Position numbers and translations under genes: made by a program. A model generated the notes under the pieces. The model was not told where the DNA came from, did not search any database, and worked only from the letters and a program-made list of their open reading frames with translations. 64,000 nt of DNA from Candidatus Saccharimonadota bacterium (lineage in GTDB: Bacteria; Patescibacteriota; Saccharimonadia; Saccharimonadales; Saccharimonadaceae): the NCBI GenBank assembly GCA_024402895.1, contig JAKSSX010000001.1, positions 22,090-86,089 of the forward strand, in the 5' to 3' direction. Shown piece after piece: positions 1-64,000 of the stretch. Within the stretch, counting starts at the first letter, position 1, and every line of letters begins with the position of its first letter.

Positions 1-1320
1 ACTCGCGTTGATAAGGTTCTCGACTGCTGGTTCGAATCTGGCTCAATGCCATTTGCTCAGCTTCATTATCCATTCGAGAACAAGGAGAAGTTTGAGGCTA
101 ATTATCCTGCAGACTTTATCGTTGAGTATGTTGGTCAGGTTCGCGCATGGTTCTATTATGTACATACTGTAAATACTGCGCTCTTCGGCGATAAGGCATT
201 TAAGAATGTTATTACTACTGGTACTTTGGCTGGCAATGACGGTCGCAAGATGAGTAAGTCTCTCGGTAACTATACTGATCCAAACGAGTTGATGGATAAG
301 TATTCTGCCGACGCACTTCGCTTCTTGATGCTATCTAGCCCAGTTTTGGCCGGCGAAGATTTTGCGCTTATTGATAAGGATGTATCTGATACGGCTCGCA
401 AGCTTACGATGGTCTGGAACGTTTATGACTTCTTTACTATGTATGCCGAGGTTGATGGTTGGGAGTTTAAGGGTGATAAGTTGAAAGCTCCAAAGAAGCT
501 TGAGAATCCACTTGATGCTTGGATTATAGCGCGCCTCTATCAGCTACGCGACGAGATTACCGAAGGTATGGAGAAATATAATCTTCCATTCGCAACCGGT
601 GGTATTTTGCCGTTCATTGATGATCTTTCCAACTGGTTTGTTCGCCGTAGTCGCCGCCGTTTCTGGAAGAGTGAATCCGGCGCTGACAAAGCTGAGGCTT
701 ATGAGACCTTGCATTATGTTTTGAGCTACTTGGCATTAATTATGGCTCCATTTACGCCATTCCTATCTGAAGAGCTCTGGCAGAATATGATGGGCGGCGA
801 GAGCGTTCATCTTCAGGATTGGCCAGCAGCTGGCGAGATCGACATGGAAGCTATCGAAAAGATGGCAAATTGCCGCGCAATTATTACCGAAGGTTTGGCT
901 TTACGCATGAACCGTAATGATGAGTTTGGCCAGATTAAGGTTCGTCAGCCACTCGCAAGCCTTAAATACGGCGGCGAGAAGCTTGATGATTTCTTTGAGC
1001 AGATTATTGCCGAGGAAGTTAACGTTAAGAGCGTAATGCATGGCAAGGAGCTTGAGCTTGATAAGAAACTTACCGATGAGCTACGCGAAGAAGGCTTTGT
1101 TCGCGAATTGATTCGCTTCGTTCAGTCTGCACGTAAGAAAGCTGAACTTAATGTCGATGACCGTATTAAGCTAAGCGTTTCCTGTGAAGTTCCAGAAGCT
1201 TATGTCAAGACTTTGAAGAACGAAGTTCTCGCAGTTGAGCTTACAAAAGAGAACTATTCATACGACGAAATCGTTAAAGTTGATGGTCAAAATATCACAA
1301 TCAGCATTGAGAAGGCTTAA
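1..1320 (+). CDS. ileS: isoleucine--tRNA ligase, C-terminal part (5' end outside window)
   Basis: Frame 1 is open from nt 1 (TRVDKVLDCWFESGSMPF...). KMSKS loop present (GRKMSKSLGN). Stop at 1318-1320, terminator downstream. Confidence 0.95.
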   Translation, partial: TRVDKVLDCWFESGSMPFAQLHYPFENKEKFEANYPADFIVEYVGQVRAWFYYVHTVNTALFGDKAFKNVITTGTLAGNDGRKMSKSLGNYTDPNELMDKYSADALRFLMLSSPVLAGEDFALIDKDVSDTARKLTMVWNVYDFFTMYAEVDGWEFKGDKLKAPKKLENPLDAWIIARLYQLRDEITEGMEKYNLPFATGGILPFIDDLSNWFVRRSRRRFWKSESGADKAEAYETLHYVLSYLALIMAPFTPFLSEELWQNMMGGESVHLQDWPAAGEIDMEAIEKMANCRAIITEGLALRMNRNDEFGQIKVRQPLASLKYGGEKLDDFFEQIIAEEVNVKSVMHGKELELDKKLTDELREEGFVRELIRFVQSARKKAELNVDDRIKLSVSCEVPEAYVKTLKNEVLAVELTKENYSYDEIVKVDGQNITISIEKA

Positions 1321-1354
1321 TAATAACAAGCTAAAATTCATATAATAGTATAAA

Positions 1355-1393
1355 TTTCCACTACTCATAATAGGGTGGTGGAAATATTTTTTT
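1355..1393 (+). terminator. intrinsic terminator after ileS
   Basis: Stem TTTCCAC / GTGGAAA followed by a T-run. Confidence 0.7.
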
Positions 1394-1591
1394 GATTTTG
1401 CAAGGGCAAAATGACCCCTGTAAAACTTGACATTTTTCAAAAATAAAGCATAACCACTATTGACAAAAAAGCATAAGTATGATAGCATAAGGACAGTTGA
1501 GCAAGCAAAAAGCCAACACAAAAACGAAAAATCAAATTCCTTGGGTATCAGGAAGGAGACTAGCCAAAATAGAAAGGAAAATAAAAATAAT

Positions 1592-1888
1592 ATGGCAGAC
1601 AATACTAACCTAGGTGACGAGAATTTTGGAATTCCGCAACAGGTAGCAAAAGACAAGCACTATAGCAAAGCTCAGTTGAAAGCAGCGCAAGAAATGTATA
1701 GCGCAATCGAATACGAAAGCGGTATCGACCCTGATCAATACAATAGTAAAGGGGAAATAACAAAAGAAGATAAAGACAAAATAATTAAGCTGCATCAAGA
1801 TATAAAAGAAATGAAAATGAGCCGCAGAAAGGCTGATAAAAAACGCGGCGCAGGTATATTGAACTTCTTACATAGCTTAGCTGCCTAA
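1592..1888 (+). CDS. hypothetical small Lys/Glu-rich protein (98 aa from ATG 1592)
   Basis: Only long ORF in a 900-bp A-rich spacer. The 1460 'start' in the track is a TTG inside a TTGACA promoter-like hexamer. Weak AAAGGA lies 13 nt upstream of ATG 1592. Confidence 0.35.
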   Translation: MADNTNLGDENFGIPQQVAKDKHYSKAQLKAAQEMYSAIEYESGIDPDQYNSKGEITKEDKDKIIKLHQDIKEMKMSRRKADKKRGAGILNFLHSLAA

Positions 1889-2098
1889 TAAAATAGATCA
1901 ATATTTGCCATAAGAAATAAAAGGAGAATGCCTATACGATAGAGAAAAACCAATAAACACTAATAGAAAGGAAATGCCTATAAGATAAAAATTTATTCAT
2001 CAACTTTAAAAAAGGAACTCAGACCAATGTAAAACATTATTCGAGTTAAATAATTAAATAAGTGAGTTTTTAAAATAAATAGTAGGCGAAAGCCAGAA

Positions 2099-2136
2099 AA
2101 GAGGACTTATCCGTTAAACGAATCGGTCCTCTTTTT
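2099..2136 (+). terminator. intrinsic terminator
   Basis: AAGAGGAC ... GTCCTCTT followed by TTTT. Closes the transcript carrying the 1592 ORF and the two mini-ORF repeats. Confidence 0.65.
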
Positions 2137-2151
2137 GTTATTGGAAAAGTA

Positions 2152-2181
2152 TTGACATTTCTAAAAAGCTAGTGCTAAAAT
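2152..2181 (+). promoter_or_regulatory. sigma70-like promoter
   Basis: TTGACA (2152-2157), 18-nt spacer, TAAAAT (2176-2181), upstream of the 2227 gene. Confidence 0.5.
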
Positions 2182-2226
2182 CAAACTAAACTAGGTCAAA
2201 ATAAAAAATAAACAGGAAAAAGAGAA

Positions 2227-4506
2227 ATGTCAGAGAAGTATCTAGGCCTCCCGGATAAAAGTGGCGGCGACGGACAGGATTGGAACATGGATCCAAATGC
2301 TCCAAAGTCGACAGAATTAGCTATTTATGCAGCTGCTGGTGGCGAAGAAGGTCCAGCAGAGGATACTAGCACCGAAACTAATCCAGCAGAGACTAATGGC
2401 TATGAAGATGCTGACGAAGTATCTGCAGCTGATTTGCTCGTAATGAGTGGTCTTGGCAGAAACGGCGAAGGCGGTAACACTGGTGGCGAAGGCAACGGTG
2501 AAGGTAATAGTGAAGGCGATGTCGAAGGTAATGACGACAATGCTGAAACTGGCGAAAACGGTGAAGACGGTGAGTCTGAACTTGATCGTGCTCTTGGTAA
2601 TAACTATACTTCTGACATTTTTAGAGCAGCTCGTAGCATTGGTAAACCAGTTGAGAATGCTATGGATATCTTTGACTGGAGCGACGAAGACAAGCAGCGC
2701 TTGCTAGATGCTCTCGCAAATCCTGTTGAAACTGCCGATGAAGGTACTAGCGAAGGCGGCAATACTGGCGCAGTAGCTGGTGGCGCTGAAGCTGGAACTG
2801 CTACTGCAACTACAGCTGAGACTGGTAGCACCGGCGCAGCAGCTCCTGAAGCTGAAACTAGCGACTCTGAAGAAGATGATGATGCTAGAATCGCTGCAGC
2901 AATTGCCGCAGCAGGCGTAGCTGGCACGGTAGCAGCTGCCGGTGGAAATATTTCCTCCGAAGAAGCTAATAGAATGGCTGAAGAAGTAGCTGAAACTGCA
3001 GATAACGGTAATGAAAAGAAAAGACGCTCTCCTGCCTTTAAGAAAAAGGTGGCAGCAGTAATTCTAACCCTCGCTGCATTGGCTGGTATGGCTGGTCTAG
3101 GTATGAATAACGATAAAAATACCAAAGAGCAGACTACTACCGCGATTGAGGAAACTACTGACGATCAGGAAGATGGCGAGCAGAATGAGGCTCTTCGCAT
3201 CATGGACAACTATGATTACTACAATAATATCGAAGCGAAACCATCCCTTAACTCTTGGATGAATGGTTCTGAATATGTAAGTGATTTGGCAAATAGCGGC
3301 GATATTGAAATCGTAAGAGATACTGAAGGCCATCTCGAATTTGCGAATAGAGATGATGCATATAGAACGATTTTGACTGGTTTGTTCACAATGAACCAGG
3401 AGCAGGCTGGCTCAATCATGGGCTTTGCTAGAGAAGCTGGCCTCTTTAGTGCATATATGGATGAAGCAACCGTCCAGGCTGGTGAGAATGCTATTGCAAA
3501 TATGACCGAAGAAGAGCAGGCTGCAGCTATCGCTGAATGGCAGGCAGCTCTCGCAAACGCTTCCTTCGATACTGTAATTTGGCAGGGTAATGCAGATAAC
3601 TGTTACATTCGTGATAAGAGTGGCGATGCTCATATTGAGAATAGTAGTGATGCTGAAGCATGTCACTGTGTCACTGATGAGACTGGTACTCCTGTTCTTC
3701 GCGTTACTCTTGAGAACGGTCAGCAAATGTACTTCAAGTTTAACCTTGAATATTCATCTATCGAAGAAACCAAGGATGGCTACATTGTTACCTTCTTTGA
3801 TGAAAACGGTAACGAAATTAAGGTATGCTGCCAGGATCTCGATGTTGAGGGCAACCCAGTAACAAGCACTATTCCAGATACTGACCCAGATCCAACTCCA
3901 ACCCCAACTCCAGAACCAACCCCAACTCCAGACCCAGACCCAGATCCAGATCCAACCCCAACTCCAACTCCAGACCCAGATCCAACTCCAACCCCAGACC
4001 CAGATCCAACTCCAACTCCAAGTGACGAAAAGAAACCATTTACTGAAGAAGAGGTGACGAGAGGTCTTGACGGCCTTACGGTTACCGATGAGGATTCAGA
4101 GGTTGATGAGGGTGAGGTTACTGAAGCGCCTACGGAAGTTGTCGAAGGTACAGGTGGATCAACCGTAACTCCAGAAGCTACAACGCCTACCGTAGCTCCT
4201 GGCGATAACGAGCAGACCGTCGGAATGGATCCGAATTCGATGTTAAGTGGCGACGGAAGTGGTAATACTGCTGCGGAAGCTAGGGATAATGGCGATGTGA
4301 ATGGTGCTGCAAGTGGTAAAAATACGCAAGATGATTTAGGCTATACCTCCGCGGAAGACGCGGCGACCGGAGCATCTGATGCTGCCGGTGGAGCCGATGA
4401 AGTGGCGGCAAGAGAACGTGATGCTGGACTGGCAGATGAAGCTGCAAGCGTAGCAGGTATGAATGATGCTACGGCAGGAAATGGGTTCATGAATGGTGAA
4501 CTCTAA
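2227..4506 (+). CDS. large acidic low-complexity membrane/surface protein with PT/PD linker
   Basis: 759 aa. Has a G/E/N/A-rich acidic N-terminus, one hydrophobic span (AAVILTLAALAGMAGLGM), a globular middle region, a (DP/TP)n linker and an acidic tail. No family recognised. Confidence 0.7.
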   Translation: MSEKYLGLPDKSGGDGQDWNMDPNAPKSTELAIYAAAGGEEGPAEDTSTETNPAETNGYEDADEVSAADLLVMSGLGRNGEGGNTGGEGNGEGNSEGDVEGNDDNAETGENGEDGESELDRALGNNYTSDIFRAARSIGKPVENAMDIFDWSDEDKQRLLDALANPVETADEGTSEGGNTGAVAGGAEAGTATATTAETGSTGAAAPEAETSDSEEDDDARIAAAIAAAGVAGTVAAAGGNISSEEANRMAEEVAETADNGNEKKRRSPAFKKKVAAVILTLAALAGMAGLGMNNDKNTKEQTTTAIEETTDDQEDGEQNEALRIMDNYDYYNNIEAKPSLNSWMNGSEYVSDLANSGDIEIVRDTEGHLEFANRDDAYRTILTGLFTMNQEQAGSIMGFAREAGLFSAYMDEATVQAGENAIANMTEEEQAAAIAEWQAALANASFDTVIWQGNADNCYIRDKSGDAHIENSSDAEACHCVTDETGTPVLRVTLENGQQMYFKFNLEYSSIEETKDGYIVTFFDENGNEIKVCCQDLDVEGNPVTSTIPDTDPDPTPTPTPEPTPTPDPDPDPDPTPTPTPDPDPTPTPDPDPTPTPSDEKKPFTEEEVTRGLDGLTVTDEDSEVDEGEVTEAPTEVVEGTGGSTVTPEATTPTVAPGDNEQTVGMDPNSMLSGDGSGNTAAEARDNGDVNGAASGKNTQDDLGYTSAEDAATGASDAAGGADEVAARERDAGLADEAASVAGMNDATAGNGFMNGEL
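3877..4020 (+). repeat. hexanucleotide CCA-GAY / CCA-ACY tandem repeat encoding a (PD/PT)n linker
   Basis: About 24 consecutive 6-nt units, translated DTDPDPTPTPTPEPTPTPDPDPDPDPTPTPTPDPDPTPTPDPDPTPTP. Confidence 0.9.
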
Positions 4507-4534
4507 AATGAGGATGTAAACAAAGGAGTAAAAA

Positions 4535-6007
4535 ATGCTAAAACAAACAAATACAAAATTTAAACGGAGGGTGACGGTAGCTGCATTGGCTGCGGTTGCA
4601 ATTACGGCAATAGTTCCGTTCGCAACTAGCTCGGCAGTCTCCTGGGGTCCAAGTCGTACGACTTATACGATGAAGAACCCGGCAGACGTACCTACCTTCA
4701 ACTCTATCACTGACAATAATATTGTCGGCGACGAAAGAAACTTCGTTCGCGTAGGTGAAGTTGGCTCCGGAAAGGCTGTTAGCGATACAGTAAAAGTCAC
4801 TCCGGGCAAAGAATATCAGGTATGGATTTTCTACCACAATAACGCAAAATCTAGCCTAAACGAATCTGGCGTAGGTATTGCGAGAGGCGTGCGCCTATCA
4901 ACAGGCTTATCGACATGGACGATTAATTCGTCGAAATCGGCAAAAGTATCCGGCGTAATTTCTGCAGAAAATACTACACCAAAAGAAGTATGGGATGACG
5001 CAGTCTTTACTACTGATTCCGCGAGAGATATTACTTTGAAATTGGTTCCTGGTTCAGCAAAAGTCTATAATCAGGGCGGTATCAATGGCAGCGTTCTCGA
5101 CTCAAATGCGCTCTTTAGTAAAACAGGTGCTTACCTTGGTTATAACAAACTTACTGGTGGTGTTCCTGGTTGTCAGGAATACTCTGGTCACATTGTCTAT
5201 ACGCTTCGCGCAGAACAAATTGGCGCAAAGGTATCTAAGACTGTCTCGAAAGATGGCACCAACTTCTACGAGTCTGTTGATGTGAAACCTGGTGATACCG
5301 TTACCTATAAAGTATCTTTCCAGAATACTGGTACAGCTTCACTCACGAATGTAACTTTTCATGATAAGCTTCCTGCTGGCGTAACGCTAGTTAACGGTAC
5401 GACCAAAATGGTAAATACCGCTAATCCGAACGGCCTATTGATGAAAGATATCATTGGTCAAAACGGCTTTAATACTGGTCTTTATGGTAAAGGCGCAACT
5501 GCAACTATTACTTATAAGGTGAAAGTAAATAGCAACGCAGTAGATAACGCAGCTTGTAATTCAAAGACTGCTTTCAAGAATACTATCTTCGTCGATCATG
5601 ACGCAGGCGAAATCAGCGATAGTTCAACTATCAATGTAACTCGCACTTGTACTCCAACTCCAGATCCAGATCCGGATCCGGATCCAGATCCAGACTGTGA
5701 TCCAAACGACAAAGAATGTATTTGTACCAAGGATCCAAAAAATCCAATCTGTGAAGACCCTGACTGCGAAAAGGGCGATCCAGAATGTCCAGATGACGAC
5801 TGCGATCCAAACGATCTAGAATGTCTCTGTGAAAAGAATCCTAATGCGCCAGAGTGTGGCGAACCAGATATTCCAAAGACTGGTCCAGGCGAAATCGCAT
5901 TAGCAATCGTTGCAGTGGTATGTATTGCAACTGGCGGTATCTACTGGTATCGTAGCCAAAAAGACTTAGCTGATCTAGAAGATAGTATCACTAAGGGCAA
6001 AAAATAA
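4535..6007 (+). CDS. sortase-anchored surface protein (signal peptide, Ig-like/DUF11-like domain, Cys-rich stalk, IPKTG sorting signal)
   Basis: N-terminal signal-like segment (VAALAAVAITAIVPFATSSA). TVTYKVSFQNTGTASLTNVTFHDKLPAGVTLV resembles a DUF11/CARDB-type repeat. The C-terminus has IPKTG, a hydrophobic span, then YRSQK. Confidence 0.85.
   Translation: MLKQTNTKFKRRVTVAALAAVAITAIVPFATSSAVSWGPSRTTYTMKNPADVPTFNSITDNNIVGDERNFVRVGEVGSGKAVSDTVKVTPGKEYQVWIFYHNNAKSSLNESGVGIARGVRLSTGLSTWTINSSKSAKVSGVISAENTTPKEVWDDAVFTTDSARDITLKLVPGSAKVYNQGGINGSVLDSNALFSKTGAYLGYNKLTGGVPGCQEYSGHIVYTLRAEQIGAKVSKTVSKDGTNFYESVDVKPGDTVTYKVSFQNTGTASLTNVTFHDKLPAGVTLVNGTTKMVNTANPNGLLMKDIIGQNGFNTGLYGKGATATITYKVKVNSNAVDNAACNSKTAFKNTIFVDHDAGEISDSSTINVTRTCTPTPDPDPDPDPDPDCDPNDKECICTKDPKNPICEDPDCEKGDPECPDDDCDPNDLECLCEKNPNAPECGEPDIPKTGPGEIALAIVAVVCIATGGIYWYRSQKDLADLEDSITKGKK
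5651..5695 (+). repeat. (PD)n-coding hexanucleotide repeat, same type as 3877-4020
   Basis: actccaactccagatccagatccggatccggatccagatccagac, translated TPTPDPDPDPDPDPD. Confidence 0.85.
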
Positions 6008-6030
6008 ACATATAGCACTCCTTTAAGTTG

Positions 6031-6068
6031 TAGCACCGGCTAGGGTATCCCGGTGCTACTTCTTTTTT
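6031..6068 (+). terminator. intrinsic terminator
   Basis: TAGCACCGG ... CCGGTGCTA followed by a T-run. Confidence 0.8.
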
Positions 6069-6072
6069 ATGC

Positions 6073-6101
6073 TTGTAAAAGGGGTGATTTTTTGCTATAA
6101 T
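6073..6101 (+). promoter_or_regulatory. promoter of rplU
   Basis: TTGTAA, 17-nt spacer, TGcTATAAT (extended -10). Confidence 0.55.
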
Positions 6102-6125
6102 ATGCGAAGTAATAAAAGGAATTTT

Positions 6126-6434
6126 ATGAAAAAAGCAGTCGTAAAGATTGGTGGCAAGCAGTATATTGTCGCTGAAAAAGAGACCCTCCGTGTGGACCTC
6201 CTCCCGGAAGGAACTAAAGATCTCGCTGTCGATGCTTTACTCGTAATTGATGGTGATAAGACCACCGTTGGTGAGCCAACCGTCAAGGGAGTTAAGGTTA
6301 AAGCGAAGGTCGTTGAGGAAAAAGTAGCTGGCGACAAGATTCGCGTTATCCGCTACCACTCCAAGAAGCGTGTCCATACTGAAACTGGTCACCGCCAGAA
6401 ATATAGCGTAATTGAGATTGTCTCTATCGCTTAA
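6126..6434 (+). CDS. rplU: 50S ribosomal protein L21
   Basis: MKKAVVKIGGKQYIVAEKETLRVD... is a typical bL21 N-terminus. AAAGGA Shine-Dalgarno upstream of ATG 6126. Confidence 0.95.
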   Translation: MKKAVVKIGGKQYIVAEKETLRVDLLPEGTKDLAVDALLVIDGDKTTVGEPTVKGVKVKAKVVEEKVAGDKIRVIRYHSKKRVHTETGHRQKYSVIEIVSIA

Positions 6435-6444
6435 CTTGTATAAA

Positions 6445-6469
6445 AGAAGCCTGTAAGGGCTTCTTTTTT
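6445..6469 (+). terminator. intrinsic terminator after rplU
   Basis: AGAAGCC tgtaag GGCTTCT followed by TTTTT. Confidence 0.8.
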
Positions 6470-6472
6470 GAT

Positions 6473-6501
6473 TTGGTATGCTTTTATGCTTGTGCTATTA
6501 T
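6473..6501 (+). promoter_or_regulatory. promoter placed for a leaderless start at 6508
   Basis: TTGGTA, 17-nt spacer, TGcTATTAT. The -10 ends 7 nt before the ATG. Confidence 0.45.
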
Positions 6502-6507
6502 ATATAC

Positions 6508-7752
6508 ATGAGTGTGGTAATTGGAGTTATTGTTGGTCTATTAATCTTAATGCTTCTTGTTACTGGGCACGAGCTCGGTCATTTTATTGCGGCACGCCGT
6601 AACGGTGTGGAGGTAGAGGAGTTCGGTATTTGTTTTCCTCCTCGCGCAATTGCTTGGCGTAAGGTCGGTGGCAAATGGCGCCGTCTTAAAAAGTCTGAGT
6701 GGGATAATCCTCCTGGAAAAGGTCTAATTCTTTCGTTGAACTGGTTACCGATTGGTGGCTTTTGTCAGATGAAAGGAGAGAGCGCTGCTGATAAATCTAA
6801 AGGCAGTTTTGGTGCCTCCTCGTTTTGGTCAAAGACAAAGATTTTGTTTGCTGGTGTTGCAGCGAACTGGTTGATGGCATTTGTGGTGCTTACTATTTTG
6901 GCTTGGGTTGGCATGCCGCATTTCCTCGATAATCAGTTTGAAATGAATGGAGATACTCAAACTGTTGTAACTACGCCAGTAACTATTGGCGAGATTAAGA
7001 GCGATAGTCCTGCGGCGAGAGCACAGCTAAGAGAGGGCGACGTCGTGATGCAGATGCGTTCTTTGGGTTGCGAAAAAGGCGAATGCGAAAATCCTGGTGG
7101 TGAGCGCGTCATGATTAATGTTGTCGATGATTTATTGTCGTTTGACGATATGTATGCCGGTCAGACGGTCTATATGACTTATGACCGTGATGGTACGACT
7201 GGTTTGGCTGAGATTACGCTTAACGATAAGACTAAAGATTTTATTCTTGGCGCTGGTATTTCCGGAAATGCGATTTATCGCAGTACGTGGAGTGCGCCAA
7301 TCGTTGGTTTTATGACAACTATGCAGATTACTGGCGAGACATTCAAAGGCGTAGGCCAGTTGGTTTGGAATCTTATTAGTGGTGTCGCAAGACAGTTGAA
7401 TTTCTTCGATCAGGGCGCACGTGAGAGCGGTGCAGAAGCGGTTAAGGCTGCCGGAGATTCAGTGAGTGGCCCAGTTGGTATTATTGGCGTATTGTTCCCA
7501 AATATGCTTTCTAGCGGCATTGGAAATCTGATGTTCTTAACTGCATTAATTTCTATTTCGCTCGCATGTATGAATGTTTTGCCAATTCCTGCGCTCGACG
7601 GTGGTCGTTGGCTATTAATACTTATTTATAAATTGCGCAAAAAAGAACTAACAAAAGAGAAGGAAGAGAAAATTGTTGGCCGCGCTTTTACCGTCTTGTT
7701 AGTGATTGTCGCAATTGTAACTATTATTGATATTACGAGGTTGGTAAAGTAA
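6508..7752 (+). CDS. rseP: RIP (site-2) zinc metalloprotease, M50 family, RseP-like
   Basis: HELGHF motif in the first TM helix. PDZ-like segment (IGEIKSDSPAARAQLREGDVV). C-terminal LPIPALDGG motif. Confidence 0.9.
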   Translation: MSVVIGVIVGLLILMLLVTGHELGHFIAARRNGVEVEEFGICFPPRAIAWRKVGGKWRRLKKSEWDNPPGKGLILSLNWLPIGGFCQMKGESAADKSKGSFGASSFWSKTKILFAGVAANWLMAFVVLTILAWVGMPHFLDNQFEMNGDTQTVVTTPVTIGEIKSDSPAARAQLREGDVVMQMRSLGCEKGECENPGGERVMINVVDDLLSFDDMYAGQTVYMTYDRDGTTGLAEITLNDKTKDFILGAGISGNAIYRSTWSAPIVGFMTTMQITGETFKGVGQLVWNLISGVARQLNFFDQGARESGAEAVKAAGDSVSGPVGIIGVLFPNMLSSGIGNLMFLTALISISLACMNVLPIPALDGGRWLLILIYKLRKKELTKEKEEKIVGRAFTVLLVIVAIVTIIDITRLVK

Positions 7753-8591
7753 TGAAAAATGAGACTCCTGTAAAGAAGGCAGCAAAGAAAGTTGCAGAAA
7801 AACCTACGGAAAGATTAGAAACTAATCCTGTTGCTGCAAAAGTTTCCATGTGGAGCAAGAAGATTAAAAAGCAATCAGAGAAGGGTAAAGCCTGGAAGAT
7901 GCTCTTCATTGCGCTATTTGGTATCGCTCTAGCTGTGTGGGTAGCTGTCGTTTTATATCTTGTCCAGCTCGCTATTTCGATTATTTTCATTAAAATAGTT
8001 CCTGGAGATGCTTTAACTTCGAACGTGATTAGTTCTGTTTATCAGGTGGTCGTGTATGGCGTAGCGCTAGCTGCGATTATTGGTATTCCTTGGAAGTTAT
8101 TGAATAATAAGACTACGCGCGACGAGGTCGGCATGCGTGGCTTGCCGACTTGGACGGACATTCTTTTGGCGCCAATCGGTTTTATTGTGACTTTGTTTGC
8201 GGCGGGCGCTCTAACTGCATTAATGATGTCTTTAATGCCGGAGGTAAACTGGGAGCAGGCGCAAGAAGTAGGCTATAGTGGTCTTTATAGATTAAGCGAC
8301 TTCGTGTTGGCATTTATCTGTTTGGTTATTTTGGCGCCACTTTGCGAAGAGATCATCTTCCGTGGTTGGCTTTACGGCAAGTTGCGCTTCCGTATGTCGG
8401 CAGTTCCTGCAATTCTTATTACATCCGTATTGTTTGGTATTATGCATGGTCAGTGGAATGTTGGTGTGACTGTTTTTGCGATGAGTGTCGGTATGTGTAT
8501 TATGCGTGAATTGACTGGTACGATCTGGTCTGGCGTATTGCTTCATATGATTAAGAACGGCGTCGCATTCTACTTCTTGTTCGTCGTATAA
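7752..8591 (+). CDS. CPBP-family intramembrane glutamic endopeptidase (CAAX protease-like)
   Basis: EEIIFRGWLY and FGIMH motifs in a multi-TM protein. Confidence 0.85.
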   Translation: MKNETPVKKAAKKVAEKPTERLETNPVAAKVSMWSKKIKKQSEKGKAWKMLFIALFGIALAVWVAVVLYLVQLAISIIFIKIVPGDALTSNVISSVYQVVVYGVALAAIIGIPWKLLNNKTTRDEVGMRGLPTWTDILLAPIGFIVTLFAAGALTALMMSLMPEVNWEQAQEVGYSGLYRLSDFVLAFICLVILAPLCEEIIFRGWLYGKLRFRMSAVPAILITSVLFGIMHGQWNVGVTVFAMSVGMCIMRELTGTIWSGVLLHMIKNGVAFYFLFVV

Positions 8592-8598
8592 TAGAAGT

Positions 8599-9447
8599 AT
8601 GCCCGAATTACCTGAAGTTGAAACAATCAAGCGTGGGCTTGAGAAGTGTATTGTTGGTAGAAAAATAAACAGTGTTCATATTTTGTGCGAGAAAAGTTTT
8701 CGCGGCAAGCCGGAACTAATTGAAGGGCAGGTAATTTCGAGAATCGATAGGCGCGGCAAGGCCTTGCTTATCAGGCTAGAGAATAATCTAACAATTATGG
8801 TGCATCTGCGCATGACTGGGCAGATGATTCATGACGGTTTAGAACGCTTTGCTGCAGGGCATCCAGATGAGAGTTTTCATGAGAAGATGCCTGGACGTTT
8901 TACGCGTGTTTATGTCGATCTCGATGATGGAACTCATCTCTTCTTTAATGACATGCGTAAATTCGGCTTCTGGAGCGTTATGGATGATTTAGACTTAGCT
9001 TCAGATAAGTTCCTAACTAAATTAGGTGCTGAGCCGTGGGATATGAAGGCAGAAGATTTTTGGGGGATGCTACAGAAACATAGTAATTCTCCAGTTAAAG
9101 CTGCGATTTTGGATCAGCATAATATTGCCGGAGTAGGGAATATATATGCTGACGAGGGCTGCTTTTATGCTGGAATCTTGCCTTGGCGCAAGTGTGGCGA
9201 CATGGATAGAGAAGAGTCCGATAAGCTTCTCGAGGGCTTATGTAAGGTTATGCAGGCTTCGATAGATAGCGGCGGCTCTACTATGAAGGATTACGTAAAA
9301 GCAGACGGTACGCGTGGCAATTATCTAGAGAAGTTTGCGCAGGTATTTCGTCGTGAAGGTTGCGAATGTCCTCGTTGTGGTAGCGAAATTTTAAAAACTC
9401 GTACGGCTGGACGTGGAACGCATTATTGCAAGGGGTGTCAGAAATGA
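8599..9447 (+). CDS. mutM: formamidopyrimidine-DNA glycosylase
   Basis: MPELPEVETIKRGL N-terminus. C-terminal zinc finger CPRCGSEI...YCKGCQ. Confidence 0.95.
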   Translation: MPELPEVETIKRGLEKCIVGRKINSVHILCEKSFRGKPELIEGQVISRIDRRGKALLIRLENNLTIMVHLRMTGQMIHDGLERFAAGHPDESFHEKMPGRFTRVYVDLDDGTHLFFNDMRKFGFWSVMDDLDLASDKFLTKLGAEPWDMKAEDFWGMLQKHSNSPVKAAILDQHNIAGVGNIYADEGCFYAGILPWRKCGDMDREESDKLLEGLCKVMQASIDSGGSTMKDYVKADGTRGNYLEKFAQVFRREGCECPRCGSEILKTRTAGRGTHYCKGCQK

Positions 9448-10058
9448 TAAGGATTTTTTACGGAGACGATCGTATCTTGGCTCGCAAGATGATCGATAAG
9501 CAATTAGGTGCAAATTATGAAGTTATGGAGGCGGAGACGCTTCAGGTGGCCGACGTTACGTCTGTATTTTTGGGAACTTCATTGTTTGGTGAAACGCGGA
9601 ATATTTTATTGAAGGATTTGTCTGCTAATAAAGAATGCTGGGCAATGCTGCCAAAAGTCGTGGATGAATGTACGCACAATATTGTGCTTTGGGAGTCGAA
9701 ATTAGACAAACGCTCTGCGGCTTATAAAAGTTTGAGCAAAAATAAAAATATTGAGTTTAAAGAATTTAAATTAGCAGAAGATCCGAACAAAAAATTAGTA
9801 TTCGATATTTTTGACGCGGCTTTTAGCGGTGACGGCAAGAAGGCATTAATGCTTTGCGGGAAAATTGAATCTGATAATGACCCGTACATGCTTTTAGGCT
9901 TGATGGTTACTCAGGCGATAAAAAAGTTGCAATATAATAACTCGCGCGCGCCAAAGGTGTTAAAAATATTAGCTCAAGCGGACATTGATATGAAGACGAC
10001 CGGCATTGAGCCGTGGAAGATTATTAAAATGGCGTTATTAAAAATAGGAGAATGTTAA
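9444..10058 (+). CDS. holA: DNA polymerase III delta subunit-like protein (short, about 205 aa)
   Basis: MIRIFYGDD... N-terminus and overall pattern resemble the HolA N-terminal and middle domains. ATGA overlap with the mutM stop. Confidence 0.55.
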   Translation: MIRIFYGDDRILARKMIDKQLGANYEVMEAETLQVADVTSVFLGTSLFGETRNILLKDLSANKECWAMLPKVVDECTHNIVLWESKLDKRSAAYKSLSKNKNIEFKEFKLAEDPNKKLVFDIFDAAFSGDGKKALMLCGKIESDNDPYMLLGLMVTQAIKKLQYNNSRAPKVLKILAQADIDMKTTGIEPWKIIKMALLKIGEC

Positions 10059-10807
10059 TGATTAGAGTACTACAGCTGAATGTTTGGACTGGCCGCATGA
10101 AAGGCGCTCTGAAGCGTTTTTTGAGCGAAAACGAGTATGATATCATCTGCATGCAAGAAGCCGTATGGAGCAACGAGGCGCCGGAGTATTTGGCTCATCT
10201 TGCTGACACTGTGGACGAGCTTAAGGCGGTGTCTGGTTTGGAGTATGATGTGCGCGTATCTAACTGGGGAATTCAGATGCTTGGCGGAGAGGCTACGATG
10301 CAGCAGGGTAACGTAATTCTTAGCCGCTGGCCAATTGAATCGGTTGAAGAGAAATTTGTCCACGGCGAATATAAGCCAGCGATGAATTTTGCGAATAAAA
10401 ATGGCGCATCTGAAGATCAGCCTTGGGCGGCAATTAAAGTCAAACTCGCAAATGGTTTAACTGTTTTGAATTATCACGGATATTGGCAAGCTAATCCGAT
10501 TGGAAACGAAGAAACAGTGCGTTGTATGCGCGAGGTTGCTGACATGATTCGTAATGAAAAAGAGAAAGTCTTGATGTGCGGTGATTTGAACGTTTCTTCA
10601 GAGTCGCCAGCTATGCGTGAGTTAGATTTTCTTACTGATTTAACGAAGGAAACTGGCACGAAGCAGACTTTAATGAATTTGAAGTTTGTCGGCGACGTCG
10701 CTTGTGATCATATCTTAATTAGCGACGATATTAAGTGGTCTGATTTTACGGTTCGCAAAGAAGTAATTTCTGATCATGCGGCAGTAAGCGTAAATATCGA
10801 GATATAA
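10058..10807 (+). CDS. endonuclease/exonuclease/phosphatase (EEP) family protein
   Basis: MIRVLQLNVW..., CMQE, GDLN and SDHAAV motifs. AGGAG lies 7 nt upstream of the second ATG. Confidence 0.8.
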   Translation: MIRVLQLNVWTGRMKGALKRFLSENEYDIICMQEAVWSNEAPEYLAHLADTVDELKAVSGLEYDVRVSNWGIQMLGGEATMQQGNVILSRWPIESVEEKFVHGEYKPAMNFANKNGASEDQPWAAIKVKLANGLTVLNYHGYWQANPIGNEETVRCMREVADMIRNEKEKVLMCGDLNVSSESPAMRELDFLTDLTKETGTKQTLMNLKFVGDVACDHILISDDIKWSDFTVRKEVISDHAAVSVNIEI

Positions 10808-10837
10808 AAAAGATTCCCCGAAAGGGGAATCTTTTTG
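10806..10837. terminator. bidirectional terminator between convergent genes
   Basis: AGATTCCCC gaaa GGGGAATCT, flanked by an A-run and a T-run. Confidence 0.85.
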
Positions 10838-10847
10838 TTGTTGCAAC

Positions 10848-11126
10848 TTAAGCAGCGTGAACTTCGACGCGGGTGCGGCGAACGGTCTTGCCGGAGAAGT
10901 GGCTCTTCTTGGTCTTTACGAAGACAACCTTACCATCAATAGCGGCATGAATAGTGAAATTGCGGCTCATGAAGGTGCCTGGGCCAGCGATCTTGGTTGC
11001 GCCGGTCTGGCGAACTAGAACTTCACCGGTCTTTACGGTCTGGCCACCAAAGCGCTTGACGCCGAGGCGTTGGCCAGCATTGTTGTGGATGTTTTTACTG
11101 GTACCACCAGCTTTGACATGTGACAT
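10848..11126 (-). CDS. rpmA: 50S ribosomal protein L27
   Basis: MSHVKAGGTSKN...GVKRFGGQ is a bL27 signature. There is no N-terminal propeptide. Confidence 0.95.
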   Translation of the reverse strand: MSHVKAGGTSKNIHNNAGQRLGVKRFGGQTVKTGEVLVRQTGATKIAGPGTFMSRNFTIHAAIDGKVVFVKTKKSHFSGKTVRRTRVEVHAA

Positions 11127-11129
11127 ACT

Positions 11130-12245
11130 TTACTTTTTCCTTAATACTATTATTTGACGCGCAACGATTTGGCCCTCTCTGTAATACAAGAGGTCGTCAG
11201 AAGTCGCGTATCGATACTTTGTTAAATTATACCCGAGCCCTTCTAATCTGTCAAGAATATCGAGGCCAGAATATTTGCCGTTTGGACGGAGCCAGGAAGG
11301 GATTGCTAGGGCAATACTAGTGCCGCTGGCAATTTGAGGCGCGAGATTCTTAAGGAAGGCAGTAAGGAGAGCTTCAGCGGACTCTTTTTCTGTGCGGAAT
11401 TTGATCTCAACTGGAGGCTGAGACATTGGGTGGCCAAGGTAGATTTCGCTAGCGATGAAATCTGGCGCTGGTTTCCATTGATGATTAGTTGCGTCGCCTT
11501 CTTCGAGCTGTGGTTTTTGATTGATGTCAGCATAGCGTCCGGCGAGCCAAGAGAGGTTACGCTCGGAATAATTAATCATTTTTTCGGATAGATCGGTGCC
11601 GTAAACGGAATAGCCCATGATGGAAGCTTCCTGGAGAACGACGCCGGTGCCACAGAACGGGTCGAGGAGGCGGCCTTTGCTTGCGCCGCAAGTAGCAAGA
11701 TTAATAAGAATCTGCGCGAGTTTTGGTGGAAGCATGCCGACAAAAGCGTCGCGAGCAGGGCGTGCTTGATCACGTTTTGCGTAAGCTGTGATATTCTGCG
11801 TACCAGTAGAAACGGCAAATTGGTCGCCGAACTTGATTAACTCGATATGATTGAGCTTTTCGCCGAGCTGGTTGTGGTGTGCGGTTGCGCTGGAAATAAC
11901 GGCAGATTTGCCAGGAATAAGACGAACATTACGGCCATGGCGCTTGAGAAGATTCTTGTATTTGAGCGCGAGTAGCCAAGCGGATTTTTGGCTGGCTTTT
12001 GCAGAATAATCGCTGACGCCAAGAGTAATTTTACCTTCAGGAAGTTGGCTAAGATAATCTGTTGGTTTTTCGCTAAGAATTTTTGCAACTTTAAGGGAAC
12101 CGCCAAGACGATTAATGTCGACAAATTTTGCCGTTACGATGGCGAGATTTGGAGCGACTTGCTTAACTTTGCTAGATGAAAAAAGTGCCTCGAGCTCTGC
12201 GAGGGAAATCTTGGCTTCGCGACCGAGGACTACCAGATATTGCAT
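11130..12245 (-). CDS. SAM-dependent (RNA?) methyltransferase, UPF0020/Trm11-like
   Basis: Motif I LDPFCGTGVVLQEA. Start taken at MQYLVVLGREAKISLAELE. Ends 3 nt upstream of rpmA. Confidence 0.7.
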   Translation of the reverse strand: MQYLVVLGREAKISLAELEALFSSSKVKQVAPNLAIVTAKFVDINRLGGSLKVAKILSEKPTDYLSQLPEGKITLGVSDYSAKASQKSAWLLALKYKNLLKRHGRNVRLIPGKSAVISSATAHHNQLGEKLNHIELIKFGDQFAVSTGTQNITAYAKRDQARPARDAFVGMLPPKLAQILINLATCGASKGRLLDPFCGTGVVLQEASIMGYSVYGTDLSEKMINYSERNLSWLAGRYADINQKPQLEEGDATNHQWKPAPDFIASEIYLGHPMSQPPVEIKFRTEKESAEALLTAFLKNLAPQIASGTSIALAIPSWLRPNGKYSGLDILDRLEGLGYNLTKYRYATSDDLLYYREGQIVARQIIVLRKK

Positions 12246-12287
12246 ATCTATTATTATACAATAAAAACCGGTGTTATAATAATGTTT

Positions 12288-13385
12288 ATGGAAAAAGCGC
12301 AGCAAGTATACAGTGTTTCGGATTTTCAGGCAGTCTGCAATCAGATTATGGAGACGGCTTTTACGGGCGTTATTGTCGAGGGCGAAGTTGCGAGCTTTAA
12401 ATTAAATCAGAATAAATTTGTGTTTTTTGATCTTAAAGATGACCAATCTAGCGTCGGTTGTTTTATGATGGCATTTGCGCTTAGGTTTCCGATTGAGGAT
12501 GGTATGCGCGTGCGAATTCGCGCAGTACCAAAGCTAACTAATTGGGGTAAGTTTTCACTTACTGTTCAGGCGATTGCGCCAGTTGGCGAGGGTAGCATCA
12601 AGAAGAGCTTGGAGCTGCTTAAGAAGAAGTTGGCGGCCGAAGGTCTATTTGATAAGGCTAAGAAGCGCCCGTTGCCAGATAAGATTACGAAGATTGGTGT
12701 TATTTCTAGCACGCAAGCTGCTGGTTATGCTGATTTCTGCAAGATTCTTAATGAGCGTTGGGGCGGATTAACTGTTTTGACGGCTCATACGCAAGTGCAG
12801 GGTATGGTGGCGGCGGATCAGATTATTCGTGCTCTGAACTACTTTAATGAGCGTGGCGAAGTTGATGTTATTGCTGTGATTCGCGGTGGTGGTTCTGCCG
12901 ATGATTTGGCAGTCTTTAATGATGAGGCTTTAGTGCGTGCGATTGCGGCTTCTAAGATTCCAGTTATTACGGGAATTGGCCACGAAGTGGATGAGAGCTT
13001 GTGTGATTTGGCGGCGGATATTGTTGCTTCGACGCCATCCAATGCAGCGCAAATGTTAACGCGTGATAGGCGCGAGATTGCTGCTAATGTGCGTGCTGAT
13101 GTAAATCGAATAAATAATTTGCTCAATTCGAAAATCGACGAAATAACAGAGGTGAATCGCACTGAAATTCTACGCGTAGCGAACGAAATTTATCGCAGAA
13201 TTAGCTCGTTTAATAATGAGATATTGGCGCAAAGAAAAATCCTTGATCAATTAAATCCGGAAAAAGTATTAGAGCGAGGTTATGCGTTATTGCGAGGCGA
13301 CGTAGCTGAGGGGAATGAGATTAGCTTGTTAACCGCAAAACAAGAAATTGAAGCGAAGGTAATGAAAGTAAAGGAGCGAAAATAA
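12288..13385 (+). CDS. xseA: exodeoxyribonuclease VII large subunit
   Basis: OB-fold N-terminus (YSVSDF...VEGEVASF) and RGGGS motif (VIRGGGSADDL). The start could also be 12282. Confidence 0.9.
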   Translation: MEKAQQVYSVSDFQAVCNQIMETAFTGVIVEGEVASFKLNQNKFVFFDLKDDQSSVGCFMMAFALRFPIEDGMRVRIRAVPKLTNWGKFSLTVQAIAPVGEGSIKKSLELLKKKLAAEGLFDKAKKRPLPDKITKIGVISSTQAAGYADFCKILNERWGGLTVLTAHTQVQGMVAADQIIRALNYFNERGEVDVIAVIRGGGSADDLAVFNDEALVRAIAASKIPVITGIGHEVDESLCDLAADIVASTPSNAAQMLTRDRREIAANVRADVNRINNLLNSKIDEITEVNRTEILRVANEIYRRISSFNNEILAQRKILDQLNPEKVLERGYALLRGDVAEGNEISLLTAKQEIEAKVMKVKERK

Positions 13386-13576
13386 TGGCAAAAAATATTA
13401 GTGAAAAGATTGATGACTTGAAGACTGGTGTTGAATGGTTTTATTCCGAAGAATTTAAGCTAGAAGACGCCGGCGAAAAATATAAAGCAATGACAGAGCT
13501 AGCGAAAGAGATTGAGAAAGATTTAGCTGAACTCAAGAACGATATTAAGGTTATTGAAGAGGATTTTAGCAAATAA
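13385..13576 (+). CDS. xseB: exodeoxyribonuclease VII small subunit
   Basis: 63-aa helical protein overlapping the xseA stop by 1 nt. Position and size fit XseB. Confidence 0.8.
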   Translation: MAKNISEKIDDLKTGVEWFYSEEFKLEDAGEKYKAMTELAKEIEKDLAELKNDIKVIEEDFSK

Positions 13577-13579
13577 TTC

Positions 13580-13608
13580 TTGCAGAAAAGCATAAGCTAA
13601 AATATAAT
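13580..13608 (+). promoter_or_regulatory. promoter placed for a leaderless start at 13615
   Basis: TTGCAG, 17-nt spacer, TATAAT, then 6 nt to the ATG. Confidence 0.5.
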
Positions 13609-13614
13609 TAAACC

Positions 13615-14565
13615 ATGGATCAGAATTCTAATATGGGTGGCTTTGCACCGATGCCAGGGCAGAATGGTATGGGTAGCAATGATACGGTGATTATGCCTGA
13701 TGGTTTTCAGCAGGCTACGCCTACAGTAGCTCCGATGCCTGGAGCAGCTCCAATGACTAATACTATGCCAAATCCTGCAGCTCAGACTGCAGCTCCAGCA
13801 ATGGCGGCTCCAACTATGCCGAGCCCAGCTATGCCAGCTCCAGCAATGCCTGGTATGCCAGCACCAAATATGCCTATCGGACCAGCAGTTCCTGCTTCCG
13901 CTACGGCAGGTTTGCCAGCAAAGAAAGACACTACTCTTATTGAGACAATTATTCTCATTGTAGTTTGTTTGATTGCTGCTGCGGCAATTGTTTTCGCGGT
14001 TATTTTCTTCATGCAATACAATGAGCTAAAAGCTAACTATGATTCCGATAAGGGCCTCGCAGTTGCAGAGGCTGTTAAGATTCAGGAAGATGCCGATAAT
14101 GCAAGCTTCGCTGAGCGTGAAAAGCTTCCTTTCTACAGCTTTACTGGCCCAAGCGATTATGGCTCAATTAGCTTCCAGTATCCAAAGACTTGGAATGTAT
14201 ATGTTGAAAGTGATGGTTCGAACAATAGTGATTTTAAAGCTTACTTCAAGCCAACTCAGGTTGATCCTATCAAGAATAAGGACTCTCGCTATGCGCTTCG
14301 TTTCTCGATCTTGGATCGCCAGTATACGTCCGTTCAGTCTTCTTACGAATCTAAGGTAAAGAATGGCAAGATGACTTCTAGCATGTTTAATGCTGATGAG
14401 AATAGAATCAGTGGCATTAAGTATGAAGGCGAAATTGAAAAAGATATGAACGGCATCGTTGTCTTAATTAAGGTTAACGATAAAACCGCTATCTTCCAGA
14501 TGGATGCTGACGTTTATCGTACTGACTTTGAGACTTTGCTCCAGGGTCTACGCCGTAACTCATAG
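13615..14565 (+). CDS. membrane-anchored protein with P/A/M-rich N-terminus
   Basis: PAMPAPAMPGMPAP repeats, one TM (IILIVVCLIAAAAIVFAVIFF), then a roughly 190-aa extracytoplasmic domain. No family recognised. Confidence 0.7.
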   Translation: MDQNSNMGGFAPMPGQNGMGSNDTVIMPDGFQQATPTVAPMPGAAPMTNTMPNPAAQTAAPAMAAPTMPSPAMPAPAMPGMPAPNMPIGPAVPASATAGLPAKKDTTLIETIILIVVCLIAAAAIVFAVIFFMQYNELKANYDSDKGLAVAEAVKIQEDADNASFAEREKLPFYSFTGPSDYGSISFQYPKTWNVYVESDGSNNSDFKAYFKPTQVDPIKNKDSRYALRFSILDRQYTSVQSSYESKVKNGKMTSSMFNADENRISGIKYEGEIEKDMNGIVVLIKVNDKTAIFQMDADVYRTDFETLLQGLRRNS

Positions 14566-14581
14566 TTTATTCAAAAATCTA

Positions 14582-14614
14582 AAATCCCTACGCTTTAATG
14601 TGTGGGGATTTTTG
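14582..14614 (+). terminator. intrinsic terminator
   Basis: AATCCC ... GGGATT followed by TTTT. Confidence 0.65.
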
Positions 14615-14629
14615 TTGTAGAATAGAGGC

Positions 14630-15304
14630 ATGGAGAGTGAGGTAATTGTCGCGCATGAATTAAAAGCGCCATTAAGCTTGGTGCGGCAGCTCGCTTTGTC
14701 TTTGGATTTTGAGGAAAATATTGTTGGCGCTAGGGAAGTTGGGCGCCAGATTGTGGCTACTAGTGAGCGCGCTATTCAGCAAGTTAATGATTTGACGAGG
14801 ATTGCGCGTCTTGAAGATGCTCTATTTGAGATGGAGCCAGTCAATCCACGCGCTATTTGTGACGAGGTAGCGGCTGAATTGTGGCGCTTGTTTAAGTTTA
14901 ATCGCCGCGAATTGCGCATTGAATATCGCAATAAGAGGCGTCTCGTGGTTGCAAATCCGCAATTGTTGCATTCTGTTGTTTACAACTTCTGTTTGAATGC
15001 AATGAATTATGGTGGCGAGGAATTGCCGAGTGAGATTTCGATTCAGGACCGCGCAAATAAGATTCGTATTGCGGTGCGCGATTATGGTCCAGCGATTCCA
15101 ACTAAGATTTGGCGCGAGATTAAGGGCGGCTTCGTAAATAAGCCGGTTGCTACGCCGATGCGTCCTGGCTCGAGTGGGCTTGGTCTCTATATTGCTGCGA
15201 AGTTTTCGAACTATATGCAGGGCGATTTTGGCCTAATTCGCCATCGTGATGGTACGAGTTTCTATATTGATTTACCGGTAAGTGGCCAGTTGAGTTTCCT
15301 ATGA
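14630..15304 (+). CDS. sensor-less soluble histidine kinase (HisKA + HATPase only)
   Basis: H-box VAHELKAPLSL, N-box NFCLNAMNYG, G1 VRDYGPAIP, G2 GSSGLGLYIA. Only 224 aa, with no TM or sensor domain. Confidence 0.85.
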   Translation: MESEVIVAHELKAPLSLVRQLALSLDFEENIVGAREVGRQIVATSERAIQQVNDLTRIARLEDALFEMEPVNPRAICDEVAAELWRLFKFNRRELRIEYRNKRRLVVANPQLLHSVVYNFCLNAMNYGGEELPSEISIQDRANKIRIAVRDYGPAIPTKIWREIKGGFVNKPVATPMRPGSSGLGLYIAAKFSNYMQGDFGLIRHRDGTSFYIDLPVSGQLSFL

Positions 15305-15645
15305 TATTCGTAATTGAAGATGATAGGGGCTGGGAAAGCTATTATCGTAGAATTTTGAAGGATAAAGAACTGCGATTTTATCGTGACGGGATCGCGGCGA
15401 TTGCCGGAATGGATGAGCAAATACCGGATTTGGTAATTTTGGACGTGCTTTTGACTGGACCAACCGGTTTCGCGGTCTTGAATGAGATGAGAAGCTATCC
15501 GGAGTTAATGAACGTGCCGGTAGCGATTGTGAGCAGTGTGAATTTGAAGGATGAAATTGCAGGAAAATACGGAGTCGTGGCGACCTTGGATAAGGGCGAA
15601 ATGACGCCGGCTGATCTGCTGGAATTGGTAGGTCGCTATGCGTGA
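15301..15645 (+). CDS. stand-alone receiver-domain response regulator (CheY-like)
   Basis: IEDD, LVILDVLL (phospho-Asp), IVSS and LDKG motifs. 114 aa with no output domain. ATGA overlap with the kinase gene. Confidence 0.85.
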   Translation: MIFVIEDDRGWESYYRRILKDKELRFYRDGIAAIAGMDEQIPDLVILDVLLTGPTGFAVLNEMRSYPELMNVPVAIVSSVNLKDEIAGKYGVVATLDKGEMTPADLLELVGRYA

Positions 15646-16339
15646 TTTAAAGACGAAGGCGATAGTTTTAAAGCGAACCGATTACGGTGAGGCGGATAGG
15701 ATTTTGCAGATTTTAACGCCTGAAGGCAAGAAATCTGTGATGGCAAAGGGGGTTCGTAAGGAAAAGTCCAAGCTTGCGGGCGGTATTGAGCTCTTTAGTG
15801 TGTCGGAAGTGGTGATTCATGAAGGTAAGGGCGAATTAGGGATTTTGACGTCTGCGAAATTGCTTGAATATTATGATGCTTTTGTGCGAGATATTGAGCT
15901 TTTGGAGTTGGGCGGTAATCTGATGCGTGACGCTTCGAAGAGGGCTGAGCAGGTGGATTCGCCGGAATTCTTTAATATCCTCCGTCAAAGCCTCCAGTCG
16001 GCCCAAAAACATGCCCTAGAAGGCTCTGAGACGCGCTGGAAGGAACTTTTACGCTCTTGGGCGAGTATGAATATGCTTTCCGCTGCAGGCGAGGAAATAA
16101 ACCTAAAATATGACGTTTCGGGCTCTAAATTATCCTCGGATTTGAAGTATATGTGGGATATAGAAAGTTCAGCTTTGGCGCCGCATGAAATGGGGCGAAT
16201 TTCGGCTGAACATATCAAGATGATGCGTGTGATGGCGTCGACGCCCTTAGAAGTCGCAATGAAGGTGACGAATTACGGGGAATTAATGGATGAAATCTTA
16301 TATATAACACGCTGCGCTGAGAAGGCAACTAGGTTATAA
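15638..16339 (+). CDS. recO: DNA repair protein RecO
   Basis: MRDLKTKAIVLKRTDYGEADRILQILT... is a typical RecO OB-fold N-terminus. Confidence 0.85.
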   Translation: MRDLKTKAIVLKRTDYGEADRILQILTPEGKKSVMAKGVRKEKSKLAGGIELFSVSEVVIHEGKGELGILTSAKLLEYYDAFVRDIELLELGGNLMRDASKRAEQVDSPEFFNILRQSLQSAQKHALEGSETRWKELLRSWASMNMLSAAGEEINLKYDVSGSKLSSDLKYMWDIESSALAPHEMGRISAEHIKMMRVMASTPLEVAMKVTNYGELMDEILYITRCAEKATRL

Positions 16340-16347
16340 TATAAGAT

Positions 16348-16608
16348 ATGAGTGAGAAAGATTTTGAAAAAGAAATAGCAGCAATTAAGGCTCGTAATAA
16401 ACGCGTTGAAGCCGATAAGGCTTGGGAGACGAGCTGGACTCGCCGTGTCTGCATTATGGCGTTAACTTACGTCGTTGTTGTATTGTATTCGATGACTATT
16501 TCTCGAGTTTCTAACGTTTGGCTCAGCTCGCTTGTGCCAGTAATGGGCTTTACACTTTCTACTTTGTCACTACGCCTTGTCCGTAAGCTTTGGGAAAAAC
16601 ACCGTTAA
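16348..16608 (+). CDS. small membrane protein
   Basis: 86 aa with two hydrophobic spans. TATAAT ends 8 nt before the ATG. Confidence 0.5.
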   Translation: MSEKDFEKEIAAIKARNKRVEADKAWETSWTRRVCIMALTYVVVVLYSMTISRVSNVWLSSLVPVMGFTLSTLSLRLVRKLWEKHR

Positions 16609-16629
16609 AGTGGTAAAATAAGGAGTATT

Positions 16630-17955
16630 ATGGCAGCAAAAATGGAAGATATTGTAAGTTTATGTAAGCGCCGTGGCTTCATCTGGCAGGGTTCAGATGT
16701 TTACGGTGGTATGGCTGGCACTTGGGATTTTGGTCCTCTAGGTGTAGCTTTGAAGCGCCGCATGATGAATGCTTGGTGGCAGTATTGGGTTGAAGATCGC
16801 GATGATATGTATGGCGTCGACGCCGCTATCATTATGAATCCAAAGACTTGGGAAGCTTCTGGTCATACGGCTACTTTCGCTGATCCGCTCGTAGAGTGTG
16901 GCGATTGTCATGGTCGTTTTCGCGCAGATAAGCTTGTTGAGGGTGCGAATGAGAGCATCTCTACTGAAGAATTTAAGTCTCATAATGTAAAATGCCCAAC
17001 TTGTGGCAAGGTTAACTGGAGCGATATTCGTAAATTTAACATGATGTTCCAGACGCATGTTGGTCCAGTCGATGATGATAGCTCGATTGCTTATCTTCGC
17101 CCAGAAACTGCGCAGGGTATCTTTACTAACTATAAGAACGTTGTAGATACTATCTATCCAGATTTGCCATTTGGTCTCGCTCAGCAGGGTAAATCCTTCC
17201 GTAACGAGATTTCTCCTCGTGACTTCATTCTCCGCGATCGCGAATGCGAGCAGATGGAGATTGAGTACTTTATCGACCCTAAGACTTGGGAAGAAAACTT
17301 CGAAAAACTTCGTACTCAGCAACATGAATTTTTGACTGACATTATGGGCCTTGATGAATCTCGTATTCATGACCTAGAGGTTGCTCCTGAGGACCGCGCT
17401 CACTACTCTAAGCGCACGATTGATATTATGTTTGATTATCCAAATGGTCAGGAAGAGTTGATGGGCTTGGCTTATCGCACCGACTTTGACCTTGGTAATA
17501 TCCAGCGCGCAAGCAATAAGAATATGGAATATATTCCAAAGGGCGGCGGCGAACGTTTTATTCCTCATGTTATTGAACCTTCGATTGGCGTTGAGCGTTT
17601 GTTCTTGGCAATCCTTAGCTGCGCTTATCGCGAAGAAGAGAAAGATGGCAAGAAGCGTATCGTTTTGAGCCTTCCTGAACACCTTGCTCCATATCGCTTC
17701 TGTGTATCTCCACTTTTGAAGAATAAGCCAGAGCTCGTTGAGAAAGCTCGTGAGGTTTATAGCCTTCTTCGCAAGAAGTATGGCAATGTTACCTGGGATG
17801 ACTCTGGTAATATTGGTAAGCGTTACCTAAAGCAAGATGAAATCGGTACGCCAAAGTGCGTCGTAGTTGACTTCGACTCTTTGGAAGATGATTGCGTAAC
17901 GATTCGCGATCGCGATACGACCGAACAGGTTCGCGTAAAGATTGCAGAACTATAA
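16630..17955 (+). CDS. glyQS: glycine--tRNA ligase (homodimeric class II type)
   Basis: CKRRGFIWQGSDVYGGMAGTWDFGPLG and FRNEISPR motifs. AAGGAG Shine-Dalgarno. Confidence 0.95.
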   Translation: MAAKMEDIVSLCKRRGFIWQGSDVYGGMAGTWDFGPLGVALKRRMMNAWWQYWVEDRDDMYGVDAAIIMNPKTWEASGHTATFADPLVECGDCHGRFRADKLVEGANESISTEEFKSHNVKCPTCGKVNWSDIRKFNMMFQTHVGPVDDDSSIAYLRPETAQGIFTNYKNVVDTIYPDLPFGLAQQGKSFRNEISPRDFILRDRECEQMEIEYFIDPKTWEENFEKLRTQQHEFLTDIMGLDESRIHDLEVAPEDRAHYSKRTIDIMFDYPNGQEELMGLAYRTDFDLGNIQRASNKNMEYIPKGGGERFIPHVIEPSIGVERLFLAILSCAYREEEKDGKKRIVLSLPEHLAPYRFCVSPLLKNKPELVEKAREVYSLLRKKYGNVTWDDSGNIGKRYLKQDEIGTPKCVVVDFDSLEDDCVTIRDRDTTEQVRVKIAEL

Positions 17956-17957
17956 AA

Positions 17958-17989
17958 ACAAATCCGCTCAAGTGATTGGGCGGATTTTT
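17958..17989 (+). terminator. intrinsic terminator after glyQS
   Basis: AATCCGC ... GCGGATT followed by TTTT. Confidence 0.85.
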
Positions 17990-18025
17990 GATGTTATTAT
18001 TGATAAGTAGAAGGAGATAATTAAT

Positions 18026-18298
18026 ATGCCTGAAGTCGTAAATAATATTGGAATGGTCGTATTCTTTGTTAGTATTTTTGGGATGTTTATCTTTACTAAT
18101 ATTAAACCGAGCAAAAGTGTCGCTAGATGGTTTTATCTACTATTTGGCGTATCAATTATTGCTTTGATGCCGATGATTCTTGAGGATATTGAAGAAAAAT
18201 GGCTTATCATTTGGCCAATTTTGTTTGCGGTGGTAGGCATTTTAATGTTTATATCTTTGACCGCGGCGCTTAAGGATGAGAAGAAAAAGAAGGAATAA
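18026..18298 (+). CDS. small membrane protein
   Basis: 90 aa with three hydrophobic spans. GAAGGAG Shine-Dalgarno. Confidence 0.55.
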   Translation: MPEVVNNIGMVVFFVSIFGMFIFTNIKPSKSVARWFYLLFGVSIIALMPMILEDIEEKWLIIWPILFAVVGILMFISLTAALKDEKKKKE

Positions 18299-19771
18299 CT
18301 ATTTTTTCTTTTTGCCGGAGCCTGGCAAGATTGAGTTGAGCTGACTTATAAGCTTGTGACGCGCATGTTTACTAAAGACTTTGTCGAGCCAACCTGGGTT
18401 TGGTTTTTGATTTTTAGCGGTAATAATTTCAACGATGTCGCCTTGCTTGAGTTTGGTATTTAGGCTAACCATTTTACCGTTAACGATCGCGCCAGTACAG
18501 CGTGAACCGATTTCGCTATGTAAGCGATAGGCGAAGTCTAGAGGCATTGAGCCTTGAGGTAGATCGATGATATCGCCCTTTGGCGTGTAGACGAAAATTT
18601 TGTCTGCGAATAGCGCGAGGCGAAGTTTTTTAGTGTCGACTTTTTCGCCGGAAGCGAGCTTTGTGGCGGTTTCCTGCAATTCCTTAATCCAGAGAAGATT
18701 GCTTGGGAGGCGACTAATGCGACCTTCGGTATAAGCGGATGTAAGCTTCTGTTCGTTGTAGAAGAAGGTTGCGGCGAGACCGCGCTCTGCGTAATCATGC
18801 ATCTCGCGGGTGCGAATCTGGAATTCGACAACCTGTTTGTCTTTCGTAATAACCGTCGTATGGATAGATTGGTAGCCGTTCTGCTTTGGCATGGCGATGT
18901 AATCTTTGATGCGGCCATCCATTGGCATGAAGAGGGAATGAATGAGGCCGAGAACGAGATAACAGGTCGTAACATCGTCGACGATGAAGCGGAGCGCAAT
19001 AAGATCGTAGACGCGGTCAATATTCTGATCGTATTTCGCGAGCTTTTTGTGGAGAGAATAGATGGATTTTACGCGACCATCGCAAGTGTAGTTAATGCCT
19101 TCTTTTTTAAGCAGAGCCTCGACGGAGTGTTTGGCTTTGTTGAGCTTTTTGTCTGCCATTTTGAGGCGTTCTTTGGTGAGCTTTTTGAGCTCTTCGTAGC
19201 GCTTTGGGTCAATGTAGCGGAAGCTAGTTTCTTCAATTTCGACACGGACGCGACCCATCTGGAGACGATCGGCGAGCGGTGCAAAAACTTCAAGAGATTC
19301 GCGCGCAATTTTTTGCTGTTTAACTGGGGGGAGTGCGCTGAGTGTGCGAAGATTATGGAGACGGTCGGCGAGCTTAATAATAAGAACGCGAATGTCTTGG
19401 CCGGTCGCAATGAGGAGTTTTAATAAATTGTCGCCAGTCTCTGGCAAATATTCGTCTAGGTTTTTCATGCCAGAGCGAGCTTTGCCGAGTTTTGTGACGC
19501 CGTTTACGAGGAAAGCGACATCTTTGCCGAATTGTTCTTCGACATTCTTAAGGGTGAGCTCGGTATCCTCAACAGTATCATGTAAGACGCCAGCAATAAT
19601 AGAATCTTCATCCATATTCCACTCTTCGAGAATCTTCATGACGGCGAGCGGATGAATAATGTAAGGCTCTCCGGTTTTGCGAAGCTGGCCTTCGTGTGCC
19701 TTCGTAGCAACCTCGATCGCCTGCTGAATGCGTTTTGATTTATTTTGCATTTCTTGCGTCTGGCTTTTCAT
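18299..19771 (-). CDS. relA: bifunctional (p)ppGpp synthetase/hydrolase, short RelA/SpoT homologue
   Basis: HD domain (HPLAV...HDTVEDT), synthetase domain (YQSIHT) and TGS domain (IFVYTPKGDIIDLPQGSMPLDFAY). No ACT/RIS region. Confidence 0.92.
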   Translation of the reverse strand: MKSQTQEMQNKSKRIQQAIEVATKAHEGQLRKTGEPYIIHPLAVMKILEEWNMDEDSIIAGVLHDTVEDTELTLKNVEEQFGKDVAFLVNGVTKLGKARSGMKNLDEYLPETGDNLLKLLIATGQDIRVLIIKLADRLHNLRTLSALPPVKQQKIARESLEVFAPLADRLQMGRVRVEIEETSFRYIDPKRYEELKKLTKERLKMADKKLNKAKHSVEALLKKEGINYTCDGRVKSIYSLHKKLAKYDQNIDRVYDLIALRFIVDDVTTCYLVLGLIHSLFMPMDGRIKDYIAMPKQNGYQSIHTTVITKDKQVVEFQIRTREMHDYAERGLAATFFYNEQKLTSAYTEGRISRLPSNLLWIKELQETATKLASGEKVDTKKLRLALFADKIFVYTPKGDIIDLPQGSMPLDFAYRLHSEIGSRCTGAIVNGKMVSLNTKLKQGDIVEIITAKNQKPNPGWLDKVFSKHARHKLISQLNSILPGSGKKKK

Positions 19772-19833
19772 AGCTTAATTATATCACTCGTGGTAATATA
19801 GATAGAAAGTGCTAATGCTTAAAAAGGGAGAAA

Positions 19834-20655
19834 ATGAGCTCAAAAATTCGTGACGCCATATCAGTATGTAATGCTGGTGCCGGTTTTGTATATTCGGCGG
19901 CTGCGTTCTTCTATTTTGGTATCTATGCGTCGTCAATGGCGACAATGCAAAAACTTATTAATAAAGCCAGCTATATGAAGAAGTATTACGAGGAGAGCAT
20001 GTCAGAATTGACTGGTATGTCGGTTCTATATGGCATTCTTCTAGTTGCGTCTATATGTGCTGCCGTTTTCGGTGTAATTCATGCCTGCAATTATATTAGC
20101 GGCAGAAAACGCAAGTCCGCATCTGGTTTTACTTCATCGATTTTAGTAATTATCTTGAGTGCTTTTTGGGCATTCGCGTTCTTCGCTGGATTGGCTGGCG
20201 ATTCTGGTAGCGGTAGTTCCGTATTAAGCGTGGCAAATATGCTCTCGGTGGGTTGGGTTGTAATCGTTATGGGTATTATGTGTGTCATAAGCCTAGGCAT
20301 AGGTGTTACTGGCCTAATCTTCAATATTCAAGGAAATAAGGGTGAGTCTGCTTCTGATTATTACACTACCGCCCCAATGCCTGGTATCGTTTCGGCCCCT
20401 GTCGCTCAGCCTGCGGCTCCTGTAGCTCCAGTGGCACCAGCTCCGGCTCCTATGGCGCCTGCGGCACCGGTTGCTCCAGCTCCAGCTCCTATGGCACCAG
20501 TAACTCCTCAGCCTGTTGCGCAGCCAATGCCAATGCAACAGCCAGTTATGCAACAAGCTCCTGTGGCCCCTGTTGCTCCAGCAGCTCCGGCTGAACCGCA
20601 GCCTGTGCTCCAGCAGCAGCCTGTTCCGCCACAGAATAATACGCCATTGTTCTAG
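19834..20655 (+). CDS. multi-pass membrane protein with Pro/Ala/Val-rich tail
   Basis: About five hydrophobic spans, followed by (APVAPAPAPMAP)n and a Q-rich end. GGGAG Shine-Dalgarno. Confidence 0.65.
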   Translation: MSSKIRDAISVCNAGAGFVYSAAAFFYFGIYASSMATMQKLINKASYMKKYYEESMSELTGMSVLYGILLVASICAAVFGVIHACNYISGRKRKSASGFTSSILVIILSAFWAFAFFAGLAGDSGSGSSVLSVANMLSVGWVVIVMGIMCVISLGIGVTGLIFNIQGNKGESASDYYTTAPMPGIVSAPVAQPAAPVAPVAPAPAPMAPAAPVAPAPAPMAPVTPQPVAQPMPMQQPVMQQAPVAPVAPAAPAEPQPVLQQQPVPPQNNTPLF

Positions 20656-20664
20656 GATAAAAAT

Positions 20665-20694
20665 AAGCTCGAGAGTGAAATCTCGAGCTTTTTG
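20665..20694. terminator. bidirectional terminator
   Basis: AAGCTCGAGA gtgaaa TCTCGAGCTT followed by TTT, between convergent genes. Confidence 0.8.
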
Positions 20695-20696
20695 AT

Positions 20697-21170
20697 TTAG
20701 AGTGTAAAGTCGATTCGTTTGCCGGAAGCTTTGTATTCTTCGCATTTTACGCCGCAGCGATCGAGCATGAGCTTTGAAGCTTTTGTGTTGTCCGCATTGG
20801 CGTACTTGTTGTCGCCGTAAACGACGCGTTTGATGCCGGATTGGATGACGGCCTTCGCGCATTCATTGCAAGGGAAAAGAGAAACGTAGAGTGTGCAATC
20901 GTCGAGTTTTGCGACGCTGTTTAGGATCGCATTGAGCTCTGCATGACAGACGTAGGCATATTTGGTATCAAGGAAATCGCCCTCACGACCCCATGGCATA
21001 TCTTCGTCTTTGACGCCGCTTGGCATGCCATTGTAGCCGGTTGCAACGATTTTATGATCACTGTTGACGATGCAGGCGCCAACCTGAGTATTAGGATCTT
21101 TACTGCGCTGCGCAGATAGCAATGCAACGCCCATAAAGTATTCATCCCACCTGATATAATCTTCACGCAT
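20697..21170 (-). CDS. comEB: dCMP deaminase (ComEB-type)
   Basis: Zinc motifs HAELNAI and PCNECAK. Confidence 0.9.
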   Translation of the reverse strand: MREDYIRWDEYFMGVALLSAQRSKDPNTQVGACIVNSDHKIVATGYNGMPSGVKDEDMPWGREGDFLDTKYAYVCHAELNAILNSVAKLDDCTLYVSLFPCNECAKAVIQSGIKRVVYGDNKYANADNTKASKLMLDRCGVKCEEYKASGKRIDFTL

Positions 21171-21205
21171 TTTTTACACTCCCTTTATTAGGGATAGTAT
21201 AGCAT

Positions 21206-21236
21206 GAAAAATCCCCGCTCGGTATCTTGAGCGGGG
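21206..21236 (-). terminator. intrinsic terminator (minus strand)
   Basis: CCCCGCTC ... GAGCGGGG, with the T-run on the minus strand. Confidence 0.7.
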
Positions 21237-21256
21237 GAGGGGGCTTATTGTCTATA

Positions 21257-21508
21257 TTAAAGCTCTTCTACGAATAAGCAGTTGTCGCTTATGTAGACGT
21301 CAGCGTCGTTGATACGCTGCTTGACGGCATTAATGAGCGCGTTGAGGTAAATCTTACGCTGCTCTTCGTTTTTGGGCATATCATGTTCGAATCTAGACAA
21401 TTCGATATAATGAATACGCTCTTCAACTTCCATAGCGATAGCTTCTGTAAAAGTGTCGGCCAATAAGTCTATAGAACTTGTATACTCCTCATTAAGCACA
21501 TTTCTCAC
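21257..21508 (-). CDS. hypothetical acidic helical protein (about 80 aa)
   Basis: AAGGAGG Shine-Dalgarno. GTG start, at 21508 or more likely the in-frame GTG at 21499. Has its own terminator. Confidence 0.5.
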   Translation of the reverse strand: MRNVLNEEYTSSIDLLADTFTEAIAMEVEERIHYIELSRFEHDMPKNEEQRKIYLNALINAVKQRINDADVYISDNCLFVEEL

Positions 21509-21594
21509 CTCCTTGCTCCGAAGTAGTATATCTTTTAATTATATCAGATTTGGCGTAAAAAGTCAATCTATGGTGGCTGTGCTACAATAAAAAT

Positions 21595-22386
21595 ATGAAG
21601 ATCGTCTCTTGGAATGTGAATGGAATTAGGGCAGTTCTCGGTAAGGGCGCCTTGCAGGGTTTTATTGAGAAATATCAGCCTGATGTTTTGTGTTTGCAGG
21701 AGACGAAGGCTAAACAGGGGCAGGCCGAGGTAGATTTTGCTGAATATGAAGAGATTTGGAATTCGGCCGAGCGTGCTGGTTATTCCGGCACGGCGATTTT
21801 TACAAAAAAGAAGCCGCTAAGCGTGCGTTTTGGCTTTTTGCCAGAGCAGGACGGTTTGGATGGCTGGCAGGATGAATTTGGCGATGCTCGTACAGAAGGC
21901 CGTGTTTTGACGGCCGAATTCGAGGATTTTTATCTCGTGAATGTCTATGTTCCGAACGAAAAAGACGATTTGGGTCGCTTGAAATATCGCGAGAAGACTT
22001 GGGATGTGGCACTTTTGAGCTATATGAAAGAGTTGGATAAGACGAAGCCTGTTGTGGTTTGCGGTGATTTTAACGTGGCGCACGAAGAGATCGATTTGGC
22101 GCGTCCAGCGCAGAATGAAGGTCATGCTGGATTCACGAAATCTGGCCGCCAGGGCATGACGAATTTTTTGAGTAATGGCTTTATTGATACGTGGCGCGAG
22201 GCTCATCCAAACGAGCAAAAATATAGTTGGTGGTCTTATCGTGGTGGCGCAAGGCAGAGAAATGTAGGCTGGAGAATTGATTACTTTTTGGCTAGCGAAC
22301 GCCTACGCGAACAGATTAAAAGTGCTGAAATTTACGACGAAGTAATGGGTTCCGATCACTGCCCAGTAATGTTGGAGGTAGCATGA
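21595..22386 (+). CDS. xth: exodeoxyribonuclease III
   Basis: MKIVSWNVNGIRA, LCLQETK, GDFNVA and SDHCPV motifs. Confidence 0.95.
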   Translation: MKIVSWNVNGIRAVLGKGALQGFIEKYQPDVLCLQETKAKQGQAEVDFAEYEEIWNSAERAGYSGTAIFTKKKPLSVRFGFLPEQDGLDGWQDEFGDARTEGRVLTAEFEDFYLVNVYVPNEKDDLGRLKYREKTWDVALLSYMKELDKTKPVVVCGDFNVAHEEIDLARPAQNEGHAGFTKSGRQGMTNFLSNGFIDTWREAHPNEQKYSWWSYRGGARQRNVGWRIDYFLASERLREQIKSAEIYDEVMGSDHCPVMLEVA

Positions 22387-23183
22387 ACGATAACTTAGAT
22401 TATTGGCATCGCCAGAGTTCAAAAAAGTTATTCAATGACATTGATTTGATGGCGCCGGAGCAGCGTCGCTTTGCGGGGAAGTTGCTAATTATTGGCGGTA
22501 ATAAAGGTATGTTCTTTGCCGTTGCTAGTACGTTGGAAGCGGCGAAACGCTTTGGCGTGGGTGAGGTTCGTGCTTTGATGCCAGATGCGCTTAAGAATCA
22601 GGTTCCTACTACGCCAGAATTATATTTTGCAGAGGCGGAGGCTTCTGGTGCGTTTGGTAGATCTGCGCTTCAGGAAATGTTGCGCCAGGCCGAGTGGTCC
22701 GATGCGGTTTTATTGGTTGGCGACAGTGGCAAGAATGCTGAAACTACCCTTGTTTTTGCAGAATTTATGGAGAAATGTCAGAAGCCAGTATTCGTAACGC
22801 GCGATGCGGTTGAAGCAGTAACTCCTTCGGCGATTGATTGGGCGATGCGCGAGTATGAGACGGGTTTGCTTTTGACGATGCCGCAGCTCCAGAAGCTGCT
22901 GCGCACGATGTATTATCCGAAAGTCATTACGCTTTCAATGCCAACGAATCAGCTCGTCGAGGCGCTCCATAAGTTTACTTTGAGCTATCCGGTTTCGATT
23001 ACAACTTATCATAACGATTTGATTATTACCGCTCAGAACGGGGAAGTTGTGACGCAGAGTATTACCGAGACGAAGTGGACTCCGATTTCGCTTTGGGGTG
23101 GCACTTTGTTTGCGCAGGTGATTATTGCGCGTCTTTGGAATGCAGAAAAAGACTTTTATAAAGTGCTTGCTAGCTCTCTATAG
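22383..23183 (+). CDS. YjeF_C / NAD(P)HX-dehydratase-like protein with degenerate active-site motifs
   Basis: GKLLIIGGNKGMFFAVASTLEAAKRFGVGEV aligns by eye to the VLVIGGS..GA..LA..AALR.GAGLV pattern. The DADAL, TPH.GE and GSGD positions read TRDAV, TMPQLQ and WGGT. Confidence 0.5.
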   Translation: MNDNLDYWHRQSSKKLFNDIDLMAPEQRRFAGKLLIIGGNKGMFFAVASTLEAAKRFGVGEVRALMPDALKNQVPTTPELYFAEAEASGAFGRSALQEMLRQAEWSDAVLLVGDSGKNAETTLVFAEFMEKCQKPVFVTRDAVEAVTPSAIDWAMREYETGLLLTMPQLQKLLRTMYYPKVITLSMPTNQLVEALHKFTLSYPVSITTYHNDLIITAQNGEVVTQSITETKWTPISLWGGTLFAQVIIARLWNAEKDFYKVLASSL

Positions 23184-23228
23184 GGTTAATCTGTGATATA
23201 ATTATTGGGAAAGCTTTGGAGGTTTTTT

Positions 23229-25874
23229 ATGTGCGGAATTGCAGGGTGTTTTGCCTTTGACAATACGAAAGAAATTTTGACAAAAATGAGTGATGCGATG
23301 ACGCATCGCGGCCCCGATGGCTCTGGTGAAACCAGTTATTCGGAAAATGGTATAAAAATCGGATTAGCTCATCGCCGTTTGGCGATTATTGACCGTGCCG
23401 CTGGTAAGCAGCCAATGAAGTCGGTTAATAATCCTAAATACGAGATCGTTTACAATGGTGAAGTTTACAACTATGTTGAGCTTCGCGAAGAGCTTCTCAA
23501 AGAAAATCCAAAATTAAAGTTCAGCACCAACTCTGATACCGAGGTCGTGCTTGAGGCTTATATTCAGTGGGGCAGCAAAGCCTTTGATAAGTTCAACGGT
23601 ATGTTTGGCTTGGCTATTTTGAACCGCGAAAAAGACGAAGTTGTGCTAGCGCGTGACCACTTCGGTATTAAGCCAGTTTATTATTACGAAAAAGATGGTA
23701 AAGTTCTTTTTGCCTCTGAAATTAAGACTATGCTAGCCTCCGGCGTTGTCGAGACAGAGCCAAACGATAAGATTGTTTACCGCTATCTTAAATTCCGCGT
23801 TCAAGATGATACGAACGAGACTTTCTTTGCGAATATTTATCGCCTTATGCCTGGCGAAATGATGACCATTAATAAGAATGGCTCAAAGCGCAAAATGTAT
23901 ACTAAATTGCGTGAAGAATTGGTTGAACTCGCGAAGAATCCTAAAAAATATAGTCCTGAAGTTGCTGCGGAATATGGCGAGCGTCTTGATAAGGCAGTTC
24001 GCATGCGCTTGGTTGGTGAGGTTCCAGTCGGTACATCTCTATCTGGCGGTCTAGATTCTTCATCTGTCGCTGCTTTGATTGCGAAGAATCTCGAAAAAGA
24101 TGCTAGCGACAAGGATTTGGAATCTGTTGGTTCACGCCAGAATACTTTCTCGGCGGTCTTCCCAAATCTCAGTAATGACGAGGAAGAATATGTTGATGCT
24201 TTGATTAATAAGTATCCAAATAAGATCAAATCCCATAAGATTAAGCCAACCCCAGAAGACTTCTTGAAGGATTTGCAAGATTTCGTCCGCACTCAGGAAG
24301 AGCCGATTATTAGTACTGGCCCATACGCTCAGTATGCAGTTATGCGTGAAGCTTCAAAGCATGTTACCGTCTTGCTCGATGGCCAGGGCGCTGACGAAAT
24401 GATGGCTGGTTATAATCCTTACTATTATGTCTATCTAAATCAGCTAAAGAGTCGCAAGCAATACGGCGCTTTGATGGCTGAAACCACCAAATCTAGCGAT
24501 ATCGTAAAGAAGATTTTGCGTGGCAAGAGGCAGAAAGTTAAGCCAGTTACTAACTTGATGCAACCAGAGTTTGCAGAAAAGTATAGCGACGAAAAGATGG
24601 TTGTTATCAATAATAATCTCAAGATGCGTTTGCTAGATGACATCTTCAAACACAGCTTGCCGTCATTATTGCGCTATGAAGATCGTAATACGATGCGCTT
24701 CAGTCTTGAAGGTCGCGTCCCGTTCATTGATAAGGAGCTCTTGAAATACTTATTCAGCCTCGATGATGACGCAATCATTCACGGCGGTTGGAATAAGAAT
24801 ATTCTTCGCGACTCTATGAAGGGCATCTTGCCGGAGAAGATTCGTGCTCGCCGCAATAAGATTGGCTTTACGACTCCTGAGGGTGAATGGTTTAAGACGA
24901 TCCATAAAGATCTAGAAAAAATCTTGGCATCTGATGAATTTGCTCATCGTAAGTACTTTAATCAGCTAGAAGTATTGCGCGAGTTCAAGCTCGACGAGAA
25001 GGGTAAAGGCAGCTACGGCTCCATGGCCTTCTGGCGCATTATTAACGTTGAATTGTGGCTCCGTGAGTTCTTCGATGAAAAACCAGACGAGAATGCGCCA
25101 AAGCCAGAAGAATTGGGTTATGCGCCTAATGACGGCAAGAAAGCCGAGATCAAATCCGACGTTAATAATAAGGTCTATACGCGCTATATGCTCAGAACTG
25201 AGCTTGTAACGCCAGAAACGGTCCTTGACGATTATATTAATCGTTACGTCGGCGCCTTTGCAAAGACTATGAATAAAGAGGTCGGCAAGCGTAAATGGCA
25301 ACTTTACATTAGTGAAAAGATTATTGCAACCATGCAGGGTCGCTCATACTTCCTATGGGACGTTGACGCTCGCTGGTCGGCACGTGTTTTGAGTCGTTTT
25401 GTTCATCGCACTCCAGCAGGTATTGGTCTTGGTAATCCAGCAACGATGGAGCTCGCTCTTCGCGAGGCCGGTACTCCAAGAATCCTTCTTGCTACCGTAG
25501 CTAGCGCAGCTGGTAAGGCAGTCGGTAAGCGCGGTGTATTCTATAACGTCGCTGGCGCAAACGTTCGCGCAATTGATGGCCCAACTTCATATTCGGCATA
25601 TCCAGCAAACGTTTCTGCGAAGTTGCCACCAAAGGATCCAGATGTCGTTGCAGAACATATCGCAGTCTTGATTCGCGAGAATGAGAAGATTGCAAAGAGC
25701 CTACGCGACAACTTTGAAGGTGTTGTAGTGATCGATTCTAACGATATTGGCCGCAACATTTTAGGTAAGGCTTGCTCTGATGAAGATGCACTACTTGCTT
25801 CGAAGTTTGCAGATAACCCATTCGGTCAGGCAAGACAGCTTACGCCAATGGCAATCGTAGTCGAGAATGACTAA
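23229..25874 (+). CDS. asnB: asparagine synthase (glutamine-hydrolysing) fused to a C-terminal CofE-like (gamma-glutamyl ligase-like) domain
   Basis: MCGIAG Ntn nucleophile, SLSGGLDSS PP-loop, GGAGG Shine-Dalgarno. An extra 234 aa at the C-terminus (nt 25170-25871). Confidence 0.88.
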   Translation: MCGIAGCFAFDNTKEILTKMSDAMTHRGPDGSGETSYSENGIKIGLAHRRLAIIDRAAGKQPMKSVNNPKYEIVYNGEVYNYVELREELLKENPKLKFSTNSDTEVVLEAYIQWGSKAFDKFNGMFGLAILNREKDEVVLARDHFGIKPVYYYEKDGKVLFASEIKTMLASGVVETEPNDKIVYRYLKFRVQDDTNETFFANIYRLMPGEMMTINKNGSKRKMYTKLREELVELAKNPKKYSPEVAAEYGERLDKAVRMRLVGEVPVGTSLSGGLDSSSVAALIAKNLEKDASDKDLESVGSRQNTFSAVFPNLSNDEEEYVDALINKYPNKIKSHKIKPTPEDFLKDLQDFVRTQEEPIISTGPYAQYAVMREASKHVTVLLDGQGADEMMAGYNPYYYVYLNQLKSRKQYGALMAETTKSSDIVKKILRGKRQKVKPVTNLMQPEFAEKYSDEKMVVINNNLKMRLLDDIFKHSLPSLLRYEDRNTMRFSLEGRVPFIDKELLKYLFSLDDDAIIHGGWNKNILRDSMKGILPEKIRARRNKIGFTTPEGEWFKTIHKDLEKILASDEFAHRKYFNQLEVLREFKLDEKGKGSYGSMAFWRIINVELWLREFFDEKPDENAPKPEELGYAPNDGKKAEIKSDVNNKVYTRYMLRTELVTPETVLDDYINRYVGAFAKTMNKEVGKRKWQLYISEKIIATMQGRSYFLWDVDARWSARVLSRFVHRTPAGIGLGNPATMELALREAGTPRILLATVASAAGKAVGKRGVFYNVAGANVRAIDGPTSYSAYPANVSAKLPPKDPDVVAEHIAVLIRENEKIAKSLRDNFEGVVVIDSNDIGRNILGKACSDEDALLASKFADNPFGQARQLTPMAIVVEND

Positions 25875-25875
25875 T

Positions 25876-25903
25876 AAAAAATACCCCGTGAGGGGTATTT
25901 TTT
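25876..25903. terminator. bidirectional terminator
   Basis: ATACCCC gtga GGGGTAT, flanked by A-runs and T-runs. Confidence 0.85.
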
Positions 25904-25916
25904 GATGGCTGAAAGA

Positions 25917-26528
25917 TTATTTTTTAGCTGACCACTCAATAGCACTACGGCAAGCTTTACAGTTGCCTACGGTACCCGTAATATGATTTGCTTTACCGCA
26001 GCTAGGGCATTTAACTACGTGAGGAGTTGCTTGATCGGAAGGGTCTGCTTCGCGGCCATCTTTGCGCATAACTGGAGTTCTTTTTGGCTCAGTGCCGCTT
26101 GTGGCACGAGCAGAATTGCCCATAGAAGCCATTCTAATGGCCTGTGAGACGAAGTTAGCGACTTTGCTAAGTATTTGACTAGCTATAAGCATAATGATGC
26201 TAAAAATGGCTGTCCAGCGGCCAAAATCGGTAAGCTTAGCGAATAGCGGATGTGTGCGGAAGTCGATAAATGGTTGGAAAACAGGAATAGATTCACCGAA
26301 ATTCTGCTGAAGAAGCTCGTAGCCGCGTGGCGCTAAGCAGAGAAGAGCGACAATAAGAATAAAGAATGGTACGCGGTAGTAGCGGTGGCTGCCATAAATG
26401 AAAAGGCGTGCAATAGTTAGCATGACGCCGAGAGGTGGCACGAAATAAAGAGTAATAATGATGACCGGTAAGCTACAGATTAGCTTAGGAATGGACGGCA
26501 ATCTAAAACTAAAATTTTGAATATTCAT
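25917..26528 (-). CDS. membrane protein with C-terminal zinc-ribbon
   Basis: Four or five TM spans, then CPSCGK...NCKACRS. Starts 14 nt after the sortase stop. Confidence 0.6.
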   Translation of the reverse strand: MNIQNFSFRLPSIPKLICSLPVIIITLYFVPPLGVMLTIARLFIYGSHRYYRVPFFILIVALLCLAPRGYELLQQNFGESIPVFQPFIDFRTHPLFAKLTDFGRWTAIFSIIMLIASQILSKVANFVSQAIRMASMGNSARATSGTEPKRTPVMRKDGREADPSDQATPHVVKCPSCGKANHITGTVGNCKACRSAIEWSAKK

Positions 26529-26542
26529 AAGCTTATTTTAGC

Positions 26543-27841
26543 TTATTCTTGGCCAGTTAGCCACTTCCAGAATTGAGTTAGAGGTGGATCGTCGTTTCTT
26601 GGCATATCTTGATTGTCATCTCCGCTCTCTTCAATAGGAGTTTCTTCTTCAGAGGCGCCTTCATAGCTAGGATGAATCTGCTCGCCGTAAACCAAGAGGC
26701 GATACTTTGATGTACCGAGTGGAGTACAGGTGATAAGAGTGATCATAGGTTTGCCTGGGTTATTCTTTGCGATTTCGCGAAGTGATGCGGAATTCGAAGG
26801 ATCGACGGTGCGAGTGCCGGTAACGCGATAAGTGTAGCGCTGACCATTGTAATCGACATAGATGAGGTCGCCGCTACCCATGCGAGTAAGACCAGAGAAG
26901 ATGAATTTGTAATCAGACTGCTGATAGATGTTGCCTGCGGAGTGGCCGGAGATGGCAAAGTTGCCAACCTCGCCAGGTTTTGCGGAAGCGCCGCGAATAG
27001 AGAAGTGGGCGACACCATTGCCCATAGCATTTGCCATGGAGTTTAGATCGTTTTTGGAGCCGAAAACGATTGGAACTTCGACATTAAGCTTCGGAATCAT
27101 GAGAGTTGGTTTCTCGTGGATGTTTGCCGAAACGGTAGGATCGATGGCGGTAATATCGTTTACTTCTGTGCCGCCAGGAGACATGTAGGCGACGGCATTA
27201 GCAATAATGACCTGATTGTACTGGAAAAGAAGACCGAGAATGAGAATAGAAAAACCAATAGCTAGTGGTATGAAATGGCGAGACTTGCGCATTTTCTTGG
27301 CGCGCTTGGCGACTTTTTTCTGGATTCTAGCTTTGAAATCATTCTGCGTAGCTGTGGTTTCTTTGACGGAAGGAGCTTGTGGGGCAGGAGTAGCTGTCGC
27401 GTTAGAAACGATAGCGGCACGTTCCTCGGCTGCTTTTGATTCGCGTTCAGCAATATCTCTTTCGATCTTGAGACGCTCGCGCGCAACATATTCTTTAGCG
27501 GCGCGACCATAATATTCGCCATAGTATTTCTGATAATAATCTTGCCATGCAGAATGATACTTCCGCCAATCCTCGGTTTTAATCTGAGGAGCGGGAGCTT
27601 CTTTGGTTGGTTCGCGATAATTTTGCGGCTGATGTTTGTAGGCTTCTAGAACTTTTTGGCGGGCGATGTTAGCAGCAGTTTGTTGCTGTTTTTGGGCAGC
27701 AGTAGGCTCGGTCGATTTCGGTTTTTGCGCGACCTGACCATTGGCGGCTTTTTGTGCCGCAGCCTGACCCCAAGCATTCCAACTCGGAGGAGTACTAGAT
27801 TGCCCACCATTTTTGTTATCCATTACTTCATATTCTAGCAT
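26543..27841 (-). CDS. sortase (transpeptidase) with long N-terminal cytoplasmic extension
   Basis: Catalytic TLITCTP, ISGHSAG His motif, TM HFIPLAIGFSILILGLLF, and a roughly 185-aa Q/A/K/Y-rich N-terminal region. The exact start is uncertain. Confidence 0.88.
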   Translation of the reverse strand: MLEYEVMDNKNGGQSSTPPSWNAWGQAAAQKAANGQVAQKPKSTEPTAAQKQQQTAANIARQKVLEAYKHQPQNYREPTKEAPAPQIKTEDWRKYHSAWQDYYQKYYGEYYGRAAKEYVARERLKIERDIAERESKAAEERAAIVSNATATPAPQAPSVKETTATQNDFKARIQKKVAKRAKKMRKSRHFIPLAIGFSILILGLLFQYNQVIIANAVAYMSPGGTEVNDITAIDPTVSANIHEKPTLMIPKLNVEVPIVFGSKNDLNSMANAMGNGVAHFSIRGASAKPGEVGNFAISGHSAGNIYQQSDYKFIFSGLTRMGSGDLIYVDYNGQRYTYRVTGTRTVDPSNSASLREIAKNNPGKPMITLITCTPLGTSKYRLLVYGEQIHPSYEGASEEETPIEESGDDNQDMPRNDDPPLTQFWKWLTGQE

Positions 27842-27883
27842 ATAGGGAGTTTTTATGCTAAACTATTATTATATTTCTACTGC

Positions 27884-27970
27884 GGGCGAGTGGTGGAATT
27901 GGTAGACACGCTAGACTCAAAATCTTGTGACAGCAATGTCGTGAGGGTTCAAGTCCCTCCTCGCCCACCA
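27884..27970 (+). tRNA. tRNA-Leu (anticodon CAA)
   Basis: Acceptor GGGCGAG/CTCGCCC, anticodon loop CTCAAAA, long variable arm, T-loop GGTTCAAGTCC, encoded CCA. Confidence 0.9.
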
Positions 27971-27978
27971 ATAAAGAA

Positions 27979-28000
27979 AACACCGAAAGGTGTCTTTTTT
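27979..28000 (+). terminator. terminator after tRNA-Leu
   Basis: ACACC gaaa GGTGT followed by TTTTTT. Confidence 0.6.
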
Positions 28001-28002
28001 GT

Positions 28003-28036
28003 TATAAAAAATAACCCCTCCGAAGAGGGGAATTTT
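28003..28036 (-). terminator. terminator of the 28037-29548 gene
   Basis: CCCCTC cgaa GAGGGG, with the T-run on the minus strand. Confidence 0.75.
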
Positions 28037-29548
28037 TTATAGTAGGGCTTTGCGTTTTAGAATAAACTTCGTTACGGTTTCTGGCGTATTTACGACGTCT
28101 GAATCGGAAGGTGTATCTTTGTCAGTTTCTTTAACGACTTCTTGTTCGACCATGTCGAAGAAGTAGAGCCATTTATTATTTTCGGTAATGATGACCGGGA
28201 GTTGATTGCTGACGTTGGAGATAATTTTACGGCGATTATAACCGTCAAAGTCACGAATAATAATAGAACTATCTACGTTTTGCCAGAGAATATAATCGTC
28301 GATCCAGTTGATGTTGGAAAGTGTAGCGGTAAGCTCCGTATCGAAGTAATCTTTTGTCTCGATATCGTAGCTAGTCATCTTGTTGTCGCCAGCAAATACG
28401 GCGATACGCTGGCTTGCGTTAACGGAGAGATGCTGAGGAATGTAATCGAGTTCTCGATCGAGGCGTGATTTTAGTTTTGAAACTTCATTTTTGCCGTAGG
28501 AAGGGTATTTGCCGCCTAGGATATGAATCTTCTTATCTGTGCTATAAGCAATCCAATCCTCATTCCAATAGGAACCCATTGCTAATTTGATAGTGGTTTC
28601 GTCGGTAGCTTTTTCGAGCTTCACGATAGAAGTATAGCCTTTTTCGCCGTCTTTATAGATATTGAGATGGCGGACGTCGTTTTCGATATTAACAAAGGCA
28701 ACGGTATCGCGATTATGTGCGACTTTTTCAAGATTTGACGCAATGGCACTAGAAATCGTTAAGCTGCTAGCGTCGATTAGGCGAAGATTGCCACTTTCGA
28801 GTGCCCAAAGTTTGCTTGCTGAATCGTTCGCAATTAGGATGCTATCGAAAGAAAGATTGAAACGTTTGCTAAGATTGATGCTCGCATCGCTATGTTCGAG
28901 GTCAATAAGATGCCAACTAGTTTTATCATCTACGGTCCATTTGGCGATAATTTTGGAGTTGTTTTCATTCCAGGCGACGATAGAGATAGTACCTTCGATT
29001 GCTTTAATAGCGGTAGTGCTGAGGCAATCATTGAGGTTGGACTTTGTAGTCTTAAGGCTATCGCCTTGAATATCAATATACTGTAAAGTATTGCTGCCGT
29101 TTTCGATAAGAACGAGTTTCTTGCGATTAGCAGAGAAAGCAGCTAAACGAGTGTCATTGAAAGTCTGAACTTTTTCGAACTTTGCCTTCTTAGGGAAGAG
29201 GCGGATCCATTCGACGCGAGTGAGAAGACCGGCGTCAACTTTGAGGTCTTTGGTCCAAGTATCATAGTCTTGCTTTGAAACTGAGATTTTATGTGTGCCG
29301 GCGCTAATCATCTTGCTGAATTCGGTATGACCGAACTGAGTATCGCCGTCAATTGTAACATTGGCACCGGAAGGGTGTGAGACAAGTTGAGCGAGACCGG
29401 CCTGTTCGAGACTGCCGGATTCAGTAAAAGTAAAGCCCATAGCTATCATCATTAAAATAAAGACAATTGCGACTACGGAAATACACATAAAAATGTTTGT
29501 CGCAATAACGCGAAGGTCGCGCATATGTTTGGATTTAGATCGGTTCAT
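28037..29548 (-). CDS. membrane-anchored PEGA-domain protein with large beta-rich ectodomain
   Basis: N-terminal TM. SHPSGANVTIDGDTQFGHTEF...GTHKISVSKQDYDTW matches the PEGA pattern. Confidence 0.7.
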   Translation of the reverse strand: MNRSKSKHMRDLRVIATNIFMCISVVAIVFILMMIAMGFTFTESGSLEQAGLAQLVSHPSGANVTIDGDTQFGHTEFSKMISAGTHKISVSKQDYDTWTKDLKVDAGLLTRVEWIRLFPKKAKFEKVQTFNDTRLAAFSANRKKLVLIENGSNTLQYIDIQGDSLKTTKSNLNDCLSTTAIKAIEGTISIVAWNENNSKIIAKWTVDDKTSWHLIDLEHSDASINLSKRFNLSFDSILIANDSASKLWALESGNLRLIDASSLTISSAIASNLEKVAHNRDTVAFVNIENDVRHLNIYKDGEKGYTSIVKLEKATDETTIKLAMGSYWNEDWIAYSTDKKIHILGGKYPSYGKNEVSKLKSRLDRELDYIPQHLSVNASQRIAVFAGDNKMTSYDIETKDYFDTELTATLSNINWIDDYILWQNVDSSIIIRDFDGYNRRKIISNVSNQLPVIITENNKWLYFFDMVEQEVVKETDKDTPSDSDVVNTPETVTKFILKRKALL

Positions 29549-29636
29549 AAACTACGTAATATTATAGCATATAAAATGCTTATGGTTGGCGTTTAAAAAT
29601 AAGATAAAAACATTGAACAAATATTTTAAAATGCTA

Positions 29637-29665
29637 TTGATTCCTGTATGCTTATGTTTTAAACT
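29637..29665 (+). promoter_or_regulatory. sigma70-like promoter
   Basis: TTGATT, 17-nt spacer, TAAACT, upstream of 29693. Confidence 0.45.
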
Positions 29666-29692
29666 AACATTAGCAGAATTAAGTGAGGTAGT

Positions 29693-30742
29693 ATGGAAGA
29701 GGTAAAAGTTCGAGTTAGTAAAGCGTCTGGTGCTAAGAATGCTAGCGCTGTCAACAAACGCCGTCTTCAGAGTTCTACCACTTTAAATCGTCGTTTTGTA
29801 AAGAAGCCTACACCAGTTCCAAGGATTAAAGCATCTGCAGGTGCGGCCTCTCGTACGTTGAAGGCGCAGGGTCAGAGGCGCGCTTTGATGGCTAAGGGTC
29901 AGGTGCGTTTGCAGCCGGTTGAGGCTCAGCAACAGCAAGCTACTGAGATTACTCAGCAGACCGAAAAAGTTATTCAGCAGGCAACCAAGCAATTAGGCGA
30001 ACAAAAAGTTCAAAGCAAAATTGCGTCTCGCGCGGCTTCTAGCACTGTATCATTGAGAGATTTAGCTTCCGTCAGAGTAAAGGATGTTGAGACGATTGAT
30101 CCAGCTCAGGAATCTAGAGTTGCTAGGGTTGCTAAGGCACGTATGGCAGCACGTAAAGCGGAGGCTCCTAAGGCTCTAACTGCTCAGGAATTGAAAGATC
30201 GCGCTATTCAGCAGGCCCTTCGTAAAGTTTCAACTATGGAAGAGGAAGCTACGGCAAGCCATAAGACAAAGCAGCGTTTTTGGCAGAGAAAAGGTTTCGC
30301 GCTTGCGGCTTCCATGGCAGTCATTTCGCTAGCTATTTTAGGTTATCTAGTGAGTGTTAATTTGCCAGATATTTCGGTTCGCGTAGCAGCAATGCATAGT
30401 GGTATTGAGAAAGCGTATCCTAGCTATGTTCCGGCAAATTATCGTCTTGATGGTTTAGTTCAGGAAAATAATGGCCGTATTACGATGGCATTCAAGAATG
30501 ATCGCGATCAGAAGTTTACGCTTATGGAAGAGAAATCATCTTGGGATTCTTCAGCGGTATTATCGAATTATGTCGCAAAGAACTGGGGCGCGAGCTATTC
30601 AATTGCTAAAGGTCAGGGCTTAACTATTTACGTATCTGGTTCCAATGCGGCTTGGGTAAATGGCGGCGTCTTCTACGTTATCATTGACGATACGAATTCT
30701 TTGTCCGCTAGCGACCTACACGATATTGCGGTAAGTCTATAG
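29693..30742 (+). CDS. membrane-anchored protein with basic/Q-rich N-terminus
   Basis: GAGGT Shine-Dalgarno, one TM (FALAASMAVISLAILGYLV), and a roughly 130-aa C-terminal ectodomain. Confidence 0.65.
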   Translation: MEEVKVRVSKASGAKNASAVNKRRLQSSTTLNRRFVKKPTPVPRIKASAGAASRTLKAQGQRRALMAKGQVRLQPVEAQQQQATEITQQTEKVIQQATKQLGEQKVQSKIASRAASSTVSLRDLASVRVKDVETIDPAQESRVARVAKARMAARKAEAPKALTAQELKDRAIQQALRKVSTMEEEATASHKTKQRFWQRKGFALAASMAVISLAILGYLVSVNLPDISVRVAAMHSGIEKAYPSYVPANYRLDGLVQENNGRITMAFKNDRDQKFTLMEEKSSWDSSAVLSNYVAKNWGASYSIAKGQGLTIYVSGSNAAWVNGGVFYVIIDDTNSLSASDLHDIAVSL

Positions 30743-30748
30743 AGTATA

Positions 30749-30776
30749 AAACAGAGGTGAGAACCTCTGTTTTTTG
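30749..30776 (+). terminator. intrinsic terminator
   Basis: ACAGAGGT gaga ACCTCTGT followed by TTTTT. Confidence 0.85.
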
Positions 30777-30809
30777 TGTTAAAATTATTATAAGTATTTT
30801 GGAGGTAAT

Positions 30810-32069
30810 ATGATTAATTTTAGGTGTGATTACGGAAAGATTATTTCCGCCGAAGAGCTTGAAGAGCGCGTTTCTGTGACGAGACAGTATGTTGCTCGCG
30901 CTCAGCAGGATGATTTTGGTGGTTGGGTAGATTTGCCAATTAGCTACAATCGCGACGAATTTGCTCGCATTAAAGTTGCGGCAGAAAAAATTAATTCCGA
31001 CTCGGATTACCTCGTTTGTATTGGCATTGGTGGTAGTTATCTCGGTCATCGCGCAGTAATTGAAGCTTTGGGTGGCGAACGTGGTCGTACAAGAATCATT
31101 TATGCTGGTAATTCTTTGAGCGCTCGTGGCTTAAAGAAAATTATTGAGCAGATTGGAGATGCTGATTTCTCGATCAATGTTATCTCTAAATCTGGTACTA
31201 CAACTGAACCTGCGGTTGCATTTCGCGTATTAAAGCAGCTTTTGGACAATAAGTATGGTGAAGAAGCTGCTGCTGGCCGTATTTACGCTACGACCGATGC
31301 TAATAAGGGCGCGCTTCATGACGAAGCGGTTGCTAAGGGTTATGCAACTTTTGTGGTTCCAGATAATATTGGCGGACGTTATTCTGTCTTGACTGCAGTT
31401 GGTCTTCTCGCAATTGCTACGGCTGGTATTAATATTGACAAGCTAATGGATGGCGCAGAAGAAGAGCGTGCTTCGCTAATTTCTGATGGCGGCAAAGCGG
31501 CTGACTATGCAGTTTTGCGTAACGTTATGCTTGAAAAAGGTTATAACATCGAAGTTCTAGCAAACTTTGAGCCTAACTTCATGTATTTTAATGAATGGTG
31601 GAAGCAGTTGTTTGGCGAAAGCGAAGGAAAAGAGAACAAGGGCATTTTCCCGGCAAGCGTCGTTTATTCAACCGATCTTCATTCGATGGGTCAGTATATG
31701 CAGGAGGGTCGTCGCGCAATTTTTGAGACTTTTGTTGAGGTTGCTGGTGATTTCGAAGGCGTTAAGGTTCCAGCTTTGGCTGAAAATTTGGATGGTTTGC
31801 AGTATCTAGAAGGCAAAGAACTCGATAATATTTGCAAAGTTGCAACTCAGGCAACGCGTGAAGCGCATGCGAATGGCAGCGTTCCAATTATGCGCATCGT
31901 AATTCCAGATATTGATGAGCGTTCCATTGGTGCATTGATTTACTTCTTTGAAATGTCTTGCGCCCTAAGTGCATTTACTCTTGGCGTTAATCCATTTAAT
32001 CAGCCGGGAGTTGAGGCTTATAAAGTCCGCATGTTTGAGCTATTAGGTAAACCTGGATATAATAATTAA
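30810..32069 (+). CDS. pgi: glucose-6-phosphate isomerase (short bacterial type)
   Basis: IGIGGSYLG and ISKSGTTTEP motifs. GGAGG Shine-Dalgarno. Confidence 0.93.
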   Translation: MINFRCDYGKIISAEELEERVSVTRQYVARAQQDDFGGWVDLPISYNRDEFARIKVAAEKINSDSDYLVCIGIGGSYLGHRAVIEALGGERGRTRIIYAGNSLSARGLKKIIEQIGDADFSINVISKSGTTTEPAVAFRVLKQLLDNKYGEEAAAGRIYATTDANKGALHDEAVAKGYATFVVPDNIGGRYSVLTAVGLLAIATAGINIDKLMDGAEEERASLISDGGKAADYAVLRNVMLEKGYNIEVLANFEPNFMYFNEWWKQLFGESEGKENKGIFPASVVYSTDLHSMGQYMQEGRRAIFETFVEVAGDFEGVKVPALAENLDGLQYLEGKELDNICKVATQATREAHANGSVPIMRIVIPDIDERSIGALIYFFEMSCALSAFTLGVNPFNQPGVEAYKVRMFELLGKPGYNN

Positions 32070-32070
32070 A

Positions 32071-32538
32071 ATGTTTTGGGATCTCATAAAAGTTTTTCTA
32101 GTCTCGATGGTGCCATTGATTGAGCTTCGTGGTGCTATTCCGATGTCGCAATTAATGCATTTGCCGATAATTCCGTCTTACATTGTAAGTATTATTGGTA
32201 ACATGTTGCCTGTGCCGTTTATTTATCTTTTTGCAGCTAGATTGCTTGAATGGGGTAAAGATAAGAAGCTTATTGGCAAGTTTTGCTCTTGGTGTCTAAA
32301 GAAAGGGCATCGTGCAGGTAAAAAACTTTCAGAGAAAGCGGGCGAAAAAGGCGCTTTCATTGCATTGCTTCTGTTTGTAGGTATTCCGCTTCCTGGTACT
32401 GGTGCTTGGACTGGTACATTGGCGGCAAGTTTCCTTGGTATTGGTTTTAAGAAATCAACACTCGCGATTATGCTAGGTGTGCTATTGGCTGGTATTATCA
32501 TGATGGTCGCTAGCGCATGTGGAGTTGCATTACTATGA
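32071..32538 (+). CDS. small membrane protein, COG2426 / small multidrug-export-like
   Basis: IELRGAIP motif and four TM spans. Confidence 0.55.
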   Translation: MFWDLIKVFLVSMVPLIELRGAIPMSQLMHLPIIPSYIVSIIGNMLPVPFIYLFAARLLEWGKDKKLIGKFCSWCLKKGHRAGKKLSEKAGEKGAFIALLLFVGIPLPGTGAWTGTLAASFLGIGFKKSTLAIMLGVLLAGIIMMVASACGVALL

Positions 32539-33383
32539 CGGTAGAGAAAAAGACCGAGAAGAAGACGGCTGTTAAGAAAGTGGTCGCCAAAAAGGCTATA
32601 AAAGAAAAAACGCCAAGATTTAAGAATTCCGTAAAGGGAAAGAATAATAGGCCAGAACTTAAAGTGTCTCGTGGTTATTTTGCTTTTTCGATTATTACGA
32701 TGATGTCGGAACTGCTAGTAATAATTGTTCTAACTATGGCGCTAACTTCGATTGGTAATGGTCCTAAGTATGTAATGGATAATGCTGGTAACATAACAAA
32801 AGTTCGCGAAGATAAGCCGGTAAAGAACGGCACTATTCTTGAAACTGATAGAGTTGTAGGCAATCCAGATTCTAAGGTTGCATTCATTTGGTATGTCGAT
32901 ATGCAGTGTCCGGCATGTGCTCAGATGGCTCCACTCGTTAATGAACTTTATTCTCGTTATGGTGATCGGGTCGCATTTGCAACGCGTTATCTAGAAATTT
33001 CTGGCCATAATTATACTCGTCCAGCAACTATAGCCGTCGAAGCGGCAAGGCGCCAGGGATACTTCTGGGTTATGCTCATGGAAATGTTCGAGCAGAGAGG
33101 TGAATGGGCTTACGTAAATAGTAATGAGATGCTGACGGAGCGTTTTGAGAAGATTTTTGTTGACGCTACTGACGGTAAGGGTGATTTAGCCAAATTTGCT
33201 GCAGATATGGCAGACGAATCGATTGCTTCAGTTATTGATATTGATAGAAGAATGGTAATTGAGGACAGTCTAAACTTTACGCCTACGATTATTATTGATG
33301 GTATGAATATTGACTTTGCTGGTGGCTCCGAGAGTGTGGTTGATATGTTTACAAAAGCTATCGACGAAGCATTAGCGAAATAG
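32535..33383 (+). CDS. membrane-anchored DsbA-like thiol:disulfide oxidoreductase
   Basis: N-terminal TM, CPACAQ active site, thioredoxin-fold pattern (TPTIIIDG). Confidence 0.8.
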   Translation: MTVEKKTEKKTAVKKVVAKKAIKEKTPRFKNSVKGKNNRPELKVSRGYFAFSIITMMSELLVIIVLTMALTSIGNGPKYVMDNAGNITKVREDKPVKNGTILETDRVVGNPDSKVAFIWYVDMQCPACAQMAPLVNELYSRYGDRVAFATRYLEISGHNYTRPATIAVEAARRQGYFWVMLMEMFEQRGEWAYVNSNEMLTERFEKIFVDATDGKGDLAKFAADMADESIASVIDIDRRMVIEDSLNFTPTIIIDGMNIDFAGGSESVVDMFTKAIDEALAK

Positions 33384-33408
33384 TCTCGCTTTTGATATCA
33401 TAATTGGT

Positions 33409-34182
33409 ATGAATGAACAAAAAACTAAGTCTCATACCGGTGCGATTATTGCGATTATTGCTTCTAGTATCGTAATTGCTTCGGCTATTGTTGCTTTGGC
33501 ATTATTGTTGCCAAAGTCTACTTCGGGTGAAAATAAAGATGGCGATACATCGTCGCTCAACAAAAAAGATGAACCTACTGAGCCTATTGCGAGTGATGAC
33601 GATAATGCAGGCATTATTGCGCCGAGCAGCGAAAATGGTAATATTGGTGATCATGTTCGCGGTAAACGTGATTCGAAGGTATTGGTTGTCGAGTATGCCG
33701 ATCCTCAATGTCCAGGTTGCGCATCAATGATGCCAAAGATGGATTCGATCTATGAAAAATATAAGGATAAGGTTGCTTTTGTTTACAGACACTATCCTCT
33801 CGCGATGCATCAGAATGCTGAATCTGCAGCTATTGCAATTGAGGCGGCCGGTCAGCAGGGCTATTTCTGGGAGATGTTAGAGTTAGTATTTAGTAAACGT
33901 AGTAGCTGGATTTCATTGAGTAGTAACACATCGCTAACGAATGCTTATAGTAAGCTATTTAAGGAAGCTTCTAATAATAAAGGCGACGTTGATAAATTTG
34001 AGAAAAGTTTAGGCGATTCAGAACTTAAAACTAAGGTTAGCTTCGATAAGAAGAAGGGCATGGAAGATGAGTTATCATATACGCCAACAATCTTAGTAAA
34101 CGGCGAAGAAGTCGACTTTACAAGTAGTAGCAATCCTCAAAAAGTAATTGAAGATGCTATTAAAAAAGCATTAAACAAATAA
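33409..34182 (+). CDS. membrane-anchored DsbA-like thiol:disulfide oxidoreductase (paralogue)
   Basis: CPGCAS active site. QGYFWEML and TPTILVNG are shared with the upstream gene. Confidence 0.8.
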   Translation: MNEQKTKSHTGAIIAIIASSIVIASAIVALALLLPKSTSGENKDGDTSSLNKKDEPTEPIASDDDNAGIIAPSSENGNIGDHVRGKRDSKVLVVEYADPQCPGCASMMPKMDSIYEKYKDKVAFVYRHYPLAMHQNAESAAIAIEAAGQQGYFWEMLELVFSKRSSWISLSSNTSLTNAYSKLFKEASNNKGDVDKFEKSLGDSELKTKVSFDKKKGMEDELSYTPTILVNGEEVDFTSSSNPQKVIEDAIKKALNK

Positions 34183-34207
34183 AAAATCCCCCGCGAGGGG
34201 GATTTTT
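34181..34207. terminator. bidirectional terminator
   Basis: ATCCCCC gcga GGGGGAT, with flanking A-runs and T-runs. Confidence 0.85.
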
Positions 34208-34211
34208 GTGA

Positions 34212-35504
34212 CTAGCGCTTGAATGGATTATTAAGAGCGAGTGTTGTGTTTGCTTCTGCGATGCGCATAAGTTCATTGTACTTAGCGATGCGCTCGGAGC
34301 GGCTGAGGGAACCAGTCTTAATCTGACCAGTACCAAGGCCAACTGCAAGATGAGAGATAGTAGTATCTTCAGTTTCGCCGGAGCGGTGAGACATTACGCA
34401 ATTGTAGCCATTCTTCTTTGCGAGAAGGACTGCATCGATAGTTTCAGTAAGGGAACCAATCTGGTTTGGTTTGATAAGGATTGCATTGCCTGCGCCCATA
34501 TCGATACCTTTTTGGAGAAGTTTGCTGTTGGTTACGAATAGGTCGTCGCCGACTAGCTGAATCTTGTTGCCGAAGCGATCGGTAAGCATCTTCCAGCCGT
34601 CCCAGTCGTTTTCGCCAAGACCGTCTTCGATAGAAACTACAGGGAAGTTATCGATAATCCACTGATACCAGTTTGCTAGATCTTCGCTAGACTTCCAGTC
34701 GCCATTGGTCTTTAGCTCATAATGGTCGCCAGTTGCGAATTCGGAGCTTGCGACATCCATAGCGATACAAATATCGTCGCCGAGGCGATAGCCGGCTGCT
34801 TCGATTGCGAGCTTAATGAGCTCTAGTGGCTCGTTGTTGCCATCTTTGACGCGTGGAGCGTAGCCGCCTTCGTCGCCAACGGTAGTAACATAATCACGTT
34901 CTTTAAGAATCTTTGCGAGAGAATGGAAGACCTCTGCGCCCATGCGAACTGCTTCTGCGATGCTGGTTGCGCTTGCAGAGATAATCATGTATTCCTGGAA
35001 GTCGGTTGACCAGCCAGCGTGTGCGCCACCGTTCATGACATTCATCATTGGCATTGGGAGGCACATCTGATCGGTGGTGCCGGCAATTTCTGCTACATAT
35101 TCATAGAAACGCATACCTTTTGCGTGCGCAACTGCTTTTGCGGTTGCGAGGGAAACAGCGAGAATTGCGTTTGCGCCGAGATTGGATTTGTTTTCAGTGC
35201 CATCAAGATCAAGCATGAGCTGATCGATAGAGCGCTGGTCTGCTGCATCGTTACCGATAAGGACATCAGCGATTTTGTTGTTTACGTTCCAAACAGCCTT
35301 AAGAACACCCTTGCCGCAGTAACGTTCTTTGTCGCCGTCGCGGAGTTCGAGAGCTTCGCCAGCACCAGTTGATGCGCCGGATGGAACTGCTGCGCGACCT
35401 GCGTGGCCACTTTCTAAGATGACGTCTGCTTCGACGGTAGGATTACCACGAGAGTCGAGAATCTGACGCGCGTGGATATATTTGATATTTGTATTTGCTT
35501 GCAT
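34212..35504 (-). CDS. eno: enolase
   Basis: [25 protein letters not shown] and IKTGS motifs. Confidence 0.97.
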
Positions 35505-35621
35505 ATATTTGATGCCTTTCTCCCTTAATATAACAAAAGCGTATTGAAATAATTATAGCACGAGCGGAATGTTTTATGTTAATATTAAACAAAAGCATAT
35601 TAAAGGAGGGCTATTTTAATC

Positions 35622-35972
35622 ATGGCTACAAAAAAGCCAGCAGCGAAGAAAACCAGCGCTGTAAAAAAGACTTCCAGTGCAGCTAAGAGCGGCAGTACTG
35701 CGAAGAAGGGTAGCAGCATCGCATCCAAGGCTAGGATGATCTATGCTGAAAAACATCCCGAAAAGCACCAGGCAACTGGTAAATATAAATTTTTCTACAT
35801 CTTATTTGCATGTACGACTTTGTTCTTTGCTGCATTGTCAGTAGAGCTCTTCGTAATTGCTAGCGAAGTAGAGAGCAAATATGAAACTATAGAATCTTGT
35901 ACGCGTGCGCACACTAAATGTAATGTACGCCTAGAAGATGGCAATATTAATGTTGAAGGAAGTGAGGAATAA
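35622..35972 (+). CDS. small membrane protein with AKK-rich N-terminus
   Basis: GGAGGG Shine-Dalgarno, K/A/S-rich 50 aa, then one TM. Confidence 0.55.
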   Translation: MATKKPAAKKTSAVKKTSSAAKSGSTAKKGSSIASKARMIYAEKHPEKHQATGKYKFFYILFACTTLFFAALSVELFVIASEVESKYETIESCTRAHTKCNVRLEDGNINVEGSEE

Positions 35973-37525
35973 TGAGCGAAGATAATATTCTTGGTGGCGC
36001 ACAACCTGTTGCTCCAGCAGAACCTACTACGCCAGAAGAGCCAGTTTCCCAGCCAGAAACTGCTCCAGTTGAAGAAGTTGCAGCACCTGAGAAGACTCCA
36101 GAAGAGTTAGCTGCAGAAGAAGCAAAGGCAGAAGAAGAATTCATTTCTACCCCAGAAGATACGGTAGAGAATCCTTTGGTTGAGCCAGAATCAGTTGAAG
36201 AAACTGTAGAGCCAGAAGCTCCAATTCTAGAAGGTGCTATTGGTTCCGGCAATCTTCAGTCAAACCAGAAAGAAGAAGAAGTTGCTTCAGCTCCTGTAAG
36301 CAACGAGCTAAATGCTGCTTCTCAGGCTGTTGAGAATGCTATGGCTGCAAATGCTACTAGTACTGTAGCTGGCGAGCCAAAAAAGAAATCAAAGAAGGGT
36401 CTAGTAATCACTCTAATTATTGTATTCCTTCTTTTGATTGGCGGCGGTGTTGCTTTCCTTATCTGGTTCTTAATGGGAAATAGCCCTGAAAATATGCTTA
36501 AAGACGCTCTTTCTAAGATTTGGGATGCCGAAAATGTTCAGGCAACTGCAACTTTGGATGTAACCAATGACAAGGGCGAGAAAATCAATCTTACTCTCGA
36601 CGGCGTTCTAGCTGGTGCTGACGTTAGCGGTAGCGGCAAGATTAAGACCAAGCAGGATGGTAAGGATATTGAGATTGAATTTAGTGCTGCTTATTCCAAG
36701 GACGGTGCAGCTTACTTCAAATTCACCGGTCTCAAGAAGCTTGTTGAAGGTCTAACTGGTTCTTCTTCTAGTGACGACGAAGATGATGAAGACGGCACAG
36801 GCGCTATGGTTGCTATGCTTTCCGGTCTTCTCGGTGGCGTCGTAGAAAAGATTGATGGTGAATGGTATAAGGTCACTGCTTCTGAAGCTAAGGACATGGG
36901 TAGTGATGAAATCTCTTGTGTTCTCGAAAATATGAAGGGCGTCATGGATCCTTCTACGAAGAAAGAAATCAAGAGTATCTATGAGAAGAATCCATTCCTC
37001 GTAGTTAAGAAAGATGCTAACGTCGAAGAAAAAGATGGCGTTAAATACATCAAGGTTACTGTAGATAAAGAAAAATCCAAGAGCTTTGCTGACGAAACTA
37101 AGAATATTGATAGCTTAAAGAAGATTGCAGCTTGCTCAACTAGTGACGAAAAAGATGATGAAAAGGAAGAGAAATCTGAACCTGTAATCACTTTAGGCGT
37201 TAAGTCTATGGGTCATGAGCTTGTTTCTATGAACGTCAAGCAGGACGAAAATAGCATGGATGTAAAGCTCACCTATGATAAGAAAGATGCATCTATTCCA
37301 AGTGACGCAAAGAACATTGACGACCTTAAGGAAGCAATTGCCGAAGGTATTAAAGATGGTATTGGCAACTTTGCTCAGGCTATGTGTGAAGCTCAGTACG
37401 GCGATTATGGCCAGCAATTCGTAGATCTTTGTAAGAGCCAGGCTATGAGCGAGATGGGCGATATCGATGCAGACACTCTACTAAAGAATTTAAACTTTGG
37501 TGGCAGTAGCTCTATTGACCTCTAA
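35972..37525 (+). CDS. membrane-anchored acidic protein
   Basis: P/E-rich N-terminus, TM (LVITLIIVFLLLIGGGVAFLIWFL), and a roughly 350-aa D/E/K-rich ectodomain. No family recognised. Confidence 0.65.
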   Translation: MSEDNILGGAQPVAPAEPTTPEEPVSQPETAPVEEVAAPEKTPEELAAEEAKAEEEFISTPEDTVENPLVEPESVEETVEPEAPILEGAIGSGNLQSNQKEEEVASAPVSNELNAASQAVENAMAANATSTVAGEPKKKSKKGLVITLIIVFLLLIGGGVAFLIWFLMGNSPENMLKDALSKIWDAENVQATATLDVTNDKGEKINLTLDGVLAGADVSGSGKIKTKQDGKDIEIEFSAAYSKDGAAYFKFTGLKKLVEGLTGSSSSDDEDDEDGTGAMVAMLSGLLGGVVEKIDGEWYKVTASEAKDMGSDEISCVLENMKGVMDPSTKKEIKSIYEKNPFLVVKKDANVEEKDGVKYIKVTVDKEKSKSFADETKNIDSLKKIAACSTSDEKDDEKEEKSEPVITLGVKSMGHELVSMNVKQDENSMDVKLTYDKKDASIPSDAKNIDDLKEAIAEGIKDGIGNFAQAMCEAQYGDYGQQFVDLCKSQAMSEMGDIDADTLLKNLNFGGSSSIDL

Positions 37526-37535
37526 TAGCTTTTAG

Positions 37536-37568
37536 AAAAAATCCGCTCAGTAAAATGGGCGGATTTTT
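37536..37568 (+). terminator. intrinsic terminator
   Basis: AATCCGC ... GCGGATT followed by TTTT. Near-copy of the terminator at 17958. Confidence 0.85.
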
Positions 37569-37584
37569 GTTGTAAAATAATAGT

Positions 37585-38859
37585 ATGACGCCTAAGCTTA
37601 AAGAAAAGCTAAAAGAATTGCCGCGCGAGCCGGGTGTTTATTTTCATAAGAACCGTGCGGGCGAGGTAATTTATGTAGGTAAGGCGGCGATTTTAAAGAA
37701 TCGCGTACGCCAATATTTTCAGTCTCCGGACCGCAAGGATGCGAAAACACGCGCTTTAGTAGCTGAAATTGACGATACTGACTGGATTGTAGTTGATACG
37801 GAGATGGATGCACTTTTTCTTGAGAGCGAAATGATAAAGCGCTATATGCCGAAATGGAATATTTTGCTTCGCGACGATAAAGCTGTTAGCTACATACGCA
37901 TCGATATGAAATCTGAAGTACCGTGCGTAATGATGACGCGTAATCCAGAAGATGATGGTGCGGAATATTATGGGCCATATTATGGCAAGACGACGATTAT
38001 GCGTGCTTTGCGCGTGTTGCGTAAGATTTTTCCTTATTATGATCGCCCGTACACTGGCAGAAAGACGTTGAATACTGATTTAGGTCTAACTCCTGGCGTG
38101 GAAGTTGGCAAGATGAGTGCGCAGGATTACAAACGTAATTTGCGTCACATGATTAGTTATCTAAAGGGGAATAGAAAGCGTCTTGTTCGTGATATTGAGA
38201 AAATGATGTATGAAGCTGCGGCGAACGGCGAATATGAGAAGGCTGCGGAATATCGTAATCAATTCTTCGGCTTGAAGGGGCTCGGCACCAAGATTATTTT
38301 CTCCGATAAGGAATTTCTGGATATTTCCAGCGATAAAGCTTTGCAGGAATTACAGGAAATTATTGGGGCAGAGAAGCCGCTAGTTCGTATTGAAGGTTAT
38401 GATATTAGTCATCAATCCGGTACGAATGCGGTCGGTTCGATGGTTTGTTTTATTAATGGCGCGTCGGACAGGACAAAATATAGGCGTTTTAAGCTACGTA
38501 AGCAGCAAAATAACGACCCTGAGAGTATGTTTGAGGTATTGAGCAGGCGTATACATCATCTAGACGATTGGGGGCGTCCAGATTTAATTGTGCTTGATGG
38601 TTCGGTAGGGCAATTGTTGGCTGTGCGTGCGGTTTGCGCTGAAGCTGGCGTGCCAGTAATTGGACGCGATAAAAGTGGCGATCATAGTAAGAATGCGCGT
38701 GTTAGGATTGTGTTGCCGGAAGGCAGTGATTCTTATCGTATGGTTGAGCTAGCGCCAGATAGCCACATTGCTAAGCTTATTGCTCGTATTGATGACGAGA
38801 GCCATCGTTTTGCGATTCAGTATCATACTTTATTAAAACGCAAGGATGCTTTAAAATAA
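37585..38859 (+). CDS. uvrC: excinuclease ABC subunit C, short form lacking the C-terminal (HhH)2 region
   Basis: GIY-YIG (GVYFHKNRAGEVIYVGKA), UVR motif (YEKAAEYRNQ) and the RNase H-like region (IEGYDISH). Ends at 424 aa. Confidence 0.85.
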   Translation: MTPKLKEKLKELPREPGVYFHKNRAGEVIYVGKAAILKNRVRQYFQSPDRKDAKTRALVAEIDDTDWIVVDTEMDALFLESEMIKRYMPKWNILLRDDKAVSYIRIDMKSEVPCVMMTRNPEDDGAEYYGPYYGKTTIMRALRVLRKIFPYYDRPYTGRKTLNTDLGLTPGVEVGKMSAQDYKRNLRHMISYLKGNRKRLVRDIEKMMYEAAANGEYEKAAEYRNQFFGLKGLGTKIIFSDKEFLDISSDKALQELQEIIGAEKPLVRIEGYDISHQSGTNAVGSMVCFINGASDRTKYRRFKLRKQQNNDPESMFEVLSRRIHHLDDWGRPDLIVLDGSVGQLLAVRAVCAEAGVPVIGRDKSGDHSKNARVRIVLPEGSDSYRMVELAPDSHIAKLIARIDDESHRFAIQYHTLLKRKDALK

Positions 38860-38863
38860 GCTT

Positions 38864-39241
38864 ATGATTAAGAGGCAGTCATTGAGCTTTATTTTGCGTT
38901 GGTTCGTTTCCAGCGTTGCGATGTATATTTGTATTAATTTTTTCGGTAGCTTCAGGGAAGGCTCGGAAGTTATGCGCTCAAGTTTCTGGCTTTATCTTTC
39001 TGCCGGTTTAGTTTTTTCGGTTATCAATACGGTTATTAAGCCAATTGTGACGATTTTCTCGCTTCCATTTATCTTTTTGACTTTAGGCTTGTTTACGATT
39101 TTAGTAAATGCGGCGATGGTTGGTCTTACAATCTGGATTTTACCAGATGTTCAGATGACTTTTTGGGGAGCAGTAGAGAGTTGTATCTTAATCTCTCTTA
39201 TAAACTGTCTTGTCAATCTTGCGATGCCTGATGTAAAATAG
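38864..39241 (+). CDS. DUF360 / phage-holin-family-IV-like membrane protein
   Basis: ILRWFVSSVAMYICINFF... with four TM spans, a YvlD-like pattern. Confidence 0.6.
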   Translation: MIKRQSLSFILRWFVSSVAMYICINFFGSFREGSEVMRSSFWLYLSAGLVFSVINTVIKPIVTIFSLPFIFLTLGLFTILVNAAMVGLTIWILPDVQMTFWGAVESCILISLINCLVNLAMPDVK

Positions 39242-39245
39242 TTAT

Positions 39246-39470
39246 ATGGAAATAGGTGCTATTTGTAATACAATCACAGGCATTTCTGCCGTTTTGTTAA
39301 TTCTTTTGATTTTGCTTCAGCAGCGTGGTGCTAGCCTTGGTGCTGGTTTCGGTGCTAGCGGTGAGCTATTTACTGAACGTCGTGGTCTAGAGAAATCTAT
39401 GTTCAATACGACTGTCGTTATCGCATTCATTTTTGCGCTATCGATCTTAGCAACATTAATCGCAGGTTAA
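39246..39470 (+). CDS. secG: preprotein translocase subunit SecG
   Basis: LLILLQQRGASLGAGFGASGELFTERRG fits the SecG signature. Confidence 0.8.
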   Translation: MEIGAICNTITGISAVLLILLILLQQRGASLGAGFGASGELFTERRGLEKSMFNTTVVIAFIFALSILATLIAG

Positions 39471-41258
39471 ATGAACAAAACCAATAAAAAGAGTGGGCGT
39501 AGTCGTTTTAGTCGCAAGAAAATTGCGGACTTTTACCATGAGTCGACCGATAAGGTAGGCAAGCATTTTTCTGATAATTTTATTTCTCGTATTCAGAATG
39601 CACATGAAGTTCGTCTCTGGATTATTGAGTGGGTTTTATTGATTGTTGTCGTATTCCTTTTTGCGATTGTTCAATCGATGTGGTATGGCGATTCTTACCA
39701 TGTGGACGCCTATGTTAAAGGCGGTAATTATACTGAGGCAGTTTTAGGCGAAGTGAGCTCTATGAATCCACTTTACGCTACGACAAATGCCGAAAAGACT
39801 CTTGGTCGCTTACTTTTCGCGAACTTAGTCTCTCCAGATGGCTCCAGCCATAGCAAGGGTGAATTGGCAAAGAGCGCAAAGATGGATAATACTGGCCGTG
39901 TTTGGACGGTGACTTTACGCGATAATATTTTCTGGTCTGATGGCGAGCCGATTTTGGCAGACGACGTGATTTTTACGGTTGATTTAATTCGTGATAGGTC
40001 CGCAAAGACGACGATTTCTGCAGATTTCTCGCATGTTTCAACAAAGAAAATTAACGAAAAAACCATCGAGTTCACTTTGCCGTCTACTTACGTAGACTTT
40101 ATGGACTCCTTGGAATTTCCGGTAGTCCCAAGGCATATTTTGGGTGATATTAGCCCAGCTTTGGTTTATGAAAGCGACTTTTCGACTCATCCAGTTTGTT
40201 CTGGTCCATTCGTTTTGAATGCTATGCAGGCGGCAAACGTTACGAACCTTAATACGCAGACGATTTATTTAAATCGCAATACTAAGTATTTCTTGTCGGA
40301 TACTAAACTTGATACCTTCACCTTGAAGACCTATAAGAAACGCGAAGATATTATTGAGGCATTAAACGCGTCTGAGGCGACCGCTACGGCCGAGTTGGCT
40401 AATGACTCGGCAGAGAAGCTACGTAAGGGCATTTCGTCGCGTGAGAGCCTTCTAAATGGTGGTGTTTTTGCCTTTATCAATACGAAGAGTGATAATCTTT
40501 CAAATAAATATATTCGTCAGGCAATCAGTCGTGGCGTAAATATGAATAAGGTTCGCGAAAACATCGATGAGTCGCAGATTTTAGATTATCCAATTTTGGA
40601 ACGTCAGGAATCTTTGACATATCCTGAGCTTCTAAAATATGATCTCAATGCGGCTAAGGAGTTAATTGCGAAAGCTCAGTTTAAATATAATAAGCAGGGT
40701 AAGATCGTAGATAAAGACGGTTTGCCTGTAGTATTAAATATTGCAGTGCAGAAGCGTGATACTATCACTGAGGTTGCTGAGCGTTTCGCTGAAGAATTGA
40801 GGCTTTTGGGTTTTGATGTTTCTGTGAATGTTTATGATGAGTCTCAGACGACGGCAGATTTCTTTACTGCAGTTGTTCGTCCTCGCGACTATGATATTTT
40901 ATTCTACGAAGTAAACTTGGGCGTAAGCGCGGATCCGTTCGTCTACTATAGCTCCACTCAGGCAACGGCTGGTGGCTGGAACTTTAGCAACTATACGAAT
41001 AGCCTCGTGGATGATGCATTATTGTCGGCTCATACAACGACTAATATGAATATTCGTAAGGCGAAGTATGAATACTTCTTGAAGACTTGGGCCGCTGATG
41101 TTCCTGCTATCGCAATGTATCAGTCGAGCTTGAAATATTATTACGAATCGAATGTTCAGATTTATTCTGAAAATCTTCAGATGACGGATGTTTTGGATCG
41201 CTTTAATGATGTGCGCTATTGGGCGTCAGAAAAGCGTTCCGTGAATGTGACGCCATAA
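39471..41258 (+). CDS. TM-anchored family-5 solute-binding protein (peptide/nickel type), no adjacent permease
   Basis: WSDGEPILADDVIFT and the overall length and pattern of the SBP_bac_5 family. N-terminal TM instead of a lipobox. Confidence 0.75.
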   Translation: MNKTNKKSGRSRFSRKKIADFYHESTDKVGKHFSDNFISRIQNAHEVRLWIIEWVLLIVVVFLFAIVQSMWYGDSYHVDAYVKGGNYTEAVLGEVSSMNPLYATTNAEKTLGRLLFANLVSPDGSSHSKGELAKSAKMDNTGRVWTVTLRDNIFWSDGEPILADDVIFTVDLIRDRSAKTTISADFSHVSTKKINEKTIEFTLPSTYVDFMDSLEFPVVPRHILGDISPALVYESDFSTHPVCSGPFVLNAMQAANVTNLNTQTIYLNRNTKYFLSDTKLDTFTLKTYKKREDIIEALNASEATATAELANDSAEKLRKGISSRESLLNGGVFAFINTKSDNLSNKYIRQAISRGVNMNKVRENIDESQILDYPILERQESLTYPELLKYDLNAAKELIAKAQFKYNKQGKIVDKDGLPVVLNIAVQKRDTITEVAERFAEELRLLGFDVSVNVYDESQTTADFFTAVVRPRDYDILFYEVNLGVSADPFVYYSSTQATAGGWNFSNYTNSLVDDALLSAHTTTNMNIRKAKYEYFLKTWAADVPAIAMYQSSLKYYYESNVQIYSENLQMTDVLDRFNDVRYWASEKRSVNVTP

Positions 41259-41274
41259 TTGTTGCGACTTATGC

Positions 41275-41303
41275 TTGCGGGGAAGTAAAAATTTTGGTAT
41301 AAT
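41275..41303 (+). promoter_or_regulatory. promoter of tRNA-Leu(GAG)
   Basis: TTGCGG, 17-nt spacer, TGgTATAAT. The tRNA starts 11 nt downstream. Confidence 0.55.
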
Positions 41304-41313
41304 TCTAGCAGTT

Positions 41314-41404
41314 GCACCCGTGGTGGAATTGGTAGACACGCTAGCTTGAGGTGCTAGTGGCTATTCAAACGGCTGTGCTAGTTCGAGTCTAGTCGGGTGC
41401 ACCA
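41314..41404 (+). tRNA. tRNA-Leu (anticodon GAG)
   Basis: Acceptor GCACCCG/CGGGTGC, anticodon stem CTAGC/GCTAG with loop TTGAGGT, long variable arm, encoded CCA. Confidence 0.9.
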
Positions 41405-41414
41405 ATATGAATGA

Positions 41415-41438
41415 ACAGTCCCTAAAGGGCTGTTTTTT
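41415..41438 (+). terminator. terminator 1 after tRNA-Leu
   Basis: ACAG(t)CCC taaa GGGCTGT followed by TTTTTT. Confidence 0.7.
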
Positions 41439-41445
41439 CTCTGTT

Positions 41446-41474
41446 GAGAGGCGGTTCGACCCGCCTCTTTTTTG
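41446..41474 (+). terminator. terminator 2 (tandem)
   Basis: GAGGCGG ttcgac CCGCCTC followed by TTTTTT. Confidence 0.75.
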
Positions 41475-41563
41475 TTGTCGTATTTTTTATGATTAAAAAA
41501 TATTTAAGTATAAGCAGTAGCGCTATATAATGAAGATAGTTGAGGTAAAGATTAAGGAGAAAA

Positions 41564-43627
41564 ATGTCTAACGCTGAAAAAGGTGGTAATGGTGAGAGTG
41601 GTGGCAATAATCAGGCGACGGGATGGGATTCTTTAAGGAGTCCATATTATACTGAGGAAACTCCTGATACTAGTGTTTTTGATGATCCTGTTGCTGACGG
41701 CATAGAATTTACTTCTTCTAACGCTCAGACGACTCCGGATGTTCCGGATTTTAGCGTGTTTGACGCTCCTTCAACAGATGCGTCAACATTTTCAGGTAGT
41801 GATGATATGAGCTGGTATGATGGCTCATTTATTGAACTCGATTCGCAGTGGAAAGCTGAAGTAGCTGAAGAAAAAAGAAAAGACGAAGAGAGGGCTATGG
41901 CAGAGCGGCTCGATGAGCTTGAGGCGGTTAGAAAGAAAAACGCTTTTGATTTTGAGTTGCTCGCAGATGCTGCTGGTGGTAACCTTAAGTATTTATATGA
42001 TAGCTGTACAGATGAACAGAGACAGAGGCTTCAGGCCAGTGTTGATTTGGTTTTTGCGCCAGTTTCGGTAGCTATGAATGATACGAATTCGACGAAGAGA
42101 ATCGAAAGCCTTCATTGCTTTCAGGAAGCGGTTAGTACGTATCTTAAAGAAAAAGCGCATGGGGCTATTTCTGATGAGGTGGAGAATAAAATTACTAAGT
42201 TTATGCAGGGTGCTATGGATACACTTAGTGAAAAATATCCAGATGACGGCGAAATACGTATAGGAAATAATGAGACTCAGGAAAGTGATAGTAATCTAGG
42301 AAAAGATGTGCGTGTAAAAGCGGATACTCTCAGCAATGCAATTCTTGCTGCTGTGGTTGACGGAAATGCGGAGGCGATTGGTGCGGTTACTGATACGGTT
42401 GAATTATTGAAATCATCTTTAGGCGACAGCATCGAAAGAGGGGATGAAACAAAATCTTCGATATGGATGAACTATTGTAGCGTGCATGGTGCCGATAAGG
42501 GGCGCGCTAACGCGTTCTTAGAGAATGTTGTTGCGGCTATTGATGCCGGTGATCCAGAAGTTGACTGTTTGATTAAAAAAAGTAACTCGTATTCATCTAG
42601 ACTAGATACTTTCGGTATAGCGGATTTTACTACGCATATGTTAGTTTCGCAAATTAATCCGACGAATATTCAAGAGTTGTTGTTGGCTCAAAGAGAAATA
42701 CCGACGAGTGATTATGCGGCCTTTGAGCAGAATCGAAAGGATGCCTGCGAGCTTTGTCATGCAATTATTCGACGAAGAGATTTTATTCACGATGAGCTTC
42801 CTGGAGTTCATGAACTTCTAGCCGCAATGCTAAAGTTTTATGACACAAAGGATGACGCCGAGGCGCATCAAAAAGCGAACGAAGAATTGCATAGGATTTA
42901 CGAAAGAAAAACGGAACAAGACGCAGCCTTTTATGATGCAAGTGATAGTATTTTTGATTTAGGCAACTATGAAAAGATTACTGAACGAAAAGGCAGAAGT
43001 ATAGATGAGGGCAGTGGGATATATGAGCCGGCCGTAGAAGCGTTAAGGCGCTTAGTAGAGAATACTGACCCTAAGACGTTGGAAAAACCTGAGACTGGCG
43101 ATCAGGAACTTGATTCGATGATTAATGGAATGCTTCTTAAGACTAACGAAGTAACTGGAGAGGCTTACGTTGATTTTCGTCAAGTGGGCGGTATTACTAA
43201 GCGTATGAATGAGATCCTAAAAGAGCATATGGGCGAGTCTGGAATGCATTCATCAATGTTAAAGAGCATTGCGTTCGTAGAGAGGGTGGCTACTTTCGCG
43301 CTTAGGGGCGTGACTGAAAAAGATAGACACGAACTGCTTTTTGATCCGAACTTCAAGGAAATGTGTCGTTTTGCAGAGCTTACTTCGCAAAGCAGGGAGT
43401 ATAGTGAGTCTGACTTTGAAGGCTTTTGGAGTAAGGTTCAGCGCGTAAAGAATTTTGATGATGTTAACGAGATAAATACTCGCTTCCAGATGCTTGCGCA
43501 TCGTAGATTAAGTCAGTTGCGTGATTTACCGCATAAGACAAAGTTCCTGAGACGCGAGGCTGGCGCGCTTTGGTCTGGTAATTTGAATCATGAGATTATT
43601 GGATTAGTGGACGCGAGAAAATATTAA
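41564..43627 (+). CDS. 687-aa orphan soluble, predominantly helical protein
   Basis: AAGGAG Shine-Dalgarno, no TM or signal peptide. Acidic N-terminus with duplicated SVFD(D/A)P motif. No family recognised. Confidence 0.7.
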   Translation: MSNAEKGGNGESGGNNQATGWDSLRSPYYTEETPDTSVFDDPVADGIEFTSSNAQTTPDVPDFSVFDAPSTDASTFSGSDDMSWYDGSFIELDSQWKAEVAEEKRKDEERAMAERLDELEAVRKKNAFDFELLADAAGGNLKYLYDSCTDEQRQRLQASVDLVFAPVSVAMNDTNSTKRIESLHCFQEAVSTYLKEKAHGAISDEVENKITKFMQGAMDTLSEKYPDDGEIRIGNNETQESDSNLGKDVRVKADTLSNAILAAVVDGNAEAIGAVTDTVELLKSSLGDSIERGDETKSSIWMNYCSVHGADKGRANAFLENVVAAIDAGDPEVDCLIKKSNSYSSRLDTFGIADFTTHMLVSQINPTNIQELLLAQREIPTSDYAAFEQNRKDACELCHAIIRRRDFIHDELPGVHELLAAMLKFYDTKDDAEAHQKANEELHRIYERKTEQDAAFYDASDSIFDLGNYEKITERKGRSIDEGSGIYEPAVEALRRLVENTDPKTLEKPETGDQELDSMINGMLLKTNEVTGEAYVDFRQVGGITKRMNEILKEHMGESGMHSSMLKSIAFVERVATFALRGVTEKDRHELLFDPNFKEMCRFAELTSQSREYSESDFEGFWSKVQRVKNFDDVNEINTRFQMLAHRRLSQLRDLPHKTKFLRREAGALWSGNLNHEIIGLVDARKY

Positions 43628-43652
43628 AAAGAGCCCTTCGCGGGCTCTTTTT
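43626..43652. terminator. bidirectional terminator
   Basis: AGAGCCC ttcgc GGGCTCT, with A-runs and T-runs. Confidence 0.85.
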
Positions 43653-43658
43653 AATTAA

Positions 43659-44621
43659 TTAAACCTTTTGTATGTCGAGAATTATTGTCGTTGCCCAATT
43701 TGGAGCAGTTGATTTTGCGAGCTTCGCAAAATCGATTGGATTGTCACAAATTATAGCGCTAATATACTGTTTTTCTTTGGTAATAATATTCCATAAGACA
43801 TCTTCTTTTGCTTTGTCTGACGGCTCGACGATTGCCAAATTGTTTTTCTGTGCGAGCGTATTTTTGAGTTGCTCGATTTTCTGCGTGTCTGTGCTATAAA
43901 TGACAATTAATTCGAATAGAGGCTGCTCGACGGGAAGAGAAATGCCTTTTTGACCTATTCTGAGGCTAAAATACTCTTCCTGCGTACGGCATTCTTCGCT
44001 TTCACGGTAGGCATTTTCAGCGAAGCTTTTTAGTGCCGGCTCGATGCAGTTTTCTAGGATAGACGCAATGGCTTCATCTCGAAGAGGCTCGTAATCTCGA
44101 ATGATGGTGTTGATTAGGTTTTTGTAATTGCTGGAAACTAAAATCGAGCCATTTTTCTGGATCTTATAATTGTTTAAAATATTACTGATTCTGCCGTCAA
44201 TACAGAGATAGGCGATATTTTTGTCTTGGAAATTTTTTTGAATTTTTTGGCTATCCTCTATGAGCTGGCGGCTGCTAGTTATATTAATAAAGAAGCAATT
44301 TAGTGGCAGGTATTTTTCGACAGAGAAGAAGACGCGCTTATTTGCGTTAATGCTTTGCGTGTCATTTTTGACTCCGTCTGTATTGTTAATAAAAACGTCG
44401 ATTTCGCCGAACTTTTCTTTTATTATTTCGAAAAATTGTTTGGCCTGTTCTTGATTTTCGAGATTGGTGGTTTCGTAATAAAAATGCGGTTCATCTTCTT
44501 CGTGTTCTTCACCGAGCTCGGGCGAATTGGCGAAAATTATTGTGTCTTCGGAGCTAAAAAATGACCCATCATAATCCGTAAGAGGGAAATTTTCGTCATA
44601 TGAAGAAAATACAATAACCAT
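43659..44621 (-). CDS. 320-aa orphan protein, AT-rich gene
   Basis: TATAAT ends 7 nt before the ATG. IDVFINNTDG faintly recalls the SDR IDVLVNNAG motif, but there is no Gly-rich NAD motif. Confidence 0.6.
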   Translation of the reverse strand: MVIVFSSYDENFPLTDYDGSFFSSEDTIIFANSPELGEEHEEDEPHFYYETTNLENQEQAKQFFEIIKEKFGEIDVFINNTDGVKNDTQSINANKRVFFSVEKYLPLNCFFINITSSRQLIEDSQKIQKNFQDKNIAYLCIDGRISNILNNYKIQKNGSILVSSNYKNLINTIIRDYEPLRDEAIASILENCIEPALKSFAENAYRESEECRTQEEYFSLRIGQKGISLPVEQPLFELIVIYSTDTQKIEQLKNTLAQKNNLAIVEPSDKAKEDVLWNIITKEKQYISAIICDNPIDFAKLAKSTAPNWATTIILDIQKV

Positions 44622-44655
44622 AAGCTTATTATACTACTTCAAACGGCTCAATAGG

Positions 44656-45516
44656 TTAGAATAGCAAATCTACGATGAGGCCAACAATTACGCCGACTAG
44701 GTAGATAGTTACGAGAATATTAATATTTTGTTTGATGTTTTTGTTGGACTTAAAGAGTAATAGAATGCCGATTCCGCTGCCGGTAAGCAAACCTGCGAAT
44801 AGAGTTCCGATAGTGATGAGACCGGAAAGATAAAGTTCGGTAATAATAATGCTTCCGGCGCAATTTGGTACGAGCCCAATTAAGCTGGCGAGGAAGTAAG
44901 TAAAGATATTTCCACCAAGTAGAAGATTAGAGAGATTTTCTTCGCCGATATAGAAAATAATTAGATTAATTATTAGGTTGATGCCTAGAACGAAAGCGAT
45001 AGTTTTTAGAGTATGCTTGATGGCGGAAGTTAGAATTTTATCTTTTTCGCAGCCGCAATGATCATGTTCGCAAAGTTCTTTTACGATTTCTTTTGCATTT
45101 TGTTTTGGCGCGATTTTTGCGTAGAAAAAGTCGATAATGAAGCCAAGGATGATTGCAATAAGTACTTTTGCGCCGATGATTTTTAGCATGATGGAAGGGT
45201 CTGCGCCTTCACTTAGCATGACTGGGAGCATCTCGTCGCTAGTTGATAAGAAAATGGCGATAAGCGTGCCAATAGTAATGACGCGATTCGAAAAAAGATT
45301 TGCCGCCATAGCGCTGAAGCCGCACTGAGGTAAAGCTCCGATAACGCCTCCGATGAGTGGACCGAGTTTTCTGCGTTCGCTGAGGATTTTTTGACTCTTT
45401 TTGCTGAATTTGTGCTCAATTAATTCGAGCAAAAGAAAAGTTACTAAGAGATAGGGAAGTATCTTTAGCGAATCAAACAGAGCATCTAATATAGAATCGA
45501 GCATAACTAATAACAT
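44656..45516 (-). CDS. multi-pass membrane protein with paired PxC(G/A)xS motifs (possibly ArsP_2-like metal permease)
   Basis: LPQCGFSAMAANLF and VPNCAGSIIITELY in the two halves, with a central HDHCGCEKD. Family assignment is from memory only. Start uncertain (45534 TTG, 45516 ATG or 45504 ATG). Confidence 0.5.
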   Translation of the reverse strand: MLLVMLDSILDALFDSLKILPYLLVTFLLLELIEHKFSKKSQKILSERRKLGPLIGGVIGALPQCGFSAMAANLFSNRVITIGTLIAIFLSTSDEMLPVMLSEGADPSIMLKIIGAKVLIAIILGFIIDFFYAKIAPKQNAKEIVKELCEHDHCGCEKDKILTSAIKHTLKTIAFVLGINLIINLIIFYIGEENLSNLLLGGNIFTYFLASLIGLVPNCAGSIIITELYLSGLITIGTLFAGLLTGSGIGILLLFKSNKNIKQNINILVTIYLVGVIVGLIVDLLF

Positions 45517-45618
45517 TCTATAATATAATTGCAAGCGCCGGCAAATATGGTATTATATTCCGTATGAATTGGGTGGGGTTCCGTTCTTTGTTGTTATAAG
45601 ATAGGAGGATTAATTCCG

Positions 45619-46104
45619 ATGGGGGCTTCTTCTTTTTTTAGTTATTATGGTGGCGATTTGAAAACAATGCTGCTGAGAGATTTTGTCTGTAAGGGCAAAG
45701 GAGATGATTTCGTGATGCCGATGGACGAGCCGATAAATCGTCACTTCGGTACGTTGGCGATCGATATGAATACTGATGAGTATTCAAGGGCAATTGAAGT
45801 GCTTAATGGGCAGTACGGCGAAGCTATGCTCGTAGGAATCGAAGATTTAGAAAGCGGATCTCCGTATGTATTTGTCCAGAAAGTTGAGATTAATGGAAAC
45901 CATTATATGTTTCCTATCATCCTGAACGCCGAGATTTGTGACTCTGCTGACGATGGCGCTTATGTAGATCTTGGCGTGAAGAGTTTCAGTTTGAGACTCG
46001 GTAATGAGATAGATCCCGATAGAAAGTGTTCCGCTCGTGTTGTTTATGCGGCTGGAAAGCGCATAGAGTGGAATAGCGAAGATATCGACATGCTTTTTAA
46101 GTAA
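45619..46104 (+). CDS. 161-aa orphan protein
   Basis: AGGAGG lies 9 nt upstream of the ATG. Terminator downstream. Confidence 0.6.
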   Translation: MGASSFFSYYGGDLKTMLLRDFVCKGKGDDFVMPMDEPINRHFGTLAIDMNTDEYSRAIEVLNGQYGEAMLVGIEDLESGSPYVFVQKVEINGNHYMFPIILNAEICDSADDGAYVDLGVKSFSLRLGNEIDPDRKCSARVVYAAGKRIEWNSEDIDMLFK

Positions 46105-46152
46105 GTACAAGTAGGTCAGAACAATCCCTTATCCAATTCAATCAATATATAG

Positions 46153-46187
46153 AGCCGAGGAGCGATATCATCCTCGGCTTATTTTTA
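46153..46187 (+). terminator. intrinsic terminator
   Basis: AGCCGAGGA ... TCCTCGGCT followed by tATTTTT. Confidence 0.8.
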
Positions 46188-46237
46188 TGTTTTGTGCTTA
46201 TGGTATGTTATAATTTAATTAAACATAAGTGTGAGGT

Positions 46238-47491
46238 GTGATGAAAAGTGTGTGGACTAAGGTCAGCGCTGTTGCGTTGGCTGGTGTAATAATAGCTAAT
46301 GCGTTCATTCCGTATGCTTACGCGACGGATATCGATCCTGCGCAAATGGCCAAAATGGCCGAAGAGGCAAAGACGGAAGAATTTTTCTCGATTGAGGAAA
46401 AAATCTTAAACTTTGGGCAGCTTTCGGAGCTTGGCCGCAGCTATACAAAGTCGATTGTCGTTAAAAACAATACGGCAAATGACGTAATTATTGATGCTTC
46501 TACTAGCGTCTATGAGGATGTGGCGGTAGAGAATCAGAAGATTACCGAATGGATTACTTTTGTTGGTGGCATCACACACTTTAGCGTTTCCGCCGGCGCT
46601 TCACGCGATATTAATGTACGTGTCGTTGTTCCTTCTGACGCTGCTTCTGGTACACAATATGCAAACGTCGAGCTAAAAGACGCAAATGGTCACACTGATA
46701 AAGTTCTTGTTAAGGCAGATATTGCTGGCGATGGTTTGAAATATTCCAGCGAAGTTAGTGATGCTACGATTGAGCCTTTTGCGCTTGGCGAAAATCTTAA
46801 GGGTAAGGTTGTCGTAAAGAATACCGGCACGGCTGGTTTCACTTCCGTCTATCAGATTCGCGCAAAGAATGTCTTTGGTGGTATGGACTGGATTATTGTC
46901 GACGAGGGCGAAGAAGAGGTCTTTCCTAGTAAGCAGGTAGAATTTTCTACCGATGACAAGCTTGGCTTCGGCGTTTACAATGTTGAGCAGCGTGTAACTT
47001 TCGCAAATGCCGAAGGACGCATGGTTGAATCGCTCCTTTCTCGTATGGTAATTAATATTCCTACCTGGAGCCTCGCAGTTGCTGGTGGCGTAATTGTCTT
47101 CATTATTATCGTTGCGATTTTCGCAAAGCGTCGCAAAAAGAATCGCAATAAAGATAAGCTAAAAAATGCTGAGCGTAAGGCTCGCGCGGCTGAGATTAAG
47201 AAGGTCGAGCGTGCTGAAGGTAAGGCGATTGATGGCTCCAGTAAAGGTGTAAAAATTGACGAAGATTTAGACGCTGAGCTTGATGCGATCGAGGAATTTA
47301 GCGTAGAAGATAATGGTAGTGAAATTGAGCGCCTAGCAGAGAAACTTGAGGCTAGGGGAGAAGAGCAAGAAGATGAGCCTGAGGAGGAGGTTCCGGTTAA
47401 GGTGAACGTCGTTAAGAAGAAACCGGCTCCAGCTCCTGCTGCTAAAGATACCGCTAAGAAGCCAGTAAAAAAGATTAAAATTATTCAATAA
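46238..47491 (+). CDS. surface protein with two Ig-like (CARDB/NEW3-like) modules, C-terminal TM and long K/E-rich cytoplasmic tail
   Basis: Signal peptide. The patterns VVKNNTANDV...VVVPSDAASGTQYANVEL and VVVKNTGTAGF. TM (LAVAGGVIVFIIIVAIFA), KRRKKNRNK, then a 120-aa charged tail. Confidence 0.7.
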   Translation: MMKSVWTKVSAVALAGVIIANAFIPYAYATDIDPAQMAKMAEEAKTEEFFSIEEKILNFGQLSELGRSYTKSIVVKNNTANDVIIDASTSVYEDVAVENQKITEWITFVGGITHFSVSAGASRDINVRVVVPSDAASGTQYANVELKDANGHTDKVLVKADIAGDGLKYSSEVSDATIEPFALGENLKGKVVVKNTGTAGFTSVYQIRAKNVFGGMDWIIVDEGEEEVFPSKQVEFSTDDKLGFGVYNVEQRVTFANAEGRMVESLLSRMVINIPTWSLAVAGGVIVFIIIVAIFAKRRKKNRNKDKLKNAERKARAAEIKKVERAEGKAIDGSSKGVKIDEDLDAELDAIEEFSVEDNGSEIERLAEKLEARGEEQEDEPEEEVPVKVNVVKKKPAPAPAAKDTAKKPVKKIKIIQ

Positions 47492-47494
47492 TGC

Positions 47495-47520
47495 AAAAAC
47501 CCCGCTACGTGCGGGGTTTT
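47495..47520. terminator. bidirectional terminator
   Basis: AACCCCGC tacgt GCGGGGTT followed by TT. Confidence 0.8.
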
Positions 47521-47541
47521 AGGACGGAAAATAATTAGAGA

Positions 47542-47991
47542 TTATGGTGTCCAGGGTTTAGGCTCAATAGCTGTTACACAGGCATCTACGCCGCGGAAAT
47601 AGATTTTAGCGTAATTCTGTCCGCAATAAGTCATTAAGCTTTCGATAAGTTCCGTGAAGTCTTTTTTGAAACAATCGAGATGCTTTTCGGCGCTGCTCGC
47701 GTCGTGAGGATCCTTTGGGTTGCAATCGCCGAGTCTAGCAGAAACACGAACGCCACGGCATTCCAGATTCTTAGCAGACATATAGTCGCGATCGTAGTAG
47801 TGGACTGATTCGAGCGAAACGGCCATGTATAACCTACAGTTACAAACTTTCTCCACGATGAATTGATAGATCTTGTCTGTGTCGACTACCTCTCTCGGAC
47901 AATCATTGAAGTCGTCGTCGTTTATGCCGACTATGGCTTCAGCGGTGCAAGCAGATGTTTCGTCGAGATTGATAATAATTCTTCTGAACAT
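47542..47991 (-). CDS. 149-aa Cys-rich orphan protein
   Basis: Near-consensus promoter and AAGGAG Shine-Dalgarno. 10 Cys residues. No family recognised. Confidence 0.65.
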   Translation of the reverse strand: MFRRIIINLDETSACTAEAIVGINDDDFNDCPREVVDTDKIYQFIVEKVCNCRLYMAVSLESVHYYDRDYMSAKNLECRGVRVSARLGDCNPKDPHDASSAEKHLDCFKKDFTELIESLMTYCGQNYAKIYFRGVDACVTAIEPKPWTP

Positions 47992-48018
47992 AACTTATCT
48001 CCTTAAGGTGCATAGATT

Positions 48019-48035
48019 TTGGTCAAAATGACCAA
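48019..48035. promoter_or_regulatory. perfect palindrome TTGGTCA-AAA-TGACCAA in the 5' UTR / operator position of the 47991 gene
   Basis: 7-3-7 inverted repeat, located 5-21 nt downstream of the predicted transcription start. Confidence 0.5.
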
Positions 48036-48046
48036 CGCATCCTATT

Positions 48047-48075
48047 ATTGTATCATACTTACGCTTATTTGTCAA
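48047..48075 (-). promoter_or_regulatory. near-consensus promoter (minus strand)
   Basis: On the minus strand: TTGACA, 17-nt spacer, TACAAT. Confidence 0.6.
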
Positions 48076-48103
48076 TTTTAGGGAAGTTTAGCGTTGCTAA
48101 CGC

Positions 48104-48132
48104 TTGCTTTTTTGAACAATTTGGTGTAAAAT
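48104..48132 (+). promoter_or_regulatory. promoter of the tRNA-Lys/tRNA-Val pair
   Basis: TTGCTT, 17-nt spacer, TAAAAT. The tRNA starts 11 nt downstream. Confidence 0.5.
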
Positions 48133-48142
48133 GGTGTGTATT

Positions 48143-48219
48143 GGGTCCGTAGCTCAGCAGGTTAGAGCACCTGCCTTTTAAGCAGGGTGTCGTGAGTTCA
48201 AGTCTCACCGGACTCACCA
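48143..48219 (+). tRNA. tRNA-Lys (anticodon TTT)
   Basis: Full cloverleaf. Anticodon stem CCTGC/GCAGG with loop CTTTTAA. Encoded CCA. Confidence 0.92.
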
Positions 48220-48220
48220 T

Positions 48221-48297
48221 GGGCGGTTAGCTCAGTTGGCTAGAGCGTATCTTTGACGTAGATAAGGTCATAGGTTCGAATCCTATACCGCCCACCA
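48221..48297 (+). tRNA. tRNA-Val (anticodon GAC)
   Basis: Full cloverleaf. Anticodon stem TATCT/AGATA with loop TTGACGT. Encoded CCA. Lies 1 nt after tRNA-Lys. Confidence 0.92.
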
Positions 48298-48312
48298 TTC
48301 TAGAAGCTAAAA

Positions 48313-48333
48313 ACGCCGGTCTTGGCGTTTTTT
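48313..48333 (+). terminator. terminator after the tRNA pair
   Basis: AACGCC ggtctt GGCGTT followed by TTTTT. Confidence 0.75.
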
Positions 48334-48426
48334 CGTGATTGGTTAGCCTTTTACGAAGAGGTCACCAATACCTACGGTTTTAGCTTCTAGTTTTTATAGA
48401 AATAATTTAACGACAAAAGGGCATAT

Positions 48427-50244
48427 ATGAACGATAAAAGCAAAATTAGGAACGTTGCGATTATTGCGCACGTCGACCACGGTAAAACTACTCTCGTTGA
48501 TGCATTATTGAAGCAGAGTAATACTTTCCGCGAAAACCAGGCTGAGATGGGTCAGTCTCTAATCATGGATTCCGGCGATCAGGAGCATGAGCGCGGCATT
48601 ACCATTACTGCAAAACAGACCTCCGTTTTCTATGATGGTTACAAGATTAATATTATTGATACCCCAGGCCACGCAGATTTCTCTGGTGAGGTTGAGCGTA
48701 CCCTTAACATGGCTGACGGTGTTCTCCTTATTGTCGATGCTCAGGAAGGCCCAATGCCTCAGACTAAGTTCGTGCTTCAGAAGGCGCTTGAACTTAATCT
48801 TACCCCTATTGTCGTTATTAATAAGATCGATAAGCCGGCAGCACGCCTTGGCGAGGTTGAAGAAGAAGTTGCAGATTTGTTCCTAGAGCTTGCAACTAAC
48901 GAAGAGCAGCTTAAATATCCTGTTTATTATGCAATCGCTCGCGATGGTAAGGCAGGTAAGACCGCTCAACTTGATAACGATCTTCATGTTATCTTTGATG
49001 CGATTATTAATGAAATTCCAGAGCCACAGGTTGATGTCGATAACTCTAAGGGTGCTCAGCTTCTCGTTGCTGCGCTTGCTGCAGATAGCTATCTCGGTAA
49101 GTATGCTATTGGTAAGATTTTTCGTGGCAAACTCAAGAAGAACGAATCTGTTGCTATTATGAAGACTAATGGCGAAGTTGTTCGTGGCAAGATTGATCGT
49201 CTTTACACTTATCGTGGTCTTGGCCGCGAGGAAGCAAACGAAGCTATTGCTGGCGATATCGTTGCTTTGGCTGGCCTTGGTGCCGCTTCAATCGGCGATA
49301 CGATTGCTACTGGTGAAAATCCAGAAGCTTTGCCAACGATTGAGCTCGAGGCTCCAACCCTTTCTATCTATATTGGTCCAAACACTTCACCACTCAAAGG
49401 TCGTGAAGGCGAATTTACTACCTCTCGCCAGATTGGCGATCGCCTCCAGCGCGAGCTCGAGACGAACATTGCGCTTCGCCTAGAACCACAGGGTCTTGGC
49501 TATAAGGTTTCTGGTCGTGGTGAGTTGCATCTTTCCGTTCTTATCGAAACTATGCGCCGTGAAGGTTATGAGCTTGAAGTTGGTCGACCAGAGGTCGTCT
49601 ATAAGATGGAAGATGGCGTTGAGATGGAGCCAGTCGAAGAGCTTTCTATTGAAGTTGCTCCAGAATTCGTCGGTGCAGTTTCTCAGGAACTTGGCGTTCG
49701 CAAAGCAGAGCTTGTTTCTCAGGAAATGACTACTACTGGCAATACTCGCTTCGTATATACTATTACGACTGCAGCTTTGATTGGTCTTCGCAATAATCTT
49801 CTTACTGGTACTAAGGGTACTGCTATCATGAATACTTTACCAAAGGGCTACCAGCCAGTTACTGCTCATTATCAGCAGGAACGCAATGGTGCGTTGGTTG
49901 CTTCCGAAGCAGGTCAGAGTACTGCTTACGCACTTGATGCAGCTCAGGCTCGTGGTGTTCTATATATTCCACCTCAGGTCGACGTTTATCAGGGTATGAT
50001 CGTTGGTCTTTCCAAGAAAGATGAGCTCGATATTAACGTTTGCCGTGAAAAGCAGCTTACTAACATGCGTACACATGCTTCTGATGGCGCAATTCAGCTC
50101 ACTCCGCACACTCAGCTCTCACTAGAGCAGTGCTTGGACTTCTTGATGGAAGATGAGCTCTTGGAAGTAACGCCAAAGTCTCTCCGTTTGCGCAAGAAGG
50201 AACTAAATCCTACCATGCGTAAGCGCGCAAGAAACCACGCTTAG
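48427..50244 (+). CDS. typA: translational GTPase TypA/BipA
   Basis: IRNVAIIAHVDHGKTTLVD, DTPGHADF and NKID motifs. Length is typical for BipA. Confidence 0.96.
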   Translation: MNDKSKIRNVAIIAHVDHGKTTLVDALLKQSNTFRENQAEMGQSLIMDSGDQEHERGITITAKQTSVFYDGYKINIIDTPGHADFSGEVERTLNMADGVLLIVDAQEGPMPQTKFVLQKALELNLTPIVVINKIDKPAARLGEVEEEVADLFLELATNEEQLKYPVYYAIARDGKAGKTAQLDNDLHVIFDAIINEIPEPQVDVDNSKGAQLLVAALAADSYLGKYAIGKIFRGKLKKNESVAIMKTNGEVVRGKIDRLYTYRGLGREEANEAIAGDIVALAGLGAASIGDTIATGENPEALPTIELEAPTLSIYIGPNTSPLKGREGEFTTSRQIGDRLQRELETNIALRLEPQGLGYKVSGRGELHLSVLIETMRREGYELEVGRPEVVYKMEDGVEMEPVEELSIEVAPEFVGAVSQELGVRKAELVSQEMTTTGNTRFVYTITTAALIGLRNNLLTGTKGTAIMNTLPKGYQPVTAHYQQERNGALVASEAGQSTAYALDAAQARGVLYIPPQVDVYQGMIVGLSKKDELDINVCREKQLTNMRTHASDGAIQLTPHTQLSLEQCLDFLMEDELLEVTPKSLRLRKKELNPTMRKRARNHA

Positions 50245-50252
50245 TAAAAATG

Positions 50253-50285
50253 ACGCCTCTATCTTATCGATAGGGGCGTTTTTTG
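50253..50285 (+). terminator. intrinsic terminator after typA
   Basis: ACGCCTCTATC ttatc GATAGGGGCGT followed by TTTTT. Confidence 0.85.
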
Positions 50286-50317
50286 TTGAATAAAAAAGTT
50301 ATTCATTATGCTTATGC

Positions 50318-50346
50318 TTGATTATGACATGGGTAGATTGTATAAT
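50318..50346 (+). promoter_or_regulatory. sigma70-like promoter
   Basis: TTGATT, 17-nt spacer, TATAAT. Confidence 0.55.
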
Positions 50347-50439
50347 TTTCCGTTAGACACACTTGTACTATAGTTTCTGATGAGGAGGGGCGAAAGTGGT
50401 GTTAGTTCTTTTGAAAAATGTCGACTGGGAGGGCTAAAG

Positions 50440-51018
50440 ATGTTCGAAATTGTAATGGTGTTTGCAGTTTTACTTTCTGTTGTGGCAGGTTTTATACTGT
50501 CGGGTCTCATTGTAGTTATCTTGATGGAGAAGTTTGGTTACGATCTATCTCTCGAGTTCATGATTGCCTACATTCATAAAAGGAATAATGGCAGATATTA
50601 CATTGATGAGGGCGTGGCGCGAGAGGCGATTGCAATTAATATTCAGATACGACTAGTGATGACCTTGGTCGGCTACGCTTTAGTGTCGGTTGGGCTCTTT
50701 GCTTTGGTGCTTTATCTGAAAAGCCTAATCTTTGTTACATGCTTCTTTGCTATTAATCTCGGTATACTGCTCAATTGCTTATTTGCGCTAATTCGAGAGG
50801 TAAGCTTTTGGCCTACAATTGCCAGGTGTGTGAGCTTTGACGAAACAAAAAAGAAGGCTTACATGAAAAGAATGGCGATTCATGACGGTGATTCTGACGA
50901 GGAATTTGCTATCAGCCTAGAAGATGCAGCAGATATAGAGGATATGGCAAAAGTTGGTGATTTATTTGCCTTTATTGAGCCTGCAGTCGGCGACATTATC
51001 TACGATAGAATATCGTAG
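50440..51018 (+). CDS. membrane protein, unknown function
   Basis: GGGAGGG Shine-Dalgarno upstream of ATG 50440. About four TM spans and an acidic C-terminus. Confidence 0.6.
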   Translation: MFEIVMVFAVLLSVVAGFILSGLIVVILMEKFGYDLSLEFMIAYIHKRNNGRYYIDEGVAREAIAINIQIRLVMTLVGYALVSVGLFALVLYLKSLIFVTCFFAINLGILLNCLFALIREVSFWPTIARCVSFDETKKKAYMKRMAIHDGDSDEEFAISLEDAADIEDMAKVGDLFAFIEPAVGDIIYDRIS

Positions 51019-51025
51019 GGAAGAG

Positions 51026-51056
51026 AATCCAGGGTAATTTGCTCCCTGGATTTTTC
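51026..51056 (+). terminator. intrinsic terminator
   Basis: AATCCAGGG ... CCCTGGATT followed by TTT. Confidence 0.8.
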
Positions 51057-51062
51057 TTGTTT

Positions 51063-51240
51063 TAAAATATTTTTGCAAAAATGCAAGTGCAGGGAAGTAA
51101 ATATTGTAAAATATACAACGATTTTGTCAAGACGTCTCACGTTCGGTTATTCTAAAATATTTTTCAGAAAATGCAAGTGTGGAAAAGTCAAAAGCGGAAT
51201 AAAAATTTGTTCGGTTTTTCCTCTGTTATGGAGTAGGTTT
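51063..51240 (+). repeat. two tandem, diverged units of about 90 bp
   Basis: 51063 TAAAATATTTTTGCAAAAATGCAAGTGCAGGGAAGTAAA versus 51153 TAAAATATTTTTCAGAAAATGCAAGTGTGGAAAAGTCAAA. Confidence 0.7.
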
Positions 51241-51277
51241 TTCCACCATGTTGTGAAAAAATCTACAAAAATAGGTA

Positions 51278-51306
51278 TTGAAAAATCCTGGAATGTTGCT
51301 TAAACT
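51278..51306 (+). promoter_or_regulatory. candidate promoter of a 400-nt leader ahead of rsmH
   Basis: TTGAAA, 17-nt spacer, TAAACT. Confidence 0.4.
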
Positions 51307-51714
51307 AAGGACAAGTGGAAACACAAAATAAACACCACGAAACAAAAATACAAAAATAAGTAATCACGATTGACTACTACAAAATGCAAACTACGAATTA
51401 CACTCAGGATCAATCGCAGCAATTCCAAATTGTTACTCTATCGAAGCGTAAGTAACTTATTTTTGCAGCACATTTACAATGTTCGAACCCAGTCATCGAG
51501 GAGTTTTGGGCGCGTTTAGGATACGCGAAACAGAAACTGTATGTACATTCAACACAAATACACACCTCCCAAACAAATAACTCCACCTCACACAAATTAA
51601 GTCTCTCAACTCTGTAACATTATGCTGGCTATACGCCATCAGGCAGTTACAGATATCTTAATGTGTTAAGGAACAAAATAAACAACAAAAAACACAAAAA
51701 CCTGAAATTTCTCG

Positions 51715-52623
51715 ATGAATGGGTTTGAACGAAGTATAATAGAAGGAATGAAAGAAGTTCATATTCCAGTATTATTATCGGACGTCGTAAATATGTTGTC
51801 CCCCAAACAAGGTGAGTCTTATTTGGATTTAACGGCAGGATATGGTGGGCACGCAGATAAAATTTTGGAAGTAACGCAGAATTATAAAGGAGCGGTCCTT
51901 AATGATCGTGATCAGAATGCGATAGATTTCTTAGAGGCGAAGTACCAAGAGGAGAAGCCGAAATTTACGCATGATGATTTTTATAGTACGGCGCTACAAC
52001 TTGTGGAGAGTGATAAAAAGTTCGATATGATCCTGGCTGACTTTGGAGTTTCTTCGCCGCAACTAGATATAGCGGAAAGAGGTTTTTCCTTTGCGAAAGA
52101 AGCTCGTTTGGATATGCGAATGAATAACGAGCAGGAATTGGATGCTTGGACAATTATAAATAAATGGAGCGAAGGTAAACTTGCGGATATTTTTGAGCAT
52201 TATGCTGAAGAAAGATCGGGTCGTGCGAAATTATTGGCTCGTGAAATTTGCATGCATCGCCCTATTAATACTACGACCGAGCTTGCAGATTTGATTAAAG
52301 CAAAGTCGCCATATTCGCATACGCATCCGGCTACGAAGATTTTTCAGGCAATTCGCATCGTTGTAAATGATGAGCTTGGAATTATTGAACGTACCCTACC
52401 TTTGCTGCCAAAATTATTAAATCCTGGTGGCAGGGTCGCGATTATTTCTTTCCATAGCCTAGAAGATCGACTCGTCAAAGATTATTTTAAAGATGAAAGC
52501 AGCAAAGGCTTCGAGTCGACACTTAATGTATTAACTAAGAAACCAATTGTTGCGGAAAACACTGAAATAGTTAACAATCCACGCGCACGTAGCGCAAAGT
52601 TGAGAGTGGCTGAGAAGATTTAA
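51715..52623 (+). CDS. rsmH: 16S rRNA (cytosine1402-N4)-methyltransferase
   Basis: HIPVLL, DLTAGYGGH, DFGVSSPQLD and ISFHSLEDR motifs. Confidence 0.93.
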   Translation: MNGFERSIIEGMKEVHIPVLLSDVVNMLSPKQGESYLDLTAGYGGHADKILEVTQNYKGAVLNDRDQNAIDFLEAKYQEEKPKFTHDDFYSTALQLVESDKKFDMILADFGVSSPQLDIAERGFSFAKEARLDMRMNNEQELDAWTIINKWSEGKLADIFEHYAEERSGRAKLLAREICMHRPINTTTELADLIKAKSPYSHTHPATKIFQAIRIVVNDELGIIERTLPLLPKLLNPGGRVAIISFHSLEDRLVKDYFKDESSKGFESTLNVLTKKPIVAENTEIVNNPRARSAKLRVAEKI

Positions 52624-52970
52624 TCTTGATAGCGCCTCGACTTGCGAGAATGGCGCTATCGTAAAAACAAAAACAAAAAGGAGCAATTAAAATGGCAAAG
52701 ATCATCGTTGCTAGCCGCAGCCGCGCACAGCAGATCAAAGTAAACTTCCGCTAAGAATATATTTATTGACCTCATATATTTTTGGTGTAGAGCAGACTTA
52801 ATCTATTACATGCCCCTTTTGACCGGGGGTACCGAATAGGTGAAGTTGTTCGGAGTGTGTAAAAAAATTTTTGACCTTCTTTGGTAAGGAAGTTGGGCGT
52901 TTATCTCTTGTCGCCCAACTTACCGCCAAAGCTTTTGAAAACAAAAATAAAAAAGGAATATTAATTTTTA

Positions 52971-53333
52971 ATGTCAGCATATTATGCAACTCGAAGACTA
53001 AACACGACTTCAAGTTCAGCTACTTGGGCACGTAACCGCAATGCGGTGCGTCATGATGCGAAGAGGCAGCTGGGTCCGATCAGTCACATTGTATTGCTTG
53101 CAGCAGTAGTGTGCCTAATCGGCTTGCTTGCGCTGACGCAAAGTGCCAAAGTGGTGCAGTATGATCTCGGTATTGCGGAAGCAAATAGTGAGATTTCGAA
53201 CCTAGAGGCACAGCGAGATGCGCTTGCGGTTGAGAATGCGAAAATCACCGCAGCTGCAGCCGGCGAAGAGACTAATCAGGTCGCTTCGACGATGGTTGAT
53301 GCTAATAGTAATGCGGAATTTGTTAGCGAATAA
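52971..53333 (+). CDS. ftsL: FtsL-like cell-division protein
   Basis: Position between rsmH and ftsI. Basic N-terminus, single TM (IVLLAAVVCLIGLLAL), then coiled-coil (SEISNLEAQRDALAVENAK). Confidence 0.65.
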   Translation: MSAYYATRRLNTTSSSATWARNRNAVRHDAKRQLGPISHIVLLAAVVCLIGLLALTQSAKVVQYDLGIAEANSEISNLEAQRDALAVENAKITAAAAGEETNQVASTMVDANSNAEFVSE

Positions 53334-53360
53334 TTAACTATTGTTTGTGTTTTGTAAAAA

Positions 53361-53385
53361 TACACCCCAAACAGGGTGTATTTTT
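53361..53385 (+). terminator. intrinsic terminator inside the dcw block
   Basis: TACACCC caaaca GGGTGTA followed by TTTTT, immediately before TGaTAGAAT. Confidence 0.75.
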
Positions 53386-53399
53386 GATAGAATATGGTT

Positions 53400-55184
53400 A
53401 TGTATAATCGCAAAATGCGGTATTTTTGGCTGAGGCTAGTGATAGCCGGTATGGTTCTGCTTTTTGTGTCTACCTTATTCTTTATTCAGATTGTTGAGCA
53501 CGATAAACACGTCCGTGATGCGAATGCGATGCGCGTTAAGCAGTACGAATTACTCGCGAAGCGTGGCGAAGTTTACTTTATGGATGGCGCAGAAAATGTG
53601 TCACCAGCTATTATGAACGAGCGTACGTGGACGGTCTTCGTTGATCCGAATTACATTATTACTTATGGCGGCACTAATGGTGTTTTAAAGAAAGAAAAGG
53701 TTCAGGAGAAGCTAACGGAGATTCTTGGCGATTCTTTGACGATGGGCTGGGATAAAGTTTGGGCTGATGAAAAGAATATGTATGTCGAGATTGCGAAGAA
53801 TGTTGATTATAGTACGGTTTCTAAGATTAAAGAAGCTAACTTGCGCGGTGTTGGCCGAAAGGAAACTTCTCGTCGCGTTTATCCTAATGGTATGCTTGGC
53901 GCGCAGCTGCTTGGCTTTACGAACGCCGAGGGTGTTGGTTCTGGCGTAGAGGGCGCTCTTAACACTCGTTTGTCCGGCAAGAATGGCATGCTGAAGACGG
54001 TTACGGATGTTAATGAGATTCCGCTTTCTGTTGGCGATGAAAATATCGAGATTGCTGCGCAGAATGGTGAAAATATTGTTCTGACGATTGACGAAAATAT
54101 TCAACGCGAGGCAGAGAAGGTGATTAAGAAGGCCGTTGTTAATCATAAGGGCGGAATTAGTGCGGCTAGTGCGCTCGTAATGGAGCCTACTACGGGTAAG
54201 ATTTGGGCAATGGCAAATTATCCTACTTACGATCCGGGTGTTTATTGGAAAGAGAAAGATCCAAATGTGTATGTAAACCGCGTAACTGAAACTCCATATG
54301 AGCCAGCGTCGGTATGTAAGCCATTTACTTATGCTGCAGCAATTAATGAAGGCAAGTTGAATCCTGATGCGACTTATCTAAATACTGGCAAGACGGAAGT
54401 TGGTGACCGCATCATGAATAACGCGTTTGGTACTGCGACTCGTAATGGGGTAATTACTTTCCGTAAGGCGCTCGATTATTCTTTGAATACTGGTAGTATT
54501 GAAGTGCTTCGCAAAATGGGCGACGGTACGAATATTACTAAGTCTGCGCGCGTGACACTTTATAACTACTTGCATGATAGTTTTGGATTCGGTCAAAAGA
54601 CTGGCGTTGAATTATATGAAGCAACGGGTAATATTATTAGCCCTAACGATCCTTCTGGCGAAGGCAATGCTGTACGTTATGCGAATATGACTTTTGGTCA
54701 GGGTATGAACTTAACAATGCTTCAGGTCGCAGCGGGCTTCTCGTCCCTAATTAATGGAGGTAATTACTTTACTCCGACTGTTATTGCTGGTACTTACGAG
54801 AATGGGGAATTAAAGCCAGTAGAGCAAAAGGCGGCTATTCGTAAGACTATTTCTAGTAGTACTAGTACTGAGATGCGTAAGATGCTACGCGAGGTGCGCA
54901 GCGAGAACGGTGGTTCCGGCGACTTACCTGGCTACAATGTCGGTATGAAGACTGGTACTGCGGAGACGATTAATCCGAAAACTGGTCAATATTGGTCAGG
55001 GAAGACGAACGCTGGCGCGCTTGGATATGGTGGATCTAATGAAGAAGGCGCATTACCGAGTTATGTAATTATGATAAGATTAGATGGAGAGACCTTGCTT
55101 TGGGGAAGCCAGGATGCTGTACCGGTATTTACTGAATTAAGTAATTACATGCTTCGTTATTTAAGGATTGAACCAAAGAAATAG
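53400..55184 (+). CDS. ftsI: class B penicillin-binding protein (FtsI/PBP2-type transpeptidase)
   Basis: SVCK (SxxK), SLN (SxN) and KTGTA motifs, with an N-terminal TM. Confidence 0.92.
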   Translation: MYNRKMRYFWLRLVIAGMVLLFVSTLFFIQIVEHDKHVRDANAMRVKQYELLAKRGEVYFMDGAENVSPAIMNERTWTVFVDPNYIITYGGTNGVLKKEKVQEKLTEILGDSLTMGWDKVWADEKNMYVEIAKNVDYSTVSKIKEANLRGVGRKETSRRVYPNGMLGAQLLGFTNAEGVGSGVEGALNTRLSGKNGMLKTVTDVNEIPLSVGDENIEIAAQNGENIVLTIDENIQREAEKVIKKAVVNHKGGISAASALVMEPTTGKIWAMANYPTYDPGVYWKEKDPNVYVNRVTETPYEPASVCKPFTYAAAINEGKLNPDATYLNTGKTEVGDRIMNNAFGTATRNGVITFRKALDYSLNTGSIEVLRKMGDGTNITKSARVTLYNYLHDSFGFGQKTGVELYEATGNIISPNDPSGEGNAVRYANMTFGQGMNLTMLQVAAGFSSLINGGNYFTPTVIAGTYENGELKPVEQKAAIRKTISSSTSTEMRKMLREVRSENGGSGDLPGYNVGMKTGTAETINPKTGQYWSGKTNAGALGYGGSNEEGALPSYVIMIRLDGETLLWGSQDAVPVFTELSNYMLRYLRIEPKK

Positions 55185-55194
55185 AAAGGAACAA

Positions 55195-56229
55195 ATGTTA
55201 CTAAACGATATTAATTCAAACATGGGCTACGAACTAGTCTTAGCGCTAGGTGCGTTTTTACTTTCAATGTTCTTGACTCCTATTTATACGACTTTTGCTT
55301 ATAAATATAAGCTATGGAAACGTCAGAAAACTGTTGATGTTTCGGGCAAAAAATTGACTGTCATGAATAAGCTTCATGCTGAGAAAATTAAGCGTCATTT
55401 TCCAACGATGGCTGGTATGATTATGCTTGTTGTTGTTCCGCTAGTCGTTATCGTCTGCAATTGTTTGAATCGTGGTCAGACTTGGTTGGCGCTTGCAGCG
55501 TTTGTTGGTGGTGGCATTATTGGTTTAGTTGATGACGCAATTAACCTTTTCGGTAAAAATGCGGCAGCCGGTTTGCGTGCTCCGGTTAAATTTGCAATGA
55601 TCACTGCGCTTGGCGTATTCTTGGGCTGGTTCTTTGCTGTAAAGCTTGGTTGGACAAGCATTGAAATTCCATTTGTAGGCGCATTTAATATTGGCGTTCC
55701 TGCAATGATTGCGTTGTTTGCTTTTGCTGTTGTCGCAACTGGCAACGCAGTTAATATTACGGATGGCATGGACGGTCTAGCTGGCGGCCTAGCGATGCTT
55801 GCTTATGGCGCGTATGGTATTATCGCACTTCTACAGGAGCAATGGTATTTGGCGGGATTCTGCTTTGTCGTAATCGGTGCTTTACTTTCCTATATTTGGT
55901 TTAACGTTTATCCAGCTCGTTTCATGATGGGCGATACTGGTTCATTTGCGCTTGGCGCCGGTCTTGGTGTTGTAGCAATGAATACAAACGCATTCTTCCT
56001 ACTTCCAATTATTGGTTGTCTATTTGTGCTTGAAGCTGGAAGCTCTTTGATTCAGATTTTCTCGAAGAAATTCTTCCATCGTAAAATCTTTATTTCTGCT
56101 CCTATTCACCATCATTTGCAAGCAAAGGGTTGGGAAGAAAGCAAAGTTGTGATGCGCTTCTGGATTATCGGTGGCGTCGCAGCAATGCTTGGCGTGTTCT
56201 TGGCAATGGGTGGGGGCGTAATTAGTTAA
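55195..56229 (+). CDS. mraY: phospho-N-acetylmuramoyl-pentapeptide transferase
   Basis: NAVNITDGMDGLA, MGDTGS and HHH motifs. Confidence 0.95.
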   Translation: MLLNDINSNMGYELVLALGAFLLSMFLTPIYTTFAYKYKLWKRQKTVDVSGKKLTVMNKLHAEKIKRHFPTMAGMIMLVVVPLVVIVCNCLNRGQTWLALAAFVGGGIIGLVDDAINLFGKNAAAGLRAPVKFAMITALGVFLGWFFAVKLGWTSIEIPFVGAFNIGVPAMIALFAFAVVATGNAVNITDGMDGLAGGLAMLAYGAYGIIALLQEQWYLAGFCFVVIGALLSYIWFNVYPARFMMGDTGSFALGAGLGVVAMNTNAFFLLPIIGCLFVLEAGSSLIQIFSKKFFHRKIFISAPIHHHLQAKGWEESKVVMRFWIIGGVAAMLGVFLAMGGGVIS

Positions 56230-57428
56230 TGCGCAAACACAAAGCAGATAAAATTATAGCTTTATTAGTTATTATTTTGATGCTTGCTAGTCTTGTAATC
56301 GTTTACGCGATTGGTGGACGTGTTGCTATTGCAAATAACGCTGCAAATGGCAAAAACTTTAGTGAAACATATTTCTTTACGCACCATATAGCGATCATTA
56401 CGGCATCGATAGTTGCGATGTTGATAGGCTATAAAATTTCATATAAATTCTTGGCAAAAATTGCAAAGAAATTATTCTGGTTTTCCGTTATTTTATGTTT
56501 GATGGTTACGATTTTCGGCCGTCTTAATGCGCCGTTCGTAACTTGCGATCTCGGTGCGTGTCGTGCATTTTGGGTTCCAATTGTGAATGCTGGTTTTCAG
56601 CCAGTTGAGCTTTTGAAAATCTGCGCAGCTCTTTATGGCGCATATTTGATTAGGTCACGTAAAAAAGAAGGGCAACTCGAAAGTAAGGAATTCTGGGTGC
56701 CATACGCTACGATTTTTGCTGTCACGGCGGTTATTATTGGTGGCTTCCATAAGGATTTGGGTAGTACGGTTGTAATCTCAATGATCCTAGCAAGTATGGC
56801 GTTGGTAGGCGGTGTCCCAGCAAAAAGATTATTTATGGCCGGTGGTGTATTGTTGGCGGCTGTAGCTGTTTTGATTTTGGTTGCACCACATCGCTTAGCG
56901 CGTATTACGGGTTGGGAAGGCGACGGCGATTCATATCACTTAAATAGTTCGATCATTACTTTTGGTACTGGCGGCTTGACTGGCTTAGGGTTAGGGAATA
57001 GCATTCAGGCTTCTGGCTATCTCCCGGAGTCTTTAACAGACTCAATCTTCTCGATTATCGGCGAAACTTGGGGTTTTATCGGAACGACGATTATTATCAT
57101 TATTTTCGCAACGCTGCTAGCTAGAATTCTTCGAGTTAGTGAGCGAACGGAAGATGAAGAGCAGAGTCTCTTTGCAGTGAGCGTTTTTGCCTGGATTATT
57201 AGCCATGTTATAATTAACGTAGGAGGAATGCTAGGTATTATTCCAATGAAAGGTATTACTTTGCCATTCCTAAGTTATGGCGGTACCGGCATGCTATTTG
57301 CAGCCTTCGCCGTTGGTATAGTTATTCAGATATCTGGATGGACAAAAAGGAAAGAAATAAATGAAGATTCTAGTAGTAGGCGGGGGCAGCGGCGGTCACG
57401 TTACTCCAATAGTAGCCGTCGTTCGTGA
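56229..57428 (+). CDS. ftsW: SEDS-family peptidoglycan glycosyltransferase FtsW/RodA
   Basis: Ten-TM pattern. PESLTDSIFS (cf. the P.. .TDFIF pattern), GITLPFLSYGGT. Confidence 0.9.
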   Translation: MRKHKADKIIALLVIILMLASLVIVYAIGGRVAIANNAANGKNFSETYFFTHHIAIITASIVAMLIGYKISYKFLAKIAKKLFWFSVILCLMVTIFGRLNAPFVTCDLGACRAFWVPIVNAGFQPVELLKICAALYGAYLIRSRKKEGQLESKEFWVPYATIFAVTAVIIGGFHKDLGSTVVISMILASMALVGGVPAKRLFMAGGVLLAAVAVLILVAPHRLARITGWEGDGDSYHLNSSIITFGTGGLTGLGLGNSIQASGYLPESLTDSIFSIIGETWGFIGTTIIIIIFATLLARILRVSERTEDEEQSLFAVSVFAWIISHVIINVGGMLGIIPMKGITLPFLSYGGTGMLFAAFAVGIVIQISGWTKRKEINEDSSSRRGQRRSRYSNSSRRS

Positions 57429-58533
57429 GATTTGGAAAATTCGTCCACGCGCTAATATTGAGTTTTGGACCGATAAAAAATATTACAAGAATGCTCGCAA
57501 AATTACCGTTGAAAACGGTATGGATTTGAGGATTCGTAAGACTGTTGCTGGTAAATTACGTCGTTATACGCATTTTACTTTCGTAACATATCTAAAGAAT
57601 TTCGATGTTGTCCTAAAGAATATTCGCGATGTTTTTAAAAATATTTTTGGCTTCTTTCAGTCTTTCTTTCGTCTAATTGTTAATCGTCCGGATGTAATTT
57701 TCTTTAAGGGCGGATATGTTTGCTTGCCAGTCGGTATGGCTGCAAAAATTTTACGTGTTCCGTATGTAATTCACGATAGTGATGCTGCGCCTGGCCTTAC
57801 GAACCGTTTGCTTGCAAAACGCGCTACTAAGATTGCGACCGGTATGCCGCTTGAATATTATTCCTATCCCGCAGATAAGGCGGAATGGACTGGTATTCCA
57901 ACTAGTGAAGATTTTAAACCAGTAAACGCAACTAAGCAGAAGGCGCTTAAAAAAGAACTTGGTTTCGATTCAGATAAACCTTTGCTCGTAGTCACTGGTG
58001 GCAGTCTCGGAGCGGAAAATATTAATCTTGCGATTCGCGAAATTTTGCCGCAGCTCCTAAAGTTTACTAGCGTTATGTTAGTCGCTGGACGTGAGCGCTA
58101 TCCGGAAATGATGGATCTTAAAGAATACGAAAAATGGGAAGACGGTGAACTTGTTTCAAACTTCCGCATGGTTCAATTCTCGAGTGAGATGCATAAGTTA
58201 TTTGGTGCGGCAGATATTGTTGTAAGCCGCGCTGGCGCATCTACTATGACTGAGCTTTCAAGTATGGCTAAAACCGTTATTATGGTGCCAAATGAGAAGC
58301 TTCCTGGCTTCCATCAGGTAAAGAATGCTCGTGCATACGAAAAGGCGAATGCTGTCGTTGTTGTCGAAGATAACGAGATGCATAAAAAGCCGGAATTGTT
58401 GCTTGATGCAATCCGCAAGCTCTCAAAGAATAGCGACAAGAGCGCTGAATTAGCTAAGAATCTACGCAGTTTCATAAAAGACAATGCTGCTGAAAACTTA
58501 GCAAACACGATTATTTCTGTAGCTAAAAATTAA
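57361..58533 (+). CDS. murG: undecaprenyl-PP-MurNAc-pentapeptide GlcNAc transferase
   Basis: MKILVVGGGSGGHVTP N-terminus. GGSLGA and SRAGASTMTEL motifs. Confidence 0.92.
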   Translation: MKILVVGGGSGGHVTPIVAVVREIWKIRPRANIEFWTDKKYYKNARKITVENGMDLRIRKTVAGKLRRYTHFTFVTYLKNFDVVLKNIRDVFKNIFGFFQSFFRLIVNRPDVIFFKGGYVCLPVGMAAKILRVPYVIHDSDAAPGLTNRLLAKRATKIATGMPLEYYSYPADKAEWTGIPTSEDFKPVNATKQKALKKELGFDSDKPLLVVTGGSLGAENINLAIREILPQLLKFTSVMLVAGRERYPEMMDLKEYEKWEDGELVSNFRMVQFSSEMHKLFGAADIVVSRAGASTMTELSSMAKTVIMVPNEKLPGFHQVKNARAYEKANAVVVVEDNEMHKKPELLLDAIRKLSKNSDKSAELAKNLRSFIKDNAAENLANTIISVAKN

Positions 58534-58796
58534 TTTCGAAAAAGTTCTCCGTAACTCAAATAAGTTTTGTTTTTGCTTTGCATGCAGAGAAGAGAAAAGC
58601 TTGTAGAAAGAGCCCATTTACTTACGATGATTAAACGAAAAAGACGATGAAAAGTCACGGAGAATTGAAGAACTACTATTCGCTCAGGGTGCTGACGCAA
58701 ATAGTCTGAGTCGTATTTTAGGGTAGTTTTCATAGAAGAGAAGCGCAAGCTTTTTATATTACGCATTTTTTGATTTTTATTTCATAATATGAAGTC

Positions 58797-58825
58797 TTGA
58801 AAAATATCTTGATTTAAGTTAAAAT
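58797..58825 (+). promoter_or_regulatory. promoter of tRNA-Glu
   Basis: TTGAAA, 17-nt spacer, TAAAAT. The tRNA starts 11 nt downstream. Confidence 0.55.
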
Positions 58826-58835
58826 GATAACAACT

Positions 58836-58911
58836 GGTCACGTCGTCTAGTGGTTAGGACTCCTGGTTTTCATCCAGGCAATCGCGGGTTCGACTCCCGC
58901 CGTGATCACCA
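58836..58911 (+). tRNA. tRNA-Glu (anticodon TTC)
   Basis: Cloverleaf. Anticodon stem CCTGG/CCAGG with loop TTTTCAT. GGTTCGACTCC T-arm. Encoded CCA. Confidence 0.92.
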
Positions 58912-58923
58912 TTTAGTTTATTA

Positions 58924-58952
58924 AAATCGCCTGTTTTGACGGGCGATTTTTT
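58924..58952 (+). terminator. terminator after tRNA-Glu
   Basis: AATCGCC ... GGCGATT followed by TTTT. Confidence 0.8.
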
Positions 58953-58978
58953 GTGCTGATTATGGTAAAATATAAGAT

Positions 58979-60412
58979 ATGAGTACACTATTTAAAAGAA
59001 CAAAAATTTTAGCGACTGTAGGTCCTTCTGTTTTTGAGGAAGAGAAGCTAAAAGAGATGGTCTATGCGGGCGTCAATGGCTTCCGTCTAAACTTTTCTCA
59101 CGGCACCTACGATGAGCGCGACGAACAAATTCGTATTATTCGCAAATATGCCGCAGAGCGTGGTAAATCAGTAGCAATCGTTCAGGATTTGCAGGGTCCA
59201 AAGATTCGCCTTGGCGAGTTAAAAGATAATCATCTTGACCTTAAGAAGGGTGACGAAATCGTTCTCGATTACGCAGTAAAAGAGCATGATGGTAGTCTTC
59301 ATATGCCAGTTCAGTACAACCTCGCAAAGCGTGCTAAGGTTGGCGAGCCTATCTTCCTCTTTGATGGTAAGATTCGCACTAGCGTCATCGAAGTAGTTTC
59401 TGAAACTGCTATTAAGTGCCGCGTTGAAAATGATGGCTTCGTTATGAGCCGTAAGGGTGTAAACCTTCCAGAAACTGATCTTGGTGGTGATATTTTCACT
59501 GAGAAGGATTTGGCTGATATTGAGTTCGGTGCAAGCCGCGATTTCGATTACGTTGCAATGAGCTTCGTTCAGACTGCATCTGATATTGAAAAGATGCGCC
59601 AGATTCTTACTTCTCATGGCTCTAAGGCAAAAATCATCGCAAAGATTGAGACTAAGAAAGCTGTTGAAACCGACGAAGGTCTCGAGGCTATCGTCAAAGC
59701 AACTGATGGTATTATGATCGCTCGTGGCGATATGGCTATCGAAGCAGGTGCTGAGGTTGTTCCTATTGTTCAGCGCAAGCTTATCGCTTTCTGCCGCCAG
59801 TATTCAAAGATTTGTATCGTTGCTACCCAGATGATGGCAAGCATGGTCGACAACCCAGAACCAACTCGTGCAGAGGTTTCTGACGTTGCAACCGGCGTTA
59901 TCCTTGGTGCAGACGCAGTTATGCTTTCCGATGAGACTGCAAACGGTAAGTATCCTATCGAAACCATTCTTGAGATGAAGAAAGTTATTCTTTACACTCA
60001 GAACCATACCCGTATTCAGGCTCTCGACGCATTGCCAACTGGTACCTACCAGAACTACGATCATATCGCACGCGCTGTTGCTGATATCGCAGAAGGCGTT
60101 AAGGCTGATGTAATCGCAGTTGCAACTAAGTCTGGTGCTACTGCACTCGCAATCGCTGCACAGCGTCCAAACGTTCCTATTATTTCTATCACAAGCGATC
60201 ATCGCGTTGCAGGTCAGCTAGCTCTTACCTACGCAAACTCTTCATTTGTTCGCGAATATGATGAGAACTATGCATTCGATGCAGTTCAGGATCTTAAGAA
60301 TGAAGGTTATCTAAAGCTCTCTGAGGGTCAGGATAGCTTGAAGGTTGTTCTTGTTTCCGGTCTTCGTGACGAACAGGGCGGCACAAACAGTATTCAAATT
60401 CGCAAAGTTTAG
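58979..60412 (+). CDS. pyk: pyruvate kinase
   Basis: TKILATVGPS, NFSHG, MIARGDM and ATQMMASM motifs. Confidence 0.95.
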   Translation: MSTLFKRTKILATVGPSVFEEEKLKEMVYAGVNGFRLNFSHGTYDERDEQIRIIRKYAAERGKSVAIVQDLQGPKIRLGELKDNHLDLKKGDEIVLDYAVKEHDGSLHMPVQYNLAKRAKVGEPIFLFDGKIRTSVIEVVSETAIKCRVENDGFVMSRKGVNLPETDLGGDIFTEKDLADIEFGASRDFDYVAMSFVQTASDIEKMRQILTSHGSKAKIIAKIETKKAVETDEGLEAIVKATDGIMIARGDMAIEAGAEVVPIVQRKLIAFCRQYSKICIVATQMMASMVDNPEPTRAEVSDVATGVILGADAVMLSDETANGKYPIETILEMKKVILYTQNHTRIQALDALPTGTYQNYDHIARAVADIAEGVKADVIAVATKSGATALAIAAQRPNVPIISITSDHRVAGQLALTYANSSFVREYDENYAFDAVQDLKNEGYLKLSEGQDSLKVVLVSGLRDEQGGTNSIQIRKV

Positions 60413-60439
60413 TAGTGGGTTTATAAAAGGAGGGCTCAA

Positions 60440-61519
60440 ATGTCGAATTTTAGAAAGAAAACAATTCAGGATGTCGAAATCGCCGGCAAGACTGTATTAG
60501 TTCGTGTAGATTACAATGTTCCAATCAAGGATGGCGTCATTCAGGAAGACATGCGCATTTGCGGCAGTCTATCTACGATTCGCTATCTCCTAGATCAGGG
60601 CGCACGCAAAGTAATTCTAATGTCGCATTTGGGCCGTCCAGACGGCGCTTACGTGCCAGAGATGTCTCTGGCACCATGCGCACAGCGCCTTGGCGAGCTT
60701 TTGCCAGATAAAGTCGTGCGTTTTTCTGATATGATTTATGGCCAGGATGCAAAAGATGCAGTTGCTGCATTGCCAGAAGGCGGTATTTTGCTCTTGGAGA
60801 ACTTGCGCTATGTTCCTGATGAGGAAGAAAACTCTGCTGAGTTTGCGCAAGAGATTGTTGATGCTACTGGCGCAGAGCTATTTGTTCAGGATGGCTTCGC
60901 TGTAATCCATCGTGCGCATGCATCGACTGATGCAATTGCGCGTATTTTGCCTGCAGTTGCCGGTTTCTTGGTCGAGAATGAAGTTTCTCGCCTAGAAGGT
61001 GCTATGGAAAATCCTGAACGCCCACTCTTAGTTATTGTTGGTGGTGCTAAAGTTGCCGATAAGCAGCCATTGATTGATAAGTTCTTGCCGATCGCAGACA
61101 AGATTGCTGTTGGCGGTAAAATTGCAGCTGACGGTTACACTAGCGACGATCCAAAGATTTATGTTGCCGAAGATTTTGCTGAAGATGAAAATGGCGCAAA
61201 ATTGGATATTGGCCCAGCAAGTACAGCAAAGATTGTTGATTTGATTAATGAATCTAAGACTATCGTTTGGAACGGTACTCTTGGCATGGTTGAAAATGAA
61301 GTATTTGCTCGTGGCTCTTATGCTATTGCTAAAGCGATGGGCGAAAAACATGACAGCATGACGATTATTGGTGGTGGTGATACTGCTGGTTATGTTGAAA
61401 GTGTTATTAAGAATAGCGGCGAGTTATCGTATAGCTTAATTTCTACTGGCGGTGGCGCAAGCCTAGAGTTGCTATCCGGTAAGAAATTGCCAGGTCTAGA
61501 AGTATTACAGGATAAGTAA
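60440..61519 (+). CDS. pgk: phosphoglycerate kinase (short, 359 aa)
   Basis: RVDYNVP, MSHLGRP and STGGGASLELL motifs. AAGGAGGG Shine-Dalgarno. Confidence 0.95.
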   Translation: MSNFRKKTIQDVEIAGKTVLVRVDYNVPIKDGVIQEDMRICGSLSTIRYLLDQGARKVILMSHLGRPDGAYVPEMSLAPCAQRLGELLPDKVVRFSDMIYGQDAKDAVAALPEGGILLLENLRYVPDEEENSAEFAQEIVDATGAELFVQDGFAVIHRAHASTDAIARILPAVAGFLVENEVSRLEGAMENPERPLLVIVGGAKVADKQPLIDKFLPIADKIAVGGKIAADGYTSDDPKIYVAEDFAEDENGAKLDIGPASTAKIVDLINESKTIVWNGTLGMVENEVFARGSYAIAKAMGEKHDSMTIIGGGDTAGYVESVIKNSGELSYSLISTGGGASLELLSGKKLPGLEVLQDK

Positions 61520-61521
61520 AA

Positions 61522-62166
61522 ATGAATCAGTGGGGTGGTAATCAGAACTATAGGCCAAGTAAAAAGTCTTCGAGTGTGAAGAAGGCTAAACGTTCTGATG
61601 CCGCCACGCAGGTTGTCCCTAATAAAACCGAGCGCGATTATCGCGTTGGAAAAACTATCGCTAATGCGACTAATAACGCGCGAAAACGTAATCTAGAGCA
61701 TATTGCTGCTCGTAAAAAGCAACAGCGCAAGAATGTAATTGTTGTCTTTTGCGTGCTCGTAATTATTGTTGCTGTGGGTATCGTATTATCTAACTATGTA
61801 GCCAAGAAGACTGCCGAGCATCAGGCATCGTTAGCTGAGAAAAATCCGATCACTCCTACCGTCTCTATTGTTGATGAAAATGTTGGCAACAATGTTTCCG
61901 AGCGCGTAAAAGTCTTCGTAGCTCGTATTGAGGCAGATGCGAAGGAATATAATGTCGAGATTGATCACGTTGTCTTGCCTTTTCAGAAGGCTAGGGAAAT
62001 AATCGTTTATTTTAAAGATCGTAAAGAATATTACAAGATGACGATGGAGCGGGGCAGTGCTGTCCAGGTTGAGGATGCTGAGCGTATGATGCGCTATTTG
62101 GACGGGAAGTCATTGAAGCCTGAATATGTTGATTTGCGCGTGGAGGGCAAGGCTTACTATAAATAA
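61522..62166 (+). CDS. membrane-anchored protein, basic N-terminus
   Basis: One TM (VIVVFCVLVIIVAVGIVL) and a roughly 125-aa ectodomain. The terminal EYVDLRVEGKAYY weakly recalls the FtsQ/DivIB C-terminus; this is speculative. Confidence 0.6.
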   Translation: MNQWGGNQNYRPSKKSSSVKKAKRSDAATQVVPNKTERDYRVGKTIANATNNARKRNLEHIAARKKQQRKNVIVVFCVLVIIVAVGIVLSNYVAKKTAEHQASLAEKNPITPTVSIVDENVGNNVSERVKVFVARIEADAKEYNVEIDHVVLPFQKAREIIVYFKDRKEYYKMTMERGSAVQVEDAERMMRYLDGKSLKPEYVDLRVEGKAYYK

Positions 62167-62202
62167 GCTCTATGCGGCTTCACTTCTGGAGTAGTCCCCT
62201 AA

Positions 62203-62220
62203 TGTTCGGTTTTTGTTCGG
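62203..62220 (+). repeat. copy 1 of direct repeat TGTTCGGTTTTTGTTC
   Basis: The identical 16-mer recurs at 63026-63041. A 12-mer core TGTTCGGTTTTT also occurs at 51208-51219. Confidence 0.85.
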
Positions 62221-62937
62221 TCGAAAAAATATAGTGACGTCGACGGGCTAGGGCGGGAGAATCTATATTTTGAAATGAAATTGTAAAAAAGTCAAATGGG
62301 CAGGGGAGTCATAGAAAAATCCGGACATGCGTGAAATCTGTGGAAAAATATACATTTCACGCGGACCGAGATTTGGCTAGACTGTGGAAAACTATGTTAT
62401 AATATGTGATTTTACAGGGGTCGTTTGATGTATCTGCGTAAATGAAAGTCAAATTTTGGCTCCATTCGAGCACTTCTGGATACTCCCCCGAGCTGAAATT
62501 TCCGGGGGAGCGGCCCTTTTTGACTATATTGATCGTCATGCGTATACAAGGGTGGCTACGTATGCGAAAAGAAAAATATATCTGTTAGAAGGTCTTTGCT
62601 GAGATATATGTGTATATATCCGACGATTGTTTATATGCCTGTGTGTATGATATGTAATAGTCGTAAAATATACATTGTGCGACATTGGATATTAAGGCAA
62701 AAGTTGATTATACACCCGTCTCGTTTATGCTTAGTTTTTAGACTCCAGCCGGCTTTCGGCTGTATTTGCCCTCTATTTTGCGCTCTAACGTGCTTCTGCT
62801 TACTTTTTCGGTTATCTACACGTCTAGCCATATTTTGAGTGTCCTGTGCGTTCCTGTGACTTCGGCTATAAATGGCTTCCCCGGATATTTTCGGATTCTA
62901 ACAGGGGTAGCTGCGGGATTATCGGTATATGCGATCA

Positions 62938-62963
62938 GGGGTGGGGAGGGGTAGTAACAGGGG
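62938..62963 (+). other. G-quadruplex-forming motif GGGGtGGGGaGGGGtagtaacaGGGG
   Basis: Four G4 tracts with loops of 1, 1 and 8 nt, in an otherwise AT-rich spacer. Confidence 0.6.
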
Positions 62964-63025
62964 TAAAATAGGGTATTAACAGATAGAATCGGGAAATGAG
63001 GGCTAAGATTTCCCTTTGACTTCCC

Positions 63026-63044
63026 TGTTCGGTTTTTGTTCTGG
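63026..63044 (+). repeat. copy 2 of direct repeat TGTTCGGTTTTTGTTC
   Basis: See 62203. Followed by AAAATATTTTTGCGACAAAAATG, which is related to 51065-51083. Confidence 0.85.
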
Positions 63045-63133
63045 CGATTTGAAAATATTTTTGCGACAAAAATGTTCACCATCGTAGAGTCTATGTAAGT
63101 AAGATTGATAAGTGATATAATAGGTATTAGCTT

Positions 63134-64000
63134 TATGAAGAAAAAGTGGTTAAACATCTTAATTATCCTAGCAATCACTGTAGTCTTTTTGTGGTGGTCA
63201 TTAAAGGATAACTTTAATGAGGTAGTTAATACCCTCTTTGCCTCCAATATTGGCTGGATTATTGTTTCCCTGTTGGCTTTCTGTGTTTATATGCTGTTCG
63301 ACACTTTGTCTACTTATGGCATTATTAAGATTTATAAAAAAGATATCAGCTTTAGATTTGCGATTTATCTCGGCCTAATTAATAAGTTCTTCTGCGGTAT
63401 TACGCCATTGTCTAGTGGCGGTCAGCCAATGCAGATTTATGAGCTCAGAAAGAAGGGCGTTCCTGTTTCTACCGGTGCAAATATTGAAGTTCAGGCCTAT
63501 ATGATGTTCCAGATTGCGCTCATGATCACGGCGATAATTAGCGTAATCTTCGATCAGATTTTCCATTTCTTCCAGTTTATTCCAGTCTTGCAGAGCATGA
63601 TGGTAGCTGGTTTTGTTATTAACTTGGTAATCTTGCTAGTCTTACTATTTGTTAGCTTTTCAAAGAACTTTAACCGTGTTGTCGCGCGTGGTATTATCAA
63701 TGCGCTTGCAAAGGTAGGTTTGGTTCGCAATAAGAAGGCTCGTATCGAGAAATGGGAGGCTGCTTGCCAGAATTATTACGAGAATGGACGCGAGCTTCTT
63801 CGCAATAAGAGAGTATTTGCTAAAGGTGTCTGCTATCAGTGTTTAGCGCTCATTACTTATTACCTATTGCCTATCTTTATTGCATTTGCAATTGGCTGTG
63901 CAGATAATCTCGATGTAATTAACGTATTTACTGCTAGCTCATTTGTATATGTTATGGGCTGCTATGTGCCTATTCCTGGCGCTTCTGGCGGCATGGAAGC
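63134..64000 (+). CDS. flippase-like / lysylphosphatidylglycerol-synthase-TM (UPF0104) family membrane protein, 3' end outside window
   Basis: Open frame from ATG 63134 to the window end and absent from the ORF track because it has no stop. GITPLSSGGQPMQIYEL and PIPGASGGME motifs. Confidence 0.8.

Follow-up and report, generated by a model that had tools for sequence, protein, structure and literature searches.

An 'asparagine synthase' gene of Saccharibacteria encodes an AsnB-family protein fused to a putative CofE-superfamily ligase domain

The window, by which we mean the whole 64-kb stretch of Saccharibacteria DNA that was analyzed (64,000 nucleotides), carries the gene of interest on the forward strand, where a single unbroken open reading frame spans positions 23205-25874. 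The ATG at 23229 opens an 881-aa protein with the N-terminus MCGIAG, which was identical to NCBI MCQ2570675.1 (Candidatus Saccharibacteria). NCBI labels this gene 'asparagine synthase (glutamine-hydrolyzing)', and the JGI labels read likewise. We found no literature on the family of AsnB/CofE-like fusions to which the protein belongs. The features assigned were as follows.

23194-23222, + strand: candidate expression signals of the fusion gene, from a by-eye reading of the upstream sequence
23229-25874, + strand: 881-aa fusion gene, stop codon included; intact reading frame, exact protein in NCBI
23229-23873, + strand: class-II (Ntn) glutaminase domain, aa 1-215 (Pfam GATase_7/GATase_6)
23976-25064, + strand: Asn_synthase (PP-loop ATP-pyrophosphatase) domain, aa 250-612 (Pfam PF00733, E 6.6e-68)
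24042-24062, + strand: PP-loop SGGLDSS, aa 272-278, from the sequence and the alignment of fused sequences
24384-24386, + strand: codon of Q386, within DGQGADE, from alignments to 1ct9 and 8sue/6gq3
25071-25127, + strand: interdomain linker, aa ~615-633, from comparison of homologues
25128-25871, + strand: predicted CofE-superfamily ligase-like domain, aa 634-881, starting at a conserved PNxGK (HMM, hhalign, model)
25575-25577, + strand: D783, aligned with CofE D109 (hhalign); invariant in 81 of 81 fused sequences
25734-25742, + strand: D836-S837-N838, aligned with CofE D150-T151-N152 (hhalign); D836 invariant in 81 of 81
25827-25829, + strand: Q867, aligned with CofE E208 (hhalign); Gln throughout the family, in 81 of 81 fused sequences

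The initial annotation had described one reading frame in which an AsnB-type amidotransferase is fused to a CofE-fold domain. This description was borne out by the uninterrupted reading frame and by Pfam, hhalign and Foldseek. The alternative it had allowed for, two separate genes joined by a frameshift or an assembly artefact, was excluded, because the exact protein is in NCBI, in a cluster of 33 members at 90% identity, of which all 15 listed are 881 aa long and come from independent assemblies.

Upstream of the gene, an extended -10-like box, TGATATAAT (TGnTATAAT-like), was recognized by eye at 23194-23202, and a Shine-Dalgarno sequence, GGAGG, at 23218-23222, ahead of the ATG. The box was not among the sites listed by a promoter consensus scan, because it has no -35 match. 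The fusion gene may possibly have its own expression signals.

The N-terminal half (aa 1-612) belongs to the AsnB family and combines an Ntn glutaminase with a PP-loop. The Pfam GATase_7 match covered aa 48-169, and the glutaminase residues Cys2, R50, N76-G77-E78 and D103 were all present and were invariant among the intact family members. The closest relative in the PDB was the hydroxyamidotransferase 7ylz, followed by E. coli AsnB (1ct9). The score against TIGR01536 (asn_synth_AEB) was 411.2 bits, above the trusted cut-off of 267.1. The second-best NCBIfam match was TIGR03104 (NAGGN amidotransferase) at 321.9 bits, below its cut-off of 570.1 and similar to the scores for unrelated AsnB subfamilies.

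With asparagine synthetase B (E. coli AsnB 1CT9, human ASNS 6GQ3) this half shares the Ntn Cys, the glutaminase residues, the SGGxDS PP-loop and, overall, the two-domain layout. On the other hand, the SGEGSDE motif reads DGQGADE here, with Q386 aligned to E. coli E348 and human E364, and the protein carries an extra C-terminal ligase-like domain of 250 aa. Gln at this position was invariant in the subfamily alignment (A4) and occurred in 53 of the 81 fused sequences; Glu occurred in only two, both with degenerate AsnB halves. In human ASNS, E364 is needed for activity and the E364Q protein is inactive (PMC6748925). The AsnB half had initially been called standard, which does not fit this Gln: judged from the residue at the human E364 position, the fusion protein is probably not a standard asparagine synthetase. 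The replacement suggests an altered substrate pocket, and therefore implies a substrate other than free L-aspartate.

For the C-terminal domain alone, PF01996 gave an E value of 0.0094 and 15.9 bits, below the gathering cut-off of 25 bits, and a precomputed PF01996 match was present in only 7 of the 120 best full-length homologues. The same model matched 20 of 22 relatives at E<=0.01, the best at 3.2e-12. With hhalign, a 45-sequence family profile aligned with A. fulgidus CofE over 179 columns, at a probability of 95.7% and an E value of 8.4e-9. An HMM of the short CPR subfamily found CofE in the PDB at E 0.005; a broader profile (A1) retrieved no CofE when the PDB was searched at E<=1. On the domain, none of the NCBIfam models exceeded its cut-off, the sole match at E<=1 being a weak one to NqrC (E 0.098).

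The AlphaFold2 model of aa 628-881 had a pLDDT of 91.8. When it was compared with the PDB by Foldseek, the significant matches were to CofE only (2phn, 2g9i and 7uld), with E values of 6e-7 to 2e-5, a probability of 1.00 and TM scores of 0.39-0.49, and the next match was at E 0.6. The full-length model had a pTM of 0.76, a value that carries no inter-domain error estimate. From the alignments and the model, we assigned the domain to the CofE superfamily, an assignment that holds at the superfamily level only. The PF01996/CofE identification made initially thus stood at that level, with the window domain itself under the Pfam cut-off. All five of its CofE motif blocks were reproduced in the HMM and hhalign alignments, block 5 with a shift of a few residues in its tail (GR...).

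The fold is the rare one of CofE, the coenzyme F420:L-glutamate ligase, and of FbiB's N-terminal domain (PF01996; 2PHN, 2G9I, 7ULD), and the blocks shared with CofE are S/K...(E/Q)GR, I-D109, LPPxDPD and D150-x-N. Identity to CofE was 13-15% in structural alignments and 23% over the hhalign columns. Unlike CofE, the CofE-like family occurs in CPR bacteria that probably lack F420, and most often it forms part of a fusion with an AsnB-like protein.

The metal ligands of CofE were reportedly assigned by Nocek et al. in 2007 as D109, D150, T151 and E208, a numbering that we checked against the PDB sequence. Two of these four reported positions are kept, as D783 and D836. The counterpart of T151 is Ser (S837) in the window protein and Ala in most family members. 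Since this family has Gln in place of E208 and Ser or Ala in place of T151, metal binding or chemistry could differ from that of CofE, or the domain could be a binding module with no catalysis of its own.

CofE binds F420 and glutamate through segments around G153-C155 and a glutamate pocket at the dimer interface (PMC10861534). In the hhalign alignment, residues ~70-100 of CofE were supplanted by a family-specific, highly conserved insert, RTPxGIGLGxPxTMxLAxxExG...K...GxFY, and the counterpart of residues ~155-200, a stretch that in CofE contains the F420/glutamate pocket and contacts of the dimer, was shorter by about 20 residues. The F420- and glutamate-binding regions of CofE appear to be replaced or shortened in this domain.

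When homologues were ranked by their match to the AsnB half, the best 120 (identity 53-100%) were 859-938 aa long and contained both halves, except for two partial sequences. An unfused AsnB paralogue adjoining in a Coriobacteriales genome was only 31% identical. The fusion is a conserved unit with its own AsnB subfamily. Nor is the architecture rare: a relative of the CofE-like domain was present in 581 GTDB species or more, and nearly all of the 80 closest loci were fusions. In the representative library, 1288 proteins matched the CofE-like profile at E<=0.001. Standalone CofE-like proteins of 230-285 aa occurred in many genomes of CPR bacteria and Actinobacteria, and in rare but reproducible fusions its partner was a GNAT acetyltransferase (three samples) or an M20 peptidase (two samples). 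Between Saccharibacteria or other CPR bacteria and Actinobacteria, including Actinomycetaceae (Schaalia), the fusion is ~55% identical. Schaalia is also the host genus of the cultivated strain TM7x.

Between WLREFFD and the beginning of the ligase domain lay 46-93 aa, depending on the homologue. In about 10 lineages, the AsnB half had decayed repeatedly beside an intact CofE-like domain: the latter stayed 49-56% identical where the AsnB half was down to 17-35%, and the decayed halves lacked Cys2 and the PP-loop. The core of the fusion, in terms of evolutionary constraint, is the CofE-like ligase module. The variable linker and this decay suggest that pairing of the two halves need not be obligatory and that they may not share one substrate.

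The gene neighbourhoods were mixed overall, with the most frequent partner gene present in at most 8 of 82 standalone loci. A CofE-like+GNAT fusion overlapped the start of a MurJ gene in an apparent operon, and one standalone gene lay directly upstream of mraZ-rsmH-ftsI. Other standalone genes were immediately flanked by M23 peptidase, PBP and PAP2 genes, and some fusions adjoined a DivIC or a PcsB-like NlpC/P60 gene. Cell-wall families made up 13 of 143 immediate neighbours versus 4 of 160 distant genes (odds ratio 3.9, p 0.02), and within 1.5 kb the odds ratio was 2.4 (p 0.15), both ratios treating the loci as independent and ignoring kinship between them. The neighbourhoods hint weakly at a role in cell-wall biogenesis.

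A competing theme came from ClpC, HtpX-like and LexA genes, which also recurred beside CofE-like genes. In 6 of 13 CPR loci, from three classes, a ClpC-like gene came after the fusion in the same orientation. The Schaalia fusion was located between ClpC and ClpB, the CofE-like+M20 fusion was convergent with ClpC, and standalone genes were located after an M48/HtpX-like peptidase or after lexA. The window itself has no ClpC-type arrangement. These neighbours point towards stress or proteostasis.

CofE ligates a carboxylate to an amine in an NTP- and metal-dependent reaction that proceeds via an acyl phosphate (PMC8498797, PMC10861534). By analogy, the same chemistry would be expected of the CofE-like domain. 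For the combination of the two modules, there are parallels in cell-wall synthesis. C. glutamicum LtsA, B. subtilis AsnB and L. lactis AsnH are AsnB paralogues that amidate a wall-precursor carboxylate instead of free aspartate. In enterococci and lactococci, a cross-bridge residue is ligated by the D-aspartate ligase Aslfm and then amidated by AsnH. Such ligation followed by amidation is the functional logic that may apply to the fusion. LtsA, AsnB, AsnH and Aslfm are separate proteins, unlike the fusion, and the ligase fold of Aslfm is ATP-grasp and not CofE. In MurT/GatD, a ligase-type subunit that forms an acyl phosphate and a glutaminase that supplies ammonia amidate a peptidoglycan carboxylate on lipid II. 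Their folds differ from those of the fusion, being Mur-ligase-like and class-I glutaminase, and the fusion, unlike MurT/GatD, keeps a complete PP-loop adenylation domain.

We favor, with a confidence somewhat short of even, a two-module amide-bond-forming enzyme distinct from housekeeping asparagine synthetases and from F420 enzymes, with a cell-envelope precursor as its likely target. The glutaminase site of the first module (Cys2) would release ammonia from glutamine, and its PP-loop domain would adenylate a carboxylate, which the ammonia would then amidate. The second module (aa ~634-881), joined through the variable linker, would be a divergent member of the CofE fold and a dimer by analogy with CofE. 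It may use a nucleoside triphosphate and a divalent metal, with D783 and D836 as ligands, to phosphorylate a carboxylate and join it to an amine, on a substrate other than F420. The preferred substrate would be a cytoplasmic cell-envelope precursor, for example a peptidoglycan stem peptide or cross-bridge, to which the ligase module would add an amino acid and on which the AsnB module would amidate the remaining carboxylate. The analysis establishes the identities of the domains, the fold, the conservation of residues, the distribution and the coherence of the fusion; catalytic competence, nucleotide use and substrate class are what we infer here for the fusion protein. Two-step modification of one carboxylate-bearing substrate by both halves, as proposed in the initial annotation, is plausible, and among its candidate substrates only peptidoglycan gained support, which is weak.

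Several other readings were weighed. A true CofE, adding a gamma-glutamyl tail to F420 or to a close deazaflavin or folate-like cofactor, would account for the PF01996 homology, the CofE fold and the conserved blocks SxK...QGR, IDG, LPPxDPD and IDxN. It is almost certainly not the answer: the domain fell below the Pfam and NCBIfam cut-offs, the broader profile did not retrieve CofE, the F420/glutamate segments appear replaced or shortened and E208 is Gln. The host was also not expected to make F420, in keeping with the absence of Saccharibacteria and other CPR bacteria from lists of predicted producers (PMC8498797), and no F420-family match was found among the 30 ORFs scanned in the window. 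A genuine asparagine synthetase, with the CofE-like domain as an accessory regulatory, nucleotide-sensing or oligomerisation module, agrees with the TIGR01536 score, the intact Cys2, glutaminase residues and PP-loop, and the NCBI and JGI labels. We consider it quite unlikely. Q386 corresponds to the change that inactivates the human enzyme, the C-terminal domain keeps D783 and D836 invariant at the reported metal-ligand positions, it is also a standalone gene in many genomes, and the part that decays in several lineages is the AsnB half.

The product may instead be an amidated small peptide or another metabolite, for instance an osmolyte, made by CofE-like ligation of small molecules through a peptide bond and then amidation of the terminal carboxylate by the AsnB half. 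The pathway to N-acetylglutaminylglutamine amide (NAGGN; AsnO + Ngg) likewise pairs an AsnB-like amidotransferase with a peptide-bond-forming ligase, and its cassette of amidotransferase, GNAT/ligase and peptidase has the same cast as the CofE-like fusions, in which GNAT and M20 partners recall its GNAT and metallopeptidase. TIGR03104 was the second-best match of the AsnB half, and the ClpC, HtpX-like and LexA neighbours would suit an osmolyte or stress metabolite. Such a product nevertheless seems unlikely. The TIGR03104 score is far under its cut-off, Ngg is not a CofE-fold protein, and the three-gene cassette is absent from the window and related loci. No transporter or regulator of the osmolyte type recurred in the neighbourhoods examined, the GNAT fusion is in an apparent operon with MurJ, and very high conservation in CPR bacteria of minimal metabolism would be unexpected for an accessory osmolyte. 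The Clp, HtpX-like and LexA neighbours described above could also be read as a sign that the domain acts on proteins, placing an amino acid on one of their carboxylates to serve as a tag or regulatory mark in connection with Clp-dependent proteostasis. This is very unlikely, since it is drawn from adjacency, which could be inherited synteny, and is not matched by the arrangement in the window. We know of no CofE-fold enzyme that acts on proteins, and the AsnB-type chemistry would have no obvious role.

To our knowledge, the CofE fold has hitherto been tied to one reaction, the glutamyl tail of F420. Hundreds of species from candidate phyla and the actinobacteria, without obvious F420 use, have conserved the AsnB/CofE-like fusion. 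Such a large and strongly conserved branch in organisms that probably lack F420 implies that the fold does something else. The 'asparagine synthase' label carried by this gene in hundreds of genomes is probably wrong in function and overlooks a predicted catalytic domain of 250 aa. The branch also bears on the origin of CofE, which is called unclear in the F420 literature (PMC8498797).

Within the two-module reading, a bolder and more doubtful version would make the domain the founder of another functional branch of the CofE fold, one with a role outside F420. It would be a widely conserved ligase in the cytoplasm of CPR bacteria and Actinobacteria, with peptidoglycan precursors as the molecules that it tailors. 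Onto the stem peptide or cross-bridge it might place a dicarboxylic or another amino acid, and the AsnB-like module would then amidate the product or supply ammonia in the manner of MurT/GatD. If true, this would provide a missing enzyme of wall biosynthesis and a plausible ancestor for CofE.

Saccharibacteria and other CPR bacteria have retained this 881-aa enzyme in minimal genomes, so that it is likely to be important to their cell biology. The fusion may play a part in the cell envelope and, through it, in an epibiotic way of life. Decay that repeatedly struck the AsnB half and left the neighbouring ligase domain untouched provides a clean natural experiment on which module is essential.

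In the ORF listing of the window, 23205-25874 on the plus strand is a single unbroken ORF. Its ATG at 23229 starts an 881-aa protein with the N-terminus MCGIAG, which supplies the Cys that an Ntn amidotransferase requires as residue 2. Upstream of it, the following were seen by eye:

23218-23222, plus strand: Shine-Dalgarno-like GGAGG
23194-23202, plus strand: TGATATAAT box upstream of the fusion gene

A consensus promoter scan did not include 23194-23202 among its listed sites. Further upstream on the same strand, an Exo_endo_phos (XthA-like) gene and a 266-aa ORF without Pfam match (21595-23183) overlap by 4 nt, and 45 nt separate the end of the latter from the start of the fusion gene. This pair could be co-transcribed with the fusion gene.

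The protein was identical to NCBI MCQ2570675.1, whose 90%-identity cluster has 33 members. All 15 of the members listed were 881 aa long and came from independent assemblies. This agreement in length, together with the unbroken ORF, the exact NCBI match and the full-length homologues, excluded a frameshift or mis-assembly joining two genes, which the initial annotation had itself raised against its claim of a fusion. The fusion in one gene was borne out.

The polypeptide contains two catalytic-type modules. Pfam assigned aa 40-169 of the AsnB half to GATase_7/GATase_6 and aa 250-612 to Asn_synthase (E 6.6e-68), and the NCBIfam model TIGR01536 gave 411 bits versus a cut-off of 267 bits. Among solved structures, this half was closest to 7ylz, a hydroxyamidotransferase (E 2.4e-52), followed by 1ct9, which is E. 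coli AsnB (E 3.7e-38). The glutaminase residues (C2, R50, N76-G77-E78 and D103) and the PP-loop (SGGLDSS, aa 272-278) were intact, and the aspartate pocket was altered. The alignments paired D-G-Q-G-A-D-E of the window protein with S-G-E-G-S-D-E of E. coli AsnB and human ASNS, so that Q386 falls at the position held by E348 in the E. coli enzyme and by E364 in the human one. In human ASNS, the pocket modelled for the aspartyl moiety comprises E364, D367 and E368, and the E364A and E364Q variants are inactive (PMC6748925).

Q386 was invariant in 30 full-length homologues. In 81 fused sequences the residue was Gln in 53 and His in 8; Glu occurred in only two, both with degenerate AsnB halves. 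The earlier description of a standard AsnB did not hold, as Q386 replaces the Glu at this position and makes the half atypical. We infer from the sequence that it retains glutamine hydrolysis and probably carboxylate adenylation, and that its substrate is not free L-aspartate.

The C-terminal domain was more divergent from known models. On its own it matched PF01996 with 15.9 bits (cut-off 25 bits; E 0.0094) over profile positions 34-137 of 218, and the NCBIfam scan of this domain gave no model above its cut-off. PF01996 was matched by 20 of 22 aligned relatives (best E 3.2e-12), and many of the 669 homologues in a large protein database had a precomputed match to it. The broad family profile (A1) found no CofE among the PDB sequences at E<=1. 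The narrower profile (A2), of a short subfamily from candidate phyla (CPR) bacteria, found CofE at E 0.005, pairing SEKIVAITQGR with CSTVISKAEGR and KLAPKDPDKVA...VVIIDAN with LLPPLDPDGSA...VIITDTN. When a 45-sequence family alignment was compared by hhalign with A. fulgidus CofE (the PDB-alignment sequence), the probability was 95.7% and E 8.4e-9 over 179 columns, which covered nearly the entire enzyme. All five motif blocks proposed by eye were recovered in the profile and hhalign alignments. A 61-aa CofE fragment used as query in the large protein database returned two fragments only.

The AlphaFold2 model of aa 628-881 had a pLDDT of 91.8 and a pTM of 0.87. In the Foldseek search of the PDB, the significant matches were CofE entries only (2phn, 2g9i and 7uld; E 6e-7 to 2e-5, probability 1.00, TM 0.39-0.49), and the following match had E 0.6. 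By profiles and predicted fold, the domain is assigned to the CofE superfamily, at superfamily level only. The proposed likeness to CofE/PF01996 stood at that level, and the window protein itself fell below the Pfam cut-off.

The domain also differs from CofE at specific sites. D109, D150, T151 and E208 of CofE are reported to be Mn2+ ligands (Nocek et al. 2007). By hhalign, they correspond to:

CofE D109: D783 here, invariant in 81 of 81 sequences
CofE D150: D836 here, invariant in 81 of 81 sequences
CofE T151: S837 here, Ala in most of the family
CofE E208: Q867 here, an invariant Gln

This numbering fits the sequence in the PDB, as well as the segment G153-C155 given in PMC10861534. CofE residues ~70-100 are replaced by a family-specific and very strongly conserved insert, RTPxGIGLGxPxTMxLAxxExG...K...GxFY. 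The region of CofE ~155-200, which contributes to dimer contacts and to the sites for F420 and glutamate, is ~20 residues shorter in the window domain (hhalign). Because of the residue changes, the insert, the shortening and the failure of A1, the domain is classed as a separate branch within the CofE superfamily. It combines the CofE fold and two conserved acidic residues at metal-ligand positions of CofE with a different putative substrate region. The core for nucleotide- and metal-dependent carboxylate activation is probably kept, with a different substrate site.

Relatives of the CofE-like domain were present in at least 581 GTDB species, scanned as one genome per species. The closest 80 loci were nearly all single ORFs of ~870-950 aa with both halves. 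The taxa were CPR (Saccharibacteria, Woesebacteria and Nomurabacteria), Coriobacteriales, Actinomycetaceae (Schaalia, Gleimia), Dermacoccaceae, Intrasporangiaceae and Microlunatus, and the Dermabacteraceae Brachybacterium, Dermabacter and Helcobacillus. Searched exhaustively with the profile, 1.84 billion cluster representatives gave 1288 proteins at E<=1e-3 (275 at E<=1e-30), among which full-length fusions were mixed with standalone proteins of 220-300 aa. The family is widely conserved.

With the AsnB half as query, the best 120 homologues were 53-100% identical, 859-938 aa long and, with two partial exceptions, contained both halves. On the other hand, an ordinary AsnB gene adjoining the fusion in a Coriobacteriales genome was 31% identical to the fused half. 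This argued for a single coherent, co-evolving orthologous group, and not an ordinary AsnB with an appendage. Every named protein among these best 120 was called "asparagine synthase", and only 7 had a PF01996 match. Such sequences are abundant in public databases under this name, with the second domain mostly overlooked, and a full-text literature search found no description of the family or architecture. Nothing relevant was contained in the Southlakia Tn-seq study or in the transcriptome study of TM7x. The family is thus a branch of the CofE fold that apparently does not serve F420 and in which fusion to a specialised paralogue of AsnB is usual.

Standalone genes for the CofE-like domain occurred in Actinopolymorpha, Roizmanbacteria, Uhrbacteria and many CPR genomes. 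Other fusions were also seen, with GNAT (protein cluster P0204; loci L091-L093, three samples) and with Peptidase_M20 (P0210; L094-L095, several independent samples). Further candidates (P0232, P0197 and P0261) were CofE-like+adenylate kinase, HD_4+CofE-like and CDP-alcohol phosphatidyltransferase+CofE-like.

The two halves were not equally constrained. Between WLREFFD at the end of the AsnB fold and the start of the ligase domain, homologues had 46-93 aa, and the Brachybacterium linker was Ala/Pro/Glu-rich. In about ten lineages (some Brachybacterium, Dermabacter and Microlunatus among them), the AsnB half lacked Cys2 and the PP-loop, with 17-35% identity, and has become a pseudo-enzyme. The Micrococcus luteus proteins (cluster P0014) were ~430-510 aa long, insufficient for a complete AsnB half. 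Fusions of the Terrabacter/Humibacillus type kept Cys2 and the PP-loop, with R50 and N76 altered and His at 386 (DGHGGDE); their glutaminase may be impaired. The loci concerned were:

Decayed AsnB half: L020, L021, L024, L028, L041, L048, L052, L056, L064, L085
Second AsnB subtype (Terrabacter, Terracoccus, Humibacillus and an unclassified Intrasporangiaceae bacterium): L035, L036, L049, L063, L066, L068, L073, L074

Beside all of these decayed, truncated or altered AsnB halves, the CofE-like domain was 49-56% identical to the window domain, and D783, D836 and Q867 were unchanged. The decay of AsnB beside an intact ligase domain, and the standalone versions, therefore indicated that the ligase domain is the constrained core and the AsnB module a frequent yet dispensable partner. 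The two-step modification suggested in the initial annotation may thus not be an obligatory coupling of the halves, and its interpretation is supported in part.

The full-length AlphaFold model (pLDDT 80, pTM 0.76) did not reveal the inter-domain geometry. In the monomer model, the ligase domain's conserved loops (aa 727-732, 785-794 and 866-869) had lower confidence, as might be expected if, like that of CofE, the active site is completed when the protein dimerises.

ORF clustering found no operon partner common to several phyla in 80 genome loci; among 82 metagenome loci, none was shared by more than 8. The actinobacterial neighbours (guaA, NUDIX, PIG-L, LPG_synthase_TM, dapA-rnj, HAD and FadD) look like lineage-specific synteny. 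In Intrasporangiaceae, the commonest close neighbour was an LPG_synthase_TM (PF03706) membrane protein gene (L053 and 18 other loci), ~550 nt downstream of the fusion on the opposite strand. This adjacency may be mere lineage synteny.

Cell-envelope genes were found at several loci. The CofE-like+GNAT gene overlaps the start of a MurJ gene in an apparent operon, and one standalone gene lies directly upstream of mraZ-rsmH-ftsI. At 82 metagenomic loci of the standalone CPR subfamily, the genes right next to it included those for M23 peptidases (same strand, upstream by 4-30 nt), for PBP (convergent, at 3-5 nt) and for PAP2 (divergent). The fusion is flanked by eno and divIC in Actinomycetaceae and followed by a PcsB-like NlpC/P60 gene at a Coriobacteriales locus. 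With relatedness between loci ignored in both tests, PBP/PAP2/M23/S41 genes made up 13 of 143 immediate neighbours versus 4 of the 160 genes beyond 3 kb that served as internal control (odds ratio 3.9, Fisher p 0.02), and were enriched 2.4-fold within 1.5 kb (p 0.15). The cell-envelope signal is suggestive, not decisive. Downstream of the fusion in the window lie:

26543-29548, minus strand (opposite to the fusion): sortase carrying an extra ~245 aa at its N-terminus, and a PEGA-domain protein of 503 aa
27884-27970, plus strand: tRNA-Leu(CAA), separating the sortase and PEGA-domain genes

The second recurring theme among the neighbours was stress and proteostasis. Of 13 CPR loci, six (from three classes) have a ClpC-like AAA+ ATPase gene after the fusion:

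~350-750 nt downstream of the fusion, same strand: ClpC-like gene (L008, L013, L014, L023, L038, L045)

In these six loci a 125-142-aa ORF without Pfam match comes before it, and three of them have a VIT1 gene after it. Clp_N was missing from the L045 ClpC-like ORF, the one scanned, and the small ORF might therefore represent a detached ClpC N-domain. The Schaalia fusion (L018) is flanked by ClpC and ClpB, and the CofE-like+M20 fusion at L094 is convergent with ClpC. The ClpC arrangement was absent from the window. Some standalone genes follow an M48/HtpX-like peptidase gene or lexA. The actinobacterial standalone genes at L001 and L087 follow lexA on its strand at a distance of ~45 nt, in a conserved lexA / LysM / nrdR / class II ribonucleotide reductase region, and may therefore be co-regulated in the SOS response.

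We propose that the ligase module would dimerise and, with NTP and metal, form an acyl phosphate on a carboxylate for coupling to an amine. The AsnB module would take ammonia from glutamine for the amidation of an adenylated carboxylate, on that molecule or a related one. A cell-envelope precursor in the cytoplasm is the most likely target. The nearest precedents are presumably the Aslfm/AsnH pair and MurT/GatD. We hold this two-module picture with an envelope target tentatively, at slightly below an even chance; more than half of that chance falls to peptidoglycan as the specific target.

The same two modules might instead make a small amidated peptide like NAGGN, which we consider unlikely. 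A genuine asparagine synthetase with an accessory C-terminal domain would agree with the TIGR01536 score; with Q386 and the loss of AsnB halves beside conserved ligase domains, it is improbable. Protein modification linked to Clp would suit the ClpC-like genes of the CPR loci and is, with that arrangement missing here, a little less probable still. The CofE fold might point to F420, but a review of F420 distribution lists neither Patescibacteria nor Saccharibacteria among predicted producers (PMC8498797), and none of the 30 ORFs scanned in the 64-kb window was an F420 gene. The initial annotation had rightly not expected F420 in this organism. F420 is thus an unlikely substrate, and a true F420 ligase the most improbable reading by far.

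Other genes of the window were also noted. A 203-aa ORF without Pfam match (25917-26528, minus strand) is convergent with the fusion; its N-terminal part is hydrophobic, and its C-terminus contains a zinc-ribbon-like CxxC...CxxC. It was unrelated to the 205-aa protein encoded downstream of the Roizmanbacteria standalone gene. The two 424-aa ORFs at 46-1320 and 6478-7752 were unrelated in sequence, so they are not repeats. The 759-aa ORF at 2227-4506 and the 517-aa ORF at 35972-37525, both on the plus strand, had no Pfam match at E<=1e-4. Tandem Thioredoxin_4/DsbA-like paralogues of 288 and 257 aa are encoded at 32517-34182 on the plus strand.

What the first reader, a model, noticed from the sequence alone, without database searches (positions are those of the whole stretch)
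62167..63133. 0.97-kb gene-free region packed with short repeats, DnaA-box-like 9-mers and hairpins
No ORF here has an SD or a plausible product. Features read directly from the sequence:
- The identical 16-mer TGTTCGGTTTTTGTTC at both edges (62203 and 63026), 823 bp apart in direct orientation.
- AGTCAAA four times (62290 +, 62447 +, 62519-62525 -, 63015-63021 -), plus once at 51186.
- TGTGGAAAA twice (62339-62347, 62383-62391). This is one mismatch from the reverse complement of the DnaA box TTATCCACA.
- TTATCTACA (62812-62820, one mismatch) and TTATACACC (62708-62716).
- A 9-bp perfect hairpin GCGTGAAAT...ATTTCACGC (62329-62362).
- An alternating-AT stretch ATATATGTGTATATAT (about 62605-62622).
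- TAACAGGGGTA twice (62900, 62956).
Three 9-mers within one mismatch of a DnaA box in under 1 kb exceeds my rough random expectation of about 0.2-0.4. Interpretations are an iteron/DnaA-box platform (a plasmid- or phage-derived or secondary origin, or a datA/DARS-like site), the scar of an excised or decayed mobile element bounded by direct repeats, or a cluster of ncRNAs.
Basis: partly seen in the sequence, partly recalled or inferred. Interest (0 to 1): 0.65.

Follow-up and report, generated by a model that had tools for sequence, protein, structure and literature searches.

The report
Conserved non-coding RNA locus of Saccharibacteria
The 0.97-kb gene-free stretch is not a replication origin or a mobile-element scar but a single-copy non-coding module kept at the same place in gut, rumen and environmental Saccharibacteria, most likely encoding one long or several small regulatory RNAs that no database yet lists.

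Summary
None is a chance feature. The window is a Saccharibacteria (TM7) genome. The whole intergenic region aligns at about 70-75% identity with related species, as well as the flanking glycolysis genes do.

An exact 27-mer from its centre occurs once each in 54 metagenome contigs. It nearly always lies directly after the same Saccharibacteria-specific membrane-protein gene (pyk-pgk-p214-element).

No reading frame is conserved. There is no Rfam, plasmid or phage match. GC skew stays positive on both sides, and no dnaA or dnaN gene is nearby.

The module contains:
- a conserved extended -10 promoter, followed by a ~110-nt unit that ends in a GC hairpin and a T-run
- an invariant core hairpin
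- a hairpin whose stem covaries
- an array of 11-nt G-rich units that pair with pyrimidine blocks and with the right boundary box
- a conserved DnaA-box-like composite motif, TGTGGA(A/T)AAGTCAAAT

Rumen metatranscriptome contigs cover it.

Best reading (about 0.55): a plus-strand non-coding RNA locus of unknown function, possibly a decoy built from repeated motifs. Main rival (about 0.25): a DNA-level platform for protein binding.

The parts
62203..62221 (+). Left boundary box TGTTCGGTTTTTGTTCGGT: two TGTTCGG heptamers 11 nt apart, directly after the stop codon region of the p214 gene
   Evidence: It is present at about -445 from the core in nearly all loci, always in + orientation. Conservation is at least 90% in 52 sequences.
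62284..62309 (+). Block AAAAAAGTCAAATGGGCAGGGGAGTC. The G-rich half is complementary to the right boundary (63019-63031).
   Evidence: Cognate duplex energy averages -23.1 kcal/mol, against -16.5 for shuffled partners.
62329..62362 (+). Inverted repeat GCGTGAAAT / ATTTCACGC (H1). Its 16-nt loop carries TGTGGAAAA (62339-62347).
   Evidence: Searches show invariant arms without covariation within the family-level set. In distant lineages the arms are different or swapped (AATACTTCAC...GTGAAGTATT), but they still flank TGTGGA(A/T)AAGTCAAAT.
62383..62391 (+). Second TGTGGAAAA, 4-12 nt upstream of the -10 element
   Evidence: It is present in about half of the close relatives only.
62395..62403 (+). 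Extended -10 promoter TGTTATAAT (P1); the predicted start is about 62409-62411
   Evidence: The block TATGTTATAATATGTGA-TTTACAGGGGT is conserved in more than 30 species. The same TGnTAnAAT form stands in front of the neighbouring genes.
62409..62522 (+). Candidate ~110-nt RNA unit T1. It has the 5' motif UUUACAGGGGU (62411-62421), a variable hairpin, GUCAAAU (62448-62454), CACUUCUGG (62471-62479), the GC hairpin 62483-62490/62503-62510 and a U-run at 62517-62521.
   Evidence: A profile finds one hit per locus, on the + strand, at a fixed distance from the core. The hairpin is kept with different stem sequences in different clades.
62575..62592 (+). Block AATATATCTGTTAGAAGG, complementary to AACAGATA units
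   Evidence: for conservation. The complementarity was read from the sequences.
62619..62642 (+). Hairpin with a covarying stem and the conserved loop ATTGTnTATAT
   Evidence: helix 12. Five of 8 pairs show changes on both sides (for example CG:10/UA:7 and AU:15/CG:5). G.U pairs dominate one position on the + strand.
62660..62740 (+). Core. It consists of the invariant 27-mer GTCGTAAAATATACATTGTGCGACATT (hairpin GUCGUA/UGCGAC with a U.G pair) and a ~55-nt conserved extension that can form a longer hairpin around the loop UUAUACACC.
   Evidence: and (helices 13-15).
62762..62803 (+). Pyrimidine-rich conserved blocks GTATTTGCCCTCTATTTTGCGC...GCTTCTGCTTA, including the small hairpin GCGC-N6-GYGC
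   Evidence: mean z -1.4. Searches show pairing with the G-rich units, where 5 of 10 pairs have compensatory changes.
62899..62990 (+). Array of 11-nt G-rich units (consensus AACAGGGGTAG / AATAGGGG / AACAGATAG)
   Evidence: Unit spacings peak at 11, 22 and 33 nt (56, 29 and 10 cases). Copy number varies between species.
63013..63042 (+). Right boundary CCTTTGACTTCCCTGTTCGGTTTTTGTTCT. CUUCCCUGUUC pairs with a G-rich unit and is followed by GGUUUUUG, which looks like a terminator. It contains the second TGTTCGG box.
63113..63121 (+). Extended -10 promoter TGATATAAT of the downstream LPG_synthase_TM gene (ATG at 63135). It is outside the element.

Best explanation
The region is a single-copy, phylum-wide non-coding RNA locus of Saccharibacteria, read on the + strand.

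**Shown**
- The region is non-coding.
- It is conserved as strongly as the neighbouring genes.
- It is fixed directly 3' of one lineage-specific membrane-protein gene.
- It lies away from any replication landmark.
- It is covered by metatranscriptome contigs.

**Inferred: transcript anatomy**
- A strong extended -10 promoter (62395-62403) starts an RNA whose first bases are the conserved UUUACAGGGGU.
- A GC hairpin plus U-run at about 62483-62521 ends a ~110-nt form (T1).
- Read-through, or a longer precursor that starts upstream, continues through four further parts:
  - a hairpin with a covarying stem (62619-62642)
  - the invariant core hairpin with its conserved extension (62660-62740)
  - pyrimidine-rich blocks (62762-62803)
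  - an array of 11-nt G-rich units (62899-62990)
- The G-rich units pair back onto the pyrimidine blocks. They also pair onto CUUCCCUGUUC in the right boundary box, which is followed by a U-run, giving a long terminal hairpin or terminator.

**Inferred: function**
- The motif ACAGGGG appears at the 5' end of T1, before the H1 hairpin, and many times in the array.
- Because of this repetition, the most likely activity is decoy-type regulation. The RNA would present repeated G-rich sites to an RNA-binding protein or to a C-rich RNA partner, with alternative internal pairings masking or exposing those sites.
- The upstream hairpin carries the conserved DnaA-box-like composite motif TGTGGA(A/T)AAGTCAAAT. 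The tandem TGTTCGG boxes at both ends are probably control or boundary signals, possibly linking expression to DnaA or to a response-regulator-type protein.
For: **Conservation and copy number**
- The IGR aligns end to end with 8 related MAGs at 66-76% identity, like the flanking CDS.
- An exact 27-mer occurs once in each of 54 metagenome contigs, including contigs of 396-629 kb, and in no viral contig.
- Synteny with pyk-pgk-p214 holds even in the most distant loci.

**Non-coding status**
- No stop-free frame is conserved.

**Promoter and T1 unit**
- The block TGTTATAAT + TTTACAGGGGT is conserved.
- A T1 profile gives one + strand hit per locus at -250..-130 from the core.
- The hairpin at this position is kept with different stem sequences in different clades, mostly followed by a T-run.

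**Structure**
- The 33-pair consensus has 9 pairs with compensatory changes, against 4.2+/-1.3 in shuffles (0 of 500) and 2-5 in slid controls.
- Hairpin 62619-62642 has 5 of 8 compensatory pairs.
- Many G.U pairs would be A.C mismatches on the other strand.
- The G-rich units are complementary to the right box, which is followed by GGUUUUUG.

**Expression**
- Four bovine-gut metatranscriptomes give contigs over the element of a close relative (L045), at depths like pgk and pyk.
- Conserved-block k-mers reach depth 26-50, and single contigs join the promoter block to the core.
Against: - **Little conserved structure.** RNAalifold on the subregions finds only a few helices.
- **Large model is weak.** For the 123-pair model, the number of pairs with compensatory change is no better than in slid controls.
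- **Sequence-invariant stems.** The H1 arms and the CCCCC/GGGGG stem are invariant within clades. This pattern is expected for protein recognition rather than for plain RNA helices.
- **Periodicity.** The strict 11-nt period of the G-rich units and of the TGTTCGG boxes fits the DNA helical repeat.
- **Limits of the RNA data.** The evidence comes from unstranded assembled contigs of libraries flagged 'RNA?'. DNA carry-over cannot be excluded. Some contigs include sequence upstream of the proposed start, so the transcript ends are not established.
- **No second promoter.** No convincing sigma-70 promoter was found just upstream of the core.
- **Partner and function are pure inference.**
Confidence: 0.55

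Rival explanations
1. A DNA-level nucleoprotein platform. The conserved blocks would be binding sites on double-stranded DNA for several proteins:
- DnaA at TGTGGA(A/T)AA
- an OmpR/PhoB-type winged-helix dimer at the tandem TGTTCGG-N4-TGTTCGG boxes
- an unknown protein on the 11-bp-phased AACAGGGGTAG array
- a dimer on the core palindrome GTCGYA-N12-TRCGAC

Such a platform would serve chromosome biology, for example DnaA titration or reactivation like datA/DARS, a centromere-like site, or a loop anchor. Transcription would then be incidental or regulatory.
For: - The units have an exact 11-bp period.
- The heptamer pairs have the architecture of Pho, WalR or PhoP boxes (the comparison is from general knowledge).
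- The DnaA-box motif is enriched about 40-fold, has a fixed orientation, and matches the perfect consensus in some lineages.
- Inverted-repeat arms show sequence conservation rather than structural conservation.
- The same motif vocabulary recurs in the intergenic region upstream of the dcw cluster.
Against: - There are only 1-2 DnaA-box-like sites per element, and 26 of 58 loci lack the strict motif.
- An 80-nt near-invariant block is long for transcription-factor sites.
- The hairpin at 62619-62642 covaries, and the H1 arms are swapped or changed in distant lineages while the hairpin is kept.
- The G.U asymmetry points to one strand.
- Promoter and terminator features exist, and the region is covered in metatranscriptomes.
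Confidence: 0.25
2. Long 3' UTR or cis-regulatory leader. The region would be the processed 3' UTR of the p214 mRNA, or a leader that controls the downstream gene, rather than an autonomous RNA gene.
For: - The element always directly follows the p214-family gene.
- RNA contigs run from the 3' end of p214 into the left part of the element.
- Some contigs include sequence upstream of P1.
Against: - The downstream gene differs between lineages: an LPG_synthase_TM gene, an Acyl_transf_3 gene, or convergent genes. It also has its own promoter.
- An internal conserved promoter exists.
- In two runs, depth falls to zero at the junction between p214 and the element.
Confidence: 0.08
3. Site-specific recombination or transfer site. 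The core palindrome (minus strand GTCGCACAA-TGTATA-TTTTACGAC) would be a dif-like Xer site, an att core or an oriT nick region. The flanking repeats would be arm-type or accessory sites.
For: - Two 9-bp inverted arms flank a 6-bp spacer.
- The left arm and spacer resemble E. coli dif (GCAnAATGTATATT). This was compared by eye from memory, so it is a lead and not a test.
- Direct repeats lie on both sides.
- The type IV secretion systems of Patescibacteria lack a known relaxase (PMC12102498).
Against: - There is no GC-skew switch, so the site is not at the terminus.
- The XerD-arm match is poor.
- No joined or excised form is seen in the source assembly (low sensitivity).
- No recombinase or relaxase gene is adjacent.
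- There are no copies in viral contigs, phages or plasmids.
Confidence: 0.05
4. Secondary or plasmid/phage-derived replication origin, or the scar of an excised mobile element bounded by direct repeats.
For: DnaA-box-like 9-mers, short repeats, an AT-alternating stretch and a 16-bp direct repeat at both edges are all present.
Against: - GC skew is positive and uninterrupted on both sides.
- The skew does not depend on gene strand in this genome.
- No rep, dnaA or dnaN gene is nearby.
- There is no similarity to 72,556 plasmids or 50,697 phages.
- The element is single-copy, syntenic and under purifying selection across the phylum.
- The AT-alternating stretch is not conserved.
Confidence: 0.03

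Closest known systems
Protein-sequestering sRNAs with repeated motifs (CsrB/CsrC, RsmY/RsmZ)
   Same: - A non-coding RNA of a few hundred nucleotides carries many copies of one short purine-rich motif. CsrA sites resemble ACARGGAUGU, and here the unit is AACAGGGGUA.
- Copy number varies between species.
- The RNA ends in a terminator-like hairpin.
   Different: - The motif is AGGGG rather than GGA, and the units have a strict 11-nt period.
- The units are largely complementary to other parts of the same RNA.
- No CsrA gene was looked for or found.
- The locus is larger and has extra conserved parts (core, DnaA-box hairpin, boundary boxes).
Large conserved bacterial ncRNAs of unknown or recently found function (OLE, ROOL, GOLLD, raiA)
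   Same: - Several hundred nucleotides long.
- Lineage-wide conservation with long near-invariant sequence blocks.
- Single copy per genome.
   Different: - Those RNAs show many clearly covarying helices, while here covariation is limited to a few helices.
- No Rfam model matches.
datA / DARS and the DnaA-box clusters of Bacillus
   Same: - An intergenic, mid-replichore locus with DnaA-box-like sequences conserved in orientation.
   Different: - Those sites need clusters of 3-5 or more boxes in a defined arrangement, plus IHF or Fis sites.
- Here there are one or two boxes, missing in 45% of the loci, and embedded in a hairpin loop.
Pho box / WalR / PhoP operator (OmpR-family response-regulator sites)
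   Same: - Two direct 6-7-bp repeats are separated by an A/T-rich spacer, giving an 11-bp period.
- TGTTCGG-TTTT-TGTTCGG compares with CTGTCAT-AAAA-CTGTCAT and TGTWAH-N5-TGTWAH.
   Different: - The boxes lie at the two ends of a non-coding module, and one overlaps a terminator-like U-run.
- They are not at a fixed distance from a -10 element.
- No regulator has been identified.
Iteron-type plasmid origins and the parC centromere of plasmid R1 (11-bp repeats)
   Same: - Tandem short repeats in helical phase, next to AT-rich DNA and a DnaA-box-like site.
   Different: - No rep or par gene is present and there is no plasmid similarity.
- The locus is chromosomal, conserved across the phylum, transcribed, and shows no skew change.

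Membership tests
Chromosomal origin oriC | GC-skew sign change at the site | tested here: not met
   Skew is positive in every 1-kb bin of the window. It is positive on both flanks, up to 7 kb to the right, in nearly all related loci.
Chromosomal origin oriC | Cluster of several DnaA boxes with an AT-rich unwinding element, usually next to dnaA or dnaN | tested here: not met
   There are one or two TGTGGA[TA]AA sites per element. The AT-alternating stretch is unconserved. No dnaA or dnaN gene was found among the examined proteins of the window.
datA / DARS-type DnaA-regulatory site | Three or more DnaA boxes in a fixed arrangement | tested here: not met
   At most 2 sites occur, and 26 of 58 loci have none by the strict pattern.
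datA / DARS-type DnaA-regulatory site | Binding of DnaA and an effect on its nucleotide state | not testable with these tools
   This needs EMSA or ChIP and biochemical assays.
Iteron plasmid or phage origin | Adjacent initiator (rep) gene and homology to plasmids or phages | tested here: not met
   The flanking genes are pgk, p214 and an LPG_synthase_TM gene. There is no hit in the plasmid, phage or viral collections.
Mobile-element scar or MITE | Multiple copies or variable presence, with decay among relatives | tested here: not met
   There is one copy per contig, at a conserved position, under purifying selection. No excised form was found in the source run.
dif / Xer site | Location at the replication terminus (skew switch) | tested here: not met
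dif / Xer site | 28-bp site with a conserved XerD arm TTATGTnAAnT | tested here: inconclusive
   A comparison by eye with the E. coli dif sequence recalled from memory gave a good match for the left arm and spacer, but only about 4 of 11 for the XerD arm.
Known RNA families (Rfam 15, including tmRNA, RNase P, 6S, SRP, OLE, ROOL, GOLLD, raiA) | Score at or near the family's gathering threshold | tested here: not met
   The window gave only tRNAs. The region scanned at E<=10 gave one chance hit. Nineteen homologous loci gave no recurrent hit. ARAGORN found no tmRNA.
Independently transcribed bacterial sRNA | Conserved promoter and intrinsic terminator on the same strand at a fixed distance | tested here: met
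   The promoter TGTTATAAT at 62395-62403 is followed by the GC hairpin 62483-62510 and a T-run at 62517-62521, all conserved. The simple terminator scan misses the hairpin because its loop is 12 nt.
Independently transcribed bacterial sRNA | Detected transcript with defined ends and strand | tested here: inconclusive
   Unstranded metatranscriptome contigs cover the homologous element. The ends and the strand are not resolved.
Structured large ncRNA | Statistically supported covarying helices | tested here: inconclusive
   The small consensus exceeds both controls. The 123-pair model exceeds the shuffles on covariation score, but not the slid controls on the number of compensatory pairs.
CsrB/RsmZ-type sponge | Repeated GGA motifs in loops, with a CsrA/RsmA protein in the genome | tested here: not met
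   The repeated motif is A(C/U)AGGGG, not GGA. The presence of CsrA was not tested.
OmpR/PhoB-type operator | Two direct heptamer or hexamer repeats with an 11-bp period | tested here: met
   TGTTCGG-N4-TGTTCGG occurs at both ends in nearly all lineages. Protein binding is not testable here.

The most novel reading that the evidence does not exclude
The module encodes a roughly 630-750-nt ribonucleoprotein-forming RNA that is universal to Saccharibacteria.
- It would be closed by pairing between GGGCAGGGGAGUC (62297-62309) and the right boundary (63019-63031).
- Its repeated G-rich units and invariant core would bind lineage-specific proteins.
- Its synthesis would be tied to the replication initiator through the DnaA-box hairpin.

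This would be a new class of large bacterial ncRNA, retained in some of the smallest known cellular genomes.
Probability: 0.25. Interest if true: 0.85.

Novelty: new variant of a known kind. Interest (0 to 1): 0.66.

Why it matters
Saccharibacteria have very small, densely coding genomes. Even so, they keep nearly 1 kb of non-coding sequence at one fixed place, with blocks that stay identical across lineages whose neighbouring protein is only 26-45% identical. This implies an important and so far undescribed function.

The function could be a new regulatory or ribonucleoprotein RNA, or a chromosomal control site that involves a DnaA-box-like motif. These organisms are now genetically tractable by natural transformation (PMC10633639). 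The locus can therefore be deleted, mutated and mapped directly.

There is also a practical point. Intergenic 'neutral sites' between convergent genes are used for cassette insertion in these bacteria. Conserved non-coding modules such as this one should be recognised and avoided.

Tried and rejected
- **Rfam.** I ran it at gathering and permissive thresholds on the window and on 19 homologous loci, and ran ARAGORN for tmRNA. Nothing was found.
- **Small ORFs.** Six-frame tblastn against 52 homologues showed that every frame is interrupted by stops in many species.
- **Plasmid, phage and viral similarity.** None was found.
- **Origin, terminus and dif.** These are rejected on GC skew and on the absence of dnaA and dnaN.
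- **Excision between the direct repeats.** No joined form appears in the source run, but contigs drop rare variants.
- **Sigma-70 promoter just upstream of the core.** Scores are only slightly above background and are inconsistent between species.
- **Closing stem for T1.** Its position shifts between species, so it is not supported.
- **Helices around the core extension.** Those between 62700 and 62760 are only weakly supported by per-sequence folding.
- **Transcription stop at the right boundary.** I had read this from zero RNA depth over the downstream genes of L045. I withdrew it, because runs of unknown type also lack that stretch, so it is probably strain-variable.
- **Contig ends inside the core as a start site.** Assembly-graph branching at the shared conserved sequence explains them.
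- **Other rumen relatives.** L054 and L061 are not present in the available RNA runs.
- **Literature.** Searches on Saccharibacteria combined with ncRNA, oriC, sRNA or intergenic found no description of this element.
- **Resemblances considered from memory and not pursued.** These are the RNase P CR-I/CR-II motifs, parS half-sites, CtsR heptads (RGTCAAA), MraZ repeats, TRAP triplets and G-quadruplex potential of the GGGG-N7 array.
Full report
**Context**

The window comes from a Saccharibacteria (TM7) genome of an animal gut.
- Relatives of the protein encoded at 61522-62166 (called p214 here) are found only in Saccharibacteria MAGs.
- The sequence itself is held in gut and horse metagenome runs.
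- An independent assembly of the source sample reproduces 60400-64000 without a single difference.
- The region 62167-63134 lies between two genes. Upstream is p214, a membrane-anchored protein without a Pfam family that follows pyk and pgk. Downstream is an LPG_synthase_TM-family gene starting at 63135.

**Check of the observation**

- The 16-mer direct repeat is far beyond chance (expected 0.07).
- Three DnaA-box-like 9-mers lie in 967 bp, against about 0.2 expected from the window-wide rate.
- The motifs TGTGGAAAA, GTTCGGTT, CACTTCTG and TAAAATATRCA occur in the 64-kb window only here and in one other intergenic region, 51019-51714, upstream of rsmH.
- No reading frame is conserved free of stop codons among 52 homologues.

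**Conservation**

This is the decisive result.
- The region aligns end to end with related species at 66-76% identity. This is the same level as the flanking pgk and p214 coding sequence.
- Even a genome of another family (Nanosyncoccaceae), whose p214 is 45% identical, keeps the main blocks.
- The exact 27-mer GTCGTAAAATATRCATTGTGCGACATT was found once in each of 54 metagenome contigs, some of 396-629 kb. It was found in no viral contig.
- Most loci keep the order pyk-pgk-p214-element.
- In the most distant loci the gene directly to the left is still a p214 relative, while the genes to the right differ and often converge.
- In some close relatives an Acyl_transf_3 gene is inserted just after the right boundary.
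- A gene-free stretch of about 600-900 nt around the core is present everywhere.

**Not a replication landmark and not foreign DNA**

- GC skew is positive in every 1-kb bin of the window. This includes bins occupied by minus-strand genes, so the skew reports replication direction rather than coding strand.
- It stays positive on both sides of the element in nearly all related loci, up to 7 kb to the right.
- No dnaA or dnaN gene was seen among the window proteins examined.
- There is no similarity to plasmid or phage collections.
- These results exclude a chromosomal origin, a terminus or dif site, a plasmid- or phage-derived origin, and a decaying scar.

**Anatomy (window coordinates, + strand)**

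1. The boundary box TGTTCGGTTTTTGTTCGGT (62203-62221) consists of two heptamers 11 nt apart. A second copy lies at 63026-63041. Both are found at about -445 and +335 to +379 from the core in nearly all lineages, always in the same orientation. They are almost absent elsewhere in about 340 kb of flanking sequence.
2. The block AAAAAAGTCAAATGGGCAGGGGAGTC lies at 62284-62309.
3. The inverted repeat GCGTGAAAT/ATTTCACGC (62329-62362) has TGTGGAAAA in its loop.
   - Within the family-level set the arms are invariant.
   - The loop carries either TGTGGAAAA(GTC) or AAAAGTCAAAT.
   - In distant lineages the motif reads TGTGGA(T/A)AAGTCAAAT, sometimes with the perfect DnaA-box consensus TGTGGATAA.
   - There it is flanked by different or swapped arms, for example AATACTTCAC...GTGAAGTATT.
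   - So a hairpin that presents this motif is what is kept.
   - The strict motif occurs in 32 of 58 loci, always in + orientation, about 40-fold above the flanking background.
4. A perfect extended -10 element TGTTATAAT (62395-62403) is followed by the conserved TTTACAGGGGT. This is the same promoter form as in front of the neighbouring genes.
5. About 75 nt further on, a GC hairpin (62483-62490/62503-62510) is followed by a T-run (62517-62521).
   - The hairpin is kept at this position in nearly all lineages, with different stems: CUCCCCCGG/CCGGGGGAG, GCGCUUCUG/CGGAAGUGC and others.
   - A profile of this ~110-nt unit (T1) finds one + strand hit per locus at a fixed distance from the core. 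It finds nothing else in the window.
6. A hairpin at 62619-62642 has a conserved loop (ATTGTnTATAT) and a stem that covaries in 5 of 8 pairs.
7. The invariant core forms a hairpin GUCGUA/UGCGAC with a U.G pair. It is followed by about 55 near-invariant nucleotides.
8. Pyrimidine-rich blocks lie at 62762-62803.
9. An array of 11-nt G-rich units lies at 62899-62990. The unit consensus is AACAGGGGTAG, copy number varies, and unit spacings peak at 11, 22 and 33 nt.
10. The right boundary contains CUUCCCUGUUC, which is complementary to a G-rich unit and is followed by GGUUUUUG.

**Evidence for RNA**

*Expression*
- Four bovine-gut metatranscriptome runs contain contigs covering the homologous element of a close relative (L045). 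Their depths are comparable to those of its pyk, pgk and p214 genes.
- Conserved-block k-mers reach depths of 26-50, and single contigs join the promoter block to the core.
- These are unstranded assembled contigs, and DNA carry-over cannot be excluded.
- Some contigs include sequence upstream of the proposed start. The transcript may therefore be longer than P1 implies, or p214 read-through may contribute.

*Structure*
- RNAalifold finds little in the subregions.
- On 30 sequences a 33-pair consensus has 9 pairs with compensatory changes. Shuffles give 4.2+/-1.3 (0 of 500) and slid controls give 2-5.
- This consensus includes a 10-bp helix between 62772-62783 and G-rich units at 62939-62950.
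- A 123-pair model derived from 15 close relatives closes the molecule by pairing 62297-62309 with 63019-63031.
- On 30 sequences this model is 79% paired, against 43-51% for slid controls. Its covariation score is 0.182, against 0.158 for shuffles. Its count of compensatory pairs is no better than that of the slid controls.
- I therefore call the large fold unproven, and a few helices real.
- Many of the supported pairs are G.U, which would be A.C on the other strand. This points to the + strand.

**Interpretation**

- The best-supported reading is a + strand non-coding RNA locus. It would give either one long RNA with an internal, partly efficient terminator, or a short RNA (T1) plus a longer one.
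- The motif ACAGGGG recurs at the 5' end of T1, before the hairpin and throughout the array. It is complementary to several pyrimidine blocks of the same molecule.
- This suggests a decoy-type regulator with alternative internal pairings. That mechanism is inference only.
- The DnaA-box-like hairpin and the tandem TGTTCGG boxes look like control or boundary signals.
- The main rival is that the conserved blocks act as protein-binding sites on duplex DNA. The strict 11-bp period and the sequence invariance of the stems favour it. The covarying hairpin, the strand-specific G.U pairs and the promoter and terminator features argue against it as the sole explanation.
- Both may hold, since an RNA gene comes with its own regulatory DNA.

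**Comparison with known systems, and novelty**

- The locus matches no Rfam family.
- It fails the defining tests for oriC, datA/DARS, iteron origins, dif and mobile-element scars.
- It resembles CsrB-type sponges in having a repeated purine-rich motif, but it lacks GGA motifs.
- It resembles large ncRNAs such as OLE or ROOL in size and sequence conservation, but it has less covariation.
- Literature searches found no description of it.
- I rate it a new variant of a known kind (a lineage-wide bacterial ncRNA locus).
- There is a 25% chance that it is a large ribonucleoprotein RNA of a new class.

Noticed in passing
window 51019-51714: A second large intergenic region, upstream of rsmH at the head of the dcw cluster, with no mraZ gene. 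It shares the motif vocabulary of the element: TGTGGAAAAGTCAAAAG, two GTTCGGTT boxes, GTAAAATATACA and CAGGGAAGT. It contains two ~100-bp tandem units and a C/A-rich 400-nt stretch. It is 76% identical over 599 nt in L012, a species whose p214 is only 50% identical. It is probably a related regulatory or RNA locus.
   Followed up: partly
L011, L015, L020, L036, L040, L041, L046, L047, L061, L063: about +380 to +470 from the core: In other clades, a second copy of the CGTGAAA...TTTCACG inverted repeat lies just beyond the right boundary. It is followed by a hairpin (A)ATGTCGTAAAAC-N-TACGACGTTAA that resembles the core. Both sit upstream of the promoter of the next gene.
   Followed up: partly
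L001 7566-8729 (also L003, L004, L007, L045 and others): A 1.1-kb Acyl_transf_3 acyltransferase gene is inserted between the right boundary and the LPG_synthase_TM gene in some close relatives. The window lacks it. This stretch had zero depth in all sequencing runs laid on L045, so it is probably strain-variable.
   Followed up: partly
window 61522-62166: The p214 protein has a basic N-terminal tail, one transmembrane helix and a ~110-aa outer domain. It has no Pfam family and its relatives are found only in Saccharibacteria. The non-coding element always follows it directly, which suggests a functional link.
   Followed up: partly
L016, L027, L038, L053, L058 and other distant loci: In distant lineages the genes to the right of the element are on the opposite strand (convergent). 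GC skew drops towards zero there without changing sign. It is unclear whether this is only a coding-strand effect.
   Followed up: partly
window 63054-63076: The palindrome ATTTTTG-CGA-CAAAAAT lies between the right boundary and the promoter of the downstream gene. It is present in the window but not in the aligned relatives. A related ATTTTTGCAAAAAT occurs at about 51066.
   Followed up: no
window 2227-4506 and 41564-43627: Two large ORFs (759 and 687 aa) have no Pfam family at E<=1e-5.
   Followed up: no
PMC10633639: The 'neutral site' used for cassette insertion in Southlakia epibionticum is an intergenic region between two convergent ORFs. In distant lineages the element described here also lies between convergent genes. 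Whether the two coincide could not be checked.
   Followed up: no
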